Positions 1-64,000 of a DNA stretch of 64,000 nt are shown piece after piece. Positions within the stretch are counted from its first letter, which is position 1. The number at the start of each line of letters is the position of its first letter. Where the stretch lies: positions 768 through 64,767 of the forward strand of contig CAYIIU010000002.1 of the NCBI GenBank assembly GCA_964363635.1, read 5' to 3'. The notes under the pieces were generated by a model, which was given only the letters and a program-made list of their open reading frames with translations, made no database searches and was not told the origin of the DNA. Position numbers and translations under genes: made by a program. The stretch is from an uncultured archaeon (GTDB lineage Archaea > Iainarchaeota > Iainarchaeia > Iainarchaeales > VGJJ01).

Positions 1-700
1 CTGGAGAGAGAACCCTGCCCACTTTTAGTGGGCAAATGAATCTCTCTCTTTTTTCTTCTTTGATTTTGTTTCTTTTTTGCCAAAAGAGTCTCTGATCCGG
101 CGCGACCCGTGCGGGTCGCGCCTTACAAAAGTAGTTGTATTAGCGGTCGCTTTCGCTTTTAATAGGAGGTGGTTTTGGCAGGACGCGTGATACGTTTATG
201 GTTGATTTATTCTTGTTTCATGATTGTCATTCGGTTGGCGAAGCCAACCTGCATTTGCAGTTTACTCCAAAGTATCGGAGAATGTTGTTCTCTGATGAAG
301 TTCTTCGCACCGCGTGCGAAGAACTAATGAAGGGAATCGCGAAGAGTTTGGGAGTCGGTCTGGCTGGAATTGGTTTTGGTCCGGATCACGTTCACTTGTT
401 TGTGAGTGGATGGAAGAATTATTCGATAGCCAAGCTGTCGAAACGCTTCAAGGGAAGCGTTTCCCGATTACTGAGAAAGAACTATTTTGATCGAATCAAG
501 CCTTTCCTTTGGGGAAAATCGTTCTGGACCGGAGGATATTTTTACCGCACCGTAGGTGCGGTAAACCGAGAGACCATGCTAAAGTATGTAACCGAGTCAC
601 AGTCTCATCACTGGAAAGAGCAAACCGTTTCACCCGTTAATCAGCAGACAACTCTACTCCAATATTGAGCAGGACGCTGGGGGCTTCAGCCCCCAGTAGT
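1..700 (+). mobile_element. IS200/IS605-family insertion sequence, tnpA-only. Boundaries are approximate and the left end may lie outside the window.
   Basis: A Y1/HUH transposase ORF is flanked by stem-loops and has no terminal inverted repeats. Upstream: GCCCAC-TTTTA-GTGGGC (17-33) and GGCGCGACCC-GTGC-GGGTCGCGCC (99-122). Downstream: CTGGGGGC-TTCA-GCCCCCAG (677-696). Confidence 0.6.
198..668 (+). CDS. tnpA: IS200-type Y1 (HUH) transposase TnpA
   Basis: HUH motif PDHVHLFVS, catalytic-Tyr region GGYFYRTVG, and the roughly 155 aa size typical of IS200 TnpA. Confidence 0.85.
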   Translation: MVDLFLFHDCHSVGEANLHLQFTPKYRRMLFSDEVLRTACEELMKGIAKSLGVGLAGIGFGPDHVHLFVSGWKNYSIAKLSKRFKGSVSRLLRKNYFDRIKPFLWGKSFWTGGYFYRTVGAVNRETMLKYVTESQSHHWKEQTVSPVNQQTTLLQY

Positions 701-917
701 TCACAAATTCTTCTCGATTCATTTGTAAATCGTGTTTGATGATTTTGTTTAGCAGTCCACGGTCGACTTTTTCACCTGGGTGATTTGGAACCGTAGTAGT
801 TCTTCCATCGGGGTGTTCGAAGAACATATGGCTCCCATGCTGACGTTTTAATGTAAAACCAAGCCTTTCGAGCGCTTTGGCGATCTCCAATCCCGTTAGT
901 AGGGGAATTTTAGACAA
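654..917 (-). CDS. hicA: HicA-family mRNA interferase toxin. Its last ~14 codons are encoded by the IS200 end sequence.
   Basis: LTGLEIAKALERLGFTLKRQHGSHMFFEHPDGRTTTVPNHPGE is the YcfA/HicA pattern (GSH..., TVP.H). It lies directly downstream of a HicB-like gene. Confidence 0.8.
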   Translation of the reverse strand: MSKIPLLTGLEIAKALERLGFTLKRQHGSHMFFEHPDGRTTTVPNHPGEKVDRGLLNKIIKHDLQMNREEFVNYWGLKPPASCSILE

Positions 918-922
918 GGAGG

Positions 923-1141
923 TTACACCTCGACTTGCTGGAGACTCACAAATTTTGTTTCAATCTTCAAAGGCTTTTTAGCAGCATCCAAATAGAGTTG
1001 AATCACTTCTTTGGTACGCTTAATCAGCTCATCATAAGTCTTTGCCTGTGTGTGGCAACCGGGCAATTCAACGACATCCGAAATTAGATATCCATCTTCG
1101 CCTTTTTCGACTACTACATTGAATGTTTGTGTCATACTCAT
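923..1141 (-). CDS. hicB: HicB-family antitoxin (UPF0150-like)
   Basis: FNVVVEKGEDGYLISDVVELPGCHTQAKTYDEL matches the HicB N-terminal fold signature. It sits 5 nt upstream of hicA on the same strand. Confidence 0.7.
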   Translation of the reverse strand: MSMTQTFNVVVEKGEDGYLISDVVELPGCHTQAKTYDELIKRTKEVIQLYLDAAKKPLKIETKFVSLQQVEV

Positions 1142-1301
1142 ATCTAGCCCTCCTAGAGTTTATATATTCGAATCAAAATCTTCGGTTTTCCTTCATTAAA
1201 ATCAACCAATTTTATTAACTCGAACAGTATCCTTCTGATTCATAAAAAGGCATCGAAAAAAAAGCGTATGAACCCCGGAAGTGACTCGCTCACTCCGTGT
1301 A

Positions 1302-2291
1302 TCATTCAGATTTCAAGCGTTTTCCCGTTTTGAGAGTATGTTGCTTGATCACTTCCTGAGCCAAAAATAGTGTAAACGATTTATGATCATTCTTATTGGC
1401 TGCCGCTTGCGTTTTCATGTAAGTGCTTCGTCTGGCCAATGGAATATTGGTAAATGGATACGTTTTTTGTTGAAGAATGTAATTCATGAATAGTCTAGCG
1501 AGGCGCCCGTTCCCGTCGGCAAAAGGGTGAATGCTGGTGAATTGGGTGTGGAATTTGGCCGCTAATTCGACGGGATGAATGAGGTTTTCATTTTCATGAT
1601 ACCATTCCATGAGCTTTTTCATCAAGCTGGGAACCATTTCCGGTGCAGGGAACTCGTGCGTGGACCCGCGAATATATACTTGTACGGGTCGATAAATGCC
1701 TTGATATTTGAGCGTGCGTTCAATTTTCTGCAGTAGAATGCAGTGTTGTTGCAGAATCATTTTTTCGGAAATAGGAGTATTGGACTGCAGATACTTATCA
1801 TAACGGTCTAGACATTCATTGAGATTCAATGCCTCTTGCTCTTCGACACCCATTCCCGTAATTAGATAATTTTTCTTTTTCTGTAATCGCTTTTCTTGTG
1901 CAATCACTTCTTCCGTCGTGTGATACGTTAGTGAGCTTCCTTCAATGGCATTCGATTCGGTAATGAATTTAATCCGCTCCCGGTGTGTGAATTCTTCTCG
2001 TTGAGCAGGTGTTAGTTTCTTCAAGAAATGAATCTTTTCTTTTCGAGCTTCTTCGAGTTTTCGAGAAGTGATTCCGGTGATATATTCAGTCAGCGGGGGC
2101 GTGAGGACAATATGTTTTTTGTGTTCACACTTCTGCTTTAATTCGTCAAATGCCCCCAGCAGCGTATCATTCGTTGGCTTTTCATTTCCTAAATAAATAC
2201 TTTCTTTGGTCCATTTTTTCCCTACTTTGAATGATTCTTCCAAATAATAGTAGGGGGCTCCCTTTACGGTTCGATGCTGTAGGAAGCTCAT
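1302..2291 (-). CDS. Fic/DOC-family protein (AMPylase-type motif)
   Basis: HPFADGNGRLARL matches HxFx(D/E)GNGRxxR. I trimmed the start to ATG at 2291 (MSFLQHRTVKGAPYYYLEES...). The upstream 105 codons of the track ORF overlap the neighbouring gene and the repeat array. Confidence 0.85.
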   Translation of the reverse strand: MSFLQHRTVKGAPYYYLEESFKVGKKWTKESIYLGNEKPTNDTLLGAFDELKQKCEHKKHIVLTPPLTEYITGITSRKLEEARKEKIHFLKKLTPAQREEFTHRERIKFITESNAIEGSSLTYHTTEEVIAQEKRLQKKKNYLITGMGVEEQEALNLNECLDRYDKYLQSNTPISEKMILQQHCILLQKIERTLKYQGIYRPVQVYIRGSTHEFPAPEMVPSLMKKLMEWYHENENLIHPVELAAKFHTQFTSIHPFADGNGRLARLFMNYILQQKTYPFTNIPLARRSTYMKTQAAANKNDHKSFTLFLAQEVIKQHTLKTGKRLKSE

Positions 2292-2436
2292 ACTAAAGTT
2301 ATCCCTGAAACAACTATATAATAGTATACCAAGGATAACTGTTATCCCTGAAATGGGGCCATTTTGAGAAGGGAGTAACAACTTTGAAGTTATCCCTGAG
2401 AATAACAATACCATTTTTCTAGGGATAACTCTCTCG
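2292..2436. promoter_or_regulatory. Intergenic operator-like repeat array plus TATA box between the two Fic genes
   Basis: (A)GTTATCCCTGA occurs directly at 2296-2308, 2341-2351 and 2387-2399. Inverted copies are AGGGATAAC (2421-2429) and GGATAAC (2333-2339), the latter forming the palindrome GGATAACTGTTATCC (2333-2347). On the minus strand, TTATATAG (about 2314-2322) lies roughly 25 nt upstream of ATG 2291. Confidence 0.6.
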
Positions 2437-3432
2437 TTAAAGAAAAATATTCCAGTAACTATCCAGTAGCTCATCGGCGATGAACTGAATAAGTTTTTCA
2501 TAGTGTTTGGGAGCCGATTTGAATAATTCTTCTTTATCCGCTTCTTGCAGTGCGTCAATATACGATGACCTATTTTTTCGACGGATAATCCCGGGCGGAT
2601 AATCATTTTTCAACAGGATATAATTAAACAAAATCCTCCCCGTTCTGCCATTTCCATCCATAAAAGGGTGAATTTTTTCAAACTTATGATGAAATAAAGC
2701 GGCTAAAGCAAATGGATGAAGTTTATTATTCTCAAAATACCATTTTAGCAATAGTTCCATATCGGTTTTAACATATGGAGCGGGAGTGGACTTGAAATTA
2801 GTTTTTGTCACACGCACATCATGCACCCTATACCCTGTACGCGAGTCAATGTTTTCTAATAGTTGAGCGTGAATCCGCTGGATAAACTCGTGACTCAGTT
2901 CTTCATCAGAATCTTGTATCTTCATGAACACTTTTTCTGAATTCTGTAAATCGTAAATTTCGCGCAAACTCTTATTTTTGGGCGTGAGTCCTTCTTCTAG
3001 CAAGTTCCGTGCTTCCGCGAGCGTGATAGTGTTTCCTTCAATAGCGGCCGTGTTAAATGAAAACTCCACAATGAAGTTTTTCCATGCTTCCTGTTTCGTT
3101 AAAGAGTCCAATTTATTGAAATCAGTGTTGAAGTGAAGTTTAGATGCTTCAATCGCCAGTAGTTTTTCTCTCAAATAGGAATCATGCTTTGGTTTCATTC
3201 CTTTTACTTTTTCCAAAAAACGATTGGATTCGAGAAAATGATGAATGGTGCGATAGGACTTACGAATAGCCGCGCGGTGCGCAGGTAATCGCTCCAGTGC
3301 CTCTTTCACCTCACTGGGAGCAGTTCCTAAATAGGCAACATCCTTGACTACCAGTTTGCCACTCGTACGTGTGGAAACGCGCAAGTAATAGTATGATTTA
3401 TTTCCCACCTTCTTCTGATAGATGTAAACCAT
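2437..3432 (-). CDS. Fic/DOC-family protein, paralog of 1302..2291
   Basis: HPFMDGNGRTGRI Fic motif. Its N-terminus KKVGNKSYYYLRVSTRTSGKLVVKDVAYLG resembles the N-terminus of the downstream Fic protein (KGAPYYYLEESFKVGKKWTKESIYLG). Confidence 0.85.
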   Translation of the reverse strand: MVYIYQKKVGNKSYYYLRVSTRTSGKLVVKDVAYLGTAPSEVKEALERLPAHRAAIRKSYRTIHHFLESNRFLEKVKGMKPKHDSYLREKLLAIEASKLHFNTDFNKLDSLTKQEAWKNFIVEFSFNTAAIEGNTITLAEARNLLEEGLTPKNKSLREIYDLQNSEKVFMKIQDSDEELSHEFIQRIHAQLLENIDSRTGYRVHDVRVTKTNFKSTPAPYVKTDMELLLKWYFENNKLHPFALAALFHHKFEKIHPFMDGNGRTGRILFNYILLKNDYPPGIIRRKNRSSYIDALQEADKEELFKSAPKHYEKLIQFIADELLDSYWNIFL

Positions 3433-3594
3433 ACCATAACATGAAATAAGGAAAATATAAATCTACCCTTTACATAGTTTTTAATAGCAAGTAAAGGGCA
3501 GATTTGGCATTGGCCACAGTTCGCGAAGGAAAAACAATACTCTACTGGAAATCGCCCCACTCATTTATAGCAAAAAGCCTAATTATTTGAACAG

Positions 3595-3852
3595 TTGACA
3601 GGCTTTTTGCATATAGCAAATTGCCCAATAACTGTTCAAGAACAAAACCAATTTGCTATAAAAGCATGGTCTTCCCAAAGAGTTTTTTCAGAGAAACCAA
3701 ACTTTAGAAAGTTGTATCCGAGAGGAGCTTTTTGGAGCGGATACGAGCACCATCAGAGCTTCGGCGTAGACGAAGCCAAAGCACTAGCGTACATTCGTGA
3801 ACAACAAGAACACCACAGAGTAGAAATAGTAGCAGACGTACCCGCGTCATAA
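3595..3852 (+). pseudogene. Degenerate fragment of an IS200-type TnpA (C-terminal part only)
   Basis: GAFWSGYEHHQSFGVDEAKALAYIREQQEHH parallels SFWTGGYFYRTVGAVNRETMLKYVTESQSHH of TnpA at 198..668. There is no HUH region and the ORF starts on TTG. Confidence 0.5.
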
Positions 3853-3930
3853 AAAAAGGATACCGCGCGGCCCGAGAGGGCCCGCGGAGAACATGCGTGG
3901 GGTCATAGGGGCAAAGCCCCTATTGTCATT
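3853..3930 (+). mobile_element. Right-end-like terminus of the decayed IS200-type element
   Basis: GGATACC (3858-3864) is followed by the hairpin GCGCGGCCC-GAGA-GGGCCCGCG (3865-3887), then GAGAAC..., a second hairpin ATAGGGGC-AAA-GCCCCTAT (3905-3923), and TGTCATT ending at 3930. The 150-nt MITE right ends have the same GGATACC-hairpin-GGAG...TCATT architecture. Confidence 0.45.
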
Positions 3931-6508
3931 CAATTACTTTCGGAGGCGAGGCTGAGGTCTCCGGAACGGCGATTCCCACTCCACCATCTACGTATCCTCC
4001 TCCGTAGTACACGCCGCCCAGCCCCGTGTAGTTTCGAATGGCATTGAGGAAGGGCTGAATTTCCTTGACTTTCATTCCGGCTTCCATTCGGATTGTTTTG
4101 GTGGTGGTTTCATCGGTGATGGTAATCGTTTCCACGCTCTCATCCGCACAGCCGGGGCATCCGAGTGTGTCGTCGAGCGCTTTGAATGCGGTCCAATCTA
4201 AGTTCTCCACAACGTCATCGTATTGCGAGTACGCGGGGTTCTCATACGAATTCAAATAACCCAGTTCTCCTCCCGTGAATGTGGTTTGCTTAATTTTTGT
4301 CTTCGTTAATTCCACTTCTTGATACCCGCACGGGCCTGCGCAGAAGCTTCCCTCCACGCGTGAAACTATTTTCAGGTTGGAAGGAATGACCACGTACGGA
4401 ATGGCCTTGATTTCGTGCAAGTCCGTTAAGTCGTTCGCCTTGATCATTTTGTCAGAGATGGTGTACAACACATTCCCGATGAACAAGGAACGCTTGACTT
4501 GGTATTGCCAATCCAAATAATAGCCGGATTTCAAATCGATTTCATCATCGATATGGGTAATGCGTCCGCGCTCTTTGAAACCATCTTCCAGCGTGACGTT
4601 GTACACAAAGGCACCTTGGAACGTGGGTTCACCGTACGCGGGCCAATCTCTCCAGTCTCCAATACCCTTCGTGATTTGGTCTTTTTGGGCGTCGGAGATT
4701 TCATGCAAATAAATGGGCAGCACTAACAGTTCCTTCTCTTTGTCATACAAGAACGCGTGATGGTCCTGCAGGGCAAATGAATCCGTGCCTCGGTCTCCAA
4801 TGATGAGGGAATGCATCTGCACGGGGTTTTCCACATCGCTCACATCAAAGATAGCGAGTTTCATCCCCAAATAGTAGGCGAAGTCTCCCGATTTGCTGGT
4901 TTCGGTGTCCTTTCCAACTCCAATGATGTGCGTGTCATCGATGGGGTGCAAATAGTTTGAATATCCGGGGATTTTGAGTTTTCCTAATACTTTGGGATCG
5001 GCCGGATTGCTCAAATCTAATACAAATAATGGATCAATTTGTCGGAACGTCACCAAGTATGCGCGCTCACCCATGAATCGGGCCGAATAAATTCGCTCGC
5101 CGGGAGCTAAGTCTTCCAGCGCGCCCACTTGTTTCATTTCTTCATTGAACACGTACACGCTATTCATTGACTTCGTGTTGGTGTTTGTTTGAGGATTCCA
5201 TTGTTCATTAACCGTGGTGGCTATTCTGAAGTTTCCCGCGTATTCGTCCATGGAGAACTGGTTGAGCACGTGTCCTAATGCAGTGGCCTTTCCTAAATAT
5301 TCCACGTCTCCACTTTTCAAGGCGAATTTGTGAATGATTGTTTTAGGTGTGTTGTCTTGCGGGTTTGGTAATGGTGGCACCGTGTTGGCTGTTCCAGCAT
5401 CAATACCAACTTTGGTAGTGCCGGTTGTTGTTACCACCGTGTCTCCTTCTCGCTGCGCGATAAGGGGCTTGAGTATGCTGTAGTAATAATTATACTGCGT
5501 GTGGGCCAAATACAAATTTTCCTGCGAAGCATACACGGTTTCCGCACTCCCAACAATGGTTTCCTTGTTCAATTCTTTCGTGCCCACATTCAGCGAGGCA
5601 ATCGTCACAAAGCTCTGCGCATAAATGGGGCGCAAATACCCAATATCCGTTGGAGCGGCTAGGGGCTTCTCGACTCCGTCCTCAAAATAAGGGGGAATGA
5701 TGGACTCGCTGGCGTTTTTGGTTTCGCTGTTCAAAATTTGATAGTCCGGATACGTCTGCATGACGAAATACACATTGTTTCCAACCATGCGCGAAGAAAC
5801 ATAGTTTCCCGCAAAGGCGAGTTCTTTTTCCAGTTTAGGATTAGAAGGATTGGAAATGTCGTACATGTTCACAATCGACTTGGAGTAGCTCCAATATGGA
5901 GAGTAAATGTACCCGCCTTCCCATCCGGGCGCGGCTATTTTGTTTTGGGTGTAGACATCGTTGTACGTGTACGAGGTGCCAAACAGCACGAGCTTGTTTC
6001 CATTAATGAATAATTGCGAAGGAGTAATCGTGTCCAAGTTGAGCGTCTTCACGACACGGGCATCCTCCGCAGGATAGGCGAGGGTGATGACCAGTTTATT
6101 TTTGTAAAAAGCATAAATGTATTTCCCATCCGTTTTAACGATATCCGCCTCATCCACGCCTTGGACTTGGACGTTGGTGTTGGAATAGGCTGGAGCAGGA
6201 GTGGCGCTTGCGCCCCCGCTCGCGTCGGATTTGGATTCGCCAATCGAAGCGGATGCGGGAGTCAACACGTTATCGCGTATCGCATACTGCCCAAGGCCGC
6301 TCTGCTGGGCCTGCGTGAACGTGGCGATGATCTCTTGCTCGCTCGTGAAGCGGGGAATCGTAGCGTCGAGGGTCATGTCGGGAGTGAAAATGGGAATAGT
6401 AGTATTGGGCGCGTTGGCCTGCAACAATGCAAAAATGAATGCCGCTCCTATGATTACGAGGCCGAGGCCCAGCATTGGAATAACCCCTTTGGTCGCTTTA
6501 GTACTCAT
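3926..6508 (-). CDS. Secreted or membrane-anchored beta-propeller domain protein (PF09826-like) with a Cys-rich C-terminal extension
   Basis: It has an N-terminal TM helix. ERIYSARFMGERAYLVTFRQIDPLFVLDLSNPADPKVLGKLKIPGYSNYLHPIDDTHIIGVG is the hallmark block of the Beta_propel family. The C-terminal part carries CAGPCGY and LGCPGCADES. Confidence 0.8.
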   Translation of the reverse strand: MSTKATKGVIPMLGLGLVIIGAAFIFALLQANAPNTTIPIFTPDMTLDATIPRFTSEQEIIATFTQAQQSGLGQYAIRDNVLTPASASIGESKSDASGGASATPAPAYSNTNVQVQGVDEADIVKTDGKYIYAFYKNKLVITLAYPAEDARVVKTLNLDTITPSQLFINGNKLVLFGTSYTYNDVYTQNKIAAPGWEGGYIYSPYWSYSKSIVNMYDISNPSNPKLEKELAFAGNYVSSRMVGNNVYFVMQTYPDYQILNSETKNASESIIPPYFEDGVEKPLAAPTDIGYLRPIYAQSFVTIASLNVGTKELNKETIVGSAETVYASQENLYLAHTQYNYYYSILKPLIAQREGDTVVTTTGTTKVGIDAGTANTVPPLPNPQDNTPKTIIHKFALKSGDVEYLGKATALGHVLNQFSMDEYAGNFRIATTVNEQWNPQTNTNTKSMNSVYVFNEEMKQVGALEDLAPGERIYSARFMGERAYLVTFRQIDPLFVLDLSNPADPKVLGKLKIPGYSNYLHPIDDTHIIGVGKDTETSKSGDFAYYLGMKLAIFDVSDVENPVQMHSLIIGDRGTDSFALQDHHAFLYDKEKELLVLPIYLHEISDAQKDQITKGIGDWRDWPAYGEPTFQGAFVYNVTLEDGFKERGRITHIDDEIDLKSGYYLDWQYQVKRSLFIGNVLYTISDKMIKANDLTDLHEIKAIPYVVIPSNLKIVSRVEGSFCAGPCGYQEVELTKTKIKQTTFTGGELGYLNSYENPAYSQYDDVVENLDWTAFKALDDTLGCPGCADESVETITITDETTTKTIRMEAGMKVKEIQPFLNAIRNYTGLGGVYYGGGYVDGGVGIAVPETSASPPKVIE

Positions 6509-6625
6509 GGATGATCAACTCCCCTTTCATGCTTATTCTTCGCTCAGGGAGTTTAAATACCACTTTCAATGCGAAGGGAAAGGGCTTCGAACTTTTTTTT
6601 TACCATGAAGTTGATCAAAACCCGC

Positions 6626-6853
6626 CTACTCTTCGGCCGGCATGGAGCGGATGAGGTGTTTGGAGCGGGAGTACGCCCAGAGGATCCCCACCAAGCATGC
6701 GGTGGCGATAAGATAGTATACAAGCGAATCGACGAGGCCGCGGTTCAGCTGCGAAATAATCCCTTCGATGAGGGTGAATGTGAACACCGCCAAAAGGATG
6801 AGGGTACTCGTGAGAAGCAGGATGACCTTGACCGAATCCATGAACTCAGACAT
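6626..6853 (-). CDS. Small two-TM membrane protein
   Basis: 75 aa with two hydrophobic helices. It shares strand and spacing with the pilin-like cluster. Confidence 0.45.
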   Translation of the reverse strand: MSEFMDSVKVILLLTSTLILLAVFTFTLIEGIISQLNRGLVDSLVYYLIATACLVGILWAYSRSKHLIRSMPAEE

Positions 6854-6919
6854 ATGTCCAACAAACCCGCAAGAGTATAAAAAGCATCCCCCGTGGTGGT
6901 GCAGGAATAAATGCCATAT

Positions 6920-7954
6920 TTACCCGCCGTACGTCCAAATGGTATTTGTATCAATGTTCATATCGCTTCCCCGGATAGTAGTGTTGATGTCATACCCCGC
7001 GCGCGTTCCATTGGCGTCGTTGGGCATGGCATATGTGATTGAGTACGTCCAAGGGACGGTGGGTGCTCCGGAGATGGATGTGCCAAACCATTCCGGGTCA
7101 ACTGACGTATCTTCAGAAACGCCTACTTCTAGGCGCTTTACTACCGTGACTCCATTTACATCATATGAGGCGTGAATATTATATCCGCCAATATTTACCG
7201 CGTAACTTTGGTATGTGATATTATGATCGGCATTTACATCCGTGTAATTAATCGTTAAATATACGGCCGCAGGCGGCAACTGCAATATTCCAAGGTCTAC
7301 GTTTGCTGCAACCGACGTGTAGGCAAGTTCTGAATAAATATTTATAGTAATAGAAATGGGATTGAAATTTATATCTGGAGGAAACACGCGAAAACGATTG
7401 TTGTCTGTTCCTTCGCGCCATTGCAATCCGCGGTTGGTTCGTCCCCACAACTTTCCATCTGCGATGGTTTGGTTTAAATCCAAAAAAATGGATGTGTTGG
7501 TGTCTCTTCCAAAACGGAATAAATTTGTTTGATAGCGGAGGAGATTGTCTTCAGTGGAAAGAACATTCGGCCTCTTTCCTGAAAGGGTAATAATGGCCGT
7601 GCCGCTGTTCTGGTCAATGGCAATCGTTTGCCCCGTGAGGGTGTTGAAGTCAAGGGCGATGTCTCGTAACACGCGTGCGGGTGTGGAAATCTGATGAATG
7701 TCGCTCGCATCCAATTGCAGGGTTTGCAAGTGCGAGTATTGCAGCTGCGCGAAAACAACGAGAAAAATGGCAAGGGCAAATGTGGAAAAACTAAGGACAA
7801 AACCCCTCGGTTTTTTTCTAGGACTTGCCTGCCCTTGCGAAGCAACGGGCAGTCCGCCGAACGACCATCGACCTTTTAGAAAAAGGTCGATCAAAAGACC
7901 GAGGGCCCGCATGGAATCGGGCATGGATAATTTGGTCATGGAGAGCCGGGCCAT
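6920..7954 (-). CDS. Hypothetical secreted protein, possibly pilin-like (start uncertain)
   Basis: KKPRGFVLSFSTFALAIFLVVFAQLQ resembles a class III signal peptide (RG|F followed by a hydrophobic helix). It overlaps the upstream pilin-like gene by 19 nt. Confidence 0.5.
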   Translation of the reverse strand: MARLSMTKLSMPDSMRALGLLIDLFLKGRWSFGGLPVASQGQASPRKKPRGFVLSFSTFALAIFLVVFAQLQYSHLQTLQLDASDIHQISTPARVLRDIALDFNTLTGQTIAIDQNSGTAIITLSGKRPNVLSTEDNLLRYQTNLFRFGRDTNTSIFLDLNQTIADGKLWGRTNRGLQWREGTDNNRFRVFPPDINFNPISITINIYSELAYTSVAANVDLGILQLPPAAVYLTINYTDVNADHNITYQSYAVNIGGYNIHASYDVNGVTVVKRLEVGVSEDTSVDPEWFGTSISGAPTVPWTYSITYAMPNDANGTRAGYDINTTIRGSDMNIDTNTIWTYGG

Positions 7955-8364
7955 GTCGTCACCTCCATCACATACATATTAGCATCCGGTGGAGAGGCCA
8001 CGATGAATGTGTGGCGCACGCGCTCGGTTTGAGGGGATTGGATGGAGCAGCCGCTCTTGGTGACGATAAACAGGGGCGTATTCACATCCGGGGAGGGGAA
8101 TGCCGAGACGCTCCCGCAAATGGAAGTGGGCCAGCCATTGATGAATGTCCGCACATCCGTGGTGTTATTTAGAATGACCGCGCGGCTGAGGATGCGGCTC
8201 TGCTCCAGTGTTAATGCCGCATTTTCGGCAAAATTTTGGAGAACCATTTCTTGACGGATGTTCGTTCCTTTATTGGTTGATGCATTGAATGCAAGCGTGA
8301 CAATGACGAATAATACGGTGAGAGCGAGCAATGCATCAATGGCAATCACAAAACCGCGGTGCAT
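7936..8364 (-). CDS. Small archaeal type IV pilin-like protein (class III signal peptide)
   Basis: I trimmed the start to ATG 8364, giving MHRGFVIAIDALLALTVLFVIVTLAF (RG|F, acidic residue, hydrophobic helix). Confidence 0.6.
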   Translation of the reverse strand: MHRGFVIAIDALLALTVLFVIVTLAFNASTNKGTNIRQEMVLQNFAENAALTLEQSRILSRAVILNNTTDVRTFINGWPTSICGSVSAFPSPDVNTPLFIVTKSGCSIQSPQTERVRHTFIVASPPDANMYVMEVTTWPGSP

Positions 8365-8365
8365 A

Positions 8366-8920
8366 CTAATCACTATACACCTGCAGCGTGGCGATAGCGC
8401 CCTGCGACTCATACACGACGGGGAACGTGACCACACTCACTTGATTTTTGTCCACGGGGCTTATTCCAGCGCGTGTTAAAATATTTTTATTAGCATCCGA
8501 AATACTAATGAAAAAATTAAGGTCCTCTATTCCCAATCGACGGGCCAAATCCGGGTAATTAGTGGCATTCCAATCCAAAAAAGCATTCCACTTTTGGGGA
8601 GAGATTTCGACACCATTGTCGGAGACCCCCACGCTCCACACCCCATTTCGATCGGTGTTGGTGTCCCAATACGCAGGGTTTCCGGGACTGCTGAATAATG
8701 TAATGGCCGTGCGGACGGCACGCTGCGTAGTCAAATAATTTTGATGCTCATCCGCGGATTGGTTTTGCAATTGCTGCGTGAGAGCGGAAATAATGGTCAT
8801 GACAAAAAGGAAAATGACAATCGAGAGGAGGGCATCCGTTGAATAGAGCTGTCCCCGCGTGTGAATACGATGCGAATGAGCGGGCGGTGTTGGGATATGA
8901 TTTGGTGGATGGCAGTTCAT
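8366..8920 (-). CDS. Archaeal type IV pilin-like protein (start uncertain)
   Basis: It contains RGQLYSTDALLSIVIFLFVMTIISAL. Its stop at 8366 abuts the next start at 8364. Confidence 0.6.
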   Translation of the reverse strand: MNCHPPNHIPTPPAHSHRIHTRGQLYSTDALLSIVIFLFVMTIISALTQQLQNQSADEHQNYLTTQRAVRTAITLFSSPGNPAYWDTNTDRNGVWSVGVSDNGVEISPQKWNAFLDWNATNYPDLARRLGIEDLNFFISISDANKNILTRAGISPVDKNQVSVVTFPVVYESQGAIATLQVYSD

Positions 8921-9354
8921 GGCTGCACCGCCTGAACGACTAATGAACCATTAGCATCTTTTTGAATCGTAAAAAAGTTTCCGTCGTATAACGGGGGAGT
9001 GGACCATTCCAAATAGGGGATGCGTGACGAAGCATACCCTCGCGCGCTTTGCGCTTCGACGAGACCGTTGCGCAATTGAATAGTCTGCGTTTCCGTTCCT
9101 GCGGGAATAAACAATTGCATTTTGCTCCCAATGGGGGCGCGGGACATTTCAATAATGCCATTAGCCAAAATTTCAGCCGAACGCTCCACGGACTGCTGAG
9201 ATCGAATAGAATCTGAAATAATCATCTGCTGGGCGAAAATGGAGAGGGATATTGAGAGAATAATGAGGAGCAGAGGCAGAATGATCATTATTTCTACTGT
9301 GGCTTGTCCGCGCTTCAAAAATAGTTGTACGGGAATCATCGTTCGTTCCTTCAT
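8917..9354 (-). CDS. Archaeal type IV pilin-like protein
   Basis: KRGQATVEIMIILPLLLIILSISLSIF matches the [KR]GQxxxE class III signal pattern (PF04021-like). It has 4-nt overlaps with both neighbours. Confidence 0.7.
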   Translation of the reverse strand: MKERTMIPVQLFLKRGQATVEIMIILPLLLIILSISLSIFAQQMIISDSIRSQQSVERSAEILANGIIEMSRAPIGSKMQLFIPAGTETQTIQLRNGLVEAQSARGYASSRIPYLEWSTPPLYDGNFFTIQKDANGSLVVQAVQP

Positions 9355-11591
9355 GCCCCATTTTGGTCAAAAATCAAATTCATGTCTGTGAAACCGGTGA
9401 ACCAGTCAATGTACAAGTGAGTGGAATTGGGAATGTTGATGTATGACCCATTATAGCGGTACTCGGAATTGATAAGAGCGGTGGAGAGCATGTCGAGTGT
9501 TCCTGTCATGGGCGCATTAGGATTGACCTGATATTGAGGCGACATTCCCGGAACTCCGGGAACATTGTTTGCCGGATACCAAATGCGAAGGTCATTGGCG
9601 CGCGTGCTTCCTGAGACGGCGCCAATGGCAATAATCCATGCGTTGGAGCTGTTCAAGTCATCTGCGACGCGCAAATACACATTTCGGTCCCCGCTTCCCG
9701 CAAAGCTGCGGAGTTTGAATTCATTCACATCGGTTTGTCCAGCCGAGGGATTGGGCCGTGAGAATGCGAAAGGGGAGATGTTGAAGTCGCCGAGTAAATA
9801 ATTAAACGTATTGCGCGGCCTTGCATGAGCGGATGGGGGAACCGCACTTCTATTTCCATTCGTGTCTAAAAATTCGATGGAAAAATAGTAGGTATATCCC
9901 ACATTCAAATTATCAATGAGCTGCGATGAGGTATTTCCCGCAGAGAAAATGCTTCCCGTGTATGTTGCACTGGCCGCCGCGTCAAAAGCTGTTTGCGTGT
10001 TGATGTCGGTGGTTGCATAGCGAATGTCAACACTGGAAACGGTCCCCGTCTGATTATCATCTCCGGGGAAAGTGAATGAAACCACTATCGATTCGGCGCT
10101 GGGCCCCCCGGCGGCGGAAAAACTGGTCGGAAGGCCGGGTGGAATAGCATCCCCAATGCATCCGTTTCCCAAAACGGGACCGACATACGTGGAACCATCT
10201 TCGAATGTGAGAGCGGGTTGAAACTGCTCGTTGTTATCCGAAATGTTTCCTGAAAAAATGAGCAGGTTGTTCGAACTAATGATAGTTGCGGAAGGAATAT
10301 TATAATCGATGATATTGATATTCGCATCGTCCGCTGCGCTTCCGCTCGAATAAACAAAGCTCCCTCCGAATTTAATGTCAGTCAGGAGAGAATCGTTTTG
10401 GTCGCACTTGGACCAGCCTTTGACGGACATGGAATTGACGGTAATGCTTTTTGTCGGATGCGCGTTTTCCAGCGAAAAATCGAGAAGCTGCGTGCCGGAA
10501 GTATAGGCATTATCCCATGACCAAATGAAATAATTATTCATCATTCGAACATTGGAAGTGAGGCCCAAGATGGTATTATTGGCCCCCGTGTAATCGGAAA
10601 TGGCCAAGGAACCAGTGTACGTTCCTGCCGCAGTACTGGCCGGGACGGCCAGCGTGACATTCACATCCATGCACGATGAACCATCGAGCTGTGAAATGGT
10701 TGAAACGGCAGGATTAATCCACGTGCCGGGGGCATATGAAGAAGGGGTGAACGATATGGATTTGATGGGGGTGCTGCCCGTGTTGCACAATTGAATGGAT
10801 TGCGTGTTGGTGTCCACCCCCAGCGTGTTAAACTCGAGAGCAGATGGGATGACGGTCAGCAAGGCTTGTCCCGCTGAAAATACTTCCACGTTGATAGGAA
10901 TGGTCAGTTGTTCGATGCTCCCACCCAAATTGCTTGAAACCAAAAGGTTTCCCACATAATTTCCCTGAGCGGTCCCTCCAGCACTAAGATTGATATCCAG
11001 CGAATAACTCCCCCCCGATGTAATGACTTTATTGGAAAGGGGGAGGGATGCCCCAACCAGTGTATGCGTCCACGCCAGCGAAAAATTGACATCTGCACTG
11101 TTGGAGCCGGTATTAGTGAATGTCACTCGTGTAGATGTGTTGGAATCGCGCGCCATGGCGACGTAAATGCTTTCTTTGTCACTGACGAGCGAAACCAAGC
11201 TAATGACTACGTAGTTCGAATACGAAATAAGACGGATGCGCTGCAATCCTTCTGATGTGGGGACACCCCCTTGAAGCGATGGCACAGCAGTGGCCGAAAT
11301 GTCGCTTCCGTACAATCGAAGAATAATAGACGTGTTTTGCAACCGCGAATTAGCCTCATCAATTCCTGCGGGAAATGGAAGAATTATTTCACGCACATTC
11401 CCCGGGCCCGAGCGATACACGAGGTTGATTTCCCTCACGAGGCGGTTGAGGCTATTTTGGGCCAAATGAATGGCTTGCTCTTTCTGCAGATTGGAAACGT
11501 GCTCGGTGGTAAAATTAACCAATGCAGCTAAAATAGCGAGGGAAATGGCAAGAACCATCAACAATTCCACACTCGACTGGCCTCGTTTCAT
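9351..11591 (-). CDS. Giant (746 aa) pilin-like adhesin with a class III signal peptide
   Basis: The N-terminus is MKRGQSSVELLMVLAISLAILAALVNF. Beta-sandwich-like segments follow (VTFTNTGSN, QLCNTGSTPIKSISFTPS) and an Fn3-like block (FTFPGDDNQTGTVSSVDIRYA...GYTYYFSIEFLDTNGNRS). It is a paralog of 11691..13997. Confidence 0.8.
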   Translation of the reverse strand: MKRGQSSVELLMVLAISLAILAALVNFTTEHVSNLQKEQAIHLAQNSLNRLVREINLVYRSGPGNVREIILPFPAGIDEANSRLQNTSIILRLYGSDISATAVPSLQGGVPTSEGLQRIRLISYSNYVVISLVSLVSDKESIYVAMARDSNTSTRVTFTNTGSNSADVNFSLAWTHTLVGASLPLSNKVITSGGSYSLDINLSAGGTAQGNYVGNLLVSSNLGGSIEQLTIPINVEVFSAGQALLTVIPSALEFNTLGVDTNTQSIQLCNTGSTPIKSISFTPSSYAPGTWINPAVSTISQLDGSSCMDVNVTLAVPASTAAGTYTGSLAISDYTGANNTILGLTSNVRMMNNYFIWSWDNAYTSGTQLLDFSLENAHPTKSITVNSMSVKGWSKCDQNDSLLTDIKFGGSFVYSSGSAADDANINIIDYNIPSATIISSNNLLIFSGNISDNNEQFQPALTFEDGSTYVGPVLGNGCIGDAIPPGLPTSFSAAGGPSAESIVVSFTFPGDDNQTGTVSSVDIRYATTDINTQTAFDAAASATYTGSIFSAGNTSSQLIDNLNVGYTYYFSIEFLDTNGNRSAVPPSAHARPRNTFNYLLGDFNISPFAFSRPNPSAGQTDVNEFKLRSFAGSGDRNVYLRVADDLNSSNAWIIAIGAVSGSTRANDLRIWYPANNVPGVPGMSPQYQVNPNAPMTGTLDMLSTALINSEYRYNGSYINIPNSTHLYIDWFTGFTDMNLIFDQNGA

Positions 11592-11610
11592 GAGTACACA
11601 AAAAACAAGA

Positions 11611-11625
11611 CTCTTTATATTTCAC
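11611..11625 (-). promoter_or_regulatory. TATA-like box for the 746-aa pilin-like gene
   Basis: The minus strand reads GTGAAATATAAAGAG, centred about 26 nt upstream of ATG 11591, consistent with a leaderless archaeal promoter. Confidence 0.45.
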
Positions 11626-11690
11626 TCGACCTTTTTAGAAAAAAGCCTGGAGAGAGGCCATTTGGATGGGTTTGCGTACTGGCATTGCCT

Positions 11691-13997
11691 TTATGAAGAA
11701 GGCCCCTCCATTATCTCATCGCCGAACGAGTTGTTGAAAACGATGTTGAAATCGGTGATTCCATCCAGAATATCGATGTACACGTGGTTGGGCCGGCGCA
11801 TCAGCACTCGATTACCCCCGATCCGATAACCTGAGTTGAATACATCCGTATCCAAGAGGTCGAAGTGGCCGGACGTGGAAAAGGATGAGTTTCCATCGTA
11901 TTGGGGGGTGGCCGCTGGAATTCCACTAGCATTTCCAGCCGGATACCATATGCGCGAGCGGCTCATGGTGTAGAGGCCGGTCCCGCCGTTTTGGGTGAAT
12001 GTAATCGCTCCAATCCAGGAATGATCGGTGTTGTAATCATCCACGATCCGGATCACCATATTATTATCCGCTCCCGCAGCGGCCACCGAAAAAATGTTCA
12101 AATCGAATTGAGTGATATCGGCAACGTCTATTGGTGCAGGGGTTGGTATTTCCGGAGAAAAATTGACAAAATTAAAATCGTTTCCCGACCATGAAAAACG
12201 ATTCCATGCGACTGAATTCGGCGAATTCGAATAACCACTATTATTGTCCACGTTGTCGAAAAAGAGGGCGTAAAAATAATATTTCATCCCCACGTTCAAA
12301 TCCGAAAAAACCCAACTAACAGGGGTGCCTCCGGGAACGATCCCTTGGTTGGGGTCAGTGTAATAGACATCCGGATAAATCACGACTGAATTTTGATCGG
12401 GAATGGGTGATTGCGTGAGAGAATAGTTGAATACGTATGACGTGGCGAGACCGGAATAATTATCATCCCCCGGAATCGTGAACTGAAGCTGAACGGATTG
12501 GGGTTCCGGACCGGGATTCGCCGTCAAGTTAAGGATGGTTGCAGGAAATGTATTGTCATCGTCGCAGGATCCTCCAAACGTACTGGTCGTGAATTGCGTC
12601 CCATCCGAAAAATTTACATCGGCCACGAAGGGCTCATTCTGATCCTGAATGTTATTGCTGAACGAAAGGGCATTGTCCGCGTAGCTGGTCAAAATAGGAA
12701 TATTAAAGTCGGTGATGTCTGCGGTGTTTCCATCTTGGAGCGAACCGATGAAGCGGCTGGTGTTGTTCACAACTAGGCTGTTCCACAATGAATGCTGCGA
12801 ATCGCACGACCACCATCCTCTCAGCGTGACGGCAGAAATTTGAATGGGTTTTCGTCCGCGATTGGAAAGAGTAAAGTCGTAAATGGATTGCACGCTCCGG
12901 ATGGCGGGGCTCCAGTCCCATGAAAATACGCTGCTCATTCCCAACACATTGATGGTTACGGGAACGGAAATTGCATTCGCGCCCGTGTAATCCGAAATGG
13001 ACAATGACCCCGCAAAAGGGCTGATGGAATTGGTGGGCACGGACACGTTTACATCAATCGTCCGGCAAGTTTGTGCATTCAGCGAATCGATGGTGGAAAA
13101 AGAATTCAACCATGAACCGGGGGCGCCGGACGATGGAGTGATAGAAATGGTCTTGATGGGGGTGGTGCCGACATTGCATAGTTGAAACGTCGTGGAGTTG
13201 GTGTCGATGCCGAATGTGCTCATGGAAATGGACGAGGGGAAAGCCACCAAATTAGGAGAAGAGCCGACGTTCACATTGACTTGAATGGGAATGATGAGCG
13301 TTTCCACTTTAGAAGGAAATGCTGCCGTCACCGTAATTTTTCCGGCGTACGTTCCCACGGCGGAAGCGCTGGCGAAAAAATTTACATCAAATGGCAAAGC
13401 GTCTGCTGCGTCAAGTATCCCAGAACTCGGACTGATAACAATGTTCACATCGGGGTATGACCAATTGGAGGCAATGGCAATGCTTGCTTGGTTGGCCGGA
13501 ATATCATTCGTCAAATGATTCGTGAGAATGACCGTCGTGCTCGAACTCGTGTTTCGGTCAAGAGAGGAAAAGATAGAAGTGGGATTTGAACTAATGTCTA
13601 ATTCTCCAATCATGACAAAACCATCAAAGGCGCGCACGCGGATATTCTGCAAGCCCGAATTGGTTGGGAGTGTTCCCACCAAGTTTGGAATGGCCGTTCC
13701 CGAAATATACGACCCATACACATTCACAATGATAGAGTGGTCTTCAATCCGTGTTCCAGTCGTTTCAACCCCCTCCGGCCACGTCAATTGCAAAAACCTC
13801 GTCGCCCCCGGACCCTGCGTGTACAATTCATCCGCCGCGTCGATAAGCATTTGAACGGACAACTCGGCCGTTTTGGCGGCACGCTGTTTTTCAATATAAT
13901 TCACTTGCTCTGCGGTAAAATTGACTAAAACGGCAAGAACAATGAGCGCAACGGCAACGATAGTCATTAATTCTATGGTGGACTGCCCTTTATCCAT
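11691..13997 (-). CDS. Giant (768 aa) pilin-like adhesin with a class III signal peptide
   Basis: The N-terminus is MDKGQSTIELMTIVAVALIVLAVLVNF. Blocks shared with the 746-aa paralog include QLCNVGTTPIKTISITPSSGAPGSW, SLSISDYTGANA, FTIPGDDNYSG and RIWYPAGNASGIPAATPQY. Confidence 0.8.
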   Translation of the reverse strand: MDKGQSTIELMTIVAVALIVLAVLVNFTAEQVNYIEKQRAAKTAELSVQMLIDAADELYTQGPGATRFLQLTWPEGVETTGTRIEDHSIIVNVYGSYISGTAIPNLVGTLPTNSGLQNIRVRAFDGFVMIGELDISSNPTSIFSSLDRNTSSSTTVILTNHLTNDIPANQASIAIASNWSYPDVNIVISPSSGILDAADALPFDVNFFASASAVGTYAGKITVTAAFPSKVETLIIPIQVNVNVGSSPNLVAFPSSISMSTFGIDTNSTTFQLCNVGTTPIKTISITPSSGAPGSWLNSFSTIDSLNAQTCRTIDVNVSVPTNSISPFAGSLSISDYTGANAISVPVTINVLGMSSVFSWDWSPAIRSVQSIYDFTLSNRGRKPIQISAVTLRGWWSCDSQHSLWNSLVVNNTSRFIGSLQDGNTADITDFNIPILTSYADNALSFSNNIQDQNEPFVADVNFSDGTQFTTSTFGGSCDDDNTFPATILNLTANPGPEPQSVQLQFTIPGDDNYSGLATSYVFNYSLTQSPIPDQNSVVIYPDVYYTDPNQGIVPGGTPVSWVFSDLNVGMKYYFYALFFDNVDNNSGYSNSPNSVAWNRFSWSGNDFNFVNFSPEIPTPAPIDVADITQFDLNIFSVAAAGADNNMVIRIVDDYNTDHSWIGAITFTQNGGTGLYTMSRSRIWYPAGNASGIPAATPQYDGNSSFSTSGHFDLLDTDVFNSGYRIGGNRVLMRRPNHVYIDILDGITDFNIVFNNSFGDEIMEGPSS

Positions 13998-14170
13998 AGC
14001 CGAAGCACCCTTTTGGGGCTTTTAACCGTGATGCTAAAATGAGCACATATCAAATTACATTTTTCGACTATTTTCTATCCTTTTTTTCTTTTCGGGTTTC
14101 GAAAGATAATTTTCGTTTGACACAATCGGCCGGCCTAATTCTTGTTCAGTTTCTTTCCGCGCATTGCCCG

Positions 14171-15037
14171 CTATTCTGCCTCCCGTTTCGCGGCATGTTC
14201 CAATTTTGGAAATCCGCGCGCATCTTCATTCCGCGTGATTTCGGTTGTGACCCGTTCTCCCAGCATATTGAAGATGAGCTCTAAATCATTCGGCCTTTTT
14301 AGAAAAAAGGCCGGCGAAAAAGGTTGATACCTCGCCCTTTAGGGCGACCTTTGTCGCCCATTGTTTGGCGAGCGAGCGCGCGAGCAAGTGACGTTCTTGC
14401 CCATATGGATACCGTGGCCTTTAGGCCACGGAGGAAGTCATTCATGTGGTCGCGCACGTTTTCTTTTTTCAGTCCTTTGAAATCCCTGTATTCGTTGTGT
14501 GTCATCCCAAATGTCGCTTTTGAAATCTCCGCCGTGAGGATGGCGAAATCTCTTCCTTCTTCCACTCCTCGTTTTTTTCCACTCGCTGGTTAATTCATCC
14601 CGGACCACGATGCCCCTCACTCTCTTTTCGATCCAATCTTCTGAATACCCCTTTGCGCGGTACGTTTCTCGTATCCGTTTTTGGGCCAGTTCCGGATCTT
14701 CAATCTCCTGCACGCGTTCGTATCCCACTTTTGCCAGCCATCGCTTGAAGGGTTCAGCTTTGGGAGATGGAATGGATTGGATGATGCGAAACATATTCTG
14801 AGTGTTGGCACAGTCCGTTTCGTATAATTTACCATCCGAAGAGGGCAATTTCAGTTGTAAACAAAATGTTAACAACTGAGTTTCCCGTCCTTTGAGAACA
14901 CCCCAATACTGTCGCGGGGATGGGCTTTCAGTCAAAGCCTCTACTACATCTACCACCGAAAAATGCCATTCTTTGTTGTGCCAAACCCTTCGAATTTTTT
15001 TATCCTGAAAAACAACCAGTGCGCTTTCTTGAGTCAT
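14171..15037 (-). pseudogene. dinD: dinD-like (DNA-damage-inducible protein D / Bro-N domain) gene, disrupted twice
   Basis: N-terminal VVFQDKKIRRVWHNKEWHFSVVDVV...IQSIPSPKAEPFKRWLAKVGYERVQEIEDPE is DinD-like. The frame breaks at the T7/A7 run 14572-14578, and one fewer A restores EWKKRGVEEGRDFAILTAEISKATFG. A 152-nt element (14291-14442) splits DHMND|LELIFNMLGE, and the remaining ORF continues to a TAG at 14171. Confidence 0.75.
14291..14442 (+). mobile_element. MITE copy A (about 150 nt, hairpin-ended, TCATT-flanked; IS200/IS605-derived PATE-like)
   Basis: The left flank is TCATT. The element reads CGGCCTTTTTAGAAAAAAGGCCG, then GATACC-TCGCCC-TTTA-GGGCGA, then GATACC-GTGGCC-TTTA-GGCCAC-GGAGGAAGTCATT. 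Near-identical copies lie at 24584-24736 and 33000-33154. Removing the element plus one TCATT restores the dinD frame. Confidence 0.75.
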
Positions 15038-15326
15038 ACAACCACCCCGCGATCATGATATGTACTTGGTTGAAGGGAATAAAAACACGCGGAAGCCAAA
15101 CCGCCGAAAATGGGTATTACCCCTATCTGGGTCGATTTAGGCCAGTCTTTTATAAAACGCTCGAACCCCAAATGGTCTAGAAGACTAATTTAGAGCTTTG
15201 AAAAAGGGTTCCAGACCTTCAAACTTTTTAGAAAAGTTTGATCAAAAACGGTTTTGATGAACCTTCATTGCAAACCTAAAGGCTTGCGATGCCAGCAACG
15301 AAAGTTTGCTTGGTTTTCAAAAGTTT

Positions 15327-15341
15327 GCAGCGATGGCGGAG
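15327..15341 (+). repeat. Duplicate of the first 15 nt of tRNA-Ser
   Basis: GCAGCGATGGCGGAG is identical to 15420-15434. It is directly preceded by TTTTCAAAAGTTT, the same palindromic element that abuts the 5' ends of tRNA-Arg and tRNA-Leu. Confidence 0.8.
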
Positions 15342-15419
15342 CAGTCCGGCAGCCTTTTAGGAAAAGGCTGGCGAAAACTGGGGAAAACCCCGGGGAAAAC
15401 TGTGATGCAATTGCTGAAT

Positions 15420-15503
15420 GCAGCGATGGCGGAGTGGTCTAACGCGCCGGTCTGGAAAGCCGGTCTCCTCACGGAGGCACGAGTTCAAATCTCGTTCGCT
15501 GCG
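15420..15503 (+). tRNA. tRNA-Ser (anticodon GGA), class II, CCA not encoded
   Basis: Manual cloverleaf: acceptor GCAGCGA/TCGCTGC, 3-bp D stem GCG/CGC, anticodon stem CCGGT/GCCGG with loop CTGGAAA, long variable arm CTCC-TCAC-GGAG, and T arm ACGAG-TTCAAAT-CTCGT. Confidence 0.9.
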
Positions 15504-15616
15504 TCACTCCTTTTTCTTTTTGAGAAAAAGAAAAAGTGTGCGGCCAGTCAAAAAGAAAAACGAGGGGTATTTCTTTGAAATACCCCGATCTCGGTGTAGC
15601 CGGACGAAAACGGCTG

Positions 15617-15638
15617 TTCTAAATCTCGTTCGCTGCGT
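15617..15638 (+). repeat. Partial duplicate of the tRNA-Ser 3' end (T loop to discriminator)
   Basis: TTCTAAATCTCGTTCGCTGCGT compares with TTCAAATCTCGTTCGCTGCGT at the genuine tRNA 3' end. Confidence 0.8.
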
Positions 15639-15804
15639 ATCAAATAGAAATCAAACGCACTCGAAGCCTTTTTATCCAACCGAAGAGGATTGAACGATAT
15701 GCACGAAGACACATTATACCACAAAGACTTTCAACAGAGCCCTTTCAACAGAGCCGTGGATTCGAGTTTGTAATAAATTGCGTAATCGTCTCACTATACT
15801 CAAA

Positions 15805-16416
15805 TTATCTTTTGCGTGTTCTTTGATAACCCCTCCGATGGATCGTTATTTTGGAAGGGGTTGGTGCTCTTGACCATCGAGCCAGTTTATCTATTAACTT
15901 TTCGACTGCTCGTGCTCGCCGCATTCGTTCCGTGCTTGATTCTGGATTTTCTCCTTTTCGTGAAAAACCAACTTCAGCAAAATTACCTTCTTTCATAAAA
16001 CCATCAAACGTTGCTTGCTCTTCTCCTGATAATCTTTCTCGCATTTGAGAAGCCCATTCGTGGTCTTCCAATTGTTGAAAACCCCCATCTGTCGAAATAT
16101 TTCTCACACGCTTCAGTGGAACAGCTCGCGATGCAATCTTTCTTGATACAATCCTTCTTTTTTGACGAAGTGTTCTAAAGGTATTAATCACCGCCCGCTT
16201 GATGTAGGTCTCTCGGTCAGCAGCGGTCTCTCCTCGCATGCCCGATTGTAATAATCGCAGGCTTGTTTGTTGAGCTAAATCCTGCCATGCTACCTTTCGG
16301 CTCCCTGTTTGATTATTAGTCACACGTTGAGCATAATCAAGAATGAATGGGAAATATTCTTCTATGCGCTTTCGTGTATCTGGAAGAATGGGTGTTCGAA
16401 CTTTTGAAGTTGGCAT
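15805..16416 (-). CDS. ECF sigma-70-like protein (region 2 plus region 4 signatures)
   Basis: Region-2-like: WQDLAQQTSLRLLQS...ETYIKRAVINTFRTLRQKRR. Region-4-like: LSGEEQATFDGFMKEGNFAEVGFSRKGENPESSTERMRRARAVEKL. Confidence 0.6.
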   Translation of the reverse strand: MPTSKVRTPILPDTRKRIEEYFPFILDYAQRVTNNQTGSRKVAWQDLAQQTSLRLLQSGMRGETAADRETYIKRAVINTFRTLRQKRRIVSRKIASRAVPLKRVRNISTDGGFQQLEDHEWASQMRERLSGEEQATFDGFMKEGNFAEVGFSRKGENPESSTERMRRARAVEKLIDKLARWSRAPTPSKITIHRRGYQRTRKR

Positions 16417-16718
16417 ATTTCAGTCAGGAGACGGAAGAATAAAAAACAGAGCTAAAACGACTATTTGTTTAATCTGAGGAATTAAACTCAAGAAGAAGGC
16501 ATTATCGCCCAATTAATTTGGTGTGGAGCGCGGATAAAGCTCCGTTTGACCAAACCAAAGCTAAATCGAGGAGTTTTCTTCCAAGGAATAGAGAGATATT
16601 CAGACTCTGTCAGATAGAACTTTTCGCGGTAGATGGTCATTTCAGTTGTAAACAAAATGTGTACAACTGATTTTCGTTCCCTTTGAGGACTCAATACCTA
16701 TATGTAGGAGGACGTTGC

Positions 16719-17462
16719 TTATAACTTTTGAAGCAGGTCAATCACTTTATTTGGGTCTGTTTTTAGCATGGTAGATGCATTGCTAATCGTTCCGTCGATG
16801 GTGAATCGTTCTAATTTCTCTTTGAATTTTTGCACTGCTTTTTTGTTTAACCCTTTGGTTCGTATTCGATGCCCATTTTCGATGAGCCAGCTACGGGGGT
16901 CGCTGTTGAGCAGTGCATAAAGGTCAGCAATATCTTTCGTGCGCTTGAAACTGTCTCGTCGTTCGGGGGTTGATTTTAGTTTCATTTGGATTAGAATTTT
17001 GGACGAGGGCACCATAATCTGAATATCGTTGATTTGGATATAGGCTCGTTCTTTTTCAAAGACTTTCTTAAGCAGCGGTTCAGGCATCACATGTTCCATT
17101 TTGATAGGAGTTGCAATGTCCACGTAGATAATTGAAGTAAAGTGAAAAGGATGAGTTTTGGTTTCGATCAAACTCAATTCTCTTTCGGTTTCACTGTCAA
17201 AGTATCGTGCCCACCGAAAGGTGGAATGGGGATGAAAACCCATTCTCCTTAGTTTTTCCTCAACGGAACGGAGGGTTATTTTGGTTGGATCAAAGAAAAT
17301 ATCAATATCACGAGAACCCATATGTTCCACTCCATTATTTTTTAGGGTGTAATGGACGGCCCACCCTCCCATAAGACCAATGTCTTTCCTTTCTTCCGAG
17401 TTTAGACTCTGGAAGAACACGTAGAGCAGTTCATCGGACTTTTCAATCATCAACTTTTCCAT
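16719..17462 (-). CDS. Nucleotidyltransferase-fold protein (AbiEii-like putative toxin)
   Basis: GLMGGWAVHYTL...GSRDIDIFFDP is a G(G/S)...DxD NTase motif. A C-terminal KRTKDIADLYALL follows. It is 7 nt downstream of a wHTH-like partner. Confidence 0.55.
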   Translation of the reverse strand: MEKLMIEKSDELLYVFFQSLNSEERKDIGLMGGWAVHYTLKNNGVEHMGSRDIDIFFDPTKITLRSVEEKLRRMGFHPHSTFRWARYFDSETERELSLIETKTHPFHFTSIIYVDIATPIKMEHVMPEPLLKKVFEKERAYIQINDIQIMVPSSKILIQMKLKSTPERRDSFKRTKDIADLYALLNSDPRSWLIENGHRIRTKGLNKKAVQKFKEKLERFTIDGTISNASTMLKTDPNKVIDLLQKL

Positions 17463-17469
17463 GTGAACA

Positions 17470-18219
17470 TCACAACCGGTTGTTTAACCATTTTTCGATG
17501 AGAAAATGGGCATGCTCTTCCGCCAATCCCCCAAAACTTAGTAGGTCGGCTAATAGAATGGGGGCAGGGGCCACTGAAAAACCCTTTAACTTTGTTGCAT
17601 TCCGGAAGAAAGATTCTTGGGATGACGATAAGAGAGGAATAAGGAAAAGGTTTGCTTGGTTTTTGGATGCCTTCAGGAATTTCTGGGAGAGGAGGTACTT
17701 ATTCCAGTTTTCTTCCTCGTCCTTGTGGATATAGGTATGTACTTGATCGGTTTTCACGTAGGGGTGATAGAGTTCGCTTCCAGCGAAAAGAGTGAACGCG
17801 TAAGGAAGTTTAGATGCGTGAATCACTTTCAAGGTCTTTGAAAAATCGTGAGGCGAATAATAATTGTTCGTCTTCAAACTGGCGAATGGTCGAGCCAATG
17901 AAATGAGTTTGAGAATGTCATTTACCTTTGTCACGCGATACTCAGTAGTTTTGCTATCCTTTACTACGTGTCCATTTTTCTCCAGCTCTTTTACAAATGT
18001 AAAAGTGGGGCCATACGTCAAGGCCTTATCCTGGTCAGAAAAGGAAGCCTTTTTGGAAACGTGGCTCTTTTCCTTACGATTCCCTTCGGCTGCTTTCTTT
18101 TGTAGCTCGTAAATACTCCACTTTTTCTCCTTATTCTTCAGCATCCACAAGAGAGATGCCAATCGCTTTTCGGTAAGCTCGAGCATACTATATTCGTTTA
18201 ACGAATAGTATATAAACAT
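17470..18219 (-). CDS. Putative wHTH partner (AbiEi-like antitoxin or regulator) of the NTase
   Basis: The N-terminal SLLWMLKNKEKKWSIYELQKKAA...NGHVVKDSKTTEYRVTKV has a winged-helix-like pattern, and the gene is operonic with 16719..17462. Confidence 0.4.
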   Translation of the reverse strand: MFIYYSLNEYSMLELTEKRLASLLWMLKNKEKKWSIYELQKKAAEGNRKEKSHVSKKASFSDQDKALTYGPTFTFVKELEKNGHVVKDSKTTEYRVTKVNDILKLISLARPFASLKTNNYYSPHDFSKTLKVIHASKLPYAFTLFAGSELYHPYVKTDQVHTYIHKDEEENWNKYLLSQKFLKASKNQANLFLIPLLSSSQESFFRNATKLKGFSVAPAPILLADLLSFGGLAEEHAHFLIEKWLNNRL

Positions 18220-18288
18220 AGCGAATACCTCATTTTGATCCTATTTCACAATAGGATGGAATTATTAAGTCTAACCAGTTGTATTATT

Positions 18289-18352
18289 CAACGATAAAAA
18301 GGCATCGAAAAACAAGCTTTCGAATTCTATTTGGGAGGCGCGTTCGCTGCGT
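18289..18352 (+). repeat. Islet junction repeat ending in the tRNA-Ser 3'-end core
   Basis: CAACGATAAAAAGGCATCGAAAAACAAGCTTTCGAATTCTATTTGGGAGGCGCGTTCGCTGCGT has a near-identical copy at 19213-19276. Its start, ATAAAAAGGCATCGAAAAA, also occurs at 1242-1260. Confidence 0.8.
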
Positions 18353-18365
18353 TTCCCTTTTCTTT

Positions 18366-18764
18366 TCAGACTTCCACCATTTGTATTTCTATTCCGTCCA
18401 AATCGGTTTGGGGTAGTACGGTTTGTTTGTTTTTCTTGAGTTCGATGAGTCGTCTGCCGGATAGGTAGTGTAAGTCTCGGCTGATAGCTTCGGTTTTTCG
18501 GTCTAATTGTTTGGCAATCTCGCTCACACCTTTCGTTTGCTTTTGATGCTTCAACTGTATCAAATAGCGCAAGAGATCAAGACGGGCGGGTGAGAGCATC
18601 TGATGTAATTGCTCATACGAATCCACGTACACCATTTTTTGGGGTTGGAGAATGGCTTTATCAGGATTCTCGAAAAATTCCATCTCATCCTTTTCCATGT
18701 CTCCTCCAATGACTATCGTCAAGAGATTTTTCTTGTTCATCTTTTCACTTTTCTTCATAGACAA
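18366..18764 (-). CDS. Winged-helix DNA-binding protein
   Basis: LSPARLDLLRYLIQLKHQKQTKGVSEIAKQLDRKTEAISRDLHYLSGRRLIELKK is an ArsR/MarR-type wHTH pattern. Confidence 0.6.
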   Translation of the reverse strand: MSMKKSEKMNKKNLLTIVIGGDMEKDEMEFFENPDKAILQPQKMVYVDSYEQLHQMLSPARLDLLRYLIQLKHQKQTKGVSEIAKQLDRKTEAISRDLHYLSGRRLIELKKNKQTVLPQTDLDGIEIQMVEV

Positions 18765-18806
18765 TTACTTAACTTTAAAGTTAATAAACCTATTGGGCAA
18801 CTGCCA

Positions 18807-19166
18807 TTAAGGTTTATCGGTAAGATATTTTTGGATATAACGTTCTCGATAGTTTAGCCAGTTTTCGAGAATATCCTTTCGGCAACGGCGAACGAGGTCT
18901 GGGGTAATGGGTTCATCACTGTCAATCACTTTGGCATGGGGTCCCTCATAGTAATTATGCACGTGATATTTTCCGTGCGCACAATCGTGCTTCTTGACTT
19001 CGTAAACAACCCCTTCAAAGTCATACCACTGAATCACCACGAATTTGATGACCTGCTTGGTTTCGGTGTCCAACTGAACTTCCGTAAAAATATGGTCGTC
19101 TGTTGCCCTTGGTAATAACTTGGTCTTTTGATGCCAAACAAAACCCATTTCCAAACACCTTTGCAA
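18807..19166 (-). CDS. Hypothetical 119-aa protein with a His-rich core, upstream partner of the wHTH gene (possible TA-like pair)
   Basis: It contains KKHDCAHGKYHVHNYYEGPH and has a two-gene arrangement with 18366..18764. The family assignment is not secure. Confidence 0.4.
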   Translation of the reverse strand: MQRCLEMGFVWHQKTKLLPRATDDHIFTEVQLDTETKQVIKFVVIQWYDFEGVVYEVKKHDCAHGKYHVHNYYEGPHAKVIDSDEPITPDLVRRCRKDILENWLNYRERYIQKYLTDKP

Positions 19167-19212
19167 CTGAGAATCAACGATAGGATTATTAAGAATAAGG
19201 AAAATAATTTCT

Positions 19213-19276
19213 CAACGATAAAAAAGCATCGAAAAACAAGCTTTCAAATTCTATTTTGGAAGCGCGTTCGCTGCGT
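19213..19276 (+). repeat. Second copy of the islet junction repeat ending in the tRNA-Ser 3'-end core
   Basis: CAACGATAAAAAAGCATCGAAAAACAAGCTTTCAAATTCTATTTTGGAAGCGCGTTCGCTGCGT. Composition becomes more G+C-rich immediately after it. Confidence 0.8.
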
Positions 19277-19339
19277 ACCGATTAGGCAATAATTACATTT
19301 CACCCGCTCGCTTTTATACTTCGCCAATTTAACTATCTG

Positions 19340-19882
19340 ATGACCACGTCTCCTGGTAATGGACCGCGATTTAATTCACGGCGCAAAGGAATGCGGCGCG
19401 TTGGATTATCGAATACTAATCACCCTGTTGGACCCTTTCGTCCTGTAAAAGAAGAAGCGCGTTTAAGTGTCGGACTCGAAGAAAGAGTGACATCCCACAT
19501 TCGAAGGAGCAAGAGGCGTTTTTTTGGGAGATTAGGTTTATTGTTTGGAGCGGGTGTTGCAGGCACATCCGCCACGCTCATGATTAAAGACCGGGAATTG
19601 GCTGAAAAAGTTCGTATGGCAATAGGTATACTCTATACGGTTGGATCAGCCAGCTTTCTCCATTCATCTATTTCCAAACAGCAACGCGGAAAAGAAGTAG
19701 AAGAAATCACCCGCGCTTTAAACGAGGAGGCGCGCCGCAACAAAAAATTATCCGAAATGGCAGAACAATACGCGTATGTAGCTATTAACAAAAATGGAAA
19801 AATGTGGGGGACGAATCACCCGAAGTTAGCCATGGCTCTGCGCGATGCCCTTGTCATCTCAAGCGGAAAAATACTTTCCTAG
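19340..19882 (+). CDS. Hypothetical protein with one predicted TM segment
   Basis: 180-aa ORF with an ATG start, a basic N-terminus and the hydrophobic stretch LGLLFGAGVAGTSATLMI. Confidence 0.5.
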   Translation: MTTSPGNGPRFNSRRKGMRRVGLSNTNHPVGPFRPVKEEARLSVGLEERVTSHIRRSKRRFFGRLGLLFGAGVAGTSATLMIKDRELAEKVRMAIGILYTVGSASFLHSSISKQQRGKEVEEITRALNEEARRNKKLSEMAEQYAYVAINKNGKMWGTNHPKLAMALRDALVISSGKILS

Positions 19883-19942
19883 GCAAAGTAGATCATCCAT
19901 TAAACCAACCATTTATTATCAGCTAACAAATGAAATAGTATC

Positions 19943-20353
19943 ATGCTAACCAGCTGCATCTTTTGCCAAATCGTCTCGGGAAAAACCCCTTGCCACAAGA
20001 TTTACGAGGACAAAAAATATCTCGCATTTTTGGACATCCGTCCGATTGCTCCCGGCCACGTTTTAGTGGTGCCCAAAAAACATTCGCAGGATTTGCTGCA
20101 TGCTGCTCCCACCGAGCAAAAAGGACTGCTTGAAATAGCAGTCAAAATTGCGCCGGCCATTTTGCGTGCAACGGGCGCGAGCGCGTTCAACATCGGAATC
20201 AACACGGGAAAAGAATCCGGACAGGTTGTTTTTCACACGCACGTGCACATCATTCCGCGTACGGCCAAAGATGGAATAAAATCATGGGAAAATCTTTCAA
20301 GTAAAACACTTGATTTAGCTAGAATTGCCGAGCAAATACGTCTGAAAATGTAA
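19943..20353 (+). CDS. HIT-family (histidine triad) protein
   Basis: It has CIFCQI near the N-terminus and the triad HTHVHIIPR. Confidence 0.9.
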   Translation: MLTSCIFCQIVSGKTPCHKIYEDKKYLAFLDIRPIAPGHVLVVPKKHSQDLLHAAPTEQKGLLEIAVKIAPAILRATGASAFNIGINTGKESGQVVFHTHVHIIPRTAKDGIKSWENLSSKTLDLARIAEQIRLKM

Positions 20354-20389
20354 ATTCTTTTTAAGGTTGAGAACCCTACCCTGCGTCAG

Positions 20390-20941
20390 ATGGCCGAAAA
20401 GTCGTTTAATTGCCAAATGGACATTGCGTTCGCACACACACGGGATGGCCGGCCGGAACTGTACGACTTTTTGTGGGAACACTTGCCCAACCTCATGAGC
20501 ACGCTTCACGAGAAAAAAATAACGGTAAAAATTCAACCCCCAGGTTTGATGGGGGCGTGGGCCAAACTTTCCGGAATGAAACGAGAAGAAGTGAATCACT
20601 TGATTCAAAAAGTAGTGGAGGATAAACGCTTCCATGCGGACGCTCAAATCATTCATGGGCCGGCTTCCTCCGCGCTTGAACTGAATGTGCGCGCCGACCA
20701 ATTGGACCACTTGCTTAATGCATACAATGTCCTGCTCGAACGATTACTCCCTTATTTGACTGTGGAAGGAAAAAATATTCGAATTGATTTTTCGCCGACC
20801 GAAAAAAATGCAGTAAAATGCTATTCCACTTCGGCAGACAAACCGCTTATCAACACTTTTTTAGTTCGAAACTTTCCCCGCGCCCCGCGCGTACGGAGCA
20901 TTGTGTTTGCCACTCTAGACGAGCGAAGGCGGGTGCGTTGA
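20390..20941 (+). CDS. Hypothetical protein
   Basis: 183-aa ORF with coding-like composition. No motif was recognised. Confidence 0.45.
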   Translation: MAEKSFNCQMDIAFAHTRDGRPELYDFLWEHLPNLMSTLHEKKITVKIQPPGLMGAWAKLSGMKREEVNHLIQKVVEDKRFHADAQIIHGPASSALELNVRADQLDHLLNAYNVLLERLLPYLTVEGKNIRIDFSPTEKNAVKCYSTSADKPLINTFLVRNFPRAPRVRSIVFATLDERRRVR

Positions 20942-20976
20942 ACGTGTACGTGAATGGAAACCGGACTACCGCATTG

Positions 20977-21456
20977 ATGCATCTGCTCACGCTCAACGAA
21001 TTGCACCGGATGCGCGTGAATGGAGTGTGGCCGATCGTCCGTATGAGTAGCGAAGAATCTGTTTTGCTGCACGCGGGAAGGCAGACCCCCAAAGAAGGAA
21101 AGTTTGATTTTTTGGTGGAAACGCCCCAAAAAAGAATTGGATTTGAAGTGCTGACACGTCCGAGCAAAGGAAAGATATTGAAAAAGTTTGCGTACCGCGA
21201 TGAAGTGGACCAATTTGTTTTTGTGATCCCCCACGATGCGTTGATGCCCTACCACCGCACCTCCCCCAATCATGGATGGAAAATCAGGCCGCGCTACCTG
21301 CCCGCGTCATTCGGCGAAAAGGGATTGTACACGTGGCTGGTGGATTTGGATAAGCAAGCGATTGTTGCCAAACTTCCTTTTTCTAAAATCTATTACGTGG
21401 AAGAAGAGAAAGCGAATGGAAAAGGGAAAAAACATTCCACCAAAAGAAGACAATAA
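20977..21456 (+). CDS. Hypothetical protein (start trimmed to ATG 20977)
   Basis: The track ORF 20818..21456 overlaps the previous gene. The first in-frame ATG after its stop gives MHLLTLNELHRMRVNG.... The C-terminus is Lys-rich. Confidence 0.45.
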   Translation: MHLLTLNELHRMRVNGVWPIVRMSSEESVLLHAGRQTPKEGKFDFLVETPQKRIGFEVLTRPSKGKILKKFAYRDEVDQFVFVIPHDALMPYHRTSPNHGWKIRPRYLPASFGEKGLYTWLVDLDKQAIVAKLPFSKIYYVEEEKANGKGKKHSTKRRQ

Positions 21457-21682
21457 ATGGCCGCTAACCTGCGGCCGTGCGGAAAAATTTTGAGGGATTG
21501 TAAATCCCTCAAGAAGCTGTCCTGAATTTACGAACGAAACCTTTTTCCAGCCGTTTCTTAAACGTCTAGTGTCAATGGATAATACAAGGCCTGTTTCGGC
21601 AGGCCGCGTCGACAGACTATTATCGAGGGTTTGCCACTGCAAACCCTCATATAGGCTTTTGATCAAACTTTTGCAAAAGTTT

Positions 21683-21760
<78 letters not shown>

Positions 21761-21878
21761 TCATCCATGACCAAATTCCATATGGTCGTTCGGAGTAGGG
21801 TTATTGCTGCTGCAATAACCCATGTTTTTCTTTTGACTGGACGTCTACTTTTCTTTTTATAAAAAAGAAAAGGAGTGT

Positions 21879-21900
21879 GTTCTGAATCCCATCCGGGGTG
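21879..21900 (+). repeat. Degenerate duplicate of the tRNA-Arg 3' end
   Basis: GTTCTGAATCCCATCCGGGGTG compares with GTTCAAATCCCATCCGGGGCG of the tRNA and lies 118 nt downstream of its 3' end. Confidence 0.75.
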
Positions 21901-21946
21901 TTATTGAGTGTACGTCATTTTTATTGCCACTAGCGTTTCTCTTTTC

Positions 21947-22876
21947 ATGAAACGCTACTTCCTCGCGGCCGTTCTTTCCGTGCTGGCGTTCTCCACGATT
22001 GGGCCGTTTGTCAAATTGCTCTCACCGGATTTGCCGCTGCCGCTCATCACATTCGGGCGGGCATTTTTGGGATTCATTTTTGTTTTGTTGATTGTCAAAA
22101 AAGCTCACTTTCGCGTGGAAAAATTCCACTGGAACGATGTGCAGGATTATGCGTTTGTGGGATTCATGCTCGCGATGACGATGAGCTTGTACAATTATGC
22201 ATTCACCCTTTCTCCATTGGCGGATGTGGTGCTGTTGAATTATTCCCACGTGTTCATCGCACCCATCTTCGCATGGTTTTTGCTGCGGGAAAAAATGGAT
22301 GTTCACGCGTGGCTGTTTATCGCCGCGGGATTTATTGGCGTGGCGATTGTCAATCCATTTTCAGGAACGAGTTTGGATGGAAATCTTTCCGCGCTGGGGG
22401 CGGGGTTGACGTATGCTATCATGGCCGTGTACATGCGGAAAGTCGACAAGCACCACGGATTAGGGGATGTGGCGTACTTCTTAGGATTCGCTGCTCTTTT
22501 CCTATTTCCTTGGGCACTAGTTAATTTCGGCGGAACATTCACATGGGAGGGTTTGGCGCTGCTGGTTTTTGCAGGAATCGTGTCAACGGGGCTAGGATAT
22601 TTTTTCTTCAACTATGCATTGGAGGGGCTGCGCGTGCACGTGGTATCCACTCTCGATTTAGCATTGGGAACCGTGGTGGGAGTCATTTTGAGCGTGTATG
22701 CGTATCACGAGCCCCTCACTCCTAACCTCCTGCTGGGCGGCCTTATCATTGTGAGTTCGGGGCTTCTTTTTATGCGCGCTCAACACCTGTTGAACGTGCG
22801 TTTAAAACTTCCGTGGAGTAAGACTGGTATCTATGCTACTGGCTTTTTATCAAAAAAAGTTCGCCGAAAACATTAG
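21947..22876 (+). CDS. EamA/DMT-family transporter
   Basis: It is a roughly 10-TM protein with two EamA-like halves. The preferred start is MKRYFLAAVLSVLAFS at ATG 21947; the track start is GTG 21908. Confidence 0.75.
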   Translation: MKRYFLAAVLSVLAFSTIGPFVKLLSPDLPLPLITFGRAFLGFIFVLLIVKKAHFRVEKFHWNDVQDYAFVGFMLAMTMSLYNYAFTLSPLADVVLLNYSHVFIAPIFAWFLLREKMDVHAWLFIAAGFIGVAIVNPFSGTSLDGNLSALGAGLTYAIMAVYMRKVDKHHGLGDVAYFLGFAALFLFPWALVNFGGTFTWEGLALLVFAGIVSTGLGYFFFNYALEGLRVHVVSTLDLALGTVVGVILSVYAYHEPLTPNLLLGGLIIVSSGLLFMRAQHLLNVRLKLPWSKTGIYATGFLSKKVRRKH

Positions 22877-24557
22877 CCTAGCGCTCTTTGCCCTGCATGC
22901 TGCGCCGGCAGAAGAAACATTGCTTATTTCTACCATGGTTCGCCCCCCCTCCGCAGAGAAGGGAGATTTGTCCATTCCTGTTTTTAGATTCATGCCTGCG
23001 GGACAGAACCCTGCCGCATTTGCACAGGGGCTTGTGCATCACTTGAAAACGGATGATGATTTTTCCAAATTTGAATCGGTGGGGCCGTACGTGAATGCTT
23101 TTTTCAACGCGGAAACGTATGCCAAAAAAATCATCGAAAATGCCGGACAGGCTCCTGCAGTGCCGGGAAAAGACTCTCCCTTAGTGATGGTGGAGTATGC
23201 CTCTCCCAACACGAACAAACCCTTGCATGTGGGTCATTTGCGCAACCTTGCATTAGCCAAAAGCATCATTCGTTTGTTTGAACACGAAGGAAATCGTGTC
23301 GTGAAAGTGCAGGTGATTAATGATAGAGGAGTGCATATCTGCAAAAGTATGTTAGCGTACCAAAAGTGGGGACGCGGAACTACGCCTGAAAAAGAAAAGA
23401 TGAAATCCGACCATTTAGTCGGGAAGTTTTACACGGAATTCACGCTGCGTGCGGTCGTGGAACCGATGCTTGAAGACGAAGCTCAAGCCATGTTAGTCAA
23501 GTGGGAAAACGGCGATGTGGAAACGAGAAAGATTTGGCGCTTGATGAATGATTGGGCCGAAAAAGGGTTGTTTGAAACGTACGCGGCATTCGGCTCCGAA
23601 TTTGACAAAAATTATTACGAGAGCGAATTTTATTCCAAAGGAAAAGAAGTGGTGATGAAAGCGTTTGCGGAAGGAAAATTGGAAAAAGCCGAGAATGGGG
23701 CGATTATGGTTCCACTGAAGAAATACAACTTGCCGGACAAGCCCGTGATTCGCGGGGATGGAACGAGCTTGTATTTCACGCAGGATATTTACCTCGCGAT
23801 GAAGCGATTCGAAGAGTATCCTGATTTGGACCGCATCGTGTACATCGTTGCCAGCGAGCAGGAGATGCATTTTAGGCAATTGTTTGCGACGCTGGATCTT
23901 TTGGGCGTGGAGCAGGCCGAGAAGTGCTATCATTTAGGGTATAATTTACTTACGCTTCCCACCGGGAAGATGTCCTCGCGCCACGGAAATGTGGTGAACG
24001 CGGACGATTTGATGGGCGAGTTAGAAGAGCTGGCCGTGAACGAGTATGATATACGCAATCCTGAATTAGGAGATGAGGAAATTGCCCGCCGCGCCAAAGT
24101 CATTTCCCTTTCGGCGCTGAAATTTTTCCTCGTGAAGCAGGACGCGAAAAAGGAATTGATTTTTGACCCAAAAGAAAGTCTCTCGTTCGAGGGGCAGACC
24201 GGGCCGTATTTGCTGTACACGACCGCACGCATACTATCAATTTTGCGCAAATCATTGCACACACCTGATTTGTCGCTGGCAAAATTGCTCATCACCCCGC
24301 TGGAAAAAGAATTGCTTACGCTGCTTTCTCAAAAGGAAGAGATGATCGCCGATTCATTAAAGCATTATTCCCCGCACATTTTAGGACATTATCTTTTGAA
24401 TTTGGCGAACACGTTCAACACGTACTACCACGAAACCAAAATCATTCAGGAGAATGAAGACTTGGAAAAAGCCCGCCTCGCGCTGGTGAACGCCGTGCGT
24501 CAAGTGTTGGAAGAGGGGCTGTATTTGCTCGGCGTGGAAACGCTGCGCGAGATGTGA
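22833..24557 (+). CDS. argS: Arginyl-tRNA synthetase
   Basis: Class I HIGH region SPNTNKPLHVGHLRN, a KMSK-like GKMSSRHGN, and a C-terminal anticodon-binding domain ending ...LGVETLREM. Confidence 0.9.
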   Translation: MLLAFYQKKFAENISLALFALHAAPAEETLLISTMVRPPSAEKGDLSIPVFRFMPAGQNPAAFAQGLVHHLKTDDDFSKFESVGPYVNAFFNAETYAKKIIENAGQAPAVPGKDSPLVMVEYASPNTNKPLHVGHLRNLALAKSIIRLFEHEGNRVVKVQVINDRGVHICKSMLAYQKWGRGTTPEKEKMKSDHLVGKFYTEFTLRAVVEPMLEDEAQAMLVKWENGDVETRKIWRLMNDWAEKGLFETYAAFGSEFDKNYYESEFYSKGKEVVMKAFAEGKLEKAENGAIMVPLKKYNLPDKPVIRGDGTSLYFTQDIYLAMKRFEEYPDLDRIVYIVASEQEMHFRQLFATLDLLGVEQAEKCYHLGYNLLTLPTGKMSSRHGNVVNADDLMGELEELAVNEYDIRNPELGDEEIARRAKVISLSALKFFLVKQDAKKELIFDPKESLSFEGQTGPYLLYTTARILSILRKSLHTPDLSLAKLLITPLEKELLTLLSQKEEMIADSLKHYSPHILGHYLLNLANTFNTYYHETKIIQENEDLEKARLALVNAVRQVLEEGLYLLGVETLREM

Positions 24558-24583
24558 CGGTTGAAAAAGTATTATTCATTATT

Positions 24584-24736
24584 CGGGCTTTTTAGAAAAA
24601 AGCCCGGGGAAAAAGGTTAATACCTCGCCCTTTAGGGCGACATGCGTCGCCCCATTGTTTGGCGAGCGAGAACGCGAGCAAGTGACGTTCATGCACTATT
24701 GGATACCCCGGCCTTTAGGCCGGGGAGGAAGTCATT
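24584..24736 (+). mobile_element. MITE copy B
   Basis: It has the same architecture as copy A: CGGGCTTTTTAGAAAAAAGCCCG ... GATACC-TCGCCC-TTTA-GGGCGA ... GATACC-CCGGCC-TTTA-GGCCGG-GGAGGAAGTCATT. It sits between the argS stop (24557) and the stop of the convergent gene (24740). Confidence 0.75.
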
Positions 24737-24739
24737 TTT

Positions 24740-25123
24740 TTAATTTCGTAAATCATTTGCAATGGCGATGCACTTGTTGCTAACACATTGCGCCGCCGCG
24801 TTGGTTGGTTCCCCGCAATAAATCGCAAGGCAGACAATCCCTCCGTCTCTTTCGCTGACGTAACTGCAATACGTTTGTTTTTGGAATTCAAATTGCTTTG
24901 ATGCGACGCTGTTGTTCAACGCAATCATGGGGCACGAACAACAATTAGGTGTAGTAATTATTTTACAATCCGAATCAGCTTGGCAGAATGTCATTTCGGG
25001 CGTGACCACGGGCATGGTTGGTGCGGGTGACCCGCTGAAGAAAAGGAGATACCCTGCGAGGCTGACGATAACAACGGCTAAAATCATGAATGCAGGGGAA
25101 TGAACATTTTTTTGTTTTGGCAT
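24740..25123 (-). CDS. Membrane-anchored Cys-rich hypothetical protein
   Basis: An N-terminal TM helix is followed by an extracytoplasmic domain with about 10 Cys (CQADSDCKIITTPNCCSCP...). Confidence 0.55.
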   Translation of the reverse strand: MPKQKNVHSPAFMILAVVIVSLAGYLLFFSGSPAPTMPVVTPEMTFCQADSDCKIITTPNCCSCPMIALNNSVASKQFEFQKQTYCSYVSERDGGIVCLAIYCGEPTNAAAQCVSNKCIAIANDLRN

Positions 25124-25182
25124 TATTTATTTGGATTATTGGGCTTTAAAATCGCCGTTGTTTCTGAAATAGTCTGCCAAAA

Positions 25183-27828
25183 TTATTCCAAATAAATTGC
25201 GGGGCGGCCTTTCACGGCTTTGGACATTTTTTCCAGTGGATCGTGGGCGTCGTTAATGGAAATGGTGAATTGGGTGTGTTTGGCCAACGCGTCGCGGGCA
25301 CTCTCCAGCCATTGGGTTTCCTTCTCATCCTTGGAATAAATAAAACCTATTTTGGGCTGTTTTCCGCGTACAAGCTTGCGAACGTGCTCCAAATCCTGTA
25401 AAACGCTTTCGATGAACACCACTTGCTCTTCAATGGCCTGATTGGGCTTTCCGTGTGGTTTGGAAATAATCATCGTGCTTACGAGCTTTCCAAATTTGGC
25501 TTTCTCTCCCAATTCTTCGGCAAGGAATGGAGTGATGGGGGAAATAAGGAGAACCCATTCTTTCAGCATTTTTTTCACAGCAGGCGCTTCGTCAATGCCA
25601 AACACTTTCTTGAAACGCTTCACTTCGTTGAGGGTTTCAAAAAATGCTTTCTGCGCAGCGTACATGTATTCGAATTTCTCGTACGCCTCGTACGCTTCGC
25701 ACAATCGTACACGCAAACTCTCCACCAGCCATTCATGGGCGGGCAATAATTTTTCATCGGTGGATTCAATCGCGTGCGCGAGAGTGCGTTCCACTTCATT
25801 CAGCTTGCTCCGCACTTGAGGAACTTGGTTGTCTTTCCAGTCCGCAACCCGCTCAAAACTGGCCGATGAAACGGTAAATAATCGCACCAAGTCCGCGGAG
25901 AATTCATTCACGGCATTTTGGAGCGGAATGACATTTCCTTTGGACTTGGACATTTTTTGCCCGTTGCGCACCAACATTTCATTGAATGAAAGTCCGCCCG
26001 GCCAAAATTCTTTTGGAAACAAAAGGGTATGTGTGAAGAGAAAAAAAGAAATATGATTGGAGATGTGCGCGGGCGCCGTGTGCCTCAAATCATTGGGGTA
26101 CCAATACTTCACTTCCGAGAAAATTTTGTTTGTGATTTCCATGCGCGTATCATTCGAGGGTAATTTTTTTCCCAAGATGGCGGCATCGTAGAATGCTTCA
26201 TCCAACTGTGCTATACTCAATTTCGCTCCGCGAATGTGGGTAATGGCGATGTAGAAAACCATGTAAATAGTTGAATCGGAGAGCGGTTCAATCATCCACT
26301 CATCACCTTCTACGAGGGGGAATTTGGTGCCGAGACCGCGTTTGCGGATACAGGGGCGTTTTTCCAGCCAGTCAATGGCCTCGTGAATGGATTTCTTGAA
26401 ATACGCAGGATAGACGGGGATTTTGTCCAAAAGCGCATGGGTTTTTTGCTTCCACTCTTTTGATGAATAATCCAAGAACCACTGGTCCTCCAACACGGCC
26501 ACTGCAATAGGATTTCCCGCGCGTGTAAATGCACGGCGCGAGGGTTCGTGCAGCGTGTCGCTGCGATTTTTTTCGTGGAGTGTTTTGAGAATCTTTTCTT
26601 TGGCGGCCTGCACACTCATACCCACTAAGAAACCATTCTTGAGGTTCATTTTTCCTTCATAGAATTCCTTTTTGTAGATTTCTTCGGTCGCGGTTTGCAA
26701 CCCTTCACGGTGTTTCAAACTCGTGGCTTTCTTCTCGGCGAGCAAATGTTCAATTCCCTCAAAGCCGGGCGTGTCGATGATGAAAATAGGGTTAATTTTT
26801 TCCGTACCGGGATACTTTTGCAGTTTCAACTCATATAAGGCAATAAAATCGAAGGGAGCGTGGCCCGGTACAGAGTACACGACGCCGGTTCCTTTCTCGG
26901 CGGAAACGAAACCTGCCGGAAGGATGGGAATTTTTATTTTTTCATCTAATGGGTTGCTTGCATTTTTGTCGATTAGAATTTGTCCGGAAATTTTTTCGAT
27001 GATTTCAAACTTTTTTCCCTGCAGGGCGAGTTTTTCCAACGCCTTTTCGGCAACAATCCATTCTTCATTGTTCCAGCGCGCACGGACATATTCGACTTGC
27101 GGATTCACCCACAAATTGGTGCAACCGTAAAGGGTTTCAGGCCTGAGGGTGGATGCGACGAGGAACGTGTTGGGTTTGTCAAACGGAAACTTAATGAGTG
27201 AAAATTCTTGAATTTGGACTTTTTCGGTGTCCCCATCCTTGATGTCGTCTTCTCCCACGGCGTTCTTGTCTACGGGAGAATAAAGGATGGGGTATTTTCC
27301 TTTGACTAATACGCCCTTTGCGTAGAGTTTGCGGAATTGCCACTGGACAAATTTTTGATACTCGCTATCCATGGTCGTGAACACGGGGCGCCAGTCAATC
27401 GAACAACCTAACTTGTCCAAGTCCTCGCGCACGTGCGCAGCGAAATACGTTGCCACGTTCGCCGGATTGACAAACGATTGGATGATGCCGGGAATTTTGG
27501 TTTTGTCTTTTTCATAAATGCCCAAATATTCGGTGTAGAGTTTTATCATTTCGACATCATTGCGCTTAATCGAATCGCTAATCGCCAATACGGGAGTTCC
27601 CGTCACGTGAAAGCCCATGGGCCAAAAAACATTCTCTCCTTTCAAGCGGTGGAAGCGCGCGGTCACATCTCCATTTGTATAGGTGCGGCCGTGTCCCACG
27701 TGCAAGGGTCCTGTAGGATACGCATACGGCACGGTGAAAAAGAACTTTTTTTCGTTGGAAAGGGAAGAGGGTTCAAACACGCCTGACGCGTGCCATTTTT
27801 GGATCCATTTTTGTTCGCGCGAGTCCAT
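25183..27828 (-). CDS. leuS: Leucyl-tRNA synthetase (archaeal/eukaryal type)
   Basis: HVGHGRTY (HIGH) and KMSKSKGN (KMSKS) motifs. I trimmed the start to MDSREQKWIQKWHASGVFEP (ATG 27828). Confidence 0.9.
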   Translation of the reverse strand: MDSREQKWIQKWHASGVFEPSSLSNEKKFFFTVPYAYPTGPLHVGHGRTYTNGDVTARFHRLKGENVFWPMGFHVTGTPVLAISDSIKRNDVEMIKLYTEYLGIYEKDKTKIPGIIQSFVNPANVATYFAAHVREDLDKLGCSIDWRPVFTTMDSEYQKFVQWQFRKLYAKGVLVKGKYPILYSPVDKNAVGEDDIKDGDTEKVQIQEFSLIKFPFDKPNTFLVASTLRPETLYGCTNLWVNPQVEYVRARWNNEEWIVAEKALEKLALQGKKFEIIEKISGQILIDKNASNPLDEKIKIPILPAGFVSAEKGTGVVYSVPGHAPFDFIALYELKLQKYPGTEKINPIFIIDTPGFEGIEHLLAEKKATSLKHREGLQTATEEIYKKEFYEGKMNLKNGFLVGMSVQAAKEKILKTLHEKNRSDTLHEPSRRAFTRAGNPIAVAVLEDQWFLDYSSKEWKQKTHALLDKIPVYPAYFKKSIHEAIDWLEKRPCIRKRGLGTKFPLVEGDEWMIEPLSDSTIYMVFYIAITHIRGAKLSIAQLDEAFYDAAILGKKLPSNDTRMEITNKIFSEVKYWYPNDLRHTAPAHISNHISFFLFTHTLLFPKEFWPGGLSFNEMLVRNGQKMSKSKGNVIPLQNAVNEFSADLVRLFTVSSASFERVADWKDNQVPQVRSKLNEVERTLAHAIESTDEKLLPAHEWLVESLRVRLCEAYEAYEKFEYMYAAQKAFFETLNEVKRFKKVFGIDEAPAVKKMLKEWVLLISPITPFLAEELGEKAKFGKLVSTMIISKPHGKPNQAIEEQVVFIESVLQDLEHVRKLVRGKQPKIGFIYSKDEKETQWLESARDALAKHTQFTISINDAHDPLEKMSKAVKGRPAIYLE

Positions 27829-27862
27829 AGGGGGTGCTTTCCTTTGATAAAGGAATTTAGCC

Positions 27863-28300
27863 TCAAAAAGGATTTTTAATGAACCCATGCAAATCGGGAA
27901 AAATGCTCGTTTGTCGGCCCAGTTTCCGATAGTGTTCATCCACTTTTGCCCGTGTCACGTACGGGTGGTGCTGGCGAAAGCCCCCGTTGAACGAATGGGG
28001 GATGTGGAGGAGTTCGTGAATAATCGTTTTCGTCTGCTCCTCTTCATTTTGCCGGTCGAATTTCTCCGAGACGAGTTCAATGGCGTAAAAAGGAGGTTGG
28101 TTTATTCCAAGCTGAATGATTTTGGGCATCGTGTGGATGCGTGCGATTACTCTGCGGGACTTGGATCCCTCGCTCTTGAAACAAACGACACGGTCTTCCA
28201 TAATATGTTTGAAATCAAGCTTGCGAATGACTTCAACCGTTTTCGTTGTCCATTCGGGAGAGGGGGTGTATTTCATACGCTCAACAAGGACGGATGCCAA
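27863..28300 (-). CDS. Predicted zinc metallopeptidase (HExxH)
   Basis: IIHELLHIPHSFNGGF contains HELLH plus a downstream His. The roughly 145-aa size fits small archaeal predicted metallopeptidases. Confidence 0.55.
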   Translation of the reverse strand: MASVLVERMKYTPSPEWTTKTVEVIRKLDFKHIMEDRVVCFKSEGSKSRRVIARIHTMPKIIQLGINQPPFYAIELVSEKFDRQNEEEQTKTIIHELLHIPHSFNGGFRQHHPYVTRAKVDEHYRKLGRQTSIFPDLHGFIKNPF

Positions 28301-28312
28301 TAAATAGCTTCG

Positions 28313-29332
28313 TTAAATTTTGAAAAAACTTCGCTCACTGAACCTTTTGCTAAAAGGTTCATCAAAACCTCTCTCACTTGCCTTTAACGTGTCTTGTTCC
28401 AGCGAGCGTTTGTCGAAGAGCAATTCCAGCAAGGACATTCGCACAAATAATCCATTTCTCGCCTGCCTAAAATACGCCGCACGTGGATCGTGATCAATTT
28501 CGGGGGAAATTTCCCCCACTCTTGGCAAGGGGTGCATGATTATGGTATGTGGGGGAAGACGCGAGAGTAAATCTCCATTCACGTTGCAGCAATTCTTGAC
28601 CAATTCATACTCGTTCGCGTTTGCGAATCGTTCCTTTTGGATGCGCGTAACGTATAACACGTCCACTTTGGACAAATCCTCGGGAAGCTGTTCCACTTCA
28701 TCAAACAAAATGTTTTTTTCCCGAAGGATTTGCGCATACCCATCGGGCAATTTCAACGAAGATGGAGAAACGAGGAGGATGCGATTGTTTTCAAAACTTG
28801 AAAGCAATTGCACGAGTGAATGGACGGTGCGTCCGTACAGCATGTCGCCCAGCATCACCACGTTCAACGAGTTCATTCTCCCATGTTCGCGCCAAATGGT
28901 GTACATGTCCAACAAGGCTTGCGTGGGGTGCTCGCCCGCGCCATCTCCCGCGTTAATCACCGGCACACTTGAAACGGACGCGGCTTTCTCCGCAGCTCCT
29001 TTTTCCGAGTGTCGGAGGACAATCACATCGGAATACCCCCCCACGATTCGAATCGTATCTTCGAGGGTTTCTCCTTTTGTCACAGAAGAAAACTGCCCCG
29101 CGGCCTCGGTGGAAATCACACGCCCCCCTAACCGATTCATCGCCGATTCAAACGAAAAACGAGTTCGAGTAGAAGGTTCATAGAAAAGGGCAGCCATGAC
29201 CTTTCCATTCAATATGGGAAAGAGCTTCTCATTCTTGACATTCTTTTCCATTTCAAGGGAGAGTTCGAATAAACGCTGGAGGATAGAGGGGTCGGAAAAC
29301 TGTTTGGTGGATAGTACATGACTTAATTTCAT
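28313..29332 (-). CDS. pyrB: Aspartate carbamoyltransferase catalytic subunit
   Basis: It carries the STRTRFSFE, GEHPTQALLD and HPLPRV motifs. No pyrI is adjacent. Confidence 0.9.
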   Translation of the reverse strand: MKLSHVLSTKQFSDPSILQRLFELSLEMEKNVKNEKLFPILNGKVMAALFYEPSTRTRFSFESAMNRLGGRVISTEAAGQFSSVTKGETLEDTIRIVGGYSDVIVLRHSEKGAAEKAASVSSVPVINAGDGAGEHPTQALLDMYTIWREHGRMNSLNVVMLGDMLYGRTVHSLVQLLSSFENNRILLVSPSSLKLPDGYAQILREKNILFDEVEQLPEDLSKVDVLYVTRIQKERFANANEYELVKNCCNVNGDLLSRLPPHTIIMHPLPRVGEISPEIDHDPRAAYFRQARNGLFVRMSLLELLFDKRSLEQDTLKASERGFDEPFSKRFSERSFFKI

Positions 29333-29390
29333 TCAAAAACACTCAAGGGTTTTTGGACTATTTAACTCTCCCCTTTTTTTGGGAAAATAA

Positions 29391-30407
29391 CTATGGGTGC
29401 GGTATTGCTTCCAAAGGATTAATGGCTGTGTTGAGCGTCAATTGCACCACAACAAAAACGACATACAAACCAATGAGCGCGATTCCATCTCGCCGCGTGA
29501 GCTGGTGCTCGGAGTCAAGGAATGTGGTGAGCATCAGCGCTGAAAAAACCATGAATACTGCGGCAATGCCAATGACACCCAACTGAATGTCAAACGGAAC
29601 AATCAGCGCCATCGCACCAATGGAAAAAGTAGAATCCAACACGACGTTGCCCAAAATGTCTCCCAGCGCAATGCTTTTGTGCCGGGCCATGAGCGCCTGC
29701 ACGGAAAAAGTAAGCTCGGGAAGCGCGGCACCAATGGAAATCAAAATCAATCCCGCGAGAATCTCTGGAAAACCGATTAAGTCCGCAACCGCAACACCGG
29801 ACGTGACCACAAAATGAGAGGAAACAAACATGAGCACGACCATGATGCCGAATTGAATAAAATCGGGGAGCATTTCTTTTATTGAAACGAGTTTTTTGGT
29901 TTTTTCGCGCAGGGGCTGGTTGTACAGCATCCACGTGAAATAAATCGCAGCTGTGATAAGGAGCAATGCTCCATCTATACGAGAAAGATTACCGTCCAGC
30001 ATAAGACCAAGGGGCAAACTGATTGCCACCAAAAAACCGGGAGAAGAAACTTTGTTCGTCCGCTGCGCGGGAATGGTTTTTCCTAAAATAGCTACGATTC
30101 CAATGACTAGCGTGAGGTCGACGATGTTGTTTCCAATCAACGTTCCAATGCCCACGTGCGGAACCCCTCCAATGGCGGAATTGACTCCCACAAAAAACTC
30201 CGGCAAAATAGAAACAAACCCCGCGATGAGGAACGAACTCACGAATTGGGAAATGCGGAAAATTTTGGCCAAATTGACAACGTGTTTTACGGCCAACGAA
30301 GCCGCTTTGATGAGGATTATCGAAAAAATGATGAAAAGAGCCAATTGCAGGGGGAGCGTGGATTCGATGCCGAAAATCTCGTGAAACGCCGGAACGGGAT
30401 AGGCCAT
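29391..30407 (-). CDS. Sodium/calcium exchanger (CaCA) family membrane protein
   Basis: Two alpha-repeat signatures are present: GTLIGNNIVDLTLVIG and LGDILGNVVLDSTFSIG. I trimmed the start to MAYPVPAF (ATG 30407). Confidence 0.8.
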   Translation of the reverse strand: MAYPVPAFHEIFGIESTLPLQLALFIIFSIILIKAASLAVKHVVNLAKIFRISQFVSSFLIAGFVSILPEFFVGVNSAIGGVPHVGIGTLIGNNIVDLTLVIGIVAILGKTIPAQRTNKVSSPGFLVAISLPLGLMLDGNLSRIDGALLLITAAIYFTWMLYNQPLREKTKKLVSIKEMLPDFIQFGIMVVLMFVSSHFVVTSGVAVADLIGFPEILAGLILISIGAALPELTFSVQALMARHKSIALGDILGNVVLDSTFSIGAMALIVPFDIQLGVIGIAAVFMVFSALMLTTFLDSEHQLTRRDGIALIGLYVVFVVVQLTLNTAINPLEAIPHP

Positions 30408-30457
30408 TCGTGTCAAAGAAAAAACCCGCTTAAAAGGATTCCCAAAGGGGTTGAGAT

Positions 30458-31663
30458 ATGAACAGTCATTTACCCACTGGAAAATACTCCCTTTCACGCA
30501 TGTGTCTGCATTTGGATGTGTGCGCGGGCTGCCCCATCATGCCCATTTCATACGTGCAGCAACTGGATTCAAAAAAAAACGTGTTGAAAAATCTCCTGAT
30601 GTATTTTGCGCCGGAATTTGAAATTGTCCCCTCGCCTCAAATCCAATTTCACCGAAATCGAGCGGATTTTTGGTACTCTCCACAAAAACAACTGGGTTTC
30701 CGCAGCAAAAATAACCGGTTTGAAGGAATATCCATTCCGTCATGCCAGCTTATCTCGCCGCGCGCCCAGCACGCCTACCAATTTCTGGAAAAGTATGTGA
30801 AAGAAAACAATTTTCCCCCATATTCGGTGCTCGAACACACGGGCTTCCTACGTTACATTACGTTTCGCGAGTCGAAGACGAATGGACAATTAATTATCAT
30901 GCTCAATACGTTCACCAACACAAACGAAGATAATAAAATGATTGAACCGCTTGCCAGCGAATTGATTTCCGATAAACATGCCGATGGGGTAGTGTGGGTG
31001 CACAATCCCATCTTGAATGATACGGTGCAGGGAGAGATTTTCAAGCAATGGGGCAGCACCATTCTTACGGAAAAAATGGGGGATGTAGTGTTGCAATACG
31101 ATGCGAATTGCTTCTTTCAAACCAACCCGCGCTCGGCGGAAAACGCTCAACGATACGTCGTGGATTTGATTCACGAAGCAAACCCGAAAGCTACGGTACT
31201 CGATTTGTATTGCGGCGTGGGGCTTTTTTCACTCCCGCTCTCGATGAAAGGGCATTTCGTCAAAGGGATTGAATTATCCAAGGACGCCATCATTTGGGCG
31301 CGGAAGAATGCGCACAATTTAGGACTGGACGAGGTGGCGTTCGAAATAGGTGATGTGCCAGCTAAAATCAAGGAAATGGAAAAAGCCAATGAGAAATTCG
31401 ATACCATCCTTCTGGACCCTCCGCGCAGCGGTCTTTCCAAAAAAATCTGGCGACGCATTCTGCGCCAAAATCCTCAACAGATTATTTATGTTTCGTGTAA
31501 CCCCGCTGCTTTGAAACGTGACCTAGAATGGTTGTCCGAATACGCGGAATATCACATTGAAAATGCCCGCGCCTTCGACTTCTTCCCGCATTCGGAACAC
31601 GTGGAAATGGTCGTGGACATTCGCGTGGAAAAAATCAAAGAATTCAAGATGGGCGGGTTTTAA
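30458..31663 (+). CDS. RumA/TrmA-family RNA (uracil-5)-methyltransferase (start uncertain; alternative ATG at 30500)
   Basis: It has a Cys cluster CLHLDVCAGCP, SAM motif DLYCGVGLFSLPL, DPPRSG, and the catalytic region YVSCNPA. Confidence 0.8.
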   Translation: MNSHLPTGKYSLSRMCLHLDVCAGCPIMPISYVQQLDSKKNVLKNLLMYFAPEFEIVPSPQIQFHRNRADFWYSPQKQLGFRSKNNRFEGISIPSCQLISPRAQHAYQFLEKYVKENNFPPYSVLEHTGFLRYITFRESKTNGQLIIMLNTFTNTNEDNKMIEPLASELISDKHADGVVWVHNPILNDTVQGEIFKQWGSTILTEKMGDVVLQYDANCFFQTNPRSAENAQRYVVDLIHEANPKATVLDLYCGVGLFSLPLSMKGHFVKGIELSKDAIIWARKNAHNLGLDEVAFEIGDVPAKIKEMEKANEKFDTILLDPPRSGLSKKIWRRILRQNPQQIIYVSCNPAALKRDLEWLSEYAEYHIENARAFDFFPHSEHVEMVVDIRVEKIKEFKMGGF

Positions 31664-31687
31664 TAAGATTAGAAAGAATGCGTACAA

Positions 31688-32242
31688 GTGCCTAACATAA
31701 AGGGTGTTTTATTCGACTTGGGTGGAGTTCTAGTTGAAAATCCATTGTATGCAGATTTGTGGAAAAATAAGAAAGGGAATAAACGATTACGCACTCAATT
31801 CGGAATGAGACAAATTGGTCTTCAAGAATATATCCGTCATGGTGCAAAAATCCTTGGTTGTTCACAAAAGGAATTTTATAGAAAAACAAAAAAAGCATAC
31901 CGTCATGGTAAACTCATTCGACCCGTTTTCTCTATTTTTAAGAAAATTAAAATATCGAAATATATTTTCTCTAACTCAAATCCTATTCATCTTGAATACG
32001 TAAAAAAGAATTTTTCCTTTGTCCTTGCACTCACTAAAGCAAATTTTTTCACTTTGCGAAAGGAACGACTTGTCTCGTTTAGAAAGGTAATCCGATTAAT
32101 AGGAATTAAACCCACAGAGGTAATTTTTATTGATGATAAAAAAGAAATGATTGATCGAGCAAAAAAGATTGGAATGAAAGCAATTTTATATAAAAATTCC
32201 ATCCAACTGGAAAAAGAATTGAGAAAGTTCAATGTAATCTAG
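31688..32242 (+). CDS. HAD-superfamily hydrolase
   Basis: Motif I is VLFDLGGVL, and a C-terminal IFIDDKKEMIDRAKKIGM (DD motif) is present. The start is GTG. Confidence 0.7.
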   Translation: MPNIKGVLFDLGGVLVENPLYADLWKNKKGNKRLRTQFGMRQIGLQEYIRHGAKILGCSQKEFYRKTKKAYRHGKLIRPVFSIFKKIKISKYIFSNSNPIHLEYVKKNFSFVLALTKANFFTLRKERLVSFRKVIRLIGIKPTEVIFIDDKKEMIDRAKKIGMKAILYKNSIQLEKELRKFNVI

Positions 32243-32340
32243 ATTTTCATCAGCGCGGAATCAATTCTATCCTATCCGAACTAATCAATTTAACCTGCCC
32301 ATTTTTTCGCTTCCAATCCGCTTCTTTTAGCGTTTCAGAC
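32239..32340 (-). repeat. Decayed duplicate of the alaS 3' end
   Basis: The minus strand reads ...ATTGATTCCGCGCTGATGAAAATCTAG (IDSALMKI*). This matches the true alaS end ATCGATTCCGCGCTGATGAAATTGTAA (IDSALMKL*) at 33155-33181. Similarity fades over roughly the next 80 nt. Confidence 0.65.
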
Positions 32341-32406
32341 TTTGTCAGTGTTCCCGGCGATTCGCTTTCAAAACCATTATATATTAGTTAGACTCTAAGT
32401 ATCACT

Positions 32407-32619
32407 ATGGTTGATACGATTACTACGAAAGCGAAGAAATGGGGCCATTCCATCAGTGTGATTGTGGATAGCAGCGTCGTCAAAAAACAAGGGATTCTCC
32501 CTATGGACCAATTGATTATAAGCGTGCAAAAAGTAGACGATATTCGTACGCTGCGCGGAACTTTTCCAAAGAAACGCTCTACTCAAGAGATTGTTGATGA
32601 GAACAAAAAGGGATGGTAA
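32407..32619 (+). CDS. vapB: AbrB/SpoVT-family antitoxin (VapB-like)
   Basis: 70 aa. KAKKWGHSISVIVDSSVVKKQGI is a swapped-hairpin AbrB-type pattern. It overlaps the downstream PIN gene by 7 nt. Confidence 0.7.
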   Translation: MVDTITTKAKKWGHSISVIVDSSVVKKQGILPMDQLIISVQKVDDIRTLRGTFPKKRSTQEIVDENKKGW

Positions 32620-32993
32620 CCATGAAATATTTCGCCGACACTTATGCGATTATCGAATATTTGAAAAATAATCCAAGATTCATTTCCTATTTTGAAAAAC
32701 ACCAAATTCTGACGACTCGCCTTAATTTGATGGAACTTTTCTATTCGTCGTTAAAAGACGCTGGAGAGGAGCTGGCGGAACGTCATTACAATAGTTTTCT
32801 TTCCCGCATAACTGAGATAACCGATCTCCAGTTCAAAGCTGCCGCCAAAATGCGCTTGCGGTACAAACAGAATAATTTATCCTATATCGATTGTTTGGGC
32901 TACTCCATTGCGCTCGATGAGAAAGCAAAATTTCTTACGGGAGACAAGGAATTTCATGAGATGAAAAATGTCGAGTGGGTCAGCGCGACCTAA
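32613..32993 (+). CDS. vapC: PIN-domain ribonuclease toxin (VapC-like)
   Basis: It has the N-terminal acidic residue in KYFADTYAIIEYL, then ...IDCLGYSIAL...FLTGDKEF, and the roughly 125-aa size typical of VapC. Confidence 0.7.
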   Translation: MVTMKYFADTYAIIEYLKNNPRFISYFEKHQILTTRLNLMELFYSSLKDAGEELAERHYNSFLSRITEITDLQFKAAAKMRLRYKQNNLSYIDCLGYSIALDEKAKFLTGDKEFHEMKNVEWVSAT

Positions 32994-32999
32994 ATCATT

Positions 33000-33154
33000 C
33001 GAACTTTTTAGAAAAAAGTTCGATCAAAAAGGTTGGATACCCCGCCCTTTAGGGCGACATGCGTCGCCCATTGTTTGGCGAGCGAGCACGCGAGCCGAGT
33101 GACGTTCTTGTACTATGTGGATACCCCGGCCTTTAGGCCGGGGAGGAGATCATT
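33000..33154 (+). mobile_element. MITE copy C
   Basis: The left flank is TCATT. The element reads CGAACTTTTTAGAAAAAAGTTCG ... GATACC-CCGCCC-TTTA-GGGCGA ... GATACC-CCGGCC-TTTA-GGCCGG-GGAGGAGATCATT. It nearly fills the gap between the vapC stop (32993) and the alaS stop (33155). Confidence 0.75.
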
Positions 33155-35887
33155 TTACAATTTCATCAGCGCGGAATCGATTCCATCGGTGCTCAACAGC
33201 TTCGCCTGTCCAACCTTTTCCGAACCGCCGCCGCTGCCTTTGGCATACGCAAGAATATTCTGAATGGCCAGTTTGGCGTTGAAAGACGAGGCTGGGCCGC
33301 TCATTGCCACGACAAACTTTGCAACATCCGAAACCAATACCACAGAAAATGTGGAATTTTGATTAACTAATAGTTGGGCAAGTTTCATTGTGTCTTCCTG
33401 TGAATAAGCGACATGGGCAATAATCTTACTGCCTTTTGCATGGCTCTTCAATTCAATTGATTTGTTTTGCAGTTCAGCTTCCATGAACATTTCAACCTGC
33501 TTGCGCAAAAGCTTATTGCTTTCCATAACATTCTGCGCAGCCTTTTCCAAATCTTGTTCTGTCGTATTGAGGATTTGAGTCACGCGCGCCAGTTTTTCTT
33601 CGCGCTCCTGCACCCACTTCAGCGCGGGCTGTCCCGTGGTGTATGTGATGCGTTCGATTCCATCTTGAATGCTTTCCACTTTCATCACCTTGAAGAAACC
33701 AATCTCTTCGGTATTATTAATATGGGTGCCGCCGCAGGCCTGGATGTCCACTCCCTCGATTTGGACGAGGCGAAGTTCTTTTCCGGGGACGAAACCCCCT
33801 TGGTAGATGCGGAAGCCATACTTCTGCTCCGCCTCCGTTCGCGAAACCGTGAATTTGTGTACGGGAATCTTTTTGCGAACGTGCTCTTCGACTAATTCTT
33901 CTATTTTTTTGATTTCCTCATCGGTGATTTTCTTGTAGTGAGTAACATCCAAGTGCGCCTTGTCGGGACTCTTCTGCGCGCCCGCTTGCCAAATGTGGTT
34001 GCCCAACACGCGGCGGCACATGGCGTTCAACAAGTGCGTCGCGGTGTGGTTGTGCATCAAGTTTGCTCGGCGTTCACGGTCGATATGGCCTTTAATTTCT
34101 TGGCTGACACTAAATTGAGTAACATCCTCAACATAGTGTAATATCCATTTTTTGCTTTTTATTACATCGATTACTGGACTGTCATTAATGGTGCCAACAT
34201 CGTGGTCTTGGCCACCACCTGTTGGATAAAATAATGTTTTGTCAAGTATAACATAGCCATCCGTTGCATTTGCAAGTGGTTTAATTATTTTCAATACTTT
34301 GGCTACAAAATTATCTGTATATAATTGGTCATAATATAGTTGTTCTGATGCTGGAATATTTTCACTTTCTGCGAGAGCCCAAAAATCAGTTTTATTCTTT
34401 TCTTTTTTCTTTTCATTCTTCACACTCACCTGATCATAGAAATCAAACACTTCTTCGACTTGGATGCCGTTTTTCTTTCCTAAATCCACGGCCATCTCAT
34501 AGGGGATTCCGTGGGACTCGTACATCATGACTAATTCCTTCTTTTCGAGCGGTTTGTTTTCGCGCTTGAGCTTGTCAATAATAATACGCATCTTTTTTTG
34601 ACCAGTTTCTTGTAATGCATTAAACTTTTTTTGTTCTTCATGCATAACATCGATGGCGGTAGGCAATCCTTCGCTCAAAGAATCGTCAAATCCTTTCAAT
34701 TCATTTACATGATCTTGCAAAATTTTATCATAGCTCAAATTGAATGCAAATTCGGAATTAAATCCGAATACGCGGCGCAAAAGAAGGCGCAAATTGTATC
34801 CTCCGCCCCCATTGGAAGGGAGCTGTCCGTCTGTGCACGTGTATAGGATTGTTTTCAAGTGGTCTGCCATCGCGTAGAGGGCTTGCAGCGAGGCGATTCG
34901 GGTGAAGAGTTCTTTCTCGTCCATTCCTAATTGTTTGGCAATCTCCCCGCGTTTCTCTTTCACCCCTTTGTCTTCCATGTTTAGTGGGCCGGATATTTTT
35001 GCGTAGCGGAGAAAGAGATCATCGTCCAAGTGCACGCCCGTGCTGCGCTTCATGTTTACCATGACTTTTCCAAACGCCGAATCATAGCTCGTGGCTTTCC
35101 CATTCGTATACCACGCTAAACGTTCAAGACCCGCTCCCATGTCAATGACTTTTGTTTTCAGTTCGCGCACGCTTCCATCGTCTAACTCTTCGTATTGCAT
35201 GAAGACGCAGTTTCCCAACTCCGCACCATTGGCCGCATATTCGATGGATGGACCAAACGTTCCGCCGCCTGCCCACACTTCTTCTTGAAACGTCAAATCT
35301 TCGGGTTTGACACCGATGATTTGGGTGAGATATTGGTAATCATGTTCAAGCGCTTCATTTTTCCAATAAAATAATCCCGTTTTTTCCGTGTTGAACGCGT
35401 GCTGGCCGAACATGGTGAAGCTCGTGTGATGGCGGCCGGTGACTCCTACATTCGCGACATCGTTGAAGCGCAAACATGCTTGGGGGACAATGAGTGGATT
35501 GGCAGGGGGCTCTACTTCCCCCGTTACAACATATGGTTGAAAATCGATTATACTTGCGTTCGTGAAATACAAGTCATCTCTCCAGCGTGAAACGACAGGA
35601 AAGCGCTTGATTTCCGTATGCGTGATGGGGGCGTTTTTGGTGAAATATTCTGACACTTTTTTCCACGTTTCAACGTAAGAATAATCATTGGTTTTTTTTC
35701 CGATAAATTCGTAGCCCATACAATCGGAATCGGCGCACGTCGTCCGTTCAAGGTTGAGCGTCCAAAAGAATCGCTTGCATGCGGCGCACGGTTTTCGCAC
35801 GAATCCTTTTTGAGTAAGCGCGTCGATTTGGTAGTGCTTCTCCCACTCGCGCGTAAATTGGGTTCTTAACGCGGTTTTATCAGCCAT
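33155..35887 (-). CDS. alaS: Alanyl-tRNA synthetase (archaeal type)
   Basis: The archaeal N-terminus is GFVRKPCAACKRFFWT...CADSDC...RFPVVSRWRDDLYFTNASIIDFQPYV...PPANPL. An editing-domain HxxxH (HNHTATHLL) and CGGTH are present. Confidence 0.92.
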   Translation of the reverse strand: MADKTALRTQFTREWEKHYQIDALTQKGFVRKPCAACKRFFWTLNLERTTCADSDCMGYEFIGKKTNDYSYVETWKKVSEYFTKNAPITHTEIKRFPVVSRWRDDLYFTNASIIDFQPYVVTGEVEPPANPLIVPQACLRFNDVANVGVTGRHHTSFTMFGQHAFNTEKTGLFYWKNEALEHDYQYLTQIIGVKPEDLTFQEEVWAGGGTFGPSIEYAANGAELGNCVFMQYEELDDGSVRELKTKVIDMGAGLERLAWYTNGKATSYDSAFGKVMVNMKRSTGVHLDDDLFLRYAKISGPLNMEDKGVKEKRGEIAKQLGMDEKELFTRIASLQALYAMADHLKTILYTCTDGQLPSNGGGGYNLRLLLRRVFGFNSEFAFNLSYDKILQDHVNELKGFDDSLSEGLPTAIDVMHEEQKKFNALQETGQKKMRIIIDKLKRENKPLEKKELVMMYESHGIPYEMAVDLGKKNGIQVEEVFDFYDQVSVKNEKKKEKNKTDFWALAESENIPASEQLYYDQLYTDNFVAKVLKIIKPLANATDGYVILDKTLFYPTGGGQDHDVGTINDSPVIDVIKSKKWILHYVEDVTQFSVSQEIKGHIDRERRANLMHNHTATHLLNAMCRRVLGNHIWQAGAQKSPDKAHLDVTHYKKITDEEIKKIEELVEEHVRKKIPVHKFTVSRTEAEQKYGFRIYQGGFVPGKELRLVQIEGVDIQACGGTHINNTEEIGFFKVMKVESIQDGIERITYTTGQPALKWVQEREEKLARVTQILNTTEQDLEKAAQNVMESNKLLRKQVEMFMEAELQNKSIELKSHAKGSKIIAHVAYSQEDTMKLAQLLVNQNSTFSVVLVSDVAKFVVAMSGPASSFNAKLAIQNILAYAKGSGGGSEKVGQAKLLSTDGIDSALMKL

Positions 35888-35957
35888 ACGTGAAATCGTA
35901 GAGGGAAAGCCTATAAAAGAAGGACTTCTCGTTGAACGTCGAGGAGGCGATTATTGC

Positions 35958-36374
35958 ATGATGTTAGCTATATCGGTAAATTACGTTGCTGTGATTGTGG
36001 CAGCCATTGCCGCTTTTGCCGCCGGAATGATTTGGTATTCTCCCGCTGTGATGGGAAAGAAATACATGAAAGTCATGGGCAAAACGGAGAAAGACATGAA
36101 GAAAGAAATGAAAGGAATGCAGGGACCGATGATCAAGGGTCTCGTCATGAACCTCATCATGGCCTACGTTCTCGCCAACATTTTGGGAGTAACGGGCGCA
36201 TGGACGATCATGGATGGCGTTCAAGGAGCATTCTGGCTCTGGCTCGGATTCGTCGCGACCATATTGTACGGCGCGGTCATCTGGGAAAAGAAAACCATGG
36301 ATTGGTTCATCATCTCCGCAGGACACTATCTCGTGTCAATGCTCGTGATGGGAATCGTATTAGTCATCATGTAA
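35958..36374 (+). CDS. DUF1761-like membrane protein
   Basis: 138 aa with 4 TM helices. The N-terminus NYVAVIVAAIAAFAAGMIWYSPAVMGKKYM is typical of DUF1761. Confidence 0.65.
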   Translation: MMLAISVNYVAVIVAAIAAFAAGMIWYSPAVMGKKYMKVMGKTEKDMKKEMKGMQGPMIKGLVMNLIMAYVLANILGVTGAWTIMDGVQGAFWLWLGFVATILYGAVIWEKKTMDWFIISAGHYLVSMLVMGIVLVIM

Positions 36375-36494
36375 GGGCCTTTTTAGAAAAAGATCCAAAA
36401 AAATTAAGTACAAAACGCGGCTGGGAACAGCCCGTTTCTTTTTTTTATGTGTTTTTGTATCAATTCTTTTAAGAGGCGTGTGCGTTATTCGAGC

Positions 36495-37310
36495 ATGCCC
36501 ACGCTCAATGTTAAAAAAACGCGCAAACAAGCCGTGCGTTCACTGGCCTACCGTTTGCGTGGAAAAGACCCAGTCGCATTTCGGAGAGGACGACTATTTG
36601 AGGGTGAACCCAAGCCTATTCGGCGTTGGTTCCGCCGGCAGAAACGAACAATCCCCATTCGTGTTCGAATGGCCATCAATGAACGGATTTGGAAACAACC
36701 CACTCCATGGATGTGGAATCCAACTCTCCGACGCGAGCCCAAAATGGTGCGTGTGGTCCGAAAGAATATTGAAAACGAAGCAGCTAAAAAATATTTACTG
36801 GATTCGAGCTTTTTGCTGTCGCAATCAGTCTATACTAAATTATTGAATGAACTTCATGTTGTCAGCGCACGAGTCTCTCGCATGTCGAACGAATACATCA
36901 AAAACGGAATGCTTGATATGGATACACTCCCACTCAAATGGAGGAAACTTCATATTCGATTGGAAATATTGGATGGTAAAATCGACCAAATCATCACAAA
37001 CGCGATGAGTATATATTTAGGAGTACGTGAAAATATTGCTCGGGCGCGTGCGATTGAGTGGACACTCAACCGAATGGGTTACCCCGTTTCGCAGCAGTAT
37101 TTAATTGTGCAAAAATTATTTTCTTTTGCAAATCGGGCCGGTCGAGAAGAGGTGGGAAATGCTCAATTTCAGGAATGCGTGAGAGCTGCATTCAAAAACG
37201 CCAAACAGGCGAAACTTTTTCTGAAATATTATCCTGAAGTTCGTCAGCAATTACAACTGAAAGAACGACCAGAGTCCATTGTGATTGATTTGCTCGAAAA
37301 TAATGCTTGA
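36495..37310 (+). CDS. Hypothetical basic protein (start trimmed to ATG 36495)
   Basis: The ORF begins MPTLNVKKTRKQAV... and is Arg/Lys-rich. No motif was recognised. Confidence 0.5.
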   Translation: MPTLNVKKTRKQAVRSLAYRLRGKDPVAFRRGRLFEGEPKPIRRWFRRQKRTIPIRVRMAINERIWKQPTPWMWNPTLRREPKMVRVVRKNIENEAAKKYLLDSSFLLSQSVYTKLLNELHVVSARVSRMSNEYIKNGMLDMDTLPLKWRKLHIRLEILDGKIDQIITNAMSIYLGVRENIARARAIEWTLNRMGYPVSQQYLIVQKLFSFANRAGREEVGNAQFQECVRAAFKNAKQAKLFLKYYPEVRQQLQLKERPESIVIDLLENNA

Positions 37311-37320
37311 GAAAAAGGGC

Positions 37321-37339
37321 ATGCAGGAGGGCGGATTCA
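37321..37339 (-). repeat. Partial duplicate of the tRNA-Leu 3' end
   Basis: The plus strand ATGCAGGAGGGCGGATT (37321-37337) is identical to 37441-37457, the antisense of the tRNA-Leu T stem and acceptor 3' strand. Confidence 0.8.
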
Positions 37340-37441
37340 ATACCAAATTTTTGCAAAAAATTTGATTAAAAGCCTACATGAGGGTTTGCCGTTGCAAACC
37401 CTCTATAGTAGTCTGTCGGCGCCGCCGGACGAAAACGGCGA

Positions 37442-37525
37442 TGCAGGAGGGCGGATTTGAACCGCCGAAGACACTAAGTCACTGGAACCTCAATCCAGCC
37501 CGGTAGACCGCTGCGGCACTCCTGC
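37442..37525 (-). tRNA. tRNA-Leu (anticodon GAG), class II, CCA not encoded
   Basis: On the minus strand: acceptor GCAGGAG/CTCCTGC, D stem CCG/CGG, anticodon stem CTGGA/TCCAG with loop TTGAGGT, a long variable arm, T arm GGCGG-TTCAAAT-CCGCC, and discriminator A. Confidence 0.9.
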
Positions 37526-37723
37526 AAACTTTTTAAGAAAAAGTTTGATCAAAAAACCCTTGGGGGAACTCTGACTCTTTCTCTTATAGGCTAATTTCGG
37601 CTGGAATTGACATATAAATAAATCGTCTTTTTCGGGTTTTGATCAAACTTCCAAGTAAAACGAAAGGTTTTACGGGCCACGCAGAACAAGGTTCTGCTAG
37701 GTTCTCAAAAGTTTGAGCTGGAA

Positions 37724-38236
37724 ATGGCATATAAAGAAATAGGCTCCCATCAGGGTATGACTCCTTTGCGTGTAGCCGTTGTGCGACAGACGAGAAATGC
37801 TTGCGCCCCTGCCACGATGCGAATGGCCTTGGCACGGTATCGGGTGCACGTTCCGGAGCGTGAACTCAAGCGGGGGATGCGCTGGAATAGGCGAGACGGA
37901 GTATGGGACTCTAAACAGATGCTCAATGCCCTTCCTCCCGGAATGGCAGGGTGGAAGATGGACCCTTCTTCTCTCCATGACATTGCTGCCCAACTGCGCT
38001 TGCACCGTTCAGTTATGGTGAATTGGATGAAAGGACGACTTGGGCATCTTTCTCTCGTCGTGCATCTCGACCGACAAAATATTTATCTCGCTGATCCGGA
38101 AGAGAGGAAAATTGTTGGGATGCAGCGAGGGGAGTTTGTGCAGCGCTGGATGGGCGTGCGAGGAAATGTTATTCGTTCCCCGAAAGATATTGTTCGACGG
38201 CGAATGTTGGTGGTATATCCCATTCCTAAAAAATAA
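37724..38236 (+). CDS. Papain-like (C39-like) cysteine peptidase domain protein
   Basis: VRQTRNACAPATMRMAL looks like a catalytic Cys context, and a downstream GHLSLVVHLD supplies a His. The assignment is tentative. Confidence 0.5.
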   Translation: MAYKEIGSHQGMTPLRVAVVRQTRNACAPATMRMALARYRVHVPERELKRGMRWNRRDGVWDSKQMLNALPPGMAGWKMDPSSLHDIAAQLRLHRSVMVNWMKGRLGHLSLVVHLDRQNIYLADPEERKIVGMQRGEFVQRWMGVRGNVIRSPKDIVRRRMLVVYPIPKK

Positions 38237-38237
38237 T

Positions 38238-39086
38238 TCATTTTTTTGTTTTGAGTTGAAAGTACCCGTCTTTGAACACATATCCCGGCATGGGAGTTTG
38301 GCGGATGTGCAAGCCTATTTTTTGCAGGTCTTTAATGTTTTTTTCCAAGCGAAGATACGTTGCATACGAGGCATTTTGGAGGCTCATTTGGTGGGTGCGG
38401 TAGAGGCTTTTCATTACTTGGTCGTATTTTTTTCTTTCGTCGGATGGAAATATTCTTTCGCGCAATATTCGGTCGAGTTTTTTTCCAATCAAGAGGGTGT
38501 AGTATCCCTGGACTTCTCCTTTCGGGGAAATAACAGCAATGTGGGAAAATTTTAATTTAGGAGAAGATTTTTTTCGGGCGTATTTCCTTAGCAGGTTAAA
38601 AATGTCAAGCGCTGATGGACTGGTTGATATCTTTATCTCGATGGGGTCATTAGCATTCCAGATGGGGTGGGTGTGCAGCATAGACCGGGTTTCACTATCC
38701 GGGGATAATCCATCGTAAAAATCAAATGACCGTGTAAGGGTCGCCGGGCGTATTTCGCCGGGTGTTTTTTTATGGAAACCAATTTCTTGGCTGTGAATAA
38801 ATGGAATTCCTTCCAGCGCTTTTTTGACTGAACGCCCGGACCGCAAGGAAGTAATTAAGGGCGGTTCCGCGCGAACCCTTCGCATCTTATCCAGAACGAC
38901 AATCTGCTCTTCCGTTAGCGGCGCGGTGCGGCAACCGATAATACTTCCTGCAATAACTGCACTCGTTCCGAATACGAATGCGCGGCGAGAGAGATTGGGC
39001 CACTGTTTGAAATGGCCGCGTTTCTCTTCGCTGCGGCGAGACCATCGCTCTTTGATGCGGTGAAAAGTATTCCATTTCATCTTCAA
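38238..39086 (-). CDS. Hypothetical exported protein (Tat-like signal)
   Basis: SRRAFVFGTSAVIAGSIIGC resembles a twin-arginine lipobox-type signal. No other motif was seen. Confidence 0.5.
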   Translation of the reverse strand: MKMKWNTFHRIKERWSRRSEEKRGHFKQWPNLSRRAFVFGTSAVIAGSIIGCRTAPLTEEQIVVLDKMRRVRAEPPLITSLRSGRSVKKALEGIPFIHSQEIGFHKKTPGEIRPATLTRSFDFYDGLSPDSETRSMLHTHPIWNANDPIEIKISTSPSALDIFNLLRKYARKKSSPKLKFSHIAVISPKGEVQGYYTLLIGKKLDRILRERIFPSDERKKYDQVMKSLYRTHQMSLQNASYATYLRLEKNIKDLQKIGLHIRQTPMPGYVFKDGYFQLKTKK

Positions 39087-39314
39087 AAATAGTTTTCATG
39101 GATTAAAGAAGTGTATGTTAAACTTTTCGAACCAAGCAAACTAAACTTTTTAGAAAAAGTTTAATCAAAAAATACCATCGGTTTGCTGGCATGACAAACT
39201 TTTGGGTTTACCATGAAGTTTGATCAACGGCCTTTTGAAAAAAGGCCGGCGAAAAACTAGGGGTTATCGTTCGCAACGATAACCCGTTTTCCGAACACCC
39301 ATATGGAATTTGGG

Positions 39315-39582
39315 CGTGTACGTCGCCGGCCGTAAGCGGCCTTCTGTTTTATCCACATTCGCCTGAGCGTCTACTGAGAGACTTGCACGCTCCCGGCGGA
39401 AGCCCGTTTCAATGCCCTGCACGCAACGTCCGTTCTTCACTTCATCCTGCGCGTGCACGCAGACCGTTTCTGTGCTTCCGCAGCCGTTTCCACGGCGTCG
39501 GGATTTTTACTGCGTGGGCCGACTTTCCTCAGCGCGGGGAATTGCACCCCGTACCGTCAGTGGACCACCGGCGACGTACAAA
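39315..39582 (-). ncRNA. rnpB: RNase P RNA (compact, type-A-like)
   Basis: On the minus strand, the P1 helix pairs GTACGTCGCCGG (5') with CCGGCGACGTAC (3'). CR-I is GAGGAAAGTCGGCC, CR-II/III-like is AGCACAGAAACGG, and CR-IV/V is AAAACAGAAGGCCGCTTACGG. A TATA-like TTAATAAA lies about 25-30 nt upstream. The ends are accurate to within a few nt. Confidence 0.8.
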
Positions 39583-39631
39583 AGGAAAGGGGATGGCCGG
39601 CCTTTATTAAGGGCAGGGAATTTTCTCGTTC

Positions 39632-40003
39632 ATGGGACTCTCTGAATGGTTAGGAAGGCGCGTCAAGAGCTGGACGACCAAACCATTTTCGGAAGGAATG
39701 CCGGCTGCGACTCCAGCAAGCAAGGATGCTAAACCAAAAACGGCAGATGAAAAACTACCTTCCATTTCATCCACTTCCGTTCCATCTAATTCAACTCCCT
39801 CATCGAGTGAAAATTCCCCGGCGGCCGCTCAACCTGCTGTCTCGAATGGTACTCCCGAAGAAATCGCCGAGAAAATAATGATTCTCATCCCGTACATCAA
39901 ACAGTATCGTTCGCAAGGAATGTTAGATGAGGAAATTGTGGCGTTTTTAATCGAACATTCGTGGCCGGAATACATTGTGAAGCGCGCGATAAAGAATGCC
40001 TAG
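39632..40003 (+). CDS. Hypothetical protein with a low-complexity Ser/Pro-rich linker and a small C-terminal helical domain
   Basis: 123-aa ORF. The C-terminus reads EEIAEKIMILIPYIKQYRSQGMLDEEIVAFLIEHSWPEYIVKRAIKNA. Confidence 0.45.
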   Translation: MGLSEWLGRRVKSWTTKPFSEGMPAATPASKDAKPKTADEKLPSISSTSVPSNSTPSSSENSPAAAQPAVSNGTPEEIAEKIMILIPYIKQYRSQGMLDEEIVAFLIEHSWPEYIVKRAIKNA

Positions 40004-40041
40004 TTTAAACAAATTCATTTCTTATTCTTCTTTCAGTACTG

Positions 40042-40740
40042 TTATTTTCCAAATCGCCTTTCGCGTGCATCAAATTCTTTCACGGCGACATTCAAGTCTT
40101 CGCGGGAGAATTCGGGCCAGAATTTGTTGGTGAAGTACAATTCGGAATAAACGCTCTGATACGTCAAGAATCCCGATAAGCGCTGGGTTTTTCCCGTGCG
40201 CACAATCATGTCGGGGTCCGAGAAATTGGAATACAAATAATTCTTGAATGAATTTTCATCAATTGAATTCACATTAATCTTTTTGTCTGCCACATCCTGC
40301 GCCAGCTTTTTGGCGGCATCCACAATCTCGGTGCGGCCGTTGTATCCTATGGCGACGTTAATGACGCGTTTGGCGTAATCCTGGCTTTTCTCTTGGATGA
40401 GATTCATTTTTTGGCGCAAATGAAGAGGAAATTTTTCGAGTCTTCCCAAAAACTTGATGGCAAACTCACTTGATTTGTACACTTCGTCTTTCAAAATCTT
40501 ATCAGCTTCCTCTTCGAAAATAGAAAACAAGATGCTCATTTCCGTGCTTGAACGGGTGATGTTTTCCAAGGAGAGCGTGTAGAATGATGCGACTTTGATC
40601 GAAGGGTATTCGCCCAGCCACTGCATGACATCCCAAGAGCGCTGCGTACCCAATTTGTATGCTTCCGCAATGTTCATGTTCGCTTGAGCGGCAAAACGTC
40701 TGTTTCCGTCGGGAATGAATGCGATAGAGGAGAGGGTCAT
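40042..40740 (-). CDS. uppS: cis-Prenyltransferase (undecaprenyl diphosphate synthase family)
   Basis: IAFIPDGNRRFA near the N-terminus, ...IGYNGRTEIVDA..., and RTGKTQRLSGFL with ELYFTNKFWPEF. Confidence 0.9.
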   Translation of the reverse strand: MTLSSIAFIPDGNRRFAAQANMNIAEAYKLGTQRSWDVMQWLGEYPSIKVASFYTLSLENITRSSTEMSILFSIFEEEADKILKDEVYKSSEFAIKFLGRLEKFPLHLRQKMNLIQEKSQDYAKRVINVAIGYNGRTEIVDAAKKLAQDVADKKINVNSIDENSFKNYLYSNFSDPDMIVRTGKTQRLSGFLTYQSVYSELYFTNKFWPEFSREDLNVAVKEFDARERRFGK

Positions 40741-40813
40741 GGTTTCACGTCAGGGGCCGGAGACAAGTGTAGATGAGGTAAGATACTTCCGTTAATATTT
40801 AAAGGCCCATCCC

Positions 40814-41203
40814 GTGAACAAGGTACAACCCTCTGATGGTGCCCCTATGCCCGTAATCGATGAATTGGACTCTCCCGACGCGGGAAAGTGGCTTTCGCCC
40901 GAAGACAAGGCCAAGCTCATTCGAGAGTTGAAAGAACGTTTGAAAGAAATTGAGCGACTCAAACGTGAATTGGGAATGGCCGTGCAGGCGACGCAGGAAA
41001 ATTCTTCCGCCAATTCTTCACCATCAACATCTTCTTCACCGCCCTCAACTGATGATTCTTCGCCTGCGATGGAAGATGATTCATCCCACCCCGTTTCTGC
41101 CGGAAGAGTGGCGGAGGAAGTGGAAGAACTGCACGTTCCCGCGCTGGAAATTCTGGAAGACAAACCTTTTCAAAAGAAAAAGAAAGCGGGAAATGTCACA
41201 TGA
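40814..41203 (+). CDS. Hypothetical acidic, Ser-rich protein
   Basis: 129-aa ORF with a coiled-coil-like KAKLIRELKERLKEIERLKREL and a 4-nt overlap with the next gene. An antisense ORF of similar length exists, so the strand call is tentative. Confidence 0.4.
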   Translation: MNKVQPSDGAPMPVIDELDSPDAGKWLSPEDKAKLIRELKERLKEIERLKRELGMAVQATQENSSANSSPSTSSSPPSTDDSSPAMEDDSSHPVSAGRVAEEVEELHVPALEILEDKPFQKKKKAGNVT

Positions 41204-41592
41204 TTATGAACGAAAAAGCGGGAAAAATGAGGAAAATTATTTCCATCATGGAAAAAAATAAAACGATTCGTTTGCTGCACGTCAAACACGCACGAACATT
41301 TGGGGAACGATTCAAAGGACTTTTAGGTGTGTCGCCGCGCGAGCATGACTATGCGTTAGTGTTTCACATGGCTGAAGAAAGCGCCCTCGGCGCGAGCATT
41401 CACATGCTTTTCATGCAGATGCCCATTGACGTGCTTTGGCTCAATGAAAAAAAAGAAGTGGTTGATTTTGCCGCTCTGAAACCTTGGACATTCAATTACA
41501 CGCCCGCAAAACCCGCGAAATATGTGGTGGAACTTCCCGCACGCACGTTGAATTGGAAAATAAAGATTGGAATGAAATTAACGTGGGCTTGA
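41200..41592 (+). CDS. DUF192-domain protein
   Basis: RLLHVKHARTFGERFKGLLG...MQMPIDVLWLNEKKEVVDF...YVVELPA matches the DUF192 pattern. Confidence 0.7.
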   Translation: MIMNEKAGKMRKIISIMEKNKTIRLLHVKHARTFGERFKGLLGVSPREHDYALVFHMAEESALGASIHMLFMQMPIDVLWLNEKKEVVDFAALKPWTFNYTPAKPAKYVVELPARTLNWKIKIGMKLTWA

Positions 41593-41604
41593 CGGCAATT
41601 TGTT

Positions 41605-41663
41605 CTTTCTTTTTTGAGTGGGAGGGCCGCGTTTCGCGGGCCAACCCATTTGCCTTTTTTTTC
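41605..41663 (+). terminator. Putative terminator: T-runs flanking a hairpin
   Basis: CTTTCTTTTTT (41605-41615), then the hairpin GGGCCGCG-TTTC-GCGGGCC (41624-41642), then a T8 run (41655-41662). Confidence 0.4.
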
Positions 41664-41930
41664 GATAGTTACCCGAAACAAATGAGGGGTGAGACGGAGA
41701 ACCATATTGAACGGAGCGCGCGTCTAGTTAATCGTGCGTCCGACGGTTTTGAACCTTGAATGGAAAAATTTCTAGGAAACCAAATAATTACTACATAAGG
41801 CGGTTTTCTCTATTCTTTAAACCCTTCCGGGGGCGTTCGACGTATGGCTTCTACGTTGGCAGGGCAATCCCTTTCTCCGCTGGGGTGGGGGGTTCTACGC
41901 ACTCAAACGCTGTTCGAGGGGTGCTGGCCT

Positions 41931-42851
41931 ATGCTTTCGCGCGAGGAGAATGAACTCGTATGCGGTGTGCTTGAATTATTTTACCAGCTGGATGCAGAAA
42001 AGCAAACCGAGATCGATTTGAGTCGGATGTTGGAGGGGTATTGCACCGCGCATCATGTTCGACTGGATGATGACCAGCGGACGTACGTGCTTTCTATCCT
42101 TGACCAGCATGCGCTGCAAGCCGGGCCATTGACACCGCTGCTCGCCAATCCACACTTGGAGGAAATTACCATCGGTGGGGTTGGACGTGAACACCCGGTG
42201 CGCGTGTACCACATTGAATGCGGGTGGGTGGACACACCCTTGTATTTCTCCGATGAAAACGTGCTCATCACTTTGCTCAACCGACTCGTACTCGCGAGCG
42301 GAAAACGATTGAGTGCGCACACGCCTATTTTGAACGCGCAACTGGGGGGCGGGCATCGCTTGCACGCGTCTATTTCCCCCGTGTGTGCGTCGCGCGTGGA
42401 AGCGAGCATTCGAAAGTATGTGGTGCGTGCTCTCCGTCCGCGTGATTTGCTTTCGACGGGAGTTATTTCTCCCGATGCGTTAGCGTATGTCGTGTTGGCA
42501 TTGCAATCCGATTGCAATTTGTTGATTGTAGGAAACACGGGAAGCGGGAAGACTACTACTCTCAACGCGTTGTTGGGATGCCTTTCTCCGCGTGAAAGGG
42601 TTATTTTGGTTGAAGAAACCCCCGAGCTGCATGTTTCACACGAACACGTGGTGCGACTGACTCCCTCTGCACATGAAAACACATCCATGTCCGTGCTGAT
42701 CCGCGAAACATTGCGCATGCGACCCGATCGTGTCGTGGTGGGGGAGATTCGATTTCCAGAGGAAGCAAGGGCATTCATGGAATCCGTGCTCGCGGGGCAG
42801 GGAAAGGGAACATACACGGGGTTTATGTCAAGTAAAAACCCGTCTTTTTGA
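41931..42851 (+). pseudogene. Type II/IV secretion-family ATPase (FlaI/PilB/VirB11-like), apparently 3'-truncated
   Basis: Walker A is LLIVGNTGSGKTTTLNAL, Asp box ILVEETPEL, Walker B region RMRPDRVVVGEIR. The ORF stops about 25 aa after this (..AGQGKGTYTGFMSSKNPSF*), where homologs continue for a further C-terminal lobe. Composition shifts immediately downstream. Confidence 0.6.
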
Positions 42852-42995
42852 TTCAAAGTACGGTATAAAAAAAAGCACAAGTTTGATGTAATTGGAGAAT
42901 TTATAGATTACTTTCCTGATTGTCATGTACATAAATCCGATCTTTTAATCCTCTTGATTCTGAACTAAAGACGATTATCCGTCTATCATCATTTT

Positions 42996-43139
42996 TTATT
43001 TATTCTCTTCTGGGATGGAGTGGCGAATAATATCCAAATTACATGACTGGTGGGTACTGCACCATTTGTTACATTTCTTTACCCACTTTTTTTCTTTATA
43101 GTATAATTTGCATTCCATGCATTGATATTTTTTGGTCAT
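42996..43139 (-). CDS. Small Cys-rich protein (47 aa), not in the ORF track
   Basis: My own translation is MTKKYQCMECKLYYKEKKWVKKCNKWCSTHQSCNLDIIRHSIPEENK. It has a CxxC plus three further Cys and one His, and begins 5 nt after the multicopper oxidase stop. Confidence 0.45.
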   Translation of the reverse strand: MTKKYQCMECKLYYKEKKWVKKCNKWCSTHQSCNLDIIRHSIPEENK

Positions 43140-43143
43140 CCGT

Positions 43144-44745
43144 TCACTCTACCATGACGGAAGTCATCATTTCTGAGGAAAGGTGCTCTGCAATGTGGCA
43201 GTGGAGCATCCATTCTCCCGGGTTGGTGAATTCTACGAGCAATTCTACTTCTTCTCCTTGTGGAATTAAGACCGTGTCTTTCCAAACCAAGTGCTGATTT
43301 GTTTTCCCATTTTGGGTTAATACGAGAAATCTGTTTCCGTGTAAGTGAATGGGGTGTTGCATGGGGTGAGAGGATTCGGACAAATTTTTGATACGAATTT
43401 TTTTGATGTCTCCTTTTTTTACGTTCCAATTAAAATCCATGTTTTCTTTTTTTGTTTTTTCGTCTCGAATAATCCATGTGACTTCTTCATTTGTGGTAAT
43501 GGCATTTACTCCTTCCATTTCGTCTTCCCATTCGATCGTGCTTTGTTCCGTGTGCCCCATTCCTTGTTTCATTTCCATTCCGCCGTGCTGCATATTTTTC
43601 ATCATTGTATCCATGACCGGCCAACGAATCGTTAATTCGTATGTTTGGGCAACGGGATCATCAAAATATTCCCTATATTGTTCAATGTCAGCCTGAGCTT
43701 CAAGATTTGCCTCGAGATTCAGCGTTTGATTTTCGCCGCTATTTTCCTTTATTTGGAATTTTGCCAATATTGTTTTGGCAACCGGTGTATCATTTGTCAA
43801 CATATACTCTCCTGGATTTTGGAATACCACATCAATAATAGCTCTTTCCGATGGTGCCAAAATAATTTCGTTTGTTAAAAATGGTTGGCCGAATTTTCCA
43901 ACATCTGCACCAACAGATTTTATTTTAGCACCCGAAATGGTTAATCGGTAGGGGCGAACATTGCTTGTGTTCAACAAGTATAGTCTATTTATCGTATTTG
44001 CGTTCAGGGATAAGGAATAATCCGTTTTTCCATTTACTAGAAACGTGTTGCCGAATCGGCCCATTACTGCAAAATTGGTTTCCTTTTCTGGAAAGGGGGC
44101 AATTTGATTATTTTCCATGCGAATATCATCAATCACGAGAACGTTTTCAGTGTAGACGGGCTCGCCTTCTGCTGACGAAACGAGGATGGCCCCATATAAC
44201 CCCAGTTCCTGCTGCATGTCTTCCCGCACATGAGGGTGGTACCAAAATAATCCTTCATCGGGAAAATCGAGCGTGTACGTGAAGGATTCTCCCGGCAAAA
44301 CTTCTTCCTGTGTGACCCCGGGGACACCGTCGTTTTTATTTTCCAATCGGAGACCATGCCAGTGAACGGTGGTAGGTTTGTCAATGTTGTTCGTGAATTG
44401 GACCGTTATTCGGTCTCCTTTTTTTACTTTGATGAGGGGCCCGGGAATTTGTTGGTTATACGCATAACCGTAAACCGTTTTTCCGCCAATTTCATATTGC
44501 ACGATTTCCGCACTCAAGGCAAATGTGGAACCGGTTTCCAGTTTGGCCTCTCTTGCCGGGAGAAGTTCAACGTATTTTCCAGGCAAATATACGTCCCCAA
44601 CGTTATATCCTGGATAAGGGTCATTGGATTGATTGACAATCGGTGTTTGGTTATTGAGAAAAAAGAATGCAGCGATTCCAATCAGCAATACTCCTGCCAG
44701 AATTATCGGCCATTGGCTTGGTAGTGTTTTCAATTCGTGCTTCAT
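43144..44745 (-). CDS. Multicopper oxidase (CopA/CueO-like)
   Basis: Copper-ligand motifs are TVHWHGLRL, WYHPHV, HPIHLHG and HCHIAEHLSSEMM. An N-terminal TM or signal segment is present. Confidence 0.9.
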   Translation of the reverse strand: MKHELKTLPSQWPIILAGVLLIGIAAFFFLNNQTPIVNQSNDPYPGYNVGDVYLPGKYVELLPAREAKLETGSTFALSAEIVQYEIGGKTVYGYAYNQQIPGPLIKVKKGDRITVQFTNNIDKPTTVHWHGLRLENKNDGVPGVTQEEVLPGESFTYTLDFPDEGLFWYHPHVREDMQQELGLYGAILVSSAEGEPVYTENVLVIDDIRMENNQIAPFPEKETNFAVMGRFGNTFLVNGKTDYSLSLNANTINRLYLLNTSNVRPYRLTISGAKIKSVGADVGKFGQPFLTNEIILAPSERAIIDVVFQNPGEYMLTNDTPVAKTILAKFQIKENSGENQTLNLEANLEAQADIEQYREYFDDPVAQTYELTIRWPVMDTMMKNMQHGGMEMKQGMGHTEQSTIEWEDEMEGVNAITTNEEVTWIIRDEKTKKENMDFNWNVKKGDIKKIRIKNLSESSHPMQHPIHLHGNRFLVLTQNGKTNQHLVWKDTVLIPQGEEVELLVEFTNPGEWMLHCHIAEHLSSEMMTSVMVE

Positions 44746-45173
44746 TTCACCACCTCAATCGTCCCTTTAAACATTTTCATCGAGCAATGAAAAGGAAATT
44801 TTCCTGATTTATCGGGAGTAAACTCGATGAGAGTTTCTCCTTGCGCGGGTGCTAGTTTTCGAACCTTGTATTCGGGAAAAATTATTTCATGACCGCACGC
44901 GGCACCCGCGTCGACTGAAAAGTGAATCCGAACCGGAATTCCTTTCTTTACCGTCAAAAAGTTTGGTTCGTATGTTCCAAATTCGGTTGCTTTGAGAAAA
45001 ACATCCTGCTTGCCATCTACAATAGGAGGAAGGGATAAAACGCCGTTGGAAGAAGGGGTTGTTTTTTCGGTCGTTTTTCCCGTTGGAGTAGCTGTTGCAC
45101 TTATCATTAAGAATATCCCAATAATGATGGCAATTCCCATTCCGATTACGATTTGTTTTTGGTCCATCCGCAT
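44742..45173 (-). CDS. Cupredoxin-like domain protein
   Basis: It has an N-terminal TM helix and the C-terminal FPFHCSMKMFKGTIEVV plus an upstream GAACGHE, a type-1 copper-like ligand pattern. A 4-nt overlap links it to the MCO gene. Confidence 0.75.
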   Translation of the reverse strand: MRMDQKQIVIGMGIAIIIGIFLMISATATPTGKTTEKTTPSSNGVLSLPPIVDGKQDVFLKATEFGTYEPNFLTVKKGIPVRIHFSVDAGAACGHEIIFPEYKVRKLAPAQGETLIEFTPDKSGKFPFHCSMKMFKGTIEVVK

Positions 45174-45180
45174 TCCTCCA

Positions 45181-45663
45181 TTATTTATTCACGTTATACT
45201 CGTTTACTTTCTTCGACTTGAAAAAACCAAGCGTTGGTAATCGGATACACTTTTTGGTCCATTGAAAATAAAAAAAGAGTAAAAACAATCCAATGGAAAC
45301 GATTCCTAAAAAAGGTCGCAAAGGTTCAATCGTTGAAAGGATGAAAGGGAAACCCAACGCGGCGACCAATAGATAATTACAGATGGGGCATGCAAAGGAT
45401 ATGAATCCAGCAACCGAAGCAACGCCAATCGGAAGATTTGTTTTAGGTTGGTTTGAAAAAGATAGGTAAAACGCTAGTAACCCGCTTATGATTACTAAAA
45501 ACGCATAATCAAGCAGGGTAGCCGGAACCATTCTCACATACTGAATAATGGGATTGGGTATGAGCGCTGTCGGAGTTCCAAATAATAAGACAAGTCCAAT
45601 CCAAAGCGCAAAAAAAACAAGGAACGGCTTCATTTTTTCCAATAAAAAAGGAGTTGATTTCAT
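45181..45663 (-). CDS. Polytopic membrane protein with an intramembrane CxxC
   Basis: About 5 TM helices. It contains FACPICNYLLVAALGFPF and is a distant paralog of 46276..46731 (VAQCPACASLGALFLPL). Confidence 0.6.
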   Translation of the reverse strand: MKSTPFLLEKMKPFLVFFALWIGLVLLFGTPTALIPNPIIQYVRMVPATLLDYAFLVIISGLLAFYLSFSNQPKTNLPIGVASVAGFISFACPICNYLLVAALGFPFILSTIEPLRPFLGIVSIGLFLLFFYFQWTKKCIRLPTLGFFKSKKVNEYNVNK

Positions 45664-46283
45664 GCAGACTCTTCTATAGTTTCGAGTCGAATCGTGTATT
45701 TGTCTCCCTCACGGATAACTCGGTTTTCAAATTCCGTGTTTTCTTTTCCGTTCACTAAAAAGACCATTTTGGTTAATGTTTCTCCATTTGCACACGTGTC
45801 TCCAATCTTTTTTCCATTAAATTCATTGGCATTGAAAGTCGTTCCAAGTCGTTGAATAAACTTTCCCAACGTAATCTGTTCAGGGGTGGCCGCTGCACCC
45901 TCGACATGAATTCGCTGATCATCATGCGTGTGTAGGAGGTGGTCAACGATGGGGGCATTGGGAATAATGTACGGTTGGCCGCACACGCTGGCTTCTAAGT
46001 CCGCGTGCCAATGCACGTTTCCGGTTGGAAACTGCATTCCTTCAATATTGAGCAATGTTTTAGGAGTATTGCCATTTGCATTTAGAATTCCGCTGGCAAG
46101 CACGGCAACACCGAGACCCAGAATCAAAACGATAAGGATAGGAATTTTCCATTTCGTTAAAATGGGGTTAGGTTGTCTTTCCGCGGGCATTGTTTCCGGG
46201 TGCTTGGCCTTCCGATGCATGGAAAGCGCGTCCGCGTTGGAGAATGATTTTTGGCACTTGTCACAGCTGTTTTCTTCACTCAT
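45660..46283 (-). CDS. C2H2 zinc-finger - TM - extracytoplasmic HWHA-domain protein
   Basis: CDKCQKSFSNADALSMHRKAKH fits C-x2-C-x12-H-x4-H. It is followed by the TM helix IPILIVLILGLGVAVLASGIL and the domain VHWHADLEASVCGQPY...HTHDDQRIHVEG, which is shared with 48548..49459. Confidence 0.65.
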   Translation of the reverse strand: MSEENSCDKCQKSFSNADALSMHRKAKHPETMPAERQPNPILTKWKIPILIVLILGLGVAVLASGILNANGNTPKTLLNIEGMQFPTGNVHWHADLEASVCGQPYIIPNAPIVDHLLHTHDDQRIHVEGAAATPEQITLGKFIQRLGTTFNANEFNGKKIGDTCANGETLTKMVFLVNGKENTEFENRVIREGDKYTIRLETIEESA

Positions 46284-46731
46284 TTTTGAATGCTCCCAAA
46301 TAGTTCAACGTGAAAACGAGCAAGACGATGCTGGCAAGTGTAATGTATGTTCCATAGGTGGCTAAGAAATTTATTGCGGATAGAGGGAGGAATAATGCGC
46401 CTAAGGATGCGCATGCCGGACATTGAGCGACTAAAAAAGTTCCCATGGTTCCAAATCCAGTGGTTCCCGTTCCAACCATTCGTTCATTGGTTGAACATGT
46501 ACCTGGTTTTTTCCATAAACTGATTTGATACGATAACGTGACTCCGAATAATAGTGAAAAGAGCATGGTTAATGCTAAATTTAGTGGAGGAACCGATGCA
46601 AACCACACTCCCAAATTTTCTATAATCCCCAATACTTGAGTATAGGTATAGAGAGCAAACATGGTCAGACTAGCGAGGAGGGCGATTCCCGCGTAACGCG
46701 GATGGGCGAGTACGCGGAATAATCTAACCAT
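46276..46731 (-). CDS. Polytopic membrane protein with an intramembrane CxxC
   Basis: About 4-5 TM helices with FLVAQCPACASLGALFLPL. Confidence 0.6.
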   Translation of the reverse strand: MVRLFRVLAHPRYAGIALLASLTMFALYTYTQVLGIIENLGVWFASVPPLNLALTMLFSLLFGVTLSYQISLWKKPGTCSTNERMVGTGTTGFGTMGTFLVAQCPACASLGALFLPLSAINFLATYGTYITLASIVLLVFTLNYLGAFKNE

Positions 46732-46749
46732 GTTTTACTCCCTAAAGCA

Positions 46750-47562
46750 TCATTCGAGCGACTGGATGGCCTGTTGAAATACCGTGTACGGTTGGGCTCC
46801 CACGATGAGTTTTCCAGTTCCATCGGCTTTTCCTAGGAAAAACCCGGGTGTTCCCGTTATTCCAACGCTGCCGCCTTCACTGAAGTTGGCCTGAATTTCA
46901 TTGGAGTATTTGTTATCGCCCACGCACTGGTCGAACGTTGTCGAGTTGAGACCAATTTCGGCACCCCATTTCTTGATGTCCGTTGCCGTGTAATCTTGGA
47001 CGGTTCCTTGTCCTTTCTTGTCTTGTTCGACAAAGATTTTGTCGTGCATTTCCCAATATTTTCCTTGGTCGCTCGCGCAGCGTGCCGCGTTTGCGTAAGG
47101 GATAGCCATCGGATGAAAACTAAGCGGGAAGTCCTTGTAGACCAGTTTTACTTTTCCAGTATCAATGTAATCCTTTTGTAAATTTCCTTTTACATCGTTA
47201 AACCATTTCCTACAAAAGGGACACTGATAATCTGAATATTCTACGAGAACAATTGGCGCATCCGATTTTCCAAGTGTTGCGGCCGCATTTTTGACTAACT
47301 CACTCATTTGAGCGGTTGGTGCGGGTGCGGATGGCGGATTTAAATTGCCAGATGGAGCCGTTGGAAGATTGTTTCCCCCCGTGTTTCCTCCGCCTTGAAT
47401 GCTTAAACCATTTAGCCCAGTAGTGAGCGCGCTCGCGGCAGTTATCATTGAATACCCTACAACCACGGCGGCCAGGAGGATGCTCATGGATAGAATTATT
47501 TCAGGTGATATCGTGTTTTCCTTTTTGTGATGAATGGGTGCTAATCCCTCATGTTCAGTCAT
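46750..47562 (-). CDS. DsbA-family thiol:disulfide oxidoreductase (membrane-anchored)
   Basis: The thioredoxin active site is YSDYQCPFCRKW. There is an N-terminal TM helix and a C-terminal GTPGFFLG. Confidence 0.85.
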   Translation of the reverse strand: MTEHEGLAPIHHKKENTISPEIILSMSILLAAVVVGYSMITAASALTTGLNGLSIQGGGNTGGNNLPTAPSGNLNPPSAPAPTAQMSELVKNAAATLGKSDAPIVLVEYSDYQCPFCRKWFNDVKGNLQKDYIDTGKVKLVYKDFPLSFHPMAIPYANAARCASDQGKYWEMHDKIFVEQDKKGQGTVQDYTATDIKKWGAEIGLNSTTFDQCVGDNKYSNEIQANFSEGGSVGITGTPGFFLGKADGTGKLIVGAQPYTVFQQAIQSLE

Positions 47563-47843
47563 TTAGTATCTCCCTCCATGGGTTGACAAATTAAAGTGCA
47601 CTTTACATTGTTTGGTCCAACTTTGTTTTCAGAAAAACTGATGGTCATTCCACTGGAAGAGGATACTTCTGTGGTGGGTTTGTATTCTAGAAAAACGGTG
47701 CTCGATTCATGGTTATCGAGCGATACCATTATTTTAGTCATTGAATTATCTGTCGGGTTTGAAGTGAGTCCTAATCCGATAGCCATGATTGCAAGAACGA
47801 GTACACTCAGTATGCCAATGGGGAGATAATTTTCGGGTTCCAT
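47559..47843 (-). CDS. Small membrane-anchored hypothetical protein
   Basis: 94 aa with an N-terminal TM helix and a 4-nt overlap with the dsbA-like gene. Confidence 0.45.
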   Translation of the reverse strand: MEPENYLPIGILSVLVLAIMAIGLGLTSNPTDNSMTKIMVSLDNHESSTVFLEYKPTTEVSSSSGMTISFSENKVGPNNVKCTLICQPMEGDTK

Positions 47844-47918
47844 ACCAAATCTAATGTAACCTTAATGTATCCATATATTTAACTCTTATGGTGGCTTGAT
47901 AGGAATAGGTGATCTTGA

Positions 47919-48215
47919 ATGGCACTGCCACTATTATTTTGGGTGACCACATTATTCTTTGTCGTGGCGCTTTATCTTACGTTTAAACTTTCGCGTGAGG
48001 TGAAAGGGGAACATTACTGGATTTTCTTTTCGGTGGGCATTATTGGCTTTGCCATCACACACTTTGCCACTGTCCCAGGGTTATTGGGATTGAGTGCAGA
48101 TACCTTGGATACACTGCATGAACTTGGGGAAATTGTTGGGGCATTCGCTCTAGCGTACGCGAGCTACGGATTGTATTCTTCGCTTAAGCACATTCGGAAA
48201 CGATTGGCGGAGTAA
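47919..48215 (+). CDS. Three-TM hypothetical membrane protein
   Basis: 98 aa with three hydrophobic helices, upstream of a wHTH gene. Confidence 0.5.
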   Translation: MALPLLFWVTTLFFVVALYLTFKLSREVKGEHYWIFFSVGIIGFAITHFATVPGLLGLSADTLDTLHELGEIVGAFALAYASYGLYSSLKHIRKRLAE

Positions 48216-48224
48216 AAGTTTCAC

Positions 48225-48491
48225 ATGAAGTCCGTTCTTTTCTATTGGGGAAAAGGCGCCGATACCCGCGTTGCCATCATCAAAACAATTGGTGTATGTA
48301 ACGAACGAAAGGAGCCGTGTTTTCTCAATCAGATTGCCCAAGCCAATAATCTATCGCACGTCGCAATAATGAAACATTTGTCCCTGTTGATGGAGGAAGG
48401 GTACGTGCGAGAGCTCAACCCGGACGGAAAACCAATATATCTTGAGTTGACTGAAAATGGGAAAAAAATTCTGCGAGAATTCACCAAATAA
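48225..48491 (+). CDS. ArsR-like winged-helix regulator
   Basis: NQIAQANNLSHVAIMKHLSLLMEEGYVRELNPDGKPIYLELTENG. Confidence 0.65.
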   Translation: MKSVLFYWGKGADTRVAIIKTIGVCNERKEPCFLNQIAQANNLSHVAIMKHLSLLMEEGYVRELNPDGKPIYLELTENGKKILREFTK

Positions 48492-48547
48492 TCCTTTTTG
48501 GTAGCTGAAACGAGTCTCTAACGAAGCACCATGTTTTTAAGGAACGG

Positions 48548-49459
48548 TTGGGCATGGGGATGAGTTCATTCGGAAAAAATATTATGAGAAACAATATTCC
48601 AAGCATCGGATTGATTTTAGTTGCTATCCTTTTCATTGGTATAGCCACTAACATGACGTTTGCTCATGAAGGCGAAGAAGACGAAAATGGAATGGAAATA
48701 ATCGAGGAAAACACAACGGCCGCAGCCATCCCTCATCTTGCTGAGCAGTTGAAAGAATGGTCACTGGAAGTAGCCATTGTCGCACTTATCCTCATTATCC
48801 TTCTCGCAGAGTATGCTGTTAAAAAAAATCCACGAAAAGAAAAAGTAAAACGACTATTATTTGGAAGCATGATTGGTATAGGAATTATTTCCACTGTCTT
48901 TTTGGCGGGGGGAACCATTTACTTGAACATTGTTTCCGCGACTAGCGGTCCCGTTCACTGGCATGCCGATTATGAAGTGTGGAATTGCAATGAGCGACTT
49001 GACTTGATTGACCCGGAAGGGTTTTCCAACAAACAGGGAGAAGAAACGATTCATGAACACAACGATGATCGTGCGCACGTGGAAGGAGTGCTCATCGATT
49101 TGCACGATGCCAGTTATCATCGTTATTTTGAGATAATTGGAGCCAAAATGGACGCACGCGGAATGACCTATCCAGCCAACACGGGAGACGTTTTCATGCC
49201 TCGAAAGGGAACCTGTAATGGAGAGCCGGCGGAAATCCAGGGATTTTTATTTCGAGTCAAAAATCCTGAAGAGGCCCAAAAATGGGAATATGAACAAACA
49301 AAAATACCCTACCCCTACAAAGAAATTGTTTCGCCATATGGAAATGTTCCACCGGGGGACTGCCTAATCATCGAATACGGGCCCCTAAAAGAAAAAACCG
49401 AGCACATCTGCGCCTCCTACAAAGTAGCCGAGCAACGGGGGGACCTAAATGGCCGTTGA
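48548..49459 (+). CDS. Membrane protein with an extracytoplasmic HWHA domain (paralog of the 45660..46283 C-terminal domain)
   Basis: PVHWHADYEVWNCNERLDL...ETIHEHNDDRAHVEGV follows TM helices and an acidic HEGEEDENG segment. Confidence 0.6.
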   Translation: MGMGMSSFGKNIMRNNIPSIGLILVAILFIGIATNMTFAHEGEEDENGMEIIEENTTAAAIPHLAEQLKEWSLEVAIVALILIILLAEYAVKKNPRKEKVKRLLFGSMIGIGIISTVFLAGGTIYLNIVSATSGPVHWHADYEVWNCNERLDLIDPEGFSNKQGEETIHEHNDDRAHVEGVLIDLHDASYHRYFEIIGAKMDARGMTYPANTGDVFMPRKGTCNGEPAEIQGFLFRVKNPEEAQKWEYEQTKIPYPYKEIVSPYGNVPPGDCLIIEYGPLKEKTEHICASYKVAEQRGDLNGR

Positions 49460-50159
49460 AGCATTCCTGCCAACCCTTGGAACAGTTGTCGTTACAGCCG
49501 CCATTGATTCCATTAATCCCTGTGCCATCGGAGTATTGATTCTCATGGTTTCCGTTTTGGTCGGAAAAAAGAAAAACACGCGAGAAATGCTATTCTTTGG
49601 AGGAATGTACATTGCGGCAGTATACGTGACCTACCTCCTCGCCGGACTAGGACTAATGTATTTTCTATCCAGCATTCCGCTATGGATATCCGAGTACATC
49701 TCTATCGCTGTCGGTTTAATTGTCATTTTTGCGGGATTCCTTGAGATAAAAGATTTCTTTTGGTATGGAAAAGGATTCTCGCTCCAAATACCACCCCAAT
49801 ATGCGAGTAAAATTAACAAATACGCGGAAAACGTGACACTACCCGGAGTCATATTCTTAGGAGTATTCGTGGCAGGAGTCGAACTACCATGCACGGGAGC
49901 CCCCTACCTTGCCATTATCGCTCTTTTATCTCAAAACTTTGACACCACGGCCTTCCTCTATCTGCTCATATACAATCTTATTTTTGTAGCCCCGCTAATT
50001 TTTATTTTGGTGGCAGTCGCCATGGGACAAAAATTATCGGTGTTCAAAAAGTGGAAACAGGAAAACAGAGGATACATGCGCTTGGCCATTGGAATCATGC
50101 TCATCGCAATGGGTTGGCTGCTTATCCTGATTGCAAACGGGACCATTAACTTGGGGTAA
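49449..50159 (+). CDS. CcdA/DsbD-family transmembrane thiol electron transporter
   Basis: About 6 TM helices with conserved Cys in TM1 (DSINPCAIGVL) and TM4 (VELPCTGAPY). Confidence 0.75.
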   Translation: MAVEAFLPTLGTVVVTAAIDSINPCAIGVLILMVSVLVGKKKNTREMLFFGGMYIAAVYVTYLLAGLGLMYFLSSIPLWISEYISIAVGLIVIFAGFLEIKDFFWYGKGFSLQIPPQYASKINKYAENVTLPGVIFLGVFVAGVELPCTGAPYLAIIALLSQNFDTTAFLYLLIYNLIFVAPLIFILVAVAMGQKLSVFKKWKQENRGYMRLAIGIMLIAMGWLLILIANGTINLG

Positions 50160-50166
50160 TGTAAAA

Positions 50167-50472
50167 ATGACAAAAACTAAATCAAAGCTCCGAAAGTTTG
50201 CCTATCGGCACATCGTCAAACGCCACGGACACTCGGAAAAATTTGACGAGCGAAAAATTTATGCCAGCGTCTATGAAGCCGCACATGTAGCACTGTTATC
50301 CACGAAGCAAGCCGAAAAAATAGCATCCAGCGTTTCCAATCACCTCAAAAAGTTGGTAGAAAAGAAAGATACAGTCAACGCGAAAGAAATACATAAACAA
50401 ACCGTGAAAGAACTCAAAAAACACCATGCGGAAGTCGCATTCATGTATGACACCCACAAAGATATATGCTGA
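50167..50472 (+). CDS. Stand-alone ATP-cone domain protein
   Basis: HIVKRHGHSEKFDERKIYASVYEAA...KEIHKQTVKELKK follows the ATP-cone pattern (V.KR.G..E.F...KI). I trimmed the start to ATG 50167. Confidence 0.55.
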   Translation: MTKTKSKLRKFAYRHIVKRHGHSEKFDERKIYASVYEAAHVALLSTKQAEKIASSVSNHLKKLVEKKDTVNAKEIHKQTVKELKKHHAEVAFMYDTHKDIC

Positions 50473-50486
50473 TATTTCAAAATAGC

Positions 50487-50514
50487 GGATTAATTCGGAT
50501 AGATTTCGGGGAAC
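50487..50514 (+). promoter_or_regulatory. TTCGGA-N-TTCGG motif copy a, upstream of a TATA-like box
   Basis: CGGATTAATTCGGATAGATTTCGGGGAA is followed by TTTTAAAC. Confidence 0.45.
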
Positions 50515-50552
50515 AATTTTAAACAAAAGAAAAATGTCTTAATGTGGAGATT

Positions 50553-50828
50553 ATGAAAACGCATCTACTCGATCCAAAGCAAGTCGCACTCAGTTTAGGA
50601 ATAACGGCAGCAATTGTTCATGCGGTTTGGTCGTTTATTCTTCTAATCGGAGCAGGAAATACGGTGATGAGTACATGGCATCGTCTTTGCTCGTACCAAA
50701 TGCCTTTCCAAGTTCTCCCATTTGATTTGGGAATTGCCATCATTGGATTCATAAGCACGTTAATTCTCTTTGCTGGGCTTGGGTGGTTGTTTGCGTTTGT
50801 TTGGAATTCCATTCAATCAAACCAGTAG
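50553..50828 (+). CDS. Three-TM hypothetical membrane protein
   Basis: I prefer ATG 50553 over the track GTG 50544. A TTTTAAAC box lies about 30 nt upstream. Confidence 0.5.
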   Translation: MKTHLLDPKQVALSLGITAAIVHAVWSFILLIGAGNTVMSTWHRLCSYQMPFQVLPFDLGIAIIGFISTLILFAGLGWLFAFVWNSIQSNQ

Positions 50829-50869
50829 TTAGGAAAGTTGTTTAAGTCGAAACGGGTGAGGAATAGTGC

Positions 50870-51148
50870 GTGACCATTTCAAAACAATTAATGTATTGGC
50901 TGATTGCCAGCTCGAAAGGAGGATTAAACCGAACCAGAATCATTTTAGCCCTGAAAGAAAAACCAATGAATCTCCATCAACTCGCCGAAAAAATGAATGT
51001 GCACTATACCACGATACAACATCACGTGGAATTGTTGGTCAAGCACGGTTTTCTGGTAGGGACAGGCGGAGAATATGGAAAAGCGTATTTTTTATCACAA
51101 GACTTAGAGGATGCTTATCATGAATTCAAAAAAATCACTAACCAATAA
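50870..51148 (+). CDS. ArsR-family winged-helix regulator
   Basis: RTRIILALKEKPMNLHQLAEKMNVHYTTIQHHVELLVKHGFLV. Confidence 0.7.
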   Translation: MTISKQLMYWLIASSKGGLNRTRIILALKEKPMNLHQLAEKMNVHYTTIQHHVELLVKHGFLVGTGGEYGKAYFLSQDLEDAYHEFKKITNQ

Positions 51149-51551
51149 GAATGAAACAACAAGTGGAAACGCGGCCTTTCAAGCGCTTGCGATAGCCGTT
51201 TTACTTGGCCTCGCCATTTTCTGGGCATCCATCTTTCTCGGATTTAACAAGCCTCATTTGTGGCTCATGCACCAACAATACATCCTCATCGAAATAATCA
51301 TCTCAAGCATCAATACCATTTTACTCGTTTATTTGCTGTCCAATTATTTAGAAATATATTCAACGGCTAAAACAAATTTTACCATTGGACTAATCATCCT
51401 AGCCGCAGGATTGCTCGCCCATTCGATTACAGCCAATCCCCTCTTTTACATGCACTTAGGTTACATGCCAATGAGCGGACCCTTCATGTTCGTCCCCTCC
51501 ATTTTCACGTTTATCGCAGTAATGGCCCTCACCTATCTCACCAAACAATGA
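51111..51551 (+). CDS. Four-TM hypothetical membrane protein
   Basis: 146 aa with four hydrophobic helices. It overlaps the end of the arsR-like gene. Confidence 0.5.
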   Translation: MLIMNSKKSLTNKNETTSGNAAFQALAIAVLLGLAIFWASIFLGFNKPHLWLMHQQYILIEIIISSINTILLVYLLSNYLEIYSTAKTNFTIGLIILAAGLLAHSITANPLFYMHLGYMPMSGPFMFVPSIFTFIAVMALTYLTKQ

Positions 51552-51565
51552 ACCGTAACTCTTTT

Positions 51566-51597
51566 TCGGATTAATTTCGGACATACCTCGGAAAAAA
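51566..51597 (+). promoter_or_regulatory. TTCGGA-N-TCGG motif copy b
   Basis: TCGGATTAATTTCGGACATACCTCGGAAAAAA is followed by CTAATTAAAAC. Confidence 0.45.
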
Positions 51598-51639
51598 CTA
51601 ATTAAAACAATCAACAACACGTTGTCGAGGTGATTTGAA

Positions 51640-51753
51640 ATGAAAATTATTCAAGTGATTCGAGCTGGAGGGTTGGAAGACCCCCATGAATATTTGAAAT
51701 ACGTCAATCGCAAAGTCAGATTGGAACGCACTTCCCGATCTGGTTTAGCGTAG
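51640..51753 (+). CDS. Possible 37-aa small protein (not in the ORF track)
   Basis: My translation is MKIIQVIRAGGLEDPHEYLKYVNRKVRLERTSRSGLA. It is preceded by GAGGTGAT 5 nt upstream and by a TAATTAAAAC box. Confidence 0.25.
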   Translation: MKIIQVIRAGGLEDPHEYLKYVNRKVRLERTSRSGLA

Positions 51754-51762
51754 GAGAAAAAA

Positions 51763-51960
51763 ATGGACATGAAACCTGAAAAAATAATTCTATGGTCGCT
51801 AGTGGTCATTGCCATTCTCGCATTAACTTACTTTGTAGACAGTCGATTTTCCTATTTACTTTTCACATTCGCCATGTTCGTAGGATGTATGGGCATGCAT
51901 GGGAGCCATTCTCATGAGAAAACGACTCAAATAGAAAAAGAAAATCAACACCAACACTAA
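51763..51960 (+). CDS. Small membrane protein with a His-rich tail
   Basis: Two TM helices, then CMGMHGSHSHEKTTQIEKENQHQH. Confidence 0.5.
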   Translation: MDMKPEKIILWSLVVIAILALTYFVDSRFSYLLFTFAMFVGCMGMHGSHSHEKTTQIEKENQHQH

Positions 51961-51970
51961 AAAAATTGGT

Positions 51971-51994
51971 GAATTTCGGATTGTTTTCGGAAAA
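51971..51994 (+). promoter_or_regulatory. TTCGGA-N-TTCGG motif copy c
   Basis: GAATTTCGGATTGTTTTCGGAAAA is followed by CTCTTTAAACC. Confidence 0.45.
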
Positions 51995-52092
51995 TGCTCT
52001 TTAAACCAAAAAAAGAAAGGAGTATTTTACCAAAAAGGGAGGTGGTTTATATGAGAAAAGAAAAAAGAAAAACAGGAGGTGAACCGTGGAAA

Positions 52093-52335
52093 ATGAAACC
52101 GTGGGTTCCACTTGGGATAATCGGATTGCTCGCGATTGCAGCTACTTTCGCGTACGCTCAAACTCCAGGGTCCGACAACTCAACGGATTGGACAACCATG
52201 CACGCCTACATGCAAAAGGCCATGAACAGCCCGCAAGAAATGCAAAAAATGATGGAAGCATGCGAAAATGAAATGGGCGACCATTCGAACCAATCCAATG
52301 ACAAAACCCCCAACAATCACATGGGAATGATGTAG
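52093..52335 (+). CDS. Secreted Met/His-rich small protein (putative metal-binding)
   Basis: The start is chosen after AGGAGGTGA. The signal peptide is MKPWVPLGIIGLLAIAATFAYAQ, and the mature part is rich in Met and His (MHAYMQKAM..QEMQKMMEACENEMGDH..NNHMGMM). Confidence 0.55.
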   Translation: MKPWVPLGIIGLLAIAATFAYAQTPGSDNSTDWTTMHAYMQKAMNSPQEMQKMMEACENEMGDHSNQSNDKTPNNHMGMM

Positions 52336-52488
52336 AAAAAAGGCTCACCAGAAAAAGGAAAGATGGACAGCGTCCCCCTCGTCCGACCAACTGCCCATCT
52401 CCCCTCTTATCATAAAAAGACTCGGCGAGAAGTGATACGCAATGGCTATTGGGAAAAAACTCGAAAAAATGCAACCCCATCACAGTCA

Positions 52489-52977
52489 TCAAGTGATTAA
52501 TCGTACGTCTAACATTGCGTCAACGAAATTATCGAGTTGTTCGATGGGGATTACGATTCCCCCTATGGGTTCCGAGTGTTCGTGTTGGTCTTTTAGAAGT
52601 TCCTGAATGAGAACCATATGTCCATTTTCGTTTTTGATTTCAGTAAAGCAGTAGGTTTTGTTTCCAATTTCTTTTTCTCTAATATCAATAATGTCTTTGA
52701 TTTTGAGGAATTGTTCGTACATCGTTACTTCCCCAACTTGGAAGGCGTGAACGCTGCGGATTGAAACGAGATAGTCTAAGTGGGGTTGTATGATCTCAAT
52801 GGGCATATCGGCCGCCGCATGGCTGATTTGACTTATGGATAACGCTGGATTTCGAGTCAAAATAGAATGAAGAATGACCAAAACATATTCCCATTTCTGA
52901 TCGACCGACATTCGTTCGTATTCTCCTTGTACAAAAATGTATGTGGATAGGCCTGCTGAAATATTTTTAGAGGGCAT
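52489..52977 (-). CDS. Hypothetical protein (possible wHTH N-terminus)
   Basis: 162-aa ORF. ILHSILTRNPALSISQISHAAADMPIEIIQPHLDYLVS is wHTH-like. Confidence 0.45.
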   Translation of the reverse strand: MPSKNISAGLSTYIFVQGEYERMSVDQKWEYVLVILHSILTRNPALSISQISHAAADMPIEIIQPHLDYLVSIRSVHAFQVGEVTMYEQFLKIKDIIDIREKEIGNKTYCFTEIKNENGHMVLIQELLKDQHEHSEPIGGIVIPIEQLDNFVDAMLDVRLIT

Positions 52978-53027
52978 GATGGAACTCCTTTAGCAAGGTA
53001 TAAACGGCTATGTTCAATAATGCCTAA

Positions 53028-53168
53028 TTATTCAGTGCTGGGCATATCCGTTTTTCGCTTCAATTCCTGGTATTTCTCGTACTCTTCCAAAAAGTACAAG
53101 AAAGTCTTGGAATGCAATTTCTTGAAATCCGCTAAATCTTTCTTTACACGTTGAGTTTGTATCTGCAT
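53028..53168 (-). CDS. Possible 46-aa small protein (not in the ORF track)
   Basis: My translation is MQIQTQRVKKDLADFKKLHSKTFLYFLEEYEKYQELKRKTDMPSTE, preceded by GAGGTGAT. Confidence 0.25.
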   Translation of the reverse strand: MQIQTQRVKKDLADFKKLHSKTFLYFLEEYEKYQELKRKTDMPSTE

Positions 53169-53224
53169 TGGCAAAGCCAATCACCTCAACTAAACGCACT
53201 GTTGTCAGGCGGTTAATATATGTT

Positions 53225-53267
53225 TTGTCCGATTTGTCTGGATTTTTCGGACAAAAACCATATAAGC
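53225..53267 (+). promoter_or_regulatory. Inverted repeat plus TATA-like box upstream of the VirB2-like gene (motif copy d)
   Basis: TTGTCCGA-N14-TCGGACAA (53225-53255) contains ...GGATTTTTCGGACAAAAA and is followed by CCATATAAGC. A second box, TTAATATATG, lies at 53213-53222. Confidence 0.45.
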
Positions 53268-53315
53268 AACCTCCAAAGGGTGTGAATTAGAGAAACTTAT
53301 TGGGAGGAAAAAAAG

Positions 53316-53615
53316 ATGAAGAAAAATCTAGGAATAATGTTAGCAGTATTGTTGCTCGGTTCGTTTGTGGCTGCGCAAACACCAGGGAATATTACCACCA
53401 TTACGGAGCCCATCAATCGAATCTATGATTTAGTCAAAGCTGTCGTATCCATTTTGGGAATCATCGCCATTACTATCGCTGGAGCCCACTATATGTTTTC
53501 GGGAAGCAATATTCAGACCCGTGAAAACGCCAAATCGATGGCATCGTATGCGGTCGTAGGATTAGTGCTGGTATGGGTTGCCCCGTTAGTTGTAACCTAT
53601 CTCACCGCCCCCTAG
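53316..53615 (+). CDS. TrbC/VirB2-like conjugative pilin candidate
   Basis: 99 aa. The signal peptide is MKKNLGIMLAVLLLGSFVAAQ, followed by two hydrophobic helices separated by a short polar loop (YMFSGSNIQTRENAKS). It is the first gene of the T4SS-like cluster. Confidence 0.6.
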   Translation: MKKNLGIMLAVLLLGSFVAAQTPGNITTITEPINRIYDLVKAVVSILGIIAITIAGAHYMFSGSNIQTRENAKSMASYAVVGLVLVWVAPLVVTYLTAP

Positions 53616-53619
53616 GGAG

Positions 53620-54660
53620 ATGATCCGGTCTATGAAAAAACTCTACGAAATCCTACTCCCACTCTTCATTACCGGACTTCTCTTCGTCACGCCCAGCGTA
53701 CACGCCCAAGGAGGTGGAAGCGGTGGTGGAGTCATCAACATTAACATCGATGTACAGGGAATTATCAATGCGATCAATGGTCTCGGCTTCGGATTAGGCG
53801 GAACACTCGGAAATATTCCAAGTCAAGTGCTGGGTATTTTTGGGAACGCATTCAAAGGTTCATTAATCTCATTCAACGATCCGCTCATGCAATTCTCCCA
53901 AACATTACTTACATCCAACCCCGACCCAAACGGACTTTATCCATGGTGGCAATCGACCATCTTAGTCATTTCATCGTTCTATCTCTTGCTCTTCCTTGTG
54001 ATTGGATTCATGTTTCTCTTTTCGTCCATCAATCCCGAGAAACGAATGGAAGCGAAAGAGTGGCTCAAGAATGCCTTCGTGATGATTGTTCTCGTCAATT
54101 TGTCCTTCGTATTGTATTCGTTAATCTTGGAATTAGCGACTGCCATTACCCAATTCATGTGGATTAGCGGTTTCCAAAACTTTTTCGACCCACAAGTATT
54201 TTCCAACATGGGCGCCGGAATGTTGCTGACATACGGTTTAGCGGTTTTACTTACTGCCGTAACATTATTCCTTCGACACATTTTCCTTCTCATTGGAGTC
54301 GTTCTCTTTCCCATCGCCATTTTCCTCTACTTTGTTCCTCCACTAAAAGTTTGGGGCCGAATGATATTCAACCTCATCGGCATCGCACTATTCACACAAT
54401 TTATTGACGTAGTCATTTTTGTTGCGAGCAATCAAGCCATGATTCAATTTGCAGGAAACGCGGGCGCAAATAGTGTTCCCGCTCTCGCATTCATTCTCAT
54501 CTTCATTGTGAATGTTCTTCTCATGGTTTACGCCGTGCTGAAATCTGTTTTCAGTATGACTGAAAATTCTAAAGTGTTAGGATATGCGGTTGGCGTCATG
54601 TCCGGGCAAATTAGTACGGCACTATCTGGCCTAAAGTTGGGCGCGGGGAGCGCGAAGTAG
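53620..54660 (+). CDS. VirB6/TrbL/CedA-like polytopic membrane protein
   Basis: 346 aa with a signal-like N-terminus, a Gly-rich exposed segment (QGGGSGGGVININ...), and about 6-7 TM helices. Confidence 0.55.
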   Translation: MIRSMKKLYEILLPLFITGLLFVTPSVHAQGGGSGGGVININIDVQGIINAINGLGFGLGGTLGNIPSQVLGIFGNAFKGSLISFNDPLMQFSQTLLTSNPDPNGLYPWWQSTILVISSFYLLLFLVIGFMFLFSSINPEKRMEAKEWLKNAFVMIVLVNLSFVLYSLILELATAITQFMWISGFQNFFDPQVFSNMGAGMLLTYGLAVLLTAVTLFLRHIFLLIGVVLFPIAIFLYFVPPLKVWGRMIFNLIGIALFTQFIDVVIFVASNQAMIQFAGNAGANSVPALAFILIFIVNVLLMVYAVLKSVFSMTENSKVLGYAVGVMSGQISTALSGLKLGAGSAK

Positions 54661-54673
54661 TTGGAGGCGTCCT

Positions 54674-55528
54674 ATGTCGTATGAAATCCCCAAAAACATT
54701 CGTTACCAAGAAAAAGTCGTCTTCAACCTCAGCTTCGAACAATCATTCTGGGTGGCCCTTTTTGGCATCCTAACCTTCACCGTATTCTTCAAACTTCCCC
54801 TTATTTTTGAAGTCCGAATAGCCATCAGCATCTTTTTCGTTATTCTCGCGGTAGGATTTGCCTTTTTTGATTTTCGCACCCGCGCAACCAATTTGTATGC
54901 TTTCATCTCAACCCCACGAGAAATGGGTTATATGGACCCTAAAATGGCCAAATTTTTAGAAATAAATAGAATCGAAAATGACACGGTTTACTTGAATAAT
55001 GGTAGCCTAAAATCCCTCATTCACGTCCAACCCATCAATTTCCACATCCTATCCGTGCGACAAAAGCAAGCCATTATCGCGGCGTACAAAGACTTCCTCA
55101 ACAGCCTAGACTTTCCCATCCAAATCGTCATGCGAACCGTGAGCCTAAACCTAGACGATTACCTCAAGCAACTCGAACTAAAGGTTCGAAAGCAGAAAAA
55201 ACCTCACTTAATCAACCAGTTCGTAGACTTTGAAGCCTTCATGCGAAAATACATCGAAGAAAACAGCGTCAAAAATAGACTATTTTACATCGTCATCCCT
55301 TACACTTCAAGCAAAAATCCCCTTGAAGCCAAAACGAATCCACTCGAACAATTAGAAATTCGCGTGAAACTCTGCCAAGAAAAACTAAAACATTGCAACC
55401 TCATAACGAAAAGACTCTCCACCAACGAACTGACTTCCCTATTAGCATCATACTTTGAAGGATTCATCGAAGCAGAAAACGAATACCAAAAGACACTCGT
55501 TGTTTTACAAAAGGAGGTAGCCAAATGA
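54674..55528 (+). CDS. PrgI/VirB3-like membrane protein with an extended C-terminal domain
   Basis: MSYEIPKNIRYQEKVVFNLSFEQSFWVALFG matches the PrgI-family N-terminus (..P..I....K.v.gLt..Q). Two TM helices follow. A 4-nt overlap links it to the VirB4-like gene. Confidence 0.6.
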   Translation: MSYEIPKNIRYQEKVVFNLSFEQSFWVALFGILTFTVFFKLPLIFEVRIAISIFFVILAVGFAFFDFRTRATNLYAFISTPREMGYMDPKMAKFLEINRIENDTVYLNNGSLKSLIHVQPINFHILSVRQKQAIIAAYKDFLNSLDFPIQIVMRTVSLNLDDYLKQLELKVRKQKKPHLINQFVDFEAFMRKYIEENSVKNRLFYIVIPYTSSKNPLEAKTNPLEQLEIRVKLCQEKLKHCNLITKRLSTNELTSLLASYFEGFIEAENEYQKTLVVLQKEVAK

Positions 55529-57774
55529 AGAACTTAGTTGAGTTGCTAAAACCGTCGTACATTCATAATCAAGCCGATTCTATTCAAGTGAATGAACAAT
55601 TTAACCGTATCATTATGGCTGTAGGCTATCCTCGTGCGATTCGAGAAGGATGGTTAGATTCAATCATTGCGAGTGAGGGAAACTTTGATCTAAGCCTGCA
55701 CATTACTCCCTCAAATGTTGAATCCATTTTAACACAGCTCAATCAAGAGTTAGTCAAGCAAGAAGCCGATTTGATGGGTGCTCAAATGAAGGGAATTGTG
55801 AACCCTTCACTACGATTACAACACCAAGACACGCTGAATGTTTTAGAAAAACTCCAAAAAGGAGAAGAAAAGTTATTCAATCTGTCTCTTTACCTCAATG
55901 CACGAGCCTACACGAAAGACAAGCTCGAATTGCTTACACGAAAAGTTATCACTGAACTCAATTCGATTCTCATTATCCCCAAAATGCCTTTTTTGCGAAT
56001 GTATGATGGACTCAAATCCATTTTTCCCATTCAAGAAGACAAACTAAAAATCACGCGAAACATTCCGAGCGATGCTTTAAGCGCTTGTTTCCCTTTCACT
56101 ACCGCCTTCCTCAATCTGGACAGCGAGGGAATCCTATTCGGGCTAAATAAATCTAACAACATCCCCATTATTCTTGACCCGTACCGTTTTGCCAACTACA
56201 ACGGACTCATTTTAGGAACGTCCGGCAGCGGAAAAAGCGTTACCGCCAAACTATTCATCCTCCGAAACCTATTACGAGGCGTAAAAACAATGATTATTGA
56301 CCCGCAAGGAGAATACGTCGAACTAACCCAAAAATACAATGGTCAAGTCGTCGAAATTTCTCGAGAAAGTGAAACCATCATCAATCCTTTTGATTTAATG
56401 GATCAAGATTTGGGAGAAAAAATGCTCTCCCTAATGGATTTATTCAAAATCATGTGCGGGGACCTCACGGAAGTCCAAAAAAATATTTTAGATAAAGCTA
56501 TGCAGAAAGTGTACGAACAAAAAGGAATCATTTACAACAATCCCGAAACGTGGAACAAAACTCCTCCAATTATGGAAGACTTGTATACCGAGCTTTTGCG
56601 TGAGAAAAAAACAGCCACGAAACAAGAACGAATGACATACGAAGCGTTAGAGAATCGTATCCGCATCTATGCCAAAGGAACGTTTTCATTCATCAACAAG
56701 CAGACAAACCTCGATTTGTCTAATGATTTAATTTGCTTCAACATCGCCCAAATGCCCAACCAAATCAAACCAGTCATGATGTACCTCGTCATGGACTTTG
56801 TTCACAAAAAAATGCAAAAAGACCGAGAGAGAAAAGCGCTCATCATCGACGAAGCATGGACACTTTTACGCTTCGCCGAACACTCCAAACACATTTTCGA
56901 ATTAATTAAAACCGCCCGAAAATTTGGATTAGGAATACTCATCCTCACTCAAGAAGTAGGGGACTTGATTTCGAGCGAAGCGGGAAAAACAATTCTTGCG
57001 AACACCAGCTGGAAGTTTTTAGCGAGACAAGAACCAACCGTCATCGAAGAATTAAGTCAAAAATTCAACCTCAACAGCGAAGAACAAAACTATTTACTGA
57101 CAGCTATGCCTGGAGAAGGATTACTGTTTGCGATGAACGACCACATCCCCCTCAAAGTGGTTCCCTCCCCAAGCGAATACGAACTTATCACCACGAATCC
57201 GGATGAAGTAAAAGCTCGCGAGTTAAAATTCAAAAAGTTAGGTGAGAAAGAGCCGGAGAATATGCATCCATACCAGAAAGAAAAGAAATATTATTTGAAA
57301 AAAGAACTTACGATTGATCAAATAGAGTTTCTCAAGCAAAACGACTACCATGAAATACGATTATGCGGGTTGGACAATTTTTCGCAATGGTATTTAGTCA
57401 AAAAACCAGACTCTAGCGAAAGTTTGGAACACCAATTCATGGTACAAATTATCGCAGATGAAATTCTAAAGCACACGCAAGAAATCAGCATATATGCTAG
57501 CACGGGACCCGACATTCTCGTATGGGTCCCCAAAAAAGATAATCCTGATTTTGGCGAGTCCATTGCTATCGAAATCGAAACAGGTACCCAACTCAAAACA
57601 CCTGGAGATTTAGCGAATAAGGTCGCTCAAAATAACTTCCAAAAATACAAGGAATGGTGGTTTGTCGTAACGAACAAGGATGACAAGAAAGAATACGAAA
57701 AATACCACCAAACCATGACTCGAACAGAGATTAAGCCTTTTTTGGAGCGATTATTTAATGGTAAACCAACATAG
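55525..57774 (+). CDS. VirB4/TraE/CedB-class conjugation ATPase with a C-terminal PD-(D/E)xK-like domain
   Basis: Walker A is LILGTSGSGKSVTAKL and Walker B is KALIIDEAWTLL. GLGILILTQEVGDL is also present. The C-terminal ~140 aa carry ESLEHQF...GPDILVWV...IAIEIETG. Confidence 0.85.
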   Translation: MKNLVELLKPSYIHNQADSIQVNEQFNRIIMAVGYPRAIREGWLDSIIASEGNFDLSLHITPSNVESILTQLNQELVKQEADLMGAQMKGIVNPSLRLQHQDTLNVLEKLQKGEEKLFNLSLYLNARAYTKDKLELLTRKVITELNSILIIPKMPFLRMYDGLKSIFPIQEDKLKITRNIPSDALSACFPFTTAFLNLDSEGILFGLNKSNNIPIILDPYRFANYNGLILGTSGSGKSVTAKLFILRNLLRGVKTMIIDPQGEYVELTQKYNGQVVEISRESETIINPFDLMDQDLGEKMLSLMDLFKIMCGDLTEVQKNILDKAMQKVYEQKGIIYNNPETWNKTPPIMEDLYTELLREKKTATKQERMTYEALENRIRIYAKGTFSFINKQTNLDLSNDLICFNIAQMPNQIKPVMMYLVMDFVHKKMQKDRERKALIIDEAWTLLRFAEHSKHIFELIKTARKFGLGILILTQEVGDLISSEAGKTILANTSWKFLARQEPTVIEELSQKFNLNSEEQNYLLTAMPGEGLLFAMNDHIPLKVVPSPSEYELITTNPDEVKARELKFKKLGEKEPENMHPYQKEKKYYLKKELTIDQIEFLKQNDYHEIRLCGLDNFSQWYLVKKPDSSESLEHQFMVQIIADEILKHTQEISIYASTGPDILVWVPKKDNPDFGESIAIEIETGTQLKTPGDLANKVAQNNFQKYKEWWFVVTNKDDKKEYEKYHQTMTRTEIKPFLERLFNGKPT

Positions 57775-57816
57775 GTTTATATTACAATATTCCTATTATG
57801 GGATAATAGTGATATA

Positions 57817-58449
57817 ATGAGTTATTCGTTGCTAGTCCGAAAACTTCTCGGTCGAGAAAATCGATACATCCCAGACGATGAATTAGCCGCATATTGCAAA
57901 TCGATTGGAATAACCTACACGAAGGCGGTCAATTACTTGGGAAAATACCATTACATTGACCGTATCCTTCGAGGATTCTTCTATATTCCAAGCATCGAAG
58001 AACGAAAACTAAAATCGGGTTTCCCAAACCCTTATGAAGCGATTGCCAAAGCAATGGAATATAAGAAAGTCAAAAACTGGTACTTCGGACTCGAAACGGG
58101 CATTAAACTCAATAACATTACTCATGAATCGTTTACTGTCGACTACGTGGTTTCCGACACAATTTTTCGTCCAAAACCAATTACTATCCTGGGTCGAAAA
58201 GTAAAGTTTGTCAAACTGAAAAAAAATCTCTTTAGCTTCGGCATCATTGAAAACGGAAGCTGGCGTTACTCCGATCTTGAAAAAAGCCTGCTCGACATCA
58301 TTCACATCCGAAAATATAACGGAAAAAGCGACAAAGCCATCATTGACGAGCTCATTGAATGGGGAGAACACGCGTCAAAGAAGAAGCTTAAAGAATATGC
58401 GAAACACTATCCACTATTTGTCCGCAAGGTCGCAGGTGAACTTAGATGA
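57817..58449 (+). CDS. AbiEi-like antitoxin / transcriptional regulator (type IV TA)
   Basis: 210 aa with a 4-nt overlap with the AbiEii-like gene. The N-terminal DDELAAYCKSIGITYTKAVNYLGKYHYIDRILRGFFYIP is wHTH-like. Confidence 0.55.
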   Translation: MSYSLLVRKLLGRENRYIPDDELAAYCKSIGITYTKAVNYLGKYHYIDRILRGFFYIPSIEERKLKSGFPNPYEAIAKAMEYKKVKNWYFGLETGIKLNNITHESFTVDYVVSDTIFRPKPITILGRKVKFVKLKKNLFSFGIIENGSWRYSDLEKSLLDIIHIRKYNGKSDKAIIDELIEWGEHASKKKLKEYAKHYPLFVRKVAGELR

Positions 58450-59474
58450 TTGAAAAAGGACTCATTGACTGGATATCTCGGGACAAGGGGATTGTGAACC
58501 GCGAATTAATCGAAAAAGACCTATTACTCCAAGGATTACTGGTTAGCCTTGCTAAATCCGATTATTTCAAGCGCAATTATGCATTCAAAGGGGGAACCTG
58601 TCTTACCAAAGCCTATTTCGGATACTATCGCTTTTCCGAAGATCTCGATTTTACCTGGATGCACCCCCAAATGTTCGAAAACCTTTCAGGAAAAGGCGTG
58701 AGAAAAAAATTAACCCAAGAAGTCAACCAAATACTAGCCCTACTAGAAACAAGTGCTAAAGAAGTAGGACTCGATTTCAAACCCGAAAAATCAAATGACC
58801 ATTATACTCAATTTGGAGGCGGAAAACGATTCGCCACCTTCAAATGCTGGTACAAATCAACGACTACTGAAAGCGAATCGTTCATCAAAATCCAAATCAA
58901 TTTTGTTGAATTGCTCATATATTCCCCAAAAATAATGGATATAAAACCACTTTACTCTCGGGGATCCCGAGAATTGGAAGTATTATATCCCGATAATAGC
59001 GGCTTAGCAACTCGCCGCGCCGAATTATTTGTATATGACATACGAGAAATAGCAGCTGAAAAAATTCGGGCCATACTCACCCGAAAAGGGATCAAAGCAC
59101 GCGATTATATCGATTTATACATCCTTGACCAAAAGCAGACCCCTATTTCGAGTGTTTTAGAAGCTGCCATGAAAAAGACCCTCTTTATGCTCGACTACGA
59201 AAAATATGCTCAAAACCTTTTTGAAAAGAAATTCGACCAAAAAACAGAATTAGGAAAGGAAGAAAATCTCCTGATAAACCCAGTCGAAAAAGGCTTTCCA
59301 ATCTATACTGAAAAAGCCCAAAAAATACTCGCCAACGCGGCGGAAACCCTGCGAAATGAATACACGAAAACTAAATCATGGAGCGAACTAACCAAACCAT
59401 TGAAAAGAGCCAAAAAGAAAGTACGAGAAGAAGATGTCGTGGATTTAGTTCATCGAATAAGAAAAGAAAAATGA
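58446..59474 (+). CDS. AbiEii/AbiGii-family nucleotidyltransferase toxin
   Basis: YAFKGGTCLTKAYFGYYRFSEDLDFTW is the GG...(S/T)EDLDF NTase core, and a downstream KIRAILTRKGIKARDYIDLY is present. Confidence 0.8.
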   Translation: MIEKGLIDWISRDKGIVNRELIEKDLLLQGLLVSLAKSDYFKRNYAFKGGTCLTKAYFGYYRFSEDLDFTWMHPQMFENLSGKGVRKKLTQEVNQILALLETSAKEVGLDFKPEKSNDHYTQFGGGKRFATFKCWYKSTTTESESFIKIQINFVELLIYSPKIMDIKPLYSRGSRELEVLYPDNSGLATRRAELFVYDIREIAAEKIRAILTRKGIKARDYIDLYILDQKQTPISSVLEAAMKKTLFMLDYEKYAQNLFEKKFDQKTELGKEENLLINPVEKGFPIYTEKAQKILANAAETLRNEYTKTKSWSELTKPLKRAKKKVREEDVVDLVHRIRKEK

Positions 59475-59486
59475 GATGAGAAATAA

Positions 59487-59837
59487 TCATTCAATGTGAA
59501 TAAAACTCTTAATTTTTTCATTCATCTGCAACTTTTTACGAAGAACGACCTCGACTTGATCCAAATATCCTTTTTCTAACTCTAATTGCTCGCGAGTGTA
59601 AGATAGCCGCGGATAAAATTGGAAAACAAAATCATTGATACTCTCTTTTCGTTTGCGAATAACCACACAATCATACCTAGACAAATTTTCTTTACTGGTT
59701 TTTGAAAAAACCTCGAAAAATGAGTCCAAAAAATAGCGACAGGTGATTTGAGTGTGGGAGCGAATCTCCTCTTTAGAGGGTTTTGGATTATTGAAGAGAT
59801 AACCGACTTCCAAATATACGACATTTTCAGATGCCAT
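59487..59837 (-). CDS. Hypothetical protein
   Basis: 116-aa ORF with no recognised motif. Confidence 0.4.
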   Translation of the reverse strand: MASENVVYLEVGYLFNNPKPSKEEIRSHTQITCRYFLDSFFEVFSKTSKENLSRYDCVVIRKRKESINDFVFQFYPRLSYTREQLELEKGYLDQVEVVLRKKLQMNEKIKSFIHIE

Positions 59838-59945
59838 GCCCGTGATAGAAACTCATTCTTAATAAAACTGGAGTTTACGAATTATGCAGGTTAAATAGTC
59901 GAATACTAGCGAAGCTATAAAAATATGATAATGTGATAATTAAGT

Positions 59946-60917
59946 ATGTTCACCAAAAAAATTTTGGCAGTTGCAGTCATCACAAGTCTCTTTTCTGTTG
60001 GTCTATTGCTGGTTGCTTTTGCCCCATCTATTGAAGCTCAAAGCACATTAACAGCCCAATTGATAATCGCGCTAATTAACAAGCCAAAAATCTATCAAGT
60101 CATTCAAACAGACCCCTATCAAAAAGACGCTTTCTGCAATAAGACAAGGGATGTTTTGCTGTATGCATACTGTGAAGGGAATGAAATAAGTAACATTGCT
60201 TCGCCCGGAAATACTAATCCACTTCGCAAACCAATAATGTTTGACTTTTTTACTGACGGAGAATTTGCTACTAATCCTTGGTGGTATTCGGAAACCCCTT
60301 CAAGCGATTGGAACGTTTTCAATCAAGAATTAACAATGGCCCAACCCAATTCAAATGCCACCCTACACACTGTTCTAGGCCCAAGCGCTGGCCCACTTCC
60401 TTTTACGGATGAAACATTCTGGTCGTTCAAGGCAAAAATAGTCGGACCAAATGGGGCAACTGCCTACTATCGTTTTGTCAAAAATGGAACATTGAGCATA
60501 CCAAAAGGGTATAGTCTTGTTGCAACGATTGGTGGGAATTGGCAACTCATTTACCAAGATTACGTGAATCCAGGAATAATGGTTAGCAGAAACATGATTG
60601 TTTCAAACACCCAAGTATCTTCGGGACAAACCTACAATATGACAATACGCCGTGATAACACTGGACTGTTTTCATGGACCATAGATGGAAACCCTATTGG
60701 AGCTGCGCAAGATAATAACTTTTCGAGCATGAACCTTTTTGGAGTTCAAACAGGGAGTACGCCAGTCGAATTACATTTAGATGATGTCAATATTTCAATC
60801 ACCGATTTTAGCCACATGCCTTCAGGCTTCTTCAATCTGAACGATTGGAACAATTCAAGCGGAGTTCGATGCCAATATCCTGGTACAGCAAGACTGGTTT
60901 GTATAAGCCAAACATAG
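59946..60917 (+). CDS. Secreted hypothetical protein (beta-rich)
   Basis: The signal peptide is MFTKKILAVAVITSLFSVGLLLVAFAPSIEAQ. The mature part has a beta-strand-like composition. Confidence 0.55.
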   Translation: MFTKKILAVAVITSLFSVGLLLVAFAPSIEAQSTLTAQLIIALINKPKIYQVIQTDPYQKDAFCNKTRDVLLYAYCEGNEISNIASPGNTNPLRKPIMFDFFTDGEFATNPWWYSETPSSDWNVFNQELTMAQPNSNATLHTVLGPSAGPLPFTDETFWSFKAKIVGPNGATAYYRFVKNGTLSIPKGYSLVATIGGNWQLIYQDYVNPGIMVSRNMIVSNTQVSSGQTYNMTIRRDNTGLFSWTIDGNPIGAAQDNNFSSMNLFGVQTGSTPVELHLDDVNISITDFSHMPSGFFNLNDWNNSSGVRCQYPGTARLVCISQT

Positions 60918-60995
60918 CCAGCGATCCACCGCCAACTGTTAGCACGAACCGCATAACAGGTCGGCACTTTTAAAGTTCGCCCGCGTGACATTCTC

Positions 60996-61886
60996 ATGGG
61001 TTCTATTAAACGTCCTCGTTCCCGAGGAAAGATTAAGCCGGGAATGGTGGCGGTTGGAGGCGTTTTATTTCGGCGGGGTGAACCGCGCGAGAATGTGATT
61101 GCCTATTTCTTGAAGCGTTACGGAAGTGAACTTGGGATTACAACTTTCGATCAAATGGAACGCGTCTTGTTTGTGAAAACGAGGGGCAGTCATCCTAATT
61201 TCGCTGAACTATTTGAAAATAAGTCAAGGGATGACGTTACCAAAAGTTATCACGAATGGGTGCGAAAAAGAGAAGAACGAGCCGCAAACATTCGAGCGTC
61301 AATAGCCAAACGATTGTCTGATCCACTTGTGCGTCAAACTGTCAGCGACCGCTCGAAAAGGGTCATGGGAGAATTACACCGCGACCCAACCTTTGTGTCA
61401 AAACAATCGGCCAGCGCCTCAAAAACGTTGAAACTATGGCGAAATGATCCAGAAGGGAGAAAGCAGTATACACAACACATGCGCGCATTGCGTTCTGACC
61501 CCGGTTGGAATCAAAAACTTTCAGAAAACGTTAGTATGGGCATGCATGAACGATGGTTGGCATCGCGAAAGAAAAAGATGAATGAAATAATAGAAGATGG
61601 CGCGCTTCACGTTGAAGAATTTTCTGGAAACCGATGGGGAAAAAGACGAGCTCGAATCTTAGTAGCCGGGCCCCCTACCACATGGCGAACAACCCAAGAA
61701 GTTCAGCGAGTCCAACGAACACTTACCCGATTAACGGATATTGAACGAGAAGCTATCATCCAACTATTCTTCGACAAGCGTCCCATTTCAAAAGTTGCCA
61801 AAAGCCTCAACCAACCAGAAAAGACTATTTACCAAATCGTGGGGCCTGCCTACAAGAAGATAATGAGAGCATTCAGGGGGCAATAG
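60996..61886 (+). CDS. Basic protein with a sigma-70 region-4-like HTH at the C-terminus
   Basis: LTRLTDIEREAIIQLFFDKRPISKVAKSLNQPEKTIYQIVGPAYKKIMRAF follows the L..re..v..l.y....s..eIA..l......v......A..kl pattern. Confidence 0.55.
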   Translation: MGSIKRPRSRGKIKPGMVAVGGVLFRRGEPRENVIAYFLKRYGSELGITTFDQMERVLFVKTRGSHPNFAELFENKSRDDVTKSYHEWVRKREERAANIRASIAKRLSDPLVRQTVSDRSKRVMGELHRDPTFVSKQSASASKTLKLWRNDPEGRKQYTQHMRALRSDPGWNQKLSENVSMGMHERWLASRKKKMNEIIEDGALHVEEFSGNRWGKRRARILVAGPPTTWRTTQEVQRVQRTLTRLTDIEREAIIQLFFDKRPISKVAKSLNQPEKTIYQIVGPAYKKIMRAFRGQ

Positions 61887-61943
61887 GAGATATTCTGAGA
61901 AATTGTTCAAATAAATCTAATCCAATGGTTTAAACATATTTTC

Positions 61944-62465
61944 TTGATAAAGAATCGTATGAAGAAAGAACCAATCACAATTAATGAATTTGGCCAGATT
62001 TTCAAAAACGAAGCGTTGATGGACGCTACTCTCACAGTGATTTTAAGTATTGTATCAATTGTCAGCTTTGCCATACATCCGCTTCTATCCATTATCCCAC
62101 TAATGATTGAAGGAAAACTTGTTTATGGGATGTCAAAAAAATTTGATCAAAGAAACAGAATTGGAAAAATTTTCGAAGATTTATCCCGAAAAGAAGGAAA
62201 CATTACGCGTGCTGCAATTCAAATATATCAAGCAAAAGAAGAAATTGATAAAACCCGTAAAGAAATAGGAGAAATCAAGGAAAAAATATTTGACGCATTC
62301 AATTCTTCAGGATTTAACCCTATTGAGAAACGAATTGGTAAATTAGAAAAAGAAATGGAAAAGTTTGAAGAAAAAATAATTGGAAGGACTCATTACAGCG
62401 GTTTTCATTCGCTTGCTGAAAGAGTAAAAAATATCGAAGAACAATTGAACAACTTTAGAAGATAA
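61944..62465 (+). CDS. Membrane-anchored coiled-coil protein
   Basis: Two N-terminal TM helices, then heptad-like KEEIDKTRKEIGEIKEKIF...KLEKEMEKFEEKI. Confidence 0.5.
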   Translation: MIKNRMKKEPITINEFGQIFKNEALMDATLTVILSIVSIVSFAIHPLLSIIPLMIEGKLVYGMSKKFDQRNRIGKIFEDLSRKEGNITRAAIQIYQAKEEIDKTRKEIGEIKEKIFDAFNSSGFNPIEKRIGKLEKEMEKFEEKIIGRTHYSGFHSLAERVKNIEEQLNNFRR

Positions 62466-62475
62466 AAAAAATTCA

Positions 62476-63087
62476 TTAATGATTGTTAATCATCCATGGC
62501 TTCAGTTTCGATTGTTCCACCTGTTTGATTTGAACATCAATGGTTCGTCGCATCTCGCGTAACGTAAATTCATCCAAAACCGTTTGGTGACTCTTCTTCG
62601 AAATAAGCCGTTTTTGTCCACCATCTACTTCTACGAGATAGAGTTCTTCGCTCAAGCTGGACGAGTGATTAACCAGTTTACTGATGAGCTCTCTCCCACG
62701 TTTCAGGCGTGCGGAAAGCTGTTGAAAATGGTTTCGATAGGCTGCCTCAGGGTTTTCAGCGAAATAGCTTACGGGCGCGAGGTTCGTTTTCTTGATTAAG
62801 CCCACTTTTAGGAGGTCGTTGAGCACGATGTAGGTGCTGGATCGGGCTATCCCCGCCTCTTTTACGATAATGTCAACGGGGAGGGGCTCTATGTGCCATA
62901 ATAGGCGGTATATTCGGGCGTGATTGCGCGAGAACTCAGGGAAAAAATGTCGAAATAAACTCCACAATTCTTCGGTATTTTCGAGTGTACCCAAGGCAGA
63001 CCTCCCATGTCTGCATAACCAACTAGAATCGGAACAATATAAACATAACGTTGAAAAGAAAACAACTGATTGGTTGAAATTTGGCAA
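62476..63087 (-). CDS. TrmB-family transcriptional regulator (start probably downstream of the track ATG)
   Basis: HARIYRLLWHIEPLPVDIIVKEAGIARSSTYIVLNDLLKVGLIKK is the TrmB N-terminal wHTH pattern. Confidence 0.65.
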   Translation of the reverse strand: MPNFNQSVVFFSTLCLYCSDSSWLCRHGRSALGTLENTEELWSLFRHFFPEFSRNHARIYRLLWHIEPLPVDIIVKEAGIARSSTYIVLNDLLKVGLIKKTNLAPVSYFAENPEAAYRNHFQQLSARLKRGRELISKLVNHSSSLSEELYLVEVDGGQKRLISKKSHQTVLDEFTLREMRRTIDVQIKQVEQSKLKPWMINNH

Positions 63088-63140
63088 GTCTAAGTGATTC
63101 TACAAAGTGGGTTTAAAATGCTTATAAACTACTATCTATC

Positions 63141-63989
63141 ATGAATGAATCGCATGAGGAATTACTTTCAATAATTGAGCAGGGAGCTGTCGAGTATTAT
63201 TCAAAATATATTTCGCCAGATACGAAAAATCTGCAAAAGATTTCATTGGACCCTGCCGAATCAAATTATTTCCTGCTAAAGAATTTCTTCTATCGGGGCC
63301 GGTCGGATGAGCTTTCGTATCGCTACGAAAAAATCTGCCTTGAGAAGTTGCGGGAATTTTTTGGGAAAGATTTTTCCAAGTGGATACGTACGCCAAACTG
63401 GGACAATCTCAAAATGGAACTTGAAAAACCAACCCGTTTAACAAAGGAGCAATTCGTTGAAAAATGGGGAAAAAATTATTTTGATATCTTTGGAAAACCC
63501 TTCGCAATAAAAAAAGAAAAAATGGGAATTGATGTAGAATCCGATCGAAAAATGATTTTATCTTTTCTGAAATTTGTCCATAAAAATACTGAAAAATTTG
63601 ATTTTAATGCTATGTTATGGTTACAAAACCAGATTGAGAAAGGAAAAATTATTGAGACCTATGATTTTCTGAAGGAAGAAATTTTCAATGTCGGCGATAA
63701 ATTAGCAGCACTTGGCATACGCGAAACAATGTCATTGTATAATATGGATATTGAAACATATGACGATGAAGTGGCTGAAAAACTATTGCCAATCGATACA
63801 CAAGTAAGAAAAACACTCGGTCCCATGGGGCTCAAGTGGGTCGAAAAAGATGACGATGTTAATCAAATAAGGAGAAAGATTATCCAATTGTGCAAAAACA
63901 AAATGTCTCCTATACGATTCGACCAGGGATTATGGTATCTCGCAAAATTTCATCCCGAAAAAATACCTAAACTGGGAGATAACAAATGA
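63141..63989 (+). CDS. Hypothetical protein
   Basis: 282-aa ORF with coding-like composition and no confident motif. Confidence 0.45.
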   Translation: MNESHEELLSIIEQGAVEYYSKYISPDTKNLQKISLDPAESNYFLLKNFFYRGRSDELSYRYEKICLEKLREFFGKDFSKWIRTPNWDNLKMELEKPTRLTKEQFVEKWGKNYFDIFGKPFAIKKEKMGIDVESDRKMILSFLKFVHKNTEKFDFNAMLWLQNQIEKGKIIETYDFLKEEIFNVGDKLAALGIRETMSLYNMDIETYDDEVAEKLLPIDTQVRKTLGPMGLKWVEKDDDVNQIRRKIIQLCKNKMSPIRFDQGLWYLAKFHPEKIPKLGDNK

Positions 63990-64000
63990 TCTACTCCCAC

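Follow-up and report, generated by a model that had tools for sequence, protein, structure and literature searches.

Described archaeal and bacterial relatives

Archaeal clade 1, or System 1, comprises the Epd pilus of Methanococcus maripaludis and its relatives (Makarova et al. 2016, PMC4858521; Sivabalasarma & Albers 2026, bioRxiv 10.64898/2026.04.22.720090), and its loci have been reported from methanogens and some DPANN archaea (PMC4858521; bioRxiv 10.64898/2026.04.22.720090). Large class III signal proteins, small pilin-like proteins, an ATPase, and a platform protein make up the Sulfolobus bindosome (PMC4858521; bioRxiv 10.64898/2026.04.22.720090). Modular type IV pilins have been described from bacteria, i.e. 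PilB and PilC of Streptococcus sanguinis and CofB of ETEC (Raynaud et al. 2021, PMC8179133); the survey of modular pilins in that study covered bacteria only.

We analyzed a stretch of 64,000 nucleotides (hereafter the window) from contig CAYIIU010000002.1. Six consecutive genes in it (g1-g6) probably encode the subunit (pilin) module, i.e. the adhesins and minor pilins, of an Epd/Tad-like type IV filament machine of archaea, in which a single ATPase is combined with a split platform protein. Judging from related loci, this machine appears to be conserved in Iainarchaeota/Diapherotrites and close DPANN relatives. Its kind is known, but its protein families have no prior description, and the pilin families of the locus display no detectable sequence similarity to described ones. 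The source of the DNA is a small groundwater archaeon (Iainarchaeota/Diapherotrites).

Gene cluster and class III-type N-termini

The initial annotation had placed six pilin-like genes with class III signals on the minus strand, and all six ORFs are present (the slash follows the conserved Gly):

13997..11691, minus strand: g1, ORF of 768 aa, MDKG/QSTIEL
11591..9351, minus strand: g2, ORF of 746 aa, MKRG/QSSVEL
9354..8917, minus strand: g3, ORF of 145 aa (140 aa from the ATG at 9339), KRG/QATVE
8920..8366, minus strand: g4, ORF of 184 aa, TRG/QLYSTD
8364..7936, minus strand: g5, read from the sequence, 142 aa from the ATG at 8364, MHRG/FVIAID
7954..6920, minus strand: g6, ORF of 344 aa, PRG/FVLSF
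14020..14025, minus strand: TTAAAA, candidate archaeal TATA box read from the sequence, 22 nt upstream of the g1 ATG
11613..11646, minus strand: g1-g2 spacer element, an oligo-T run GGCTTTTTTCT followed by ATATAAAG 22 nt upstream of the g2 ATG

The genes all run in one direction and are tightly packed, with junctions that overlap or nearly abut, in agreement with the operon-like grouping proposed earlier. The accompanying claim that most junctions overlap is roughly right, because three of the five do so (ATGA overlaps at g2/g3 and g3/g4, and 19 nt at g5/g6), whereas g1 and g2 are separated by 99 nt and g4 and g5 by 1 nt if the ATG at 8364 is used. The TTAAAA motif is a possible archaeal TATA box; with its spacing of 22 nt to the g1 start codon, a leaderless or near-leaderless transcript would result. 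The g1-g2 spacer may combine a second promoter with a terminator or attenuator. In one related locus (L003), the two giant genes overlap and have no spacer.

All six consecutive genes (13997..6920) carry a class III-type N-terminus, consisting of [K/R]-G, a Q or F, and a stretch of about 20 hydrophobic residues. A FlaFind-like rule, which asks for [KRHS][GA], an uncharged hydrophobic stretch, and an upstream start codon, was run on every stop-to-stop segment of 50 aa or more in the whole window (555 segments). It returned eight matches in seven ORFs, five of them being g1-g5; the remaining two are the beta-propeller gene downstream of these and, at 51111-51551, an unrelated multi-TM ORF. The series of such N-termini is not a chance effect. 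This type of prediction, suggested as a check in the initial annotation, recovered g1-g5 but narrowly missed g6, which carries the motif but has a hydropathy of about 1.85 by hand calculation (cut-off 2.0) because of two Gln residues. The suggested search with the PF04021 and PF07790 models left the six proteins unrecognised: none reached the Pfam threshold for either family or for TadE.

Comparison with orthologues in eight related loci showed that the leaders, 1 to about 50 aa in length, are unconserved, and that conservation begins exactly at [K/R/H/S]-[G/A]; the following residue is Q or F. An acidic residue is found as Glu +5 in g1, g2, and g3, as well as in a 150-aa pilin of the relatives (see below), and as Asp +6 in g4 and g5; g6 has none. 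Even where g4 identity drops to 22-25%, the loci retain this pattern.

All six belong to the type IV pilin-like proteins with class III signals. If the N-termini were ordinary signal anchors of six unrelated membrane-anchored surface proteins, with a superficial likeness to pilins, the failure of all six to reach the thresholds of the Pfam pilin families and the lack of a peptidase or machinery gene in the window would be expected. This explanation is extremely improbable given that conservation sets in precisely at [KR]G behind unconserved leaders of very different lengths and that the acidic-residue pattern is conserved; the homology of g3 to the N-terminal module of the giants and the strict association with one ATPase gene and a pair of platform genes in seven related loci, both described below, also argue against it. 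For pilin-like precursors, the N-termini point to cleavage after the conserved Gly, which would be carried out by a class III signal peptidase encoded elsewhere.

Giant modular pilins and small pilin-like proteins

The giant proteins g1 and g2 are 35% identical over their full length (E = 6e-147). The g1 leader comprises three residues (MDK) before G/Q. In the AlphaFold model of g1 (pLDDT 77), a helix of 55 residues (7-61) and a small beta head (66-130) are followed by:

~135-350: two Ig-like domains
~355-480: beta-sandwich domain
~485-595: Fn3-like 'PGDD' domain
~600-755: variable C-terminal beta domain

Beyond their pilin module, the giants carry about 630 aa of such Ig-like, Fn3-like, and beta-sandwich domains. 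Foldseek matched g1 to Ig/Fn3 arrays, and g2 gave weak Pfam matches to NPCBM_assoc, a HYDIN-type Ig domain, and Pur_ac_phosph_N; its score against Class_IIIsignal (14 bits) was below threshold. Both proteins are modular pilins with grafted beta-sandwich domains, as the initial annotation had proposed on the grounds of beta-sandwich and Fn3-like modules. Structure prediction, named there as a check for an N-terminal helix with grafted domains, delivered this architecture for g1 and a comparable helix for g6 (see below). Each giant has 16 N-glycosylation sequons, and charged residues account for only about 12% (12.5% in g1) versus about 26% in the cytoplasmic enzymes, a composition in keeping with surface proteins. 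The 17 full-length homologues of g1 are without exception unnamed or annotated as 'hypothetical'.

Conservation is uneven along the giants. The C-terminal domain is the least conserved part, with an identity to g1 of 0.27 as against 0.56-0.60 for the pilin module, Ig2, and D4; distant relatives have only the first ~515 residues in common with g1 and carry other modules at their C-termini. The variable distal domain would be the likely ligand-binding end. The use as an attachment organelle by a host-dependent archaeon, suggested in the initial annotation, would be a speculative reading. Locus L004 has a single giant gene, whose N-terminus looks, by eye, more similar to g2 than to g1.

With the bacterial modular pilins, the giants share (i) a small pilin module with functional modules grafted C-terminally, (ii) a stand-alone paralogue of the pilin module, here g3, and (iii) appended modules that are diverse and exchangeable. 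They differ in their class III signal, as opposed to the bacterial N-methylation motif, and in having at least five appended domains, whereas a bimodular design is the most prevalent in bacteria (PMC8179133).

Aligned to the giant family with hhalign, g3 covers the first ~112 residues of the giants (probability 96%, E = 2.3e-9, 111 columns) and is a stand-alone version of the g1/g2 pilin module. Its scores for TadE (19 bits) and Class_IIIsignal (15.7 bits) were both below threshold. Via their g3-like module, g1 and g2 would join the filament, each projecting a stalk of ~630 aa.

The remaining small proteins show no detectable similarity to solved pilins. In g4, the leader has 22 residues before the Gly; none of its 41 homologues has a Pfam domain, and the named ones are exclusively 'hypothetical proteins' of Diapherotrites or Micrarchaeota. 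Two conserved Cys residues are found in g5, whose orthologue alignment has a mean column identity of 67%. The g6 leader, at least 37 aa, is unusually long for a class III signal, and the absence of an acidic residue from the N-terminal segment is kept in the distant locus L011. Its AlphaFold model, of moderate confidence (pLDDT 66), consists of a helix (8-59) and a beta-rich domain without significant fold match.

Four small pilin-like genes in a row, with one conserved member lacking the acidic residue of the others (g6, like GspK/PilK), recall the PilHIJK/GspHIJK priming complex, although similarity in sequence or fold is not detectable and the acidic residue of g4 and g5 is Asp +6 instead of Glu +5. 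By analogy with such bacterial systems, from which the roles of individual subunits are drawn, g3-g6 would form a complex at the tip that primes assembly. Since g6 alone among them is devoid of an acidic residue near the N-terminus, it would be the likely cap.

Assembly genes of related loci and candidate accessory parts

A cognate ATPase, a platform gene, a major pilin, and an A24 prepilin peptidase are all missing from the window. The single T2SSE gene that the window does contain lies 28 kb away and is a truncated paralogue, and the position of the assembly genes is taken by mobile-element genes, followed by the contig end. In seven related loci, by contrast, this gene set leads into genes for a T2SSE ATPase and two TadC-like T2SSF platform proteins, one matching the N-terminal and the other the C-terminal half of FlaJ/UpsF. 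The earlier remark that no peptidase, ATPase, or platform gene is adjacent is therefore accurate for the window but, with respect to ATPase and platform, does not describe the system; the gap is a local peculiarity of this contig. A prepilin peptidase was found neither in the window nor in the related loci read. The ATPase of the relatives is nearest to archaeal GspE (2OAP), FlaI, and CpaF. Together with the platform, it would extract the hydrophobic N-terminal helices, held in the membrane until then, into a helical filament.

The next gene after the platform genes encodes a pilin of ~150 aa in four of the seven loci, namely those extending far enough. Its first 30 residues hardly vary between distant loci and display a Flp/Epd-like GQxxxEY motif, and it alone among the proteins tested from these loci passed PF04021 (two of two tested). 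This pilin is likely the major subunit, probably forming the shaft, and g1-g6 are probably not the whole filament. Were the giants themselves the main subunits, a thick 'bottle-brush' fibre with an Ig-domain stalk on every subunit would result. Their N-termini are the most canonical in the window (short leader, Glu +5, long hydrophobic helix) and they head the operon in all related loci. Yet the near-invariant start of the small pilin is what is expected of a shaft subunit, no other tested protein passes PF04021, packing with a 630-aa appendage per subunit would be sterically demanding, and known modular pilins are of low abundance with a proposed tip position (PMC8179133), which makes such a fibre quite improbable.

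Possibly, no long pilus is built, and the ATPase, platform, and small pilin-like proteins make only a short pseudopilus or membrane-proximal scaffold, with g1 and g2 as cargo that is held at the surface via the class III N-termini and forms a coat or capture layer. The parts list is the same as that of the Sulfolobus bindosome (BasABC, BasE, BasF), i.e. large class III signal proteins, three to four small pilin-like proteins, an ATPase, and a platform protein, and the relatives' ATPase matches the BasE model (E = 4e-42). The score of 145 bits is, however, far under the BasE cut-off (1000) and is exceeded by that of the FlaI model. Moreover, g1 and g2 have no solute-binding (substrate-binding-protein) domain, an ABC transporter is not linked, and the strongly conserved GQxxxEY pilin in the relatives' operon suggests a real filament. 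We consider a bindosome-like display unlikely.

A filament machine with separate shaft and minor pilins has its closest archaeal counterpart in Epd/System 1, with which it shares one secretion ATPase, two TadC-like platform genes, several class III signal minor pilins per operon, two large putative adhesins in the locus, and the Flp-like GQxxxEY N-terminus. Differences are that the large proteins here lack DUF2341 and are themselves pilins, that an EppA-type peptidase and a FleN/MinD gene are missing from the loci read, and that the candidate major pilin is ~150 aa long, has a beta domain, and is encoded within the operon, whereas that of Epd is a ~70-aa stand-alone gene. The bacterial Tad pilus (Flp, TadE, TadF, TadG; TadA/CpaF, TadB/TadC) is similar with respect to the split platform protein, the ATPase (related to CpaF, E = 6e-40), the Flp-like G/xxxxEY pilin N-terminus, and the weak match of g3 to TadE. 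This match is below threshold, however, no secretin or outer-membrane part is present here, and the giants have no Tad counterpart of comparable architecture.

The functional unit extends beyond the region initially annotated, as it includes g7 and, in this subclade, g8:

6853..6626, minus strand: g7, 75 aa, two hydrophobic segments (two-TM), conserved in related loci
6508..3926, minus strand: g8, 860 aa, membrane-anchored beta-propeller protein, PF09826 (Pfam Beta_propel, E = 1e-166)

No Pfam family was assigned to g7 at threshold. Its orthologues (L001, L002, L003, L005, L011, L012, and L013) follow g6 in this subclade and precede the giant gene in distant relatives. In close relatives, g8 lies in synteny between the pilin set and the ATPase; it was not found in the distant loci L011-L013, and the orthologues compared have no conserved [KR]G motif at the N-terminus. 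A beta-propeller protein encoded alongside pilins, as in this subclade, recalls the pairing of the bacterial priming complex with the PilY1/PilC tip adhesin, although the propeller here belongs to another family (PF09826) and is absent from distant relatives. Both g7 and g8 would be accessory parts of the filament machine.

Cluster layout and N-termini

The six consecutive minus-strand ORFs that the initial annotation placed between 13997 and 6920 are present exactly as it described them. With the two genes that follow, the region reads:

13997-11691, minus strand: g1, giant modular pilin of 768 aa
11591-9351, minus strand: g2, giant modular pilin of 746 aa
up to 6920, minus strand: g3, g4, g5 and g6, small pilin-like genes of 145, 184, 142 and 344 aa
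6853-6626, minus strand: g7, two-TM protein of 75 aa
6508-3926, minus strand: g8, PF09826 beta-propeller protein of 860 aa

The compact junctions reported before were also recovered (ATGA overlaps at g2/g3 and g3/g4, and a 19-nt overlap at g5/g6). If the ATG at 8364 is used, g4 and g5 are separated by one base, and the only spacer in the cluster is the 99 nt between g1 and g2. The cluster is intact, with a GC content of 0.48-0.49, near that of the ArgRS/LeuRS region (0.47-0.48). As the organism is an archaeon, judging by the archaeal RNase P RNA at 39321-39576, a sigma-70 promoter and terminator scanner, unsuitable for such a host, was set aside, and TATA-like elements were read by eye. Where homologues of the cluster genes have a taxon name, it is Candidatus Diapherotrites or Candidatus Iainarchaeum, and identical copies of g1 and g8 occur on Hainich groundwater metagenome contigs.

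In all six ORFs, a basic residue and Gly precede a Gln or Phe, behind which comes a stretch of some 20 hydrophobic residues. When a FlaFind-like rule was applied to every stop-to-stop segment of 50 aa or more in the 64-kb window (555 in all), it picked out seven ORFs with eight matches between them. Since five of these ORFs are g1-g5, the clustering is not due to chance. In g6 the motif is present and its hydropathy, calculated by hand, falls just below the strict cut-off. Eight related loci were gathered (L001/L007, L002/L008, L003, L004, L005/L009, L011, L012, and L013), one labelled Iainarchaeum and one Micrarchaeota. Across these loci and the six families, the leaders that precede a [K/R/H/S]-[G/A] dipeptide are unconserved and 1 to ~50 residues long, and orthologue alignments of all six families show conservation setting in exactly at the dipeptide. 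On sequence grounds, such a variable leader followed by a conserved start would be the pattern expected when a leader is removed and the mature N-terminus is retained; that the N-termini are plain signal anchors is a less likely explanation. We infer class III cleavage of these proteins, and likewise their localisation and binding.

Curated models fell short throughout: none of the six proteins reached the gathering score of PF04021, PF07790, or PF07811 (TadE). PF04021 (Class_IIIsignal) scored 14.0 bits on g2 and 15.7 bits on g3 (cut-off 23.7), and TadE 19.0 bits on g3 (cut-off 22.9); g1, g4, g5, and g6 matched neither, and PF07790 (archaeal Pilin_N) matched none of the six. The assignment therefore draws on motif, conservation, structure, and context, not on a database hit. 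Peptidase_A24 was not found among the multi-TM ORFs of the window scanned with Pfam (the matches were EamA, Na_Ca_ex, and SfLAP), nor was a prepilin peptidase of the A24 family found in the related loci examined.

An acidic residue near the mature N-terminus distinguishes the families, namely Glu at +5 in g1, g2, and g3 and Asp at +6 in g4 and g5, with none in g6. The same pattern recurs in L011 and L013, though the g4 orthologues there are only about 22-26% identical to that of the window. The leader of g6 before the conserved RG/F is at least 37 aa long, or 48 aa when counted from the first ATG (window 7810-7954, minus strand), and those of its orthologues measure 5-17 aa. No in-frame ATG, GTG, or TTG lies nearer the motif, and the g6 leader may reflect either a non-canonical start or a genuinely long leader.

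Giant pilins and small pilin-like proteins

The giants g1 and g2 are paralogues with 35% identity from end to end. Their description as modular pilins held up in profile comparison, AlphaFold, Foldseek, and weak Pfam matches, each giant combining a g3-like pilin module with Ig-like/Fn3-like domains. Profile-profile comparison shows homology between g3 and the N-terminal ~112 residues of the giants (probability 96%, E 2.3e-9). The giants thus consist of a g3-like pilin module and ~630 aa of grafted domains; by the same homology, g3 itself would be predicted to adopt a pilin fold of helix and beta head. The pilin-type N-terminal helix with grafted domains, which had been proposed as a structural check, is seen in the AlphaFold model of g1 (17-sequence alignment, mean pLDDT 77). 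A continuous helix (residues 7-61) is followed by a seven-stranded beta head (66-130) and a row of beta-sandwich domains; pLDDT in the helix-plus-head stretch is mostly 85-91, but 64-79 at residues 51-70. Foldseek searches of the whole model against the PDB returned HYDIN/ASH-type Ig arrays, contactins, receptor phosphatases, and alpha-2-macroglobulins, which confirm the Ig-like/Fn3-like type of the modelled domains and say nothing on function. Weak Pfam matches of g2 comprised NPCBM_assoc, HYDIN-type Ig, and Pur_ac_phosph_N.

Both giants are Asn/Ser/Thr-rich, with few charged residues and 16 N-glycosylation sequons each, a composition typical of archaeal surface proteins. Each has four Cys, and those of g1 are invariant across the family. 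One grafted domain can be followed well beyond the family:

g1 residues ~485-595, window ~12210-12545, minus strand: Fn3-like domain, motif F-T-x-P-G-D-D
g2 residues ~481-590, window ~9820-10150, minus strand: Fn3-like domain, motif F-T-x-P-G-D-D

Thousands of unrelated giant proteins contain this domain in repeated form, with up to 39 copies per protein and lengths of up to 6858 aa. One of these proteins, from an Elusimicrobiota bacterium, carries the annotation of a DUF2341 protein.

Within the family, conservation declines along the giant: the helix, the head, Ig2, and the fourth domain keep an identity to g1 of 0.56-0.60, but the value is 0.34 for the Fn3-like domain and 0.27 for the C-terminal one. 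An exhaustive profile search yielded ~12 clusters (at 50% identity) of full-length relatives. Four relatives (P0124, P0152, P0156, and P0162) share only the first ~515 residues with the giants and differ in their C-termini; all four have class III N-termini, and P0152 is labelled Diapherotrites. Giants across the family range from 725 aa to the 1532 aa of P0162, in which putative LamG-like segments were noted by eye. In the giant pilin of L013 (7038-9410), whose gene is broken by an assembly gap, the fourth domain, a beta-sandwich, is present twice in tandem, visible as two near-identical stretches of ~110 aa; this is a further sign of module shuffling in the giant family.

For the small proteins, PDB profile searches of g3-g6 against solved pilins gave nothing significant; the best match was geopilin (E 0.65), covering the hydrophobic helix only. 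The model of g6 consists of a helix (8-59) followed by beta strands; its pLDDT is 66 for the whole model and drops below 50 over residues 31-57. A fold search with it found no match below E 0.01; the weak ones, to beta sandwiches of the lectin-like and spike-NTD type, were left uninterpreted. A common origin of g4, g5, and g6 was considered and dropped, as hhalign aligns only their first 16-26 residues and none can be claimed beyond the N-terminus. The g4 family has 41 members in 5.8 billion clusters and a scan of 185,579 species genomes for the g6 motif gave three loci, so the system is confined to a small DPANN group.

Operon in related loci and comparison with known systems

Close relatives share a fixed gene order: (i) one or two giant genes; (ii) genes of ~140, ~175, ~145, and ~305 aa, corresponding to g3-g6; (iii) a two-TM protein of 71-87 aa; (iv) a PF09826 beta-propeller protein of ~850 aa; (v) a T2SSE secretion ATPase of about 606-712 aa; (vi) two T2SSF (TadC-like platform) genes; and (vii) a pilin of ~150 aa with the N-terminus RGQGTTEYLIILA. 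A glycosyltransferase gene lies between the beta-propeller and ATPase genes in one locus only. In total, the pilin set is linked to the ATPase and the two T2SSF genes in seven related loci. In L011, L012, and L013 the order is a KaiC-like ATPase, a 74-aa two-TM protein, a giant, four small genes, the T2SSE ATPase, and two T2SSF genes; L011 and L012 then have the ~150-aa pilin gene; in L013 the contig stops after the second T2SSF gene. These distant loci keep the order, and the beta-propeller gene is absent from all three. Nine or ten genes therefore make up the core of the operon, with the propeller as a lineage-specific extra.

In the relatives, one T2SSF gene covers the N-terminal half and the other the C-terminal half of the UpsF and FlaJ models, so the two form a split platform. 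PDB and NCBIfam searches place the ATPase no more finely than nearest to archaeal GspE (2OAP, E 3e-72), FlaI, and CpaF. The ~150-aa pilin is recognised by PF04021, with 24.4 bits against the cut-off of 23.7; its first 30 residues are almost invariant among distant loci, and its C-terminal part is beta-rich. It is the leading candidate for the building block of the shaft, and filaments built of the giant subunits are less likely. The gene was located as follows:

L007, 18021-18482: candidate major pilin
L009, 17125-17574: candidate major pilin
L011, 18167-18619: candidate major pilin

Two Cys are conserved near its C-terminus, the last at most 3 residues from the end, an arrangement reminiscent of the D-region, closed by a disulfide bond, in bacterial type IVa pilins.

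Among described kinds, the nearest is the clade 1 or System 1 archaeal type IV filament of methanogens and some DPANN. Its gene set has an ATPase and two TadC genes, together with five or more minor pilins and a pair of large adhesins (PMC4858521; bioRxiv 10.64898/2026.04.22.720090). As in System 1 (Epd-like), two platform genes accompany the ATPase, in the relatives only. Unlike there, (i) the giants are themselves pilins and have no DUF2341 (no match on g1 or g2 at E<=1 in Pfam); (ii) the locus has no dedicated peptidase, which is EppA in System 1; and (iii) the candidate major pilin, with its ~150 aa and beta-rich C-terminal part, is encoded inside the operon, whereas that of System 1 has ~70 aa and no globular domain. 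Modular pilins, that is a pilin module with one or more modules not specific to pili, are established in bacteria (PMC8179133), and the giants resemble them in their grafted domains and in the exchange of C-termini among relatives. In the literature compared, a part of the field, no equivalent large modular pilin was found in archaea.

The main rival interpretation is that g1 and g2 are displayed in the manner of a bindosome, with no filament. A Bas system would likewise use class III signals, but on solute-binding proteins, and neither g1 nor g2 has a solute-binding domain; moreover, the BasE model scores 144.7 bits on the ATPase of the relatives, far under its cut-off of 1000. The acidic-residue pattern fits the bacterial PilHIJK/GspHIJK complex and is conserved; no homology or fold match to that complex was found. 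By the mechanism we propose, g3-g6 would form a priming complex of this type capped by g6, the giants would insert via their g3-like module, leaving the variable distal domains exposed, and the 150-aa pilin would polymerise beneath them. More tentatively, and as a possibility we consider rather improbable as it stands, the giants and g3-g6 may together correspond, in archaea, to the minor-pilin priming complex and tip adhesin of bacteria, with g6 as a Glu-less cap and exchangeable distal modules setting binding, possibly to a host or partner cell. The beta-propeller protein g8 was rejected as a PilY1 homologue: unlike the PilY1/PilC tip adhesins, it belongs to another Pfam family, matching PF09826 (Beta_propel) and LVIVD only, and a sequence search gave no solved homologue for it.

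Archaeal type IV filament loci are diverse, and DPANN genomes hide pilins among 'hypothetical' proteins (PMC6393860); the cluster cleanly defines one such hidden system. Its observation in the initial annotation was confirmed and the interpretation given there was largely right, with host attachment kept as a possible role. What is new is a conserved operon of pilin families that are found in neither Pfam nor NCBIfam, an incremental gain rather than a new principle. The variable ends of the giants are concrete candidates for surface- or cell-contact molecules of small groundwater archaea, and the acidic-residue pattern offers a handle on whether archaeal filaments, like bacterial ones, prime from a capped tip complex. 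If the giants and g3-g6 are such a counterpart of the bacterial priming complex and tip adhesin, tip-first priming by a minor-pilin set would be common, perhaps ancestral, to both domains, and the C-terminal cassettes of the giants would serve as readable markers of partner specificity in uncultured Iainarchaeota.

Missing machinery and mobile elements in the window

By tblastn, the cognate ATPase, both platform proteins, and the 150-aa pilin of the relatives are not in the window. The only match, at 31% identity, was:

41844-42851, plus strand: T2SSE-family ATPase ORF of 335 aa, stopping just past the Walker B region

It has no continuation in any frame and no platform gene beside it, and is probably a truncated paralogue. 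Of the NCBIfam models, that of the TadA conjugal-transfer ATPase matches best, but below cut-off. The earlier statement that no assembly genes are adjacent is thus correct for the window but does not extend to the system, as seven related loci have ATPase and platform genes. Their place, and that of the major pilin, is taken in the window by the elements at 198-3432:

198-668: IS200-like Y1 transposase
654-1141: HicA/HicB-like pair, by eye
1302-2606 and 2437-3432: two Fic-domain genes, ORFs overlapping

GC content is 0.41-0.43 in this Fic/transposase region against 0.48-0.49 in the cluster. The source contig (~65.6 kb) ends within about 1.6 kb of the window, and an independent assembly, an 11-kb Hainich groundwater contig with g8, breaks at the identical place. 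No database record was found for the Fic protein of the window that would extend the contig leftwards.

On the other side of the cluster, the HIT gene lies ~300-400 nt from g1 in the relatives and at 19943-20353 in the window; the intervening ~6 kb (window ~14000-19900) are absent from the relatives and contain:

14438-15037: Bro-N gene
15419-15505: tRNA-Ser
16719-17462: AbiEii toxin gene

The 3' end of the tRNA-Ser, CGTTCGCTGCGT, is repeated at about 15622, 18341, and 19260, and the segment looks like tandem elements integrated at this tRNA. A sigma70_r2-like ORF also lies within it. A further, probably mobile segment was found at a distance:

53620-57774, plus strand: conjugation-type T4SS module, including a multi-TM protein with a weak T4SS_pilin match

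The module also encodes a PrgI-family protein and a 749-aa VirB4/TraG-P-loop/HerA-like ATPase, and is probably part of an integrated conjugative element. Finally, a tRNA-Leu (GAG) on the minus strand (37440-37526) was called by ARAGORN, with the Rfam tRNA model silent at its gathering score.

Follow-up and report, generated by a model that had tools for sequence, protein, structure and literature searches.

Results

Three related repeats in the window

The window, that is, the whole 64,000-nucleotide stretch of DNA analysed here, belongs to a 1.29-Mb assembly (90% complete) of a tiny groundwater DPANN archaeon resembling Iainarchaeum. In addition to an archaeal RNase P RNA, several protein-coding genes, an intact IS200-type transposase gene and the remnant of another, it contains three copies (A, B and C) of a repeat of about 150 nucleotides (Table 1). 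The repeats were real and were found at the positions and with the anatomy given in the original prediction, and their mean column identity was 85% with the flanks counted in. All three open with a T/A palindrome of the form N5-TTTTTAGAAAAAA-N5', the outer arms of which vary while their complementarity is kept (CGGCC/GGCCG in A, CGGGC/GCCCG in B, and CGAAC/GTTCG in C). Each copy carries two hairpins with TTTA loops. These had been described as both prefixed by GATACC, which holds for the second hairpin (GGATACC) of every copy and for the first hairpin of A and C, but the first hairpin of B is preceded by AATACC. The right terminus is TCATT in all three copies, and the left flank is the same pentamer in A and C and TTATT in B. 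Terminal inverted repeats are absent, as had been stated; the start (CGGCC...) and the end (...GTCATT) are not complementary. When both strands were folded, the structures were far more stable than those of shuffled sequences (z = −6.5 and −6.1).

Table 1. Features of the window and long copies of the repeat elsewhere in the source genome
Feature	Position	Strand	Remarks
Intact Y1 (IS200-like) tnpA of a different lineage	198–668	+	Y1_Tnp, 94.6 bits; HVH motif and C-terminal Tyr
C-terminal tnpA remnant (3595–3852) and right end (3858–3930)	3595–3930	+	
Bro-N/DinD-like pseudogene	14171–15037	−	Split by copy A at ...RDHMN-D/LELIFNMLGE...; also frameshifted
Copy A (long-form PATE, 152 nt)	14291–14442	+	3' of TCATT (14286–14290); inside the minus-strand Bro-N/DinD-like gene
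Copy A, T/A palindrome CGGCC-TTTTTAGAAAAAA-GGCCG (14291–14313) and tail GCGAAAAAGG	14291–14323	+	Add-on in the left-end spacer
Copy A, left-end recognition hairpin, GATACC + TCGCCC-TTTA-GGGCGA	14326–14347	+	Matches TATACC-TCGGCC-TTTA-GGCCGA of the full-length IS (G007, G001)
Copy A, core	14348–14406	+	Overlapping alternative hairpins (GGGCGAC-N4-GTCGCCC and others)
Copy A, right end, GGATACC + GTGGCC-TTTA-GGCCAC + GGAGGAAG + TCATT	14407–14442	+	36 nt; TCATT is the cleavage end
argS	22833–24557	+	3' end neighbours copy B
Copy B (153 nt)	24584–24736	+	3' of TTATT (24579–24583)
127-aa ORF	24740–25123	−	3' end neighbours copy B
PIN-domain gene	32613–32993	+	Stop codon neighbours copy C
Copy C (155 nt)	33000–33154	+	3' of TCATT (32995–32999)
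alaS	33155–35887	−	Stop codon neighbours copy C
Archaeal RNase P RNA	39321–39576		
Long copy outside the window	C3:14818–14969		
Long copy outside the window	C9:1556–1707		
Long copy outside the window	C35:5978–6130		

From these copies and their relatives, the element is composed, behind a TNATT flank, of a spacer starting with CGG, a left hairpin ((G/T)ATACC, a 6-bp stem and a TTTA loop), a core of approximately 60 nt, and a right part made up of GGATACC, a stem with a TTTA loop and GGAGGA-NN-TCATT as the last bases. The hairpins at both ends thus have the form (G/T)ATACC-stem-TTTA-stem and lie in the same orientation on the same strand. In a comparison of three species, the core was conserved to the same degree as the ends.

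Copies in the source genome and its relatives

A genome-wide count, which had been proposed as a check, gave six long copies, three in the window and three elsewhere (Table 1), plus shorter derivatives. The copy on contig C3 is 100% identical to copy A and has unrelated flanks, and this identity at different loci indicates recent movement. In three near-identical copies of 71 nt (contigs C16, C4, and C34), the palindrome is followed by the left arm of hairpin 1, joined to the right arm of hairpin 2, and by the right end; a fourth copy of this type (C22) has a 51-nt insert within its T/A palindrome. In a 67-nt copy (C15), the T/A palindrome is replaced by a different, GC palindrome. The 71-nt and 67-nt forms are deletions between the two similar hairpins that left a single chimeric hairpin. 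Since the three 71-nt copies have unrelated flanks, this form, too, was probably mobile. T[C/T]ATT stands to the left of every copy in the source genome and TCATT ends every one, and all of them, at 152–155, 71 or 67 nt, are too short for a transposase gene.

Among the congeners, the genomes G003, G005, and G007 gave at least 20 full or partial matches each, and most others gave palindrome fragments only. The copy number ranges from 0 to more than 20, and the distribution within the genus is patchy. Several of the copies in congeners lie at contig ends.

The same ends bracket a transposase gene

The original prediction called for a comparison of the hairpins with the ends of full-length IS200/IS605 elements. 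When 41 related genomes were searched with Pfam Y1_Tnp, tnpA was detected in G007 (two copies) and G001, both congeners of the source organism. The full-length elements, of 585 nt (G007:C13) and 607 nt (G001:C4), encode a 139-aa Y1_Tnp protein (101.5 bits) and have the same left hairpin and the same right end as the repeats. In G007:C13, tnpA is bracketed on the left by ...TGATT/CGGGTCTTGTGGTTTTATACC-TCGGCC-TTTA-GGCCGA... and on the right by ...TAA-AGGGATACC-CTGGCC-TTTA-GGCCAG-GGAGGAAGTCATT, where the slash marks the left boundary of the element and the right sequence runs to its end; the right end of G007:C96 is the same. The left end of G001:C4 reads ...TAATT/CGG-CAGCCCGTTAGGGCTG-CTGTCTTGGGTTTTATACC-TCGGCC-TTTA-GGCCGA..., and its right end is as in G007. 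Because identical ends surround tnpA in these two genomes, the miniature copies share both ends with an autonomous element of the IS200 group. The GC palindrome of the G001 left end recurs in the 67-nt copy on C15 of the source genome, which is a left-end/right-end fusion of a G001-type element, GC palindrome included.

The 36-nt right end is also found directly 3' of the tnpA stop codon in many other DPANN genomes. When 185,579 species genomes were scanned with an exact right-end pattern in which eight stem positions were left free, 67 matches were obtained, all but one of them in archaeal metagenome-assembled genomes (MAGs). The informative labels were Iainarchaeum, Woesearchaeota, Pacearchaeota, Nanoarchaeota, and GW2011_AR10; many other matches were labelled uninformatively or apparently wrongly (uncultured archaeon, Methanosarcinales, Thaumarchaeota), and the lone bacterial-labelled match (Peribacteria) corresponds to a 7315-nt contig binned as archaeal. 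The matches lie directly behind tnpA stop codons, as in Woesearchaeota and Nanoarchaeota MAGs, or within other short derivatives of 94–126 nt. The pattern was not found in the viral contigs searched.

The stem of the right end occurred in 22 variants over the eight free positions, with 3.73 of 4 pairs kept on average, compared with a mean of 2.26 and a maximum of 2.82 pairs when the partners were shuffled (2000 shuffles). GGATACC and GGAGGA..TCATT were invariant while the stem varied. This pattern would be expected of a hairpin that is read by its shape and has sequence-specific single-stranded flanks. By inspection, no convincing guide-to-target pairing between GGATACC and TCATT was seen.

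Target site and insertion evidence

According to the original prediction, variable flanks in additional copies would speak against an IS200/IS605-type origin. Forty-two distinct insertions were gathered by the right-end pattern across sub-families and several DPANN genomes. The left flank was T-N-A-T-T (T 42; N: C 24, T 12, G 5, and A 1; A 41; T 37; T 42) and the last five bases were TCATT at every end that this pattern found; the copies of the source genome, which were listed without the pattern, also all end in TCATT. The left and the terminal pentamer were unequal in 23 insertions, and TCATT was present on both sides in the other 19. The inequality in the 23 insertions indicates that the TCATT at the right terminus is part of the element and that the target is not duplicated.

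Insertion polymorphism, which the original prediction had set against a conserved structured RNA gene, was seen at both paralogous and orthologous sites. The gene interrupted by copy A has intact paralogues on C4, C13, and C40 of the source genome (277–366 aa; Bro-N by Pfam), in which the empty site reads ...TCTAA(A/G)TCATT/CATGTGG... with a single TCATT, and copy A was inserted exactly after this pentamer. Open reading frame lists imply that copy A lies between convergent genes; this arrangement was rejected, as the plus-strand ORF at 14039–14284 is antisense to the split Bro-N/DinD-like gene. The site orthologous to that of copy C is empty in the congener G008, where the PIN-domain gene and alaS are contiguous and their stop codons are 4 nt apart, and the source genome has no element at the site orthologous to that of a G005 copy. 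These empty sites come from paralogues and other species. No same-species empty site was detected when metagenomes were scanned twice with the joined flanks of the C3 copy and copy A, and no exact match to the neighbouring PIN protein was obtained.

Insertion directly behind the TCATT of another element was found in the source genome (C9), at one locus in G005 (L056) and at two in G003 (L066 and L070). Such tandem insertion is expected, because the right end mimics the target.

Orientation and gene context

Copies on the same contig generally have the same orientation. This holds for all 3 copies in the window and, in G003, for all 8 on C3, 9 of the 10 on C4, and both on C6. The probability of so few exceptions under random orientation is approximately 2 × 10⁻⁵. 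Elements of the IS608 type show an orientation bias in which the lagging-strand template carries the active strand. The copies on G003:C3 are all on the minus strand at 6–281 kb, orc1/cdc6 lies at 386 kb, and the cumulative GC skew has its minimum at 340–360 kb. It is suggestive that an origin near orc1/cdc6 would place the hairpin strand of these copies on the lagging-strand template; this reading concerns one contig, as the noisy GC skew of C4 and C6 in G003 shows no relation to orientation.

Orientation also follows the neighbouring gene, which confounds the replication reading. Of 30 copies, 24 are entered from the left by a co-oriented gene (two-sided P = 0.0014), and 17 have a convergent gene whose 3' end points at their right end. 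In at least 7 of these 17, the called end of the convergent gene overlaps the last bases of the element; at copy A, the overlap is the TGA of that gene, read from the TCA of TCATT. We interpret this pattern as the survival of insertions that do little damage, usually just behind a stop codon, since the terminal TCATT restores what the target TCATT had provided.

The T/A palindrome is a separate module

The T/A palindrome, with which each repeat begins according to the original prediction, does not define the end of the IS. It is absent from the G007 parent and also occurs solo: approximately 120 modules were counted in the source genome compared with 0 in shuffled sequences. The module comprises a 5-bp variable stem, T4-6 N1-3 A4-7 and a one-sided tail (ATCAAAA or GCGAAAA). 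In the element it follows CGG, after the cleavage site and ahead of the left-end hairpin, where G001 has its GC palindrome. If such spacer palindromes folded out as hairpins, the distance from the cleavage site to the left-end hairpin would become approximately 18–22 nt, in line with the 21 nt of the G007 parent.

The module is mostly intergenic. A stop codon lies within 0–27 nt on the hairpin side in 27 of 52 cases, and the module is directly at the 5' end of approximately 17 of the 47 tRNA genes of the source genome. The tRNA association is weak in the congener G003 (approximately 4 of 41 tRNAs on visual inspection, 2 in a strict script-based test). At approximately eight loci, the loop carries a 50-nt insert with two hairpins. 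With respect to adjacent protein-coding genes the module is oriented almost at random, and the ideas that it is simply a promoter or simply a terminator were accordingly rejected; the only conspicuous features of its position are closeness to stop codons and to the 5' ends of tRNAs. Within the element, the module sits behind the stop codon of the upstream gene, as many solo copies do. The left-end hairpin of Salmonella IS200 has a terminator-like or insulating role, and by analogy a similar role of the T/A module in the element is plausible.

Transposase genes of the window and a second family

The presence of an intact tnpA in the window (Table 1) had been cited in support of an IS200/IS605 origin. 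The gene does encode an intact Y1_Tnp protein but is not the cognate one: this protein is 25–28% identical to the cognate G007/G001 type, and the gene is flanked by unrelated hairpins and not by GGATACC-hairpin-GGAGGA..TCATT ends. The reading of 3595–3852 as a decayed tnpA was borne out by its alignment to the C-terminal third of IS200-type TnpAs (E values of approximately 3 × 10⁻⁹ to 8 × 10⁻¹⁰), and it gave no Pfam match. With 31–38% identity over 52–68 aa, this remnant is closer to the cognate clade than is the intact protein. It is followed by a right-end-like hairpin, GGATACC-GCGCGGCCC-GAGA-GGGCCCGCG...TATTGTCATT, which ends in TCATT. A second PATE family of approximately 180 nt has the same right end; its full-length copies, at least six in number, are nearly identical, and another five copies lie at contig starts. 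The remnant and its hairpin are the decayed parent of this second family.

A cognate tnpA was not found in the 90%-complete source assembly, in which the Pfam Y1_Tnp search gave only the intact gene of the window. A tblastn search of the source genome with the TnpAs of G007, G001, and G018 detected only that gene and the remnant, and no TnpB was found in this genome. Likewise, no Y1 gene was found in G003 or G005 despite the many copies there. Because the cognate transposase is missing from the source assembly, the copies in it are probably stranded at present; alternatively, the enzyme may be encoded in unassembled sequence or on another replicon.

Similarity to HgcC RNA

No match to Rfam families was obtained at the element at gathering thresholds. 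In a permissive search, the core and the right end of most long copies aligned to the whole 130-position model of HgcC (RF00062), an RNA of Methanocaldococcus and Pyrococcus, with scores of 24–34 bits (best 34.0; copy A 23.8). All of these are below the gathering score of 50, and membership in HgcC was rejected by the Rfam criterion. The alignment includes the 3' part ...CC-stem-UUUA-stem-GGAGGAGGUCA, and neither the T/A palindrome nor the left-end hairpin is covered by it.

Discussion

The flank rule, the empty sites, the patchy spread and the tnpA elements with the same ends all support the earlier reading of the repeats as palindrome-associated elements (PATEs) derived from IS200/IS605. We are confident that the repeats are non-autonomous PATEs, which can loosely be called MITEs, of a very small tnpA-only element of the IS200 group that circulates in DPANN archaea. 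On the paradigm of IS608 and ISDra2, a Y1 HUH TnpA acting in trans would bind the two like-oriented hairpins on one strand and cut on the 3' side of both the flanking TNATT and the terminal TCATT. The single-stranded circle excised in this way would then be pasted into single-stranded DNA, directly 3' of a further TNATT, and the target would not be duplicated. Mobilisation in trans in the source genome is indirectly suggested by the identical pair, the empty sites and the tandem insertions; against it stands that no cognate tnpA was found in this genome, G003, or G005.

Three other explanations were weighed. The repeats could be a structured small-RNA gene family of the HgcC kind, duplicated by ordinary recombination, whose hairpins were kept for RNA function. 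Compensatory changes in all stems and a core conserved as well as the ends fit this view, as do the whole-model HgcC matches of most long copies, weak as they are but consistent. A RE-like tetraloop is, moreover, common to HgcC, the 3' transcripts of IS1341 and a PATE-derived RNA (Gomes-Filho et al. 2015, PMC4615843). An RNA gene family would not, however, be expected to interrupt coding sequence, to stack in tandem and receive nested inserts, to vary from 0 to more than 20 copies among congeners, to obey the TNATT/...TCATT rule in 42 insertions, or to have the same ends as a transposase gene, and every HgcC score falls short of the gathering score. This explanation is consequently very unlikely, and transcription could coexist with mobility without replacing it.

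In a REP/RAYT-type system, the single-copy Y1 gene of the window would be a domesticated transposase that maintains the hairpin repeats. Although the intact Y1_Tnp gene is the only one of the genome, short hairpins number in the hundreds between its genes, and the repeats are often near stop codons, that gene is not flanked by the repeats, the hairpins next to it are unrelated, and its product shows low identity to the TnpA whose IS has these ends; G003 and G005, moreover, have many copies without a Y1 gene. We consider such a system highly improbable. If the repeats were a classical MITE, a DDE transposase would have moved them and TCATT would be a 5-bp target-site duplication. This view is hardly credible: the 19 of 42 insertions with TCATT on both sides are what it would predict, but the left pentamer differs in the remaining 23 while the right one is always TCATT, the element starts with CGG.. 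and ends with ..TCATT without terminal inverted repeats, and its ends match those of a Y1-transposase element.

The PATEs thus favoured can be compared with those of Haloquadratum walsbyi and other haloarchaea, which have near-terminal palindromes, no inverted terminal repeats and no target duplication, are too short for a transposase gene, and have ends in common with IS200/IS605-type elements (Dyall-Smith et al. 2011, PMC3119063). Every feature of the Haloquadratum definition that can be examined in a sequence is present in the repeats. The 71-nt and 67-nt forms resemble the 'terminal-only' versions of haloarchaeal PATEs, which arise by deletion between palindromes, and the 51-nt insert in the C22 copy resembles the small repeats inserted in their palindromes (PMC3119063). 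The parents of haloarchaeal PATEs are mostly of the IS1341 type (tnpB), whereas the parent here is a tnpA-only IS of 585–607 nt; the DPANN host with its 1.3-Mb genome, the TNATT target, and a left end that includes a host-wide T/A module are further differences.

The parent resembles IS608 of Helicobacter pylori and ISDra2 in its Y1 HUH TnpA and in the two like-oriented subterminal hairpins on one strand, and the family resembles them in its insertion 3' of a short specific sequence without duplication and possibly in an orientation bias within replicons. From the sequence, the cleavage sites would lie approximately 20 nt 5' of the left hairpin and 13 nt 3' of the right hairpin; the corresponding spacings of IS608 are 19 and 10 nt. 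The present family differs in that its target is TNATT, not TTAC or TTGAT, and that the repeats themselves have no tnpA. It has in common with REP/REPIN and RAYT that short intergenic hairpin repeats are linked to the Y1 enzyme family, but its left and right ends are distinct and identical to those of a mobile IS, and the lone Y1 gene of the source genome is not flanked by the repeats. It is well supported that the repeats constitute a new family of an already known kind of element, and their novelty is modest.

There is an outside chance that the long form is more than stranded selfish DNA, in that the T/A module drives or insulates the transcription of the core and the right end as an HgcC-like RNA. 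The module could act as a terminator, a promoter or both, because it sits behind stop codons and abuts about one-third of the tRNA 5' ends. If this were true, the HgcC RNAs of Rfam would be transcripts of IS200-type PATEs, and the T/A hairpin would represent a so far undescribed signal in archaeal transcription that these elements have helped to spread.

Although no new kind of system is revealed, our results document that ultra-small DPANN genomes contain an IS200-type lineage that had not been annotated and that has given rise to several independent miniature derivatives; its hosts are represented by Iainarchaeota, Woesearchaeota, Pacearchaeota, and Nanoarchaeota MAGs. The elements break assemblies, inactivate genes, as seen in the DinD/Bro-N paralogue, and mark recent genome change. 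The similarity to HgcC adds sequence-level support for the view that HgcC RNAs are relatives of IS200/IS605 ends. Together, the TNATT rule and the 585–607-nt parent IS offer a compact substrate for the biochemistry of single-strand transposition in archaea.

A second PATE family and genes beside the elements

A second family of gene-less IS200/IS605-type elements (PATEs), about 180 nt in length, was found in the same genome as at least six near-identical full copies. Five further copies end contigs within the right-end hairpin, at the starts of C47, C39, C29, C44 and C13. Members of the second family still carry the final bases of a tnpA gene (..CCGCGTCATAA) and have the right end that follows the decayed tnpA (3595-3852). 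On contig C9, the insertion point of a family 1 copy (the 152-155-nt PATE) lies exactly behind a second-family right end. Within the decayed tnpA ORF, the first approximately 70 nt (3595-3670) are a separate repeat with the inverted repeat TATAGCAAATTG...CAATTTGCTATA, which was found again in C20 (twice), C11 and C6. It probably represents a further small element that has inserted itself into what is left of tnpA.

Elsewhere in the genome, the Bro-N/DinD-like gene of the window has at least three intact paralogues (C4, C13 and C40). The HicA-like ORF overlaps the 3' end of the intact tnpA by 15 nt and extends through the hairpin behind it. Therefore, its original C-terminus may have been replaced through IS insertion.

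Features in the window and on other contigs (C-numbers) of the same genome
Feature	Location	Strand	Remark
Bro-N/DinD-like gene	window 14171-15037	minus	two inactivations: family 1 element (copy A) and a frameshift
HicA/HicB-like pair	window 654-1141	minus	adjoins tnpA 198-668; based on translated sequence only
Second PATE family, right end	window 3858-3930		
Second PATE family	C45:7400-7579, C37, C26, C20:14350-14528, C16, C6:26550-26733, C60		
T/A hairpins	window 7869-7889, 15220-15240, 15350-15370, 21664-21683, 37525-37547, 39142-39163, 39228-39248		about 110 more sites in the genome
Two-hairpin unit (~50 nt)	C22:8659-8709		within a short PATE
Two-hairpin unit, other loci	C12:12621, C3:23080, C45:6080, C9:32819, C33:6834, C29:9126, C4:21858		
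Piece related to the two-hairpin unit	near window 39130-39230		
AGGG(N)...CCCT spacer element	window about 21610-21663		
AGGG(N)...CCCT spacer element	C5:18470, C29:4800, C9:33870, C25:6726		upstream of other tRNA genes

Taxonomic labels of genomes carrying the family 1 right end

Two matching loci, L080 and L139, lie on contigs of the same length (7315 nt), with the same match position and flanks, and both carry the family 1 right end. The two appear to be one contig that was assigned to a Peribacteria bacterium in one bin and to a Methanosarcinales archaeon in another. In addition, the congener G007 is labeled Thaumarchaeota. For several MAGs with the IS of family 1, the taxonomic label is unreliable.

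The T/A hairpin family

Approximately 120 copies of T/A-loop hairpins were counted in the genome, compared with none in shuffled sequences. Each consists of a 5-bp stem, variable yet complementary, the loop T4-6 N1-3 A4-7, and a one-sided tail, ATCAAAA or GCGAAAA. In at least eight loci, the loop holds, at an identical position, a unit of about 50 nt composed of two small hairpins, CCAAGCAAAC-N4-GTTTGCTGG and CATCGTAAACC-N3-GGTTTACAATGA. This unit is either a tiny insert targeting T/A palindromes or a larger three-way-junction structure; the former would match the SMR-A repeats in Haloquadratum PATEs, which target palindromes.

The hairpins are enriched just behind stop codons, and about 17 of the 47 tRNA genes, such as tRNA-Arg at 21683, have one directly abutting their 5' end. 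In the congener G003, a hairpin was seen at only about 4 of 41 tRNA genes by eye, and at 2 by a strict test. At several tRNA genes, the hairpin is itself preceded by a spacer element that is conserved, ...GACAGACTATTATCG-AGGG(N)...CCCT-CATATAGGC. The additional occurrence of this spacer behind other tRNAs points to repeated tRNA-spacer units. Candidate functions of the T/A hairpin family are those of a terminator, a promoter or a processing signal.

Follow-up and report, generated by a model that had tools for sequence, protein, structure and literature searches.

An orphan sigma-70-like gene on a strain-specific tRNA-Ser islet in a DPANN archaeon

The stretch of archaeal DNA analysed here (the window, 64,000 nucleotides) carries a tRNA-Ser(GGA) gene at 15419..15505 on the plus strand, identified by ARAGORN and Rfam, which served as the integration target for an inserted islet of about 4.4-4.45 kb (15506..19940). 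The assignment of about 15506-19940 as a strain-specific insertion follows from the empty site observed in congeners and from the absence of any DNA match to the sigma-like gene of the islet in all 16 congeners searched. The flanks of the islet are syntenic with 16 congeners; in genomes G012, G014, G011 and G015 a HIT-family gene is found within about 110-150 bp after the tRNA-Ser gene, whereas in the window it starts at 19943, 4.45 kb further from the tRNA-Ser gene than in the congeners. The GC content of the islet is 41.6%, as compared to 45.8% for the genome. An 18-nt stretch identical to the tRNA-Ser 3' end (15621..15638, plus strand) forms an att-like scar that bounds the module containing the sigma-like gene. 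A second att-like core, CGCGTTCGCTGCGT, is located at 18339..18352 on the plus strand at the end of a 98-nt repeat (repeat families D1 and D11), and a third copy of this core, again on the plus strand (19263..19276), closes the second of the two 98-nt repeats. The original prediction had placed the gene in an archaeal mobile islet, in agreement with the archaeal chromosome, the strain-specific insertion at tRNA-Ser, the att-like repeats and the empty congener sites.

Read on the minus strand towards the tRNA gene, the islet encodes a DUF7718/HVO_A0114 pair, an AbiEi/AbiEii pair, a Bro-N gene fragment and the sigma-like gene. The AbiE pair (16719..18219, minus strand) lies in the same module as the sigma-like gene and consists of an AbiEii toxin (16719-17462; Pfam AbiEii, E = 6.7e-6) and an AbiEi-like antitoxin (17470-18219; AbiEi_2, a weak match at 0.056). 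An obligate association between the AbiE pair and the sigma-like gene was considered and rejected, as the homologous pair in genome G001 is found beside an HNH nuclease and a large ATPase, with no sigma-like gene nearby; consequently, the two are not regarded as a functional unit. The Bro-N fragment (16488..16694, minus strand), located directly upstream of the sigma-like gene, has a DNA match in G012 (G012:C5) and shares a 60-nt repeat (D2, 82% identical) with the intact Bro-N gene at 14840-14899, and would as such be a sign of decay. Neither an integrase nor recognisable virion genes were found within the islet. The islet is composed of tandem remnants of integrated elements and is decayed. 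ECF sigma factors are typically, albeit not universally, co-encoded with a cognate anti-sigma factor. A check for such a partner had been proposed; no anti-sigma candidate adjoins the query, the neighbours of which are the Bro-N fragment, the AbiE pair and the att scar. In a separate observation, two sigma-like genes are found beside a tyrosine recombinase in genome G025, i.e. sigma-like genes occur in a mobile context elsewhere too.

The sigma-like gene itself was confirmed in the form originally described, as an ORF at 15805..16416 on the minus strand that encodes a 203-aa protein with a pI of 11.2 and contains both of the quoted sequence segments; it is documented by the ORF listing, a second contig, profiles and hhalign. 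The second contig is a separately assembled 2,145-bp sequence from Hainich groundwater (ENA ERZ1292616, well H52, 0.1 um fraction), on which the gene again precedes the tRNA-Ser region and Bro-N gene found in the window. Over 700 aligned bases, covering the gene and its immediate flanks, the two assemblies differ at 2 bases, one of which is nonsynonymous and causes the sole amino-acid change (Y28D). Recovery of the gene from an independent contig shows that it is real rather than a product of misassembly, and the 203-codon frame is intact and of the same length in the Hainich assembly. The sequence TTTTTTATT (16438..16446, minus strand), read directly 22-30 nt upstream of the ATG, is a candidate archaeal TATA box and could possibly serve a putative leaderless transcript.

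Three segments are distinguished in the protein. A sigma-2-like domain (residues 12-96; 16129..16383, minus strand), delimited from an AlphaFold model with a family multiple sequence alignment (MSA), Foldseek and hhalign, comprises three long helices that bear the motifs DLAQQ (residues 46-50) and YIKRAVINT (residues 71-79). It is followed by an eroded sigma-4-like domain (residues 111-182; 15871..16086, minus strand), recognised from the model helices and the collinearity of the hhalign alignment, with no match to Pfam r4 or r4_2. The C-terminal tail (residues 183-203; 15808..15870, minus strand) is basic and disordered, as determined from its composition (8 R/K and zero acidic residues), low pLDDT and lack of secondary structure; a comparable basic tail is present in a paralogue encoded on contig 18 of the same genome and in related genes of G014 and G012.

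The contig with the sigma-like gene spans 65.6 kb and is part of a 1.29-Mb genome (89.6% complete); it encodes archaeal-type pilins, and an archaeal RNase P RNA lies inside the window. One housekeeping protein encoded in the window shares 81-86% identity with proteins from metagenome-assembled genomes (MAGs), and one of these MAGs bears the name Candidatus Iainarchaeum; with Ca. Iainarchaeum as the closest named relative, the host is a DPANN archaeon. The sole RNAP beta-type locus of the genome is a split archaeal Rpo2, which scored 172.7 bits against a bacterial rpoB cut-off of 801, and a classical Zn-ribbon TFB is present. A bacterial core enzyme was not found in the genome, at 89.6% completeness. 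With archaeal RNAP and TFB alone available, the protein would be unable to function as a classical sigma factor.

The region-2-like segment proposed for the N-terminal half was examined with curated as well as purpose-built profiles, and Pfam, TIGR02937 and a family HMM converge on the same residues, 16-90. Pfam Sigma70_r2 (PF04542) matched the whole protein with 18.7 bits (E = 0.0015) and the N-terminal half alone with 20.8 bits, relative to a gathering score of 24 bits, while TIGR02937 gave 25.3 bits relative to a curated cut-off of 42.9. Region 2 of the protein consequently falls under the curated cut-offs of both PF04542 and TIGR02937. Conversely, support was obtained from the archaeal family HMM, built from aligned sigma-like ORFs of the same archaeal class with the query and its paralogue left out. 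In this search the query ranked 5th among the 3,518 ORFs of the genome (E = 3.8e-4), and the 4 ORFs above it are all sigma-like. The family profile in turn recovers bacterial sigma factors of known structure, with E-values as low as 1e-44. Alignment of the N-terminal half to the archaeal family by hhalign gave a score of 31.0, versus 10.6 +/- 2.1 for shuffled sequences (z = 9.8), and none of the 200 shuffles reached the score. The full query aligned to the family with a probability of 82% (E = 1.1e-5), collinear over residues 5-181, which increased to 94% (E = 1.2e-7) when query and paralogue were combined. The core of sigma-2 has kept its motifs and the distances between them. Judging from these sequence comparisons, the region-2 likeness exceeds chance, and by profile-profile comparison and fold the homology of the N-terminal half to sigma region 2 is solid.

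The corresponding evidence is thinner for the C-terminal half. Pfam Sigma70_r4 and r4_2 gave no match, even when the C-terminal half was searched alone, so that of the profile searches originally suggested for regions 2 and 4 only r2 returned a match, itself sub-threshold. Likewise, the TIGR02937 and family HMM alignments end ahead of the helix-turn-helix (HTH). By hhalign, the C-terminal half scored 15.0 versus 9.0 +/- 1.8 for shuffles, a marginal result (z = 3.3, 2 of 200 shuffles reaching the score), and a similar value was obtained separately for the C-terminal half of the contig-18 paralogue (z = 3.6, 1 of 200 shuffles). Region-4 motifs are present in this half, and the order and lengths of its helices fit sigma-4 in both AlphaFold runs. 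The turn of the HTH is one residue longer than the canonical turn, with the same spacing in the paralogue; that two eroded paralogues keep the same sigma-4 spacing suggests constraint. In combination, these results indicate that the sigma-4 domain is probably real but eroded. The proposed region-4-like HTH is thus a likeness in helix order and motifs, with no Pfam match and marginal hhalign support.

Structure prediction was also part of the original proposal. The AlphaFold model with the family MSA (pLDDT 80.7) displays 3+4 helices. Those of the sigma-2 domain (residues 12-34, 44-58 and 65-96) have pLDDT >92, and those of the sigma-4 domain (residues 111-128, 131-143, 146-151 and 161-182) have pLDDT 72-87; within the HTH turn, a lengthy loop (152-160) was modelled with low confidence. 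A single-sequence control reached a pLDDT of only 47.6, yet returned the same seven helices. The rows of the family MSA are themselves sigma proteins, able to impose their fold on a confident model, and the confident model is for this reason not independent evidence for the tertiary fold; the single-sequence control confirms the predicted secondary structure only, not the tertiary fold. In Foldseek searches against the PDB, the top 34 matches were almost all sigma factors. The sigma-2 domain, modelled from an MSA of sigma proteins, fits SigR (1h3l) with TM 0.64-0.66 and rmsd 3.1, and the SigE N-terminal domain (8b3z) with TM 0.64, the rmsd values for SigR and SigE being 3.1-3.4; Foldseek whole-chain E-values are weak (0.03-0.1; from 0.09 upward against the PDB). 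The top fold matches in BFVD are phage sigma factors, with probabilities up to 0.97. In the model, the two domains (helices 12-96 and 111-182) are joined by a 14-residue low-confidence linker and no region 3 is present. A sigma-2 plus sigma-4 architecture lacking regions 1.1 and 3 is that of the ECF group, and the predicted protein has it. The description as a full two-domain sigma therefore holds for the two-domain, ECF-like architecture but not for the word full, since the region-4 half fails the r4 and r4_2 profiles.

Relatives of the protein were sought widely. A word-indexed search of 5.8 billion proteins and an exhaustive phmmer search of 1.84 billion protein representatives both recovered the query alone, and the contig-18 paralogue was likewise an orphan in the database search. 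By sequence, no sigma factor in the PDB was matched by the query or by the profile of query plus paralogue, and nothing was found for the query in PHROGs, PADLOC or phage GenBank records. The detectable relatives are all archaeal paralogues or congener genes. The 216-aa contig-18 paralogue, which carries a canonical DADDLVQET motif, is 28% identical to the query over 85 aa (E = 1e-9); a gene in G012 (G012:C50) is 36% identical over 47 aa (E = 5e-5) with a common ETAADR block, and a 197-aa sigma-like protein of G003, better preserved than the query at 61 bits with TIGR02937, is a near relative by profile. Identity to the nearest relatives is 20-28% over fewer than 90 residues, too little for a reliable position in a tree. 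At least 4 further sigma-like ORFs are encoded in the genome, among them a 335-aa copy (48.7 bits) that adjoins archaeal Pth2 and a better-preserved 214-aa copy on contig 15 (40.1 bits), and two proteins have a sigma-4-type HTH only, one of them at 60996-61886 of the window. Within the family, the query is among the most degenerate and eroded examples.

The genes on contig 18, in G012 and in G014, all of the same genus, share one chromosomal position, or slot, immediately upstream of the gene for a membrane protein that is kept in 16 of 17 congeners (36-81% identity). The slot genes of G012 and G014 are 30% identical, and the similarity of the contig-18 gene to either is undetectable by BLAST, while the neighbouring membrane protein stays 77-81% identical beside these fast-diverging genes. 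The slot is empty in G002, G011, G015 and G001. As the slot is empty in some congeners and its copies are 30% identical or undetectable, the slot subfamily is dispensable as well as hypervariable. The membrane protein downstream of the contig-18 paralogue was considered as a dedicated anti-sigma factor and rejected, as it is conserved in congeners that have no sigma-like gene. The slot genes (contig 18, G012:C50 and G014:C1) resemble the query in length, basic tail and sigma-4 spacing, and differ from it in genomic location, a fixed chromosomal slot as opposed to an inserted islet at tRNA-Ser. The query belongs to this hypervariable accessory subfamily.

The occurrence of a two-domain sigma-like protein in an archaeal mobile islet had been considered unexpected, which is not upheld in view of at least 4 other sigma-like ORFs in the same genome, the distribution of the family in the class and the earlier literature. 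TIGR02937 matched at E <= 1e-5 in 98 of 215 genomes of the archaeal class, including single-contig genomes and contigs of several hundred kb, and its curated cut-off was exceeded in 40 of the 215; the class genomes often hold several sigma-like copies, sometimes in tandem arrays (e.g. G145). Sigma-70 family genes in DPANN genomes were reported in 2021 as fam00359, mainly in Woesearchaeota, with misbinning excluded and no anti-sigma factors (Castelle et al. 2021, PMC8204110). The query shares with these genes a sigma-2 plus sigma-4 composition, a location on a DPANN chromosome with TBP/TFB-type transcription and the lack of an identifiable anti-sigma factor. It differs from them as an orphan with sub-threshold scores, an eroded region 4 and a basic C-terminal tail, and in being carried by a strain-specific tRNA-Ser islet, not the core genome, of an Iainarchaeum-type host.

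Similarly, the query is comparable to the bacterial ECF (group 4) factors, such as E. coli sigma-E, M. tuberculosis sigma-H and S. coelicolor SigR, in its two domains, its length of about 200 aa and its short linker, and it has ECF-like motifs (a region 2.2-like DLAQQ, a region 2.4-like RAVINT and a C-terminal helix ending ...RMRRARAVEKL). However, its genome has no bacterial core polymerase, it has no anti-sigma partner, its HTH turn is longer, and its scores are below the TIGR02937 and Pfam r2 cut-offs with no r4_2 match. With phage sigma factors it has in common that it is a small sigma-like protein on a mobile genetic element, and they are its top BFVD fold matches; unlike them, it matches no phage record or PHROG by sequence, and is found with an archaeal host polymerase on a decayed islet. 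From the RNase P, the relatives, the synteny and the class-wide family profile match, the query is a sigma-70 homologue on a verified DPANN contig; it is a genuine, very divergent and partly eroded DPANN sigma-70-like protein, of a category already published.

We consider it fairly probable that the gene encodes a very divergent accessory member of the sigma-70-like family, carried as cargo of a decayed element, and that the product is most likely a DNA-binding regulator of element or host genes. This reading builds on what was observed: the sigma homology, the domain architecture, the genomic setting, the orphan status and the distribution of the family. Contacts with DNA would be made by the sigma-4-like HTH and the basic tail, and a partner protein would bind to the surface of the sigma-2 domain, so that the protein could regulate genes of the element or of the host; the gene would have arrived as cargo of an integrated element at tRNA-Ser that has since decayed. 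The main rival, which is rather unlikely, holds that the gene is a leftover of a degraded element and is drifting without function toward a pseudogene. A relic of this kind would agree with the orphan status of the query among 1.84 billion protein representatives, the eroded region 4, the missing integrase and the Bro-N fragment directly upstream, the absence of the gene from 16 of 16 congeners, and the variable presence and very fast divergence of the related slot genes. However, the 203-codon frame is intact and of equal length in an independent assembly, the sigma-2 core has retained its motifs and spacing, a TATA-like element is found at the right upstream distance, and the sigma-4 spacing common to two eroded paralogues suggests constraint.

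The clamp coiled-coil of archaeal RNAP corresponds in structure to the beta-prime clamp helices of bacteria, where phage sigma factors and appropriators divert or inhibit transcription of the host. By analogy, the sigma-2 domain of the query might dock on the archaeal clamp coiled-coil and divert or inhibit host transcription on behalf of the mobile element, a role that seems distinctly unlikely for this copy. The region-2.2-type motif (DLxQE/Q) is the part most strongly conserved across the archaeal family and is still present in the query, the family is widespread in genomes with archaeal polymerase only, phage sigma factors lead the viral fold matches, and rpoS-like genes have been found in DPANN viruses and a prophage in a 2025 study (PMC12647753); on the other hand, the motif may be conserved simply because it stabilises the fold, and the query is one of the most eroded copies. 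It is very improbable that the sigma likeness is a coincidence in an unrelated basic helical protein. While every curated profile score is sub-threshold, the PDB sequence search returned no sigma factor and the single-sequence model is not confident, a chance resemblance is difficult to reconcile with the agreement of three independent profiles on residues 16-90, a sigma-2 score reached by none of 200 shuffles, the match at E = 1e-9 to an in-genome paralogue with a canonical DADDLVQET motif, and an alignment that is collinear over both domains. The least credible explanation, close to negligible, is that the gene is contaminating bacterial DNA or was acquired very recently from CPR or another bacterial group; bacterial gene flow, for example from CPR, had been raised in the original prediction. 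Sigma-70 is a bacterial hallmark, and some of the strongest class-wide matches are on contigs of about 3 kb (G211:C75, G107:C74) that could be misbinned. Still, the gene lies on a 65.6-kb contig together with archaeal RNase P and archaeal-type pilins, between flanks syntenic with 16 congeners, and no bacterial protein was matched among 5.8 billion proteins or 1.84 billion representatives. Contamination and misbinning were consequently rejected, on the basis of the archaeal RNase P, the conserved flanks and empty site of the congeners, and the Ca. Iainarchaeum relative; recent gene flow from bacteria finds no support in searches that returned the query alone and in relatives that are all archaeal.

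The favoured reading, an accessory sigma-70-like cargo protein, bears on the role of sigma-like proteins in archaea that have no bacterial RNAP, a question standing since the 2021 DPANN report. Sigma-like genes evidently also travel on integrated elements at tRNA genes, and the subfamily of the query is dispensable and extremely fast-diverging. The survival of the sigma-2 core next to an eroding sigma-4 suggests a function in the partner-binding surface rather than in promoter recognition. Taken further, the Iainarchaeal sigma-like proteins as a group might be hypervariable accessory factors whose sigma-2 domain docks on the RNAP clamp coiled-coil and redirects or blocks transcription for the element or the host; we regard this as a long shot. 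If true, it would represent a working bacterial-type sigma module within a TBP/TFB system, evolving under an arms race. As a minor observation, the 203-aa protein is small, soluble-looking and easily expressed.

In three genomes, a chromosomal slot upstream of the gene for a 182-aa membrane protein was found to be occupied by a sigma-like gene; in at least four others, it is empty. The occupied slots are located on contig 18 of the window's own genome, G000 (locus L002, 583–1806), and in two congeners (G012:C50, L076, and G014:C1, L078), and the empty slots correspond to loci L079, L089, L081 and L077. The neighbouring membrane protein is kept in 16 of 17 congeners at 36–81% identity, whereas the slot sigma-like genes, compared with one another, are either 30% identical or unrecognisable. 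Thus, two adjacent genes display an extreme contrast in rate.

Sigma-like genes were observed also in other genomes of the same archaeal class. On G145:C47 (L028), three paralogues sharing an N-terminal extension are arranged in tandem, and the array adjoins a NOL1/NOP2/Sun-type methyltransferase. On G025:C7 (L025), a nitroreductase is flanked by one sigma-like gene on either side (n = 2), with a tyrosine recombinase alongside. The strongest sigma matches across the class were obtained for G211:C75 (L015, 130 bits) and G107:C74 (L016, 92 bits), both of which are primary-sigma-like and include region 3. Both contigs are short (3.2 and 2.8 kb, respectively) and belong to MAGs of very small size. 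Misbinning of bacterial fragments could account for them, and a check is needed before they are counted as archaeal.

Returning to the window, an intact Bro-N protein is encoded at 14438–15037 (− strand) and has matches in PADLOC (candidate defence family PDC-S13, E = 8e-73) and among the PHROGs (phrog_15286, E = 9e-58). The gene is present in several copies in G000 as well as in congeners, and a fragment of a Bro-N-type gene is located at 16488–16694. Immediately 3′ of the intact gene is a repeat of ~157 bp (14286–14442) that looks like a MITE-like element, with many copies in G000 at 80–100% identity (contigs 3, 9 and 35, plus positions 25345 and 33757 of the window contig, C2) and further copies in congeners (e.g. 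>10 in G005 and >8 in G003).

The 120 nt separating the 3′ end of tRNA-Ser from the first att-like repeat (15506–15627) recur as 78–86% identical copies at unrelated congener sites, three in G005 and two each in G015 and G008, and may be the conserved terminus shared by a family of integrative elements. On the other side, 93 nt upstream of tRNA-Ser, its first 15 nt are duplicated (15327–15341), accompanied by a promoter-like TTTTCAAAAGTTTGC motif that is also found upstream of tRNA-Arg, at 21670–21684. A two-gene module at 18366–19166 (− strand), comprising an HVO_A0114-type HTH protein with weak matches to CasR/Csa3-like winged-helix proteins and a DUF7718 protein, is placed exactly between a pair of att-like cores, and G001:C11 contains a DNA match to it. 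The pair may constitute a small toxin-antitoxin-like or addiction module.

Among other host genes, a 918-aa housekeeping protein (25183–27939, − strand) has as its next relatives, after Iainarchaeum-type MAGs, CPR bacteria (Parcubacteria/Paceibacteria) at 23–24% identity in a pattern-limited scan; it may be a bacterial-type enzyme inside an archaeon. The RNA polymerase subunit Rpo2 of G000 is split across a pair of ORFs with frames of 503 and 628 aa (G000:C4:20005–23341), an arrangement also seen in methanogens and halophiles.

Follow-up and report, generated by a model that had tools for sequence, protein, structure and literature searches.

The interrupted ATPase gene and its missing 3' part

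The window analysed here is a 64,000-nucleotide stretch (C2:768-64767) of a 1.29-Mb MAG in 60 contigs (89.6% complete, 1.25% contamination), and carries on its forward strand the 5' part of a TadA/CpaF/FlaI-like ATPase gene (41844..42851; 335 aa). Upstream lies a host flank comprising a UPP synthase gene on the reverse strand and genes for a 129-aa acidic protein and a DUF192 protein (40042..41592), in an order conserved with relatives that have the ATPase gene unbroken. A first-pass annotation of this DNA had recognized a secretion ATPase from its Walker A motif, Asp box and Walker B motif, an assignment borne out by the motifs read directly from the ORF (Walker A GNTGSGKTT, Asp-box region VEETPEL, Walker B RMRPDRVVVGEIR) and by a match to Pfam T2SSE (PF00437; E = 9.8e-28, 97.3 bits against a cut-off of 24.9). 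The named homologues of the ATPase are from Candidatus Iainarchaeum / Diapherotrites, of the DPANN lineage. The ORF and its early stop are real. Position 41931, previously given as the start, is the internal Met30 of the frame, and because residues upstream of it are conserved in an alignment of orthologues (LGWG, with W15 invariant), a start at 41844 is likelier. The stop lies 32 aa past GEIR and 11 codons past AGQGKGTY.

The ORF ends in ...AGQGKGTYTGFMSSKNPSF followed by the stop codon, and is composite; codons 1-324 are host-derived, as far as GQGKGTY, and are followed by 11 element codons (TGFMSSKNPSF) and the stop. Most of the nearest homologues (60-77% identical) are 447-485 aa long, and identity to orthologues of this length is 73-77% over the N-terminal part. 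Past AGQGKGTY the orthologues continue with ATFHGHS... for ~135 further residues, and the closest solved structures (afGspE 2OAP, CpaF and FlaI) align well past the ATPase stop, which falls inside the catalytic domain. The His box and the C-terminal catalytic part are incomplete in the window ORF. The view that the gene is truncated at a compositional boundary is therefore upheld, given orthologues of ~447-485 aa and a fall in G+C content from 46.1% to 41.2% at the junction, as is the description of the DNA after the stop as A/T-rich (42852-42995; 144 nt at ~34-39% G+C). The end of the Pfam match was discarded as a measure of the truncation: it lies at profile position 236 of 370 in the window ORF, and since full-length paralogues in the same genome also end their T2SSE matches at ~239-263 it is uninformative on this point, the truncation being shown by the orthologues. 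A frameshift or read-through at the stop was likewise discarded, as the ATPase is not continued in any of the three frames past 42851.

The first-pass annotation had offered, as an alternative, that the 3' part might lie at the far junction of an island, to be sought elsewhere in the genome, and this is where we found it. The last 136 codons (325-460) are intact on contig C19 (14809-15232), beside an integrase gene. A tblastn search with the C-termini of orthologues gave a sole match, C19:14810-15256 on the forward strand (46-69% identity, E down to 4e-54), which is stop-free; the C-termini of the genome's own paralogues returned only the paralogues themselves and did not find the 3' part. At the junction the C19 frame reads stop-HVAHV-KGTYSTFHGHSSAEALSRLRQFG... 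and is open to the normal stop, which overlaps (ATGA) the start of a T2SSF platform gene (503 aa), the operon partner of the split ATPase. A 271-aa PAC2 gene and a 1530-aa gene follow, and the order 3' ATPase part, T2SSF, PAC2 is the same as in relatives with an unbroken gene. G+C content is 48.7% in this C19 flank and 46.1% in the left flank.

Both junctions carry the same 12-nt core, AAAGGGAACATA. The attL copy (42803..42814, equal to C2:43570-43581) spans codons K321-G-T-Y324 of the ATPase, and the identical attR copy is at C19:14809-14820. With both strands considered, the repeat occurs twice in the 1.29-Mb genome, once per junction, against ~0.15 occurrences expected by chance. Joining the two flanks at AAAGGGAACATA yields an uninterrupted 460-aa protein that is collinear with the orthologues and in which alone the His box and C-terminal catalytic part are complete; its residues 47-408 align to afGspE 2OAP (E = 7e-41), followed by CpaF and FlaI. 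Neither half of the gene contains stops, and dividing C-part by N-part identity gives 0.80, compared with 0.82 +/- 0.08 in intact orthologues. This normal ratio and the stop-free 3' half fit either a recent integration or a maintained reversibility.

The joined protein resembles TadA/CpaF, afGspE (2OAP) and FlaI in its Walker A, Asp box, Walker B and TFHG half of the His box, and in having a T2SSF gene next to it. It differs from the TadA/CpaF/FlaI families in that all NCBIfam matches are below their cut-offs (the best, TadA, scores 166.6 bits against 373), in that the first His-box histidine is replaced by glutamine throughout the orthologue group (AGQ, not TGH), and in that the platform protein is a single 503-aa fusion. 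Other systems of this kind are present in the genome; intact ATPase and platform operons occur on C3, C37 and C12, and there are two more ATPase genes. Four of the five other T2SSE-family ATPase genes contain inteins (on C3, C27, C12 and C47, in frames of 809, 1000, 679 and 1289 aa, respectively). Those on C12 and C47 follow the IED/QED Asp box, and those on C3 and C27 directly follow TGHxG, within one or two codons of the position corresponding to the crossover after GQGKG. Two unrelated kinds of mobile element, inteins in the paralogues and the island described below, therefore home to the same motif.

Extent and gene content of the inserted DNA

On the basis of G+C content and gene content, the left portion of the integrated element extends from 42815 to the end of the window at 64000 and on to the end of C2 (22,038 nt), and the right portion occupies C19:1-14808 (14.8 kb). 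The inserted DNA thus amounts to at least 36.8 kb at 41% G+C (41.2% on C2, 41.6% on C19), with a gap of unassembled length between the two parts; no overlap of the C2 end with the C19 start was detected down to 21 nt. We infer the full length and unity of the element from a relative in a second genome, G002, described below.

The left arm of the element (42815..42851, forward strand) encodes the 11-aa tail of the truncated ORF. It contains a hairpin, ACGGG-GTTTA...TAAAA-CCCGT (42816-42850; -9.1 kcal/mol), which is followed by a T-run (CTTTTT) right at the end of the truncated ORF. The left arm in G002 has a hairpin of different sequence at the same place. This structure may be a terminator of the truncated transcript or a recombinase-binding feature. 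Also within the left arm is ATGTCA, the inverse of a TGACAT found at the element's right end; in the predicted attP the two form an inverted pair around the core. The right arms of the elements have in common TATATAA-N3-GAC(A/T)TG, 11 nt ahead of AAGGG. Three short homologues of the ATPase (333-337 aa) end in a common tail, TGF(M/I)S.K.P.F, which reads TGFMSSKNPSF in the window ORF, TGFMSSKNPLNHSKKRN in P0002 and TGFISCKLPLF in P0026. On sequence grounds this tail is the translated left arm of the element and not host DNA.

The right portion ends in a tyrosine integrase gene (C19:13392-14747, reverse strand; 451 aa) that starts ~60 nt inside attR and is directed away from the junction. The product has a Phage_integrase match (59.7 bits), a SAM-like domain and C-terminal Zn-ribbon domains, and residues R194, K220, H305, R308, W331 and Y341 are invariant in an alignment of five homologues. 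Its best NCBIfam match, XerA_Arch, is far below cut-off, and the integrase is accordingly not a Xer orthologue. Scans with the integrase recovered the G002 copy alone from genome contigs, distant recombinases only (21-29% identity) from viral contigs, and one more attR (L029) together with three more distant integrases from metagenome contigs; the attP form was found in none of the viral or metagenome contigs. Elsewhere in the host genome, four more members of this broad tyrosine integrase family are encoded on contigs C9, C15 and C38 (29-36% identity to the island's enzyme), and homologues of parts of the G002 element are present among the genes at 13.4-15.6 kb on C9 and at the C35 end. This small genome seems, from such matches, to hold several related integrated elements.

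The element part on C2 begins with a Cys-rich small ORF (42996..43139, reverse strand; 47 aa, no Pfam match), the last gene before attL. Next to it are genes for a multicopper oxidase (533 aa) and a cupredoxin protein (143 aa), encoded on the reverse strand (43144..45173) and regarded as cargo, and a thiol-redox/metal module (45181..50472) comprising a DsbA-like thioredoxin, a C2H2 membrane protein, a SfLAP-family membrane protein, a wHTH protein and an ATP-cone protein. Small HTH regulators are also encoded in the C2 part. A T4SS-like module follows on the forward strand (53316..57774), with a VirB2/TrbC pilin (T4SS_pilin), a VirB6/TrbL-like protein, a PrgI/TraC-like protein and a VirB4-like ATPase (749 aa; TraG P-loop/DUF87/AAA_10). 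Beyond this module, a domain match identifies an AbiEii-type nucleotidyltransferase toxin (58446..59474, forward strand) as defence or stabilisation cargo. The C19 part encodes an ArdC-like/M78 protein, a subtilase, a large surface protein, a PLD nuclease, a protein with HATPase_c_3 and HSDR_N domains, and an endonuclease-domain protein.

The mating-pore genes, namely VirB4, membrane components and a pilin, are present as the same set in the G002 element and in a further element in genome G061. A Pfam scan of ~45 element ORFs, with part of the element unassembled, recognized neither a relaxase nor a VirD4-type coupling protein, and the putative label 'conjugative' rests on the VirB2/B6/B3-like/B4 set. 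The T4SS-like region of the window is 72-78% identical to that of the G002 element at the nucleotide level, and the VirB4 proteins are 82-90% identical. The G002 element has no counterpart of the copper/thiol-redox cargo (43144-50472), which in the window lies in the ~10 kb separating attL from the T4SS-like module; in G002 the pilin gene begins ~1.3 kb from attL. This absence marks the region as a variable cargo slot. A second T4SS-like module is present on contig C46 of the host genome (7.4 kb, 41% G+C), with a VirB4 that is 87.5% identical to that of the window at the protein level and 82% identical over 3 kb of DNA. The C46 module could belong to another, related element or to a strain variant binned together with this genome.

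Occupied and empty sites in related genomes

The unoccupied form of the locus is found in relative L015, the ATPase of which is 68% identical. Here the whole locus is uninterrupted on one contig, in the order UPP synthase (reverse strand), small gene, DUF192, ATPase (473 aa), T2SSF (514 aa), PAC2 and a 1529-aa gene (reverse strand), which equates to the left flank on C2 joined directly to the right flank on C19. Within the genus, a single full-length ATPase frame (447-481 aa) is present in at least 13 of the 16 other genomes, including that with the closest ATPase (G013, 76%), and one more reads through a TGA. In the remaining genomes of the genus the gene is split (G002), cut by a contig end (one genome) or absent (one genome). 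The first-pass annotation had reasoned that equally short orthologues would speak for a naturally short enzyme; those of the same genus are full length. Across the order, the 3' region of the ATPase gene is present in 167 of 196 genomes.

The closest parallel to the insertion is in G002 (GCA_043803765.1), in which the same left flank leads to a truncated gene of 337 aa followed by TrbC, TrbL_3, TraC-like and VirB4 genes, and the 3' ATPase fragment is on another contig, adjoining a 451-aa integrase gene. The two G002 contigs overlap end to end by 140 nt, which equals k-1 for k = 141 and gives an element of ~35.5 kb. Its integrase is 92% identical to that of the window element, and the N-terminus of its VirB4 is 82% identical. 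At the right end, the DNA of the two elements has 86% identity across the 1.7-kb integrase region and is nearly identical over ~100 nt beside the junction. By comparison, the UPP synthases of the two hosts are 72% identical and their ATPases 53%. The elements are therefore more alike than their hosts, indicating horizontal spread.

Splitting at the same codons is also seen in G061, from another family of the order, in which the 5' part ends in GQGKGSIF and a stop, with VirB4- and PrgI-like genes at attL, and the 3' part is on another contig adjoining a 49%-identical integrase at attR. Genome G131 and metagenome contig L029 have the same attR arrangement. On the left side, the first 28 nt of the arm in L012 are identical to those of the window element, and the left arms in G002 and L016 are related to it. 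When the 196 genomes were searched with the integrase, the five best matches (E <= 1e-109, at least 49% identity) all abutted a 3' fragment of the ATPase gene, with the break at the K-G-(T/S)-Y codons in four of these five. Among the matches listed, the weaker integrases (at most 41% identity) are at other coordinates, with the possible exception of a 53%-identical partial match in G134.

One of the associations departs from the common site. In G192 (L024; G192:C81:2023-3894) a 49%-identical integrase lies beside a 3' fragment that starts ~60 codons upstream, near the PEI of the Asp box. This break may reflect a deletion or the use of another target within the gene, and its position means that the choice of site is not absolutely fixed. 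The 5' halves of the gene in G131 and G192, both incomplete genomes, were not found at E <= 1e-50. In L017 (P0043; positions 3080-3400 of a contig of GCA_053535975.1) an orthologue is cut at the same codon and ends in the tail ISRIGAC and a stop, with the contig ending 640 nt later. The arm that follows the cut is unrelated; a TTTTTAGGCACTAC-like motif is present in it three times, possibly as arm-type sites of a different element.

Origin and consequences of the interruption

What interrupts the ATPase gene is an insertion that has direct repeats at its borders and a dedicated integrase at one junction; relatives have the site unoccupied. Recombination took place within the 12-nt identity AAAGGGAACATA, at the K-G-T-Y codons just past AGQG in the His-box region. 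The interruption is very probably due to the integration of a mobile element into this TadA/CpaF/FlaI-like type IV filament ATPase gene, in an archaeon of the Iainarchaeia (Diapherotrites, DPANN). The recombinase would be the element's own tyrosine integrase, acting between the His-box codons and a predicted attP of the form ...TGACATGTAGCGCATGT-AAAGGGAACATA-CACGGGGTTTATGTCA... The target was probably chosen because this stretch is among the most conserved of the gene's nucleotides across hosts, like tRNA genes elsewhere. In the integrated state the ATPase would be without the second His-box motif (TFHG) and its last 136 residues, ~30% of the protein and within the catalytic fold, so that the product is predicted to be inactive. 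The platform gene would in addition be separated from its own promoter by the element, and with both effects combined one filament system should be off. Precise excision, to judge from the joined flanks, would rebuild both the ATPase gene and the operon.

We considered whether the island might instead be an old, immobilized remnant, in which a one-off integration has left a dead integrase and an ATPase that is permanently dead and decaying. Three other ATPase/platform operons are kept, so the loss may be tolerated, and no relaxase or coupling protein was recognized in the Pfam scans. Decay of this kind is unlikely, however, for a gene whose halves are both stop-free and whose 3' half is without excess divergence, beside an integrase that is full length with all of its catalytic residues. 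The closest relative, G013, keeps an intact gene, and the 92%-identical integrase and near-identical right end in G002, set against 72% for the UPP synthase, point to recent horizontal spread. Given the intact integrase and the cross-species similarity, a fixed dead island is less likely than a mobile element. A chimeric join at 42.85 kb, or the binning of C2 and C19 from different organisms, is hardly credible even though the genome is a 60-contig MAG with some contamination and the two contigs are not physically joined. The same attL arm (28 nt identical) is present in L012, an independent assembly, and homologous junctions occur in G002, G061, G131 and L029. The flanks match one continuous locus in relatives, and a repeat unique to both junctions would not arise from a chimera. 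The recurrence of the junction in independent assemblies likewise tells against the sequencing or assembly artefact that had been entertained when the truncation was first noticed.

There is next to no chance, in our estimation, that the ATPase is a naturally short, degenerate enzyme or the product of a purposely split gene that is reassembled, for example by a split intein. The break falls inside the catalytic domain of the solved homologues, and at least 13 of the 16 other genomes of the genus have a continuous gene. An intact 3' half in this very genome also speaks against a short enzyme, and close to the junction the 3' fragment lacks a start codon in frame. The three homologues of 333-337 aa with a similar tail could be taken to favour a short enzyme, but that tail comes from the element, whose conserved left arm encodes it, and not from the host. 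The inteins in four paralogous ATPases, two of them at the homologous position, had prompted the idea of a split intein or split gene; the tail lacks intein N-terminal features, and the idea was discarded because the tail is element DNA that is conserved together with the element. The interruption is thus attributed to site-specific integration of an ICE-like element rather than to decay or an assembly artefact.

Elements that interrupt a gene and restore it on excision include skin in sigK of Bacillus, those in nifD, fdxN and hupL of Anabaena, and the comK prophage of Listeria. The present element resembles the skin/sigK type in that a recombinase-encoding element lies inside a functional gene with both halves intact, and precise excision would be expected to rebuild the ORF (460 aa). 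It differs in being ICE-like rather than a defective prophage and in having an archaeal host, and the likeness is one of outcome. Among archaeal elements the nearest comparison is with the ICEs of Thaumarchaeota, which have a tyrosine integrase, att direct repeats, VirB4/VirB6/VirB3-type genes, multicopper-oxidase cargo and no recognisable relaxase (Krupovic et al., 2019, PMC6563490; Abby et al., 2018, PMC5797428). All of these traits, as well as large size, are found in the element described here, again with no relaxase recognized. The Thaumarchaeota ICEs target tRNA genes, intergenic DNA and 3'-distal gene ends (Krupovic et al., 2019, PMC6563490), whereas here the crossover is at codon 321-324 of 460, 70% of the way through the gene, and the lost 30% is not replaced. 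The element further differs from them in its DPANN host and in its small VirB2/VirB6/PrgI/VirB4 set, without their listed VirD4 and pilus genes. The T4SS-like module itself is similar to the Patescibacteria (CPR)/monoderm-type T4SS (Quinonero-Coronel et al., 2025, PMC12102498), with T4SS_pilin, TrbL_3/VirB6-like, PrgI/TraC-like and VirB4 genes in the same order, and is unlike it in belonging to an archaeal host and lying inside an integrase-bounded element.

The element therefore belongs to a known, ICE-like kind, and it is the target that is notable and recurrent. A limited literature search found no description of delimited ICEs in Diapherotrites/Iainarchaeota. These results set the bounds of an archaeal genomic island and identify its integrase and its two att sites, together with an empty site and a relative of the element closed at 35.5 kb. 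They also define a predicted attP/attB pair for the element and its integrase. For the annotation of these MAGs, it follows that truncated ATPase calls of ~335 aa represent insertion junctions and not degenerate enzymes.

A more speculative reading, which we consider quite unlikely, is that this ICE family, by integrating and excising, reversibly switches a Tad-like surface filament of DPANN archaea off and on. If so, the integrated element would silence the operon and could thereby block superinfection or pilus-dependent viruses, or alter attachment to host cells. Excision would rebuild the operon, such that the contact filament would be made exactly when the element is ready for transfer, and the integrase clade would have co-evolved with this gene, at a motif also targeted by inteins in the paralogues.

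In at least four Iainarchaeia families, a dedicated integrase clade targets one type IV filament ATPase gene at its His-box codons, and breaks the gene rather than restoring it. That the unusual VirB2/VirB6/PrgI/VirB4 machine found in DPANN archaea is carried by a site-specific mobile element supports a probable role for this machine in DNA transfer.
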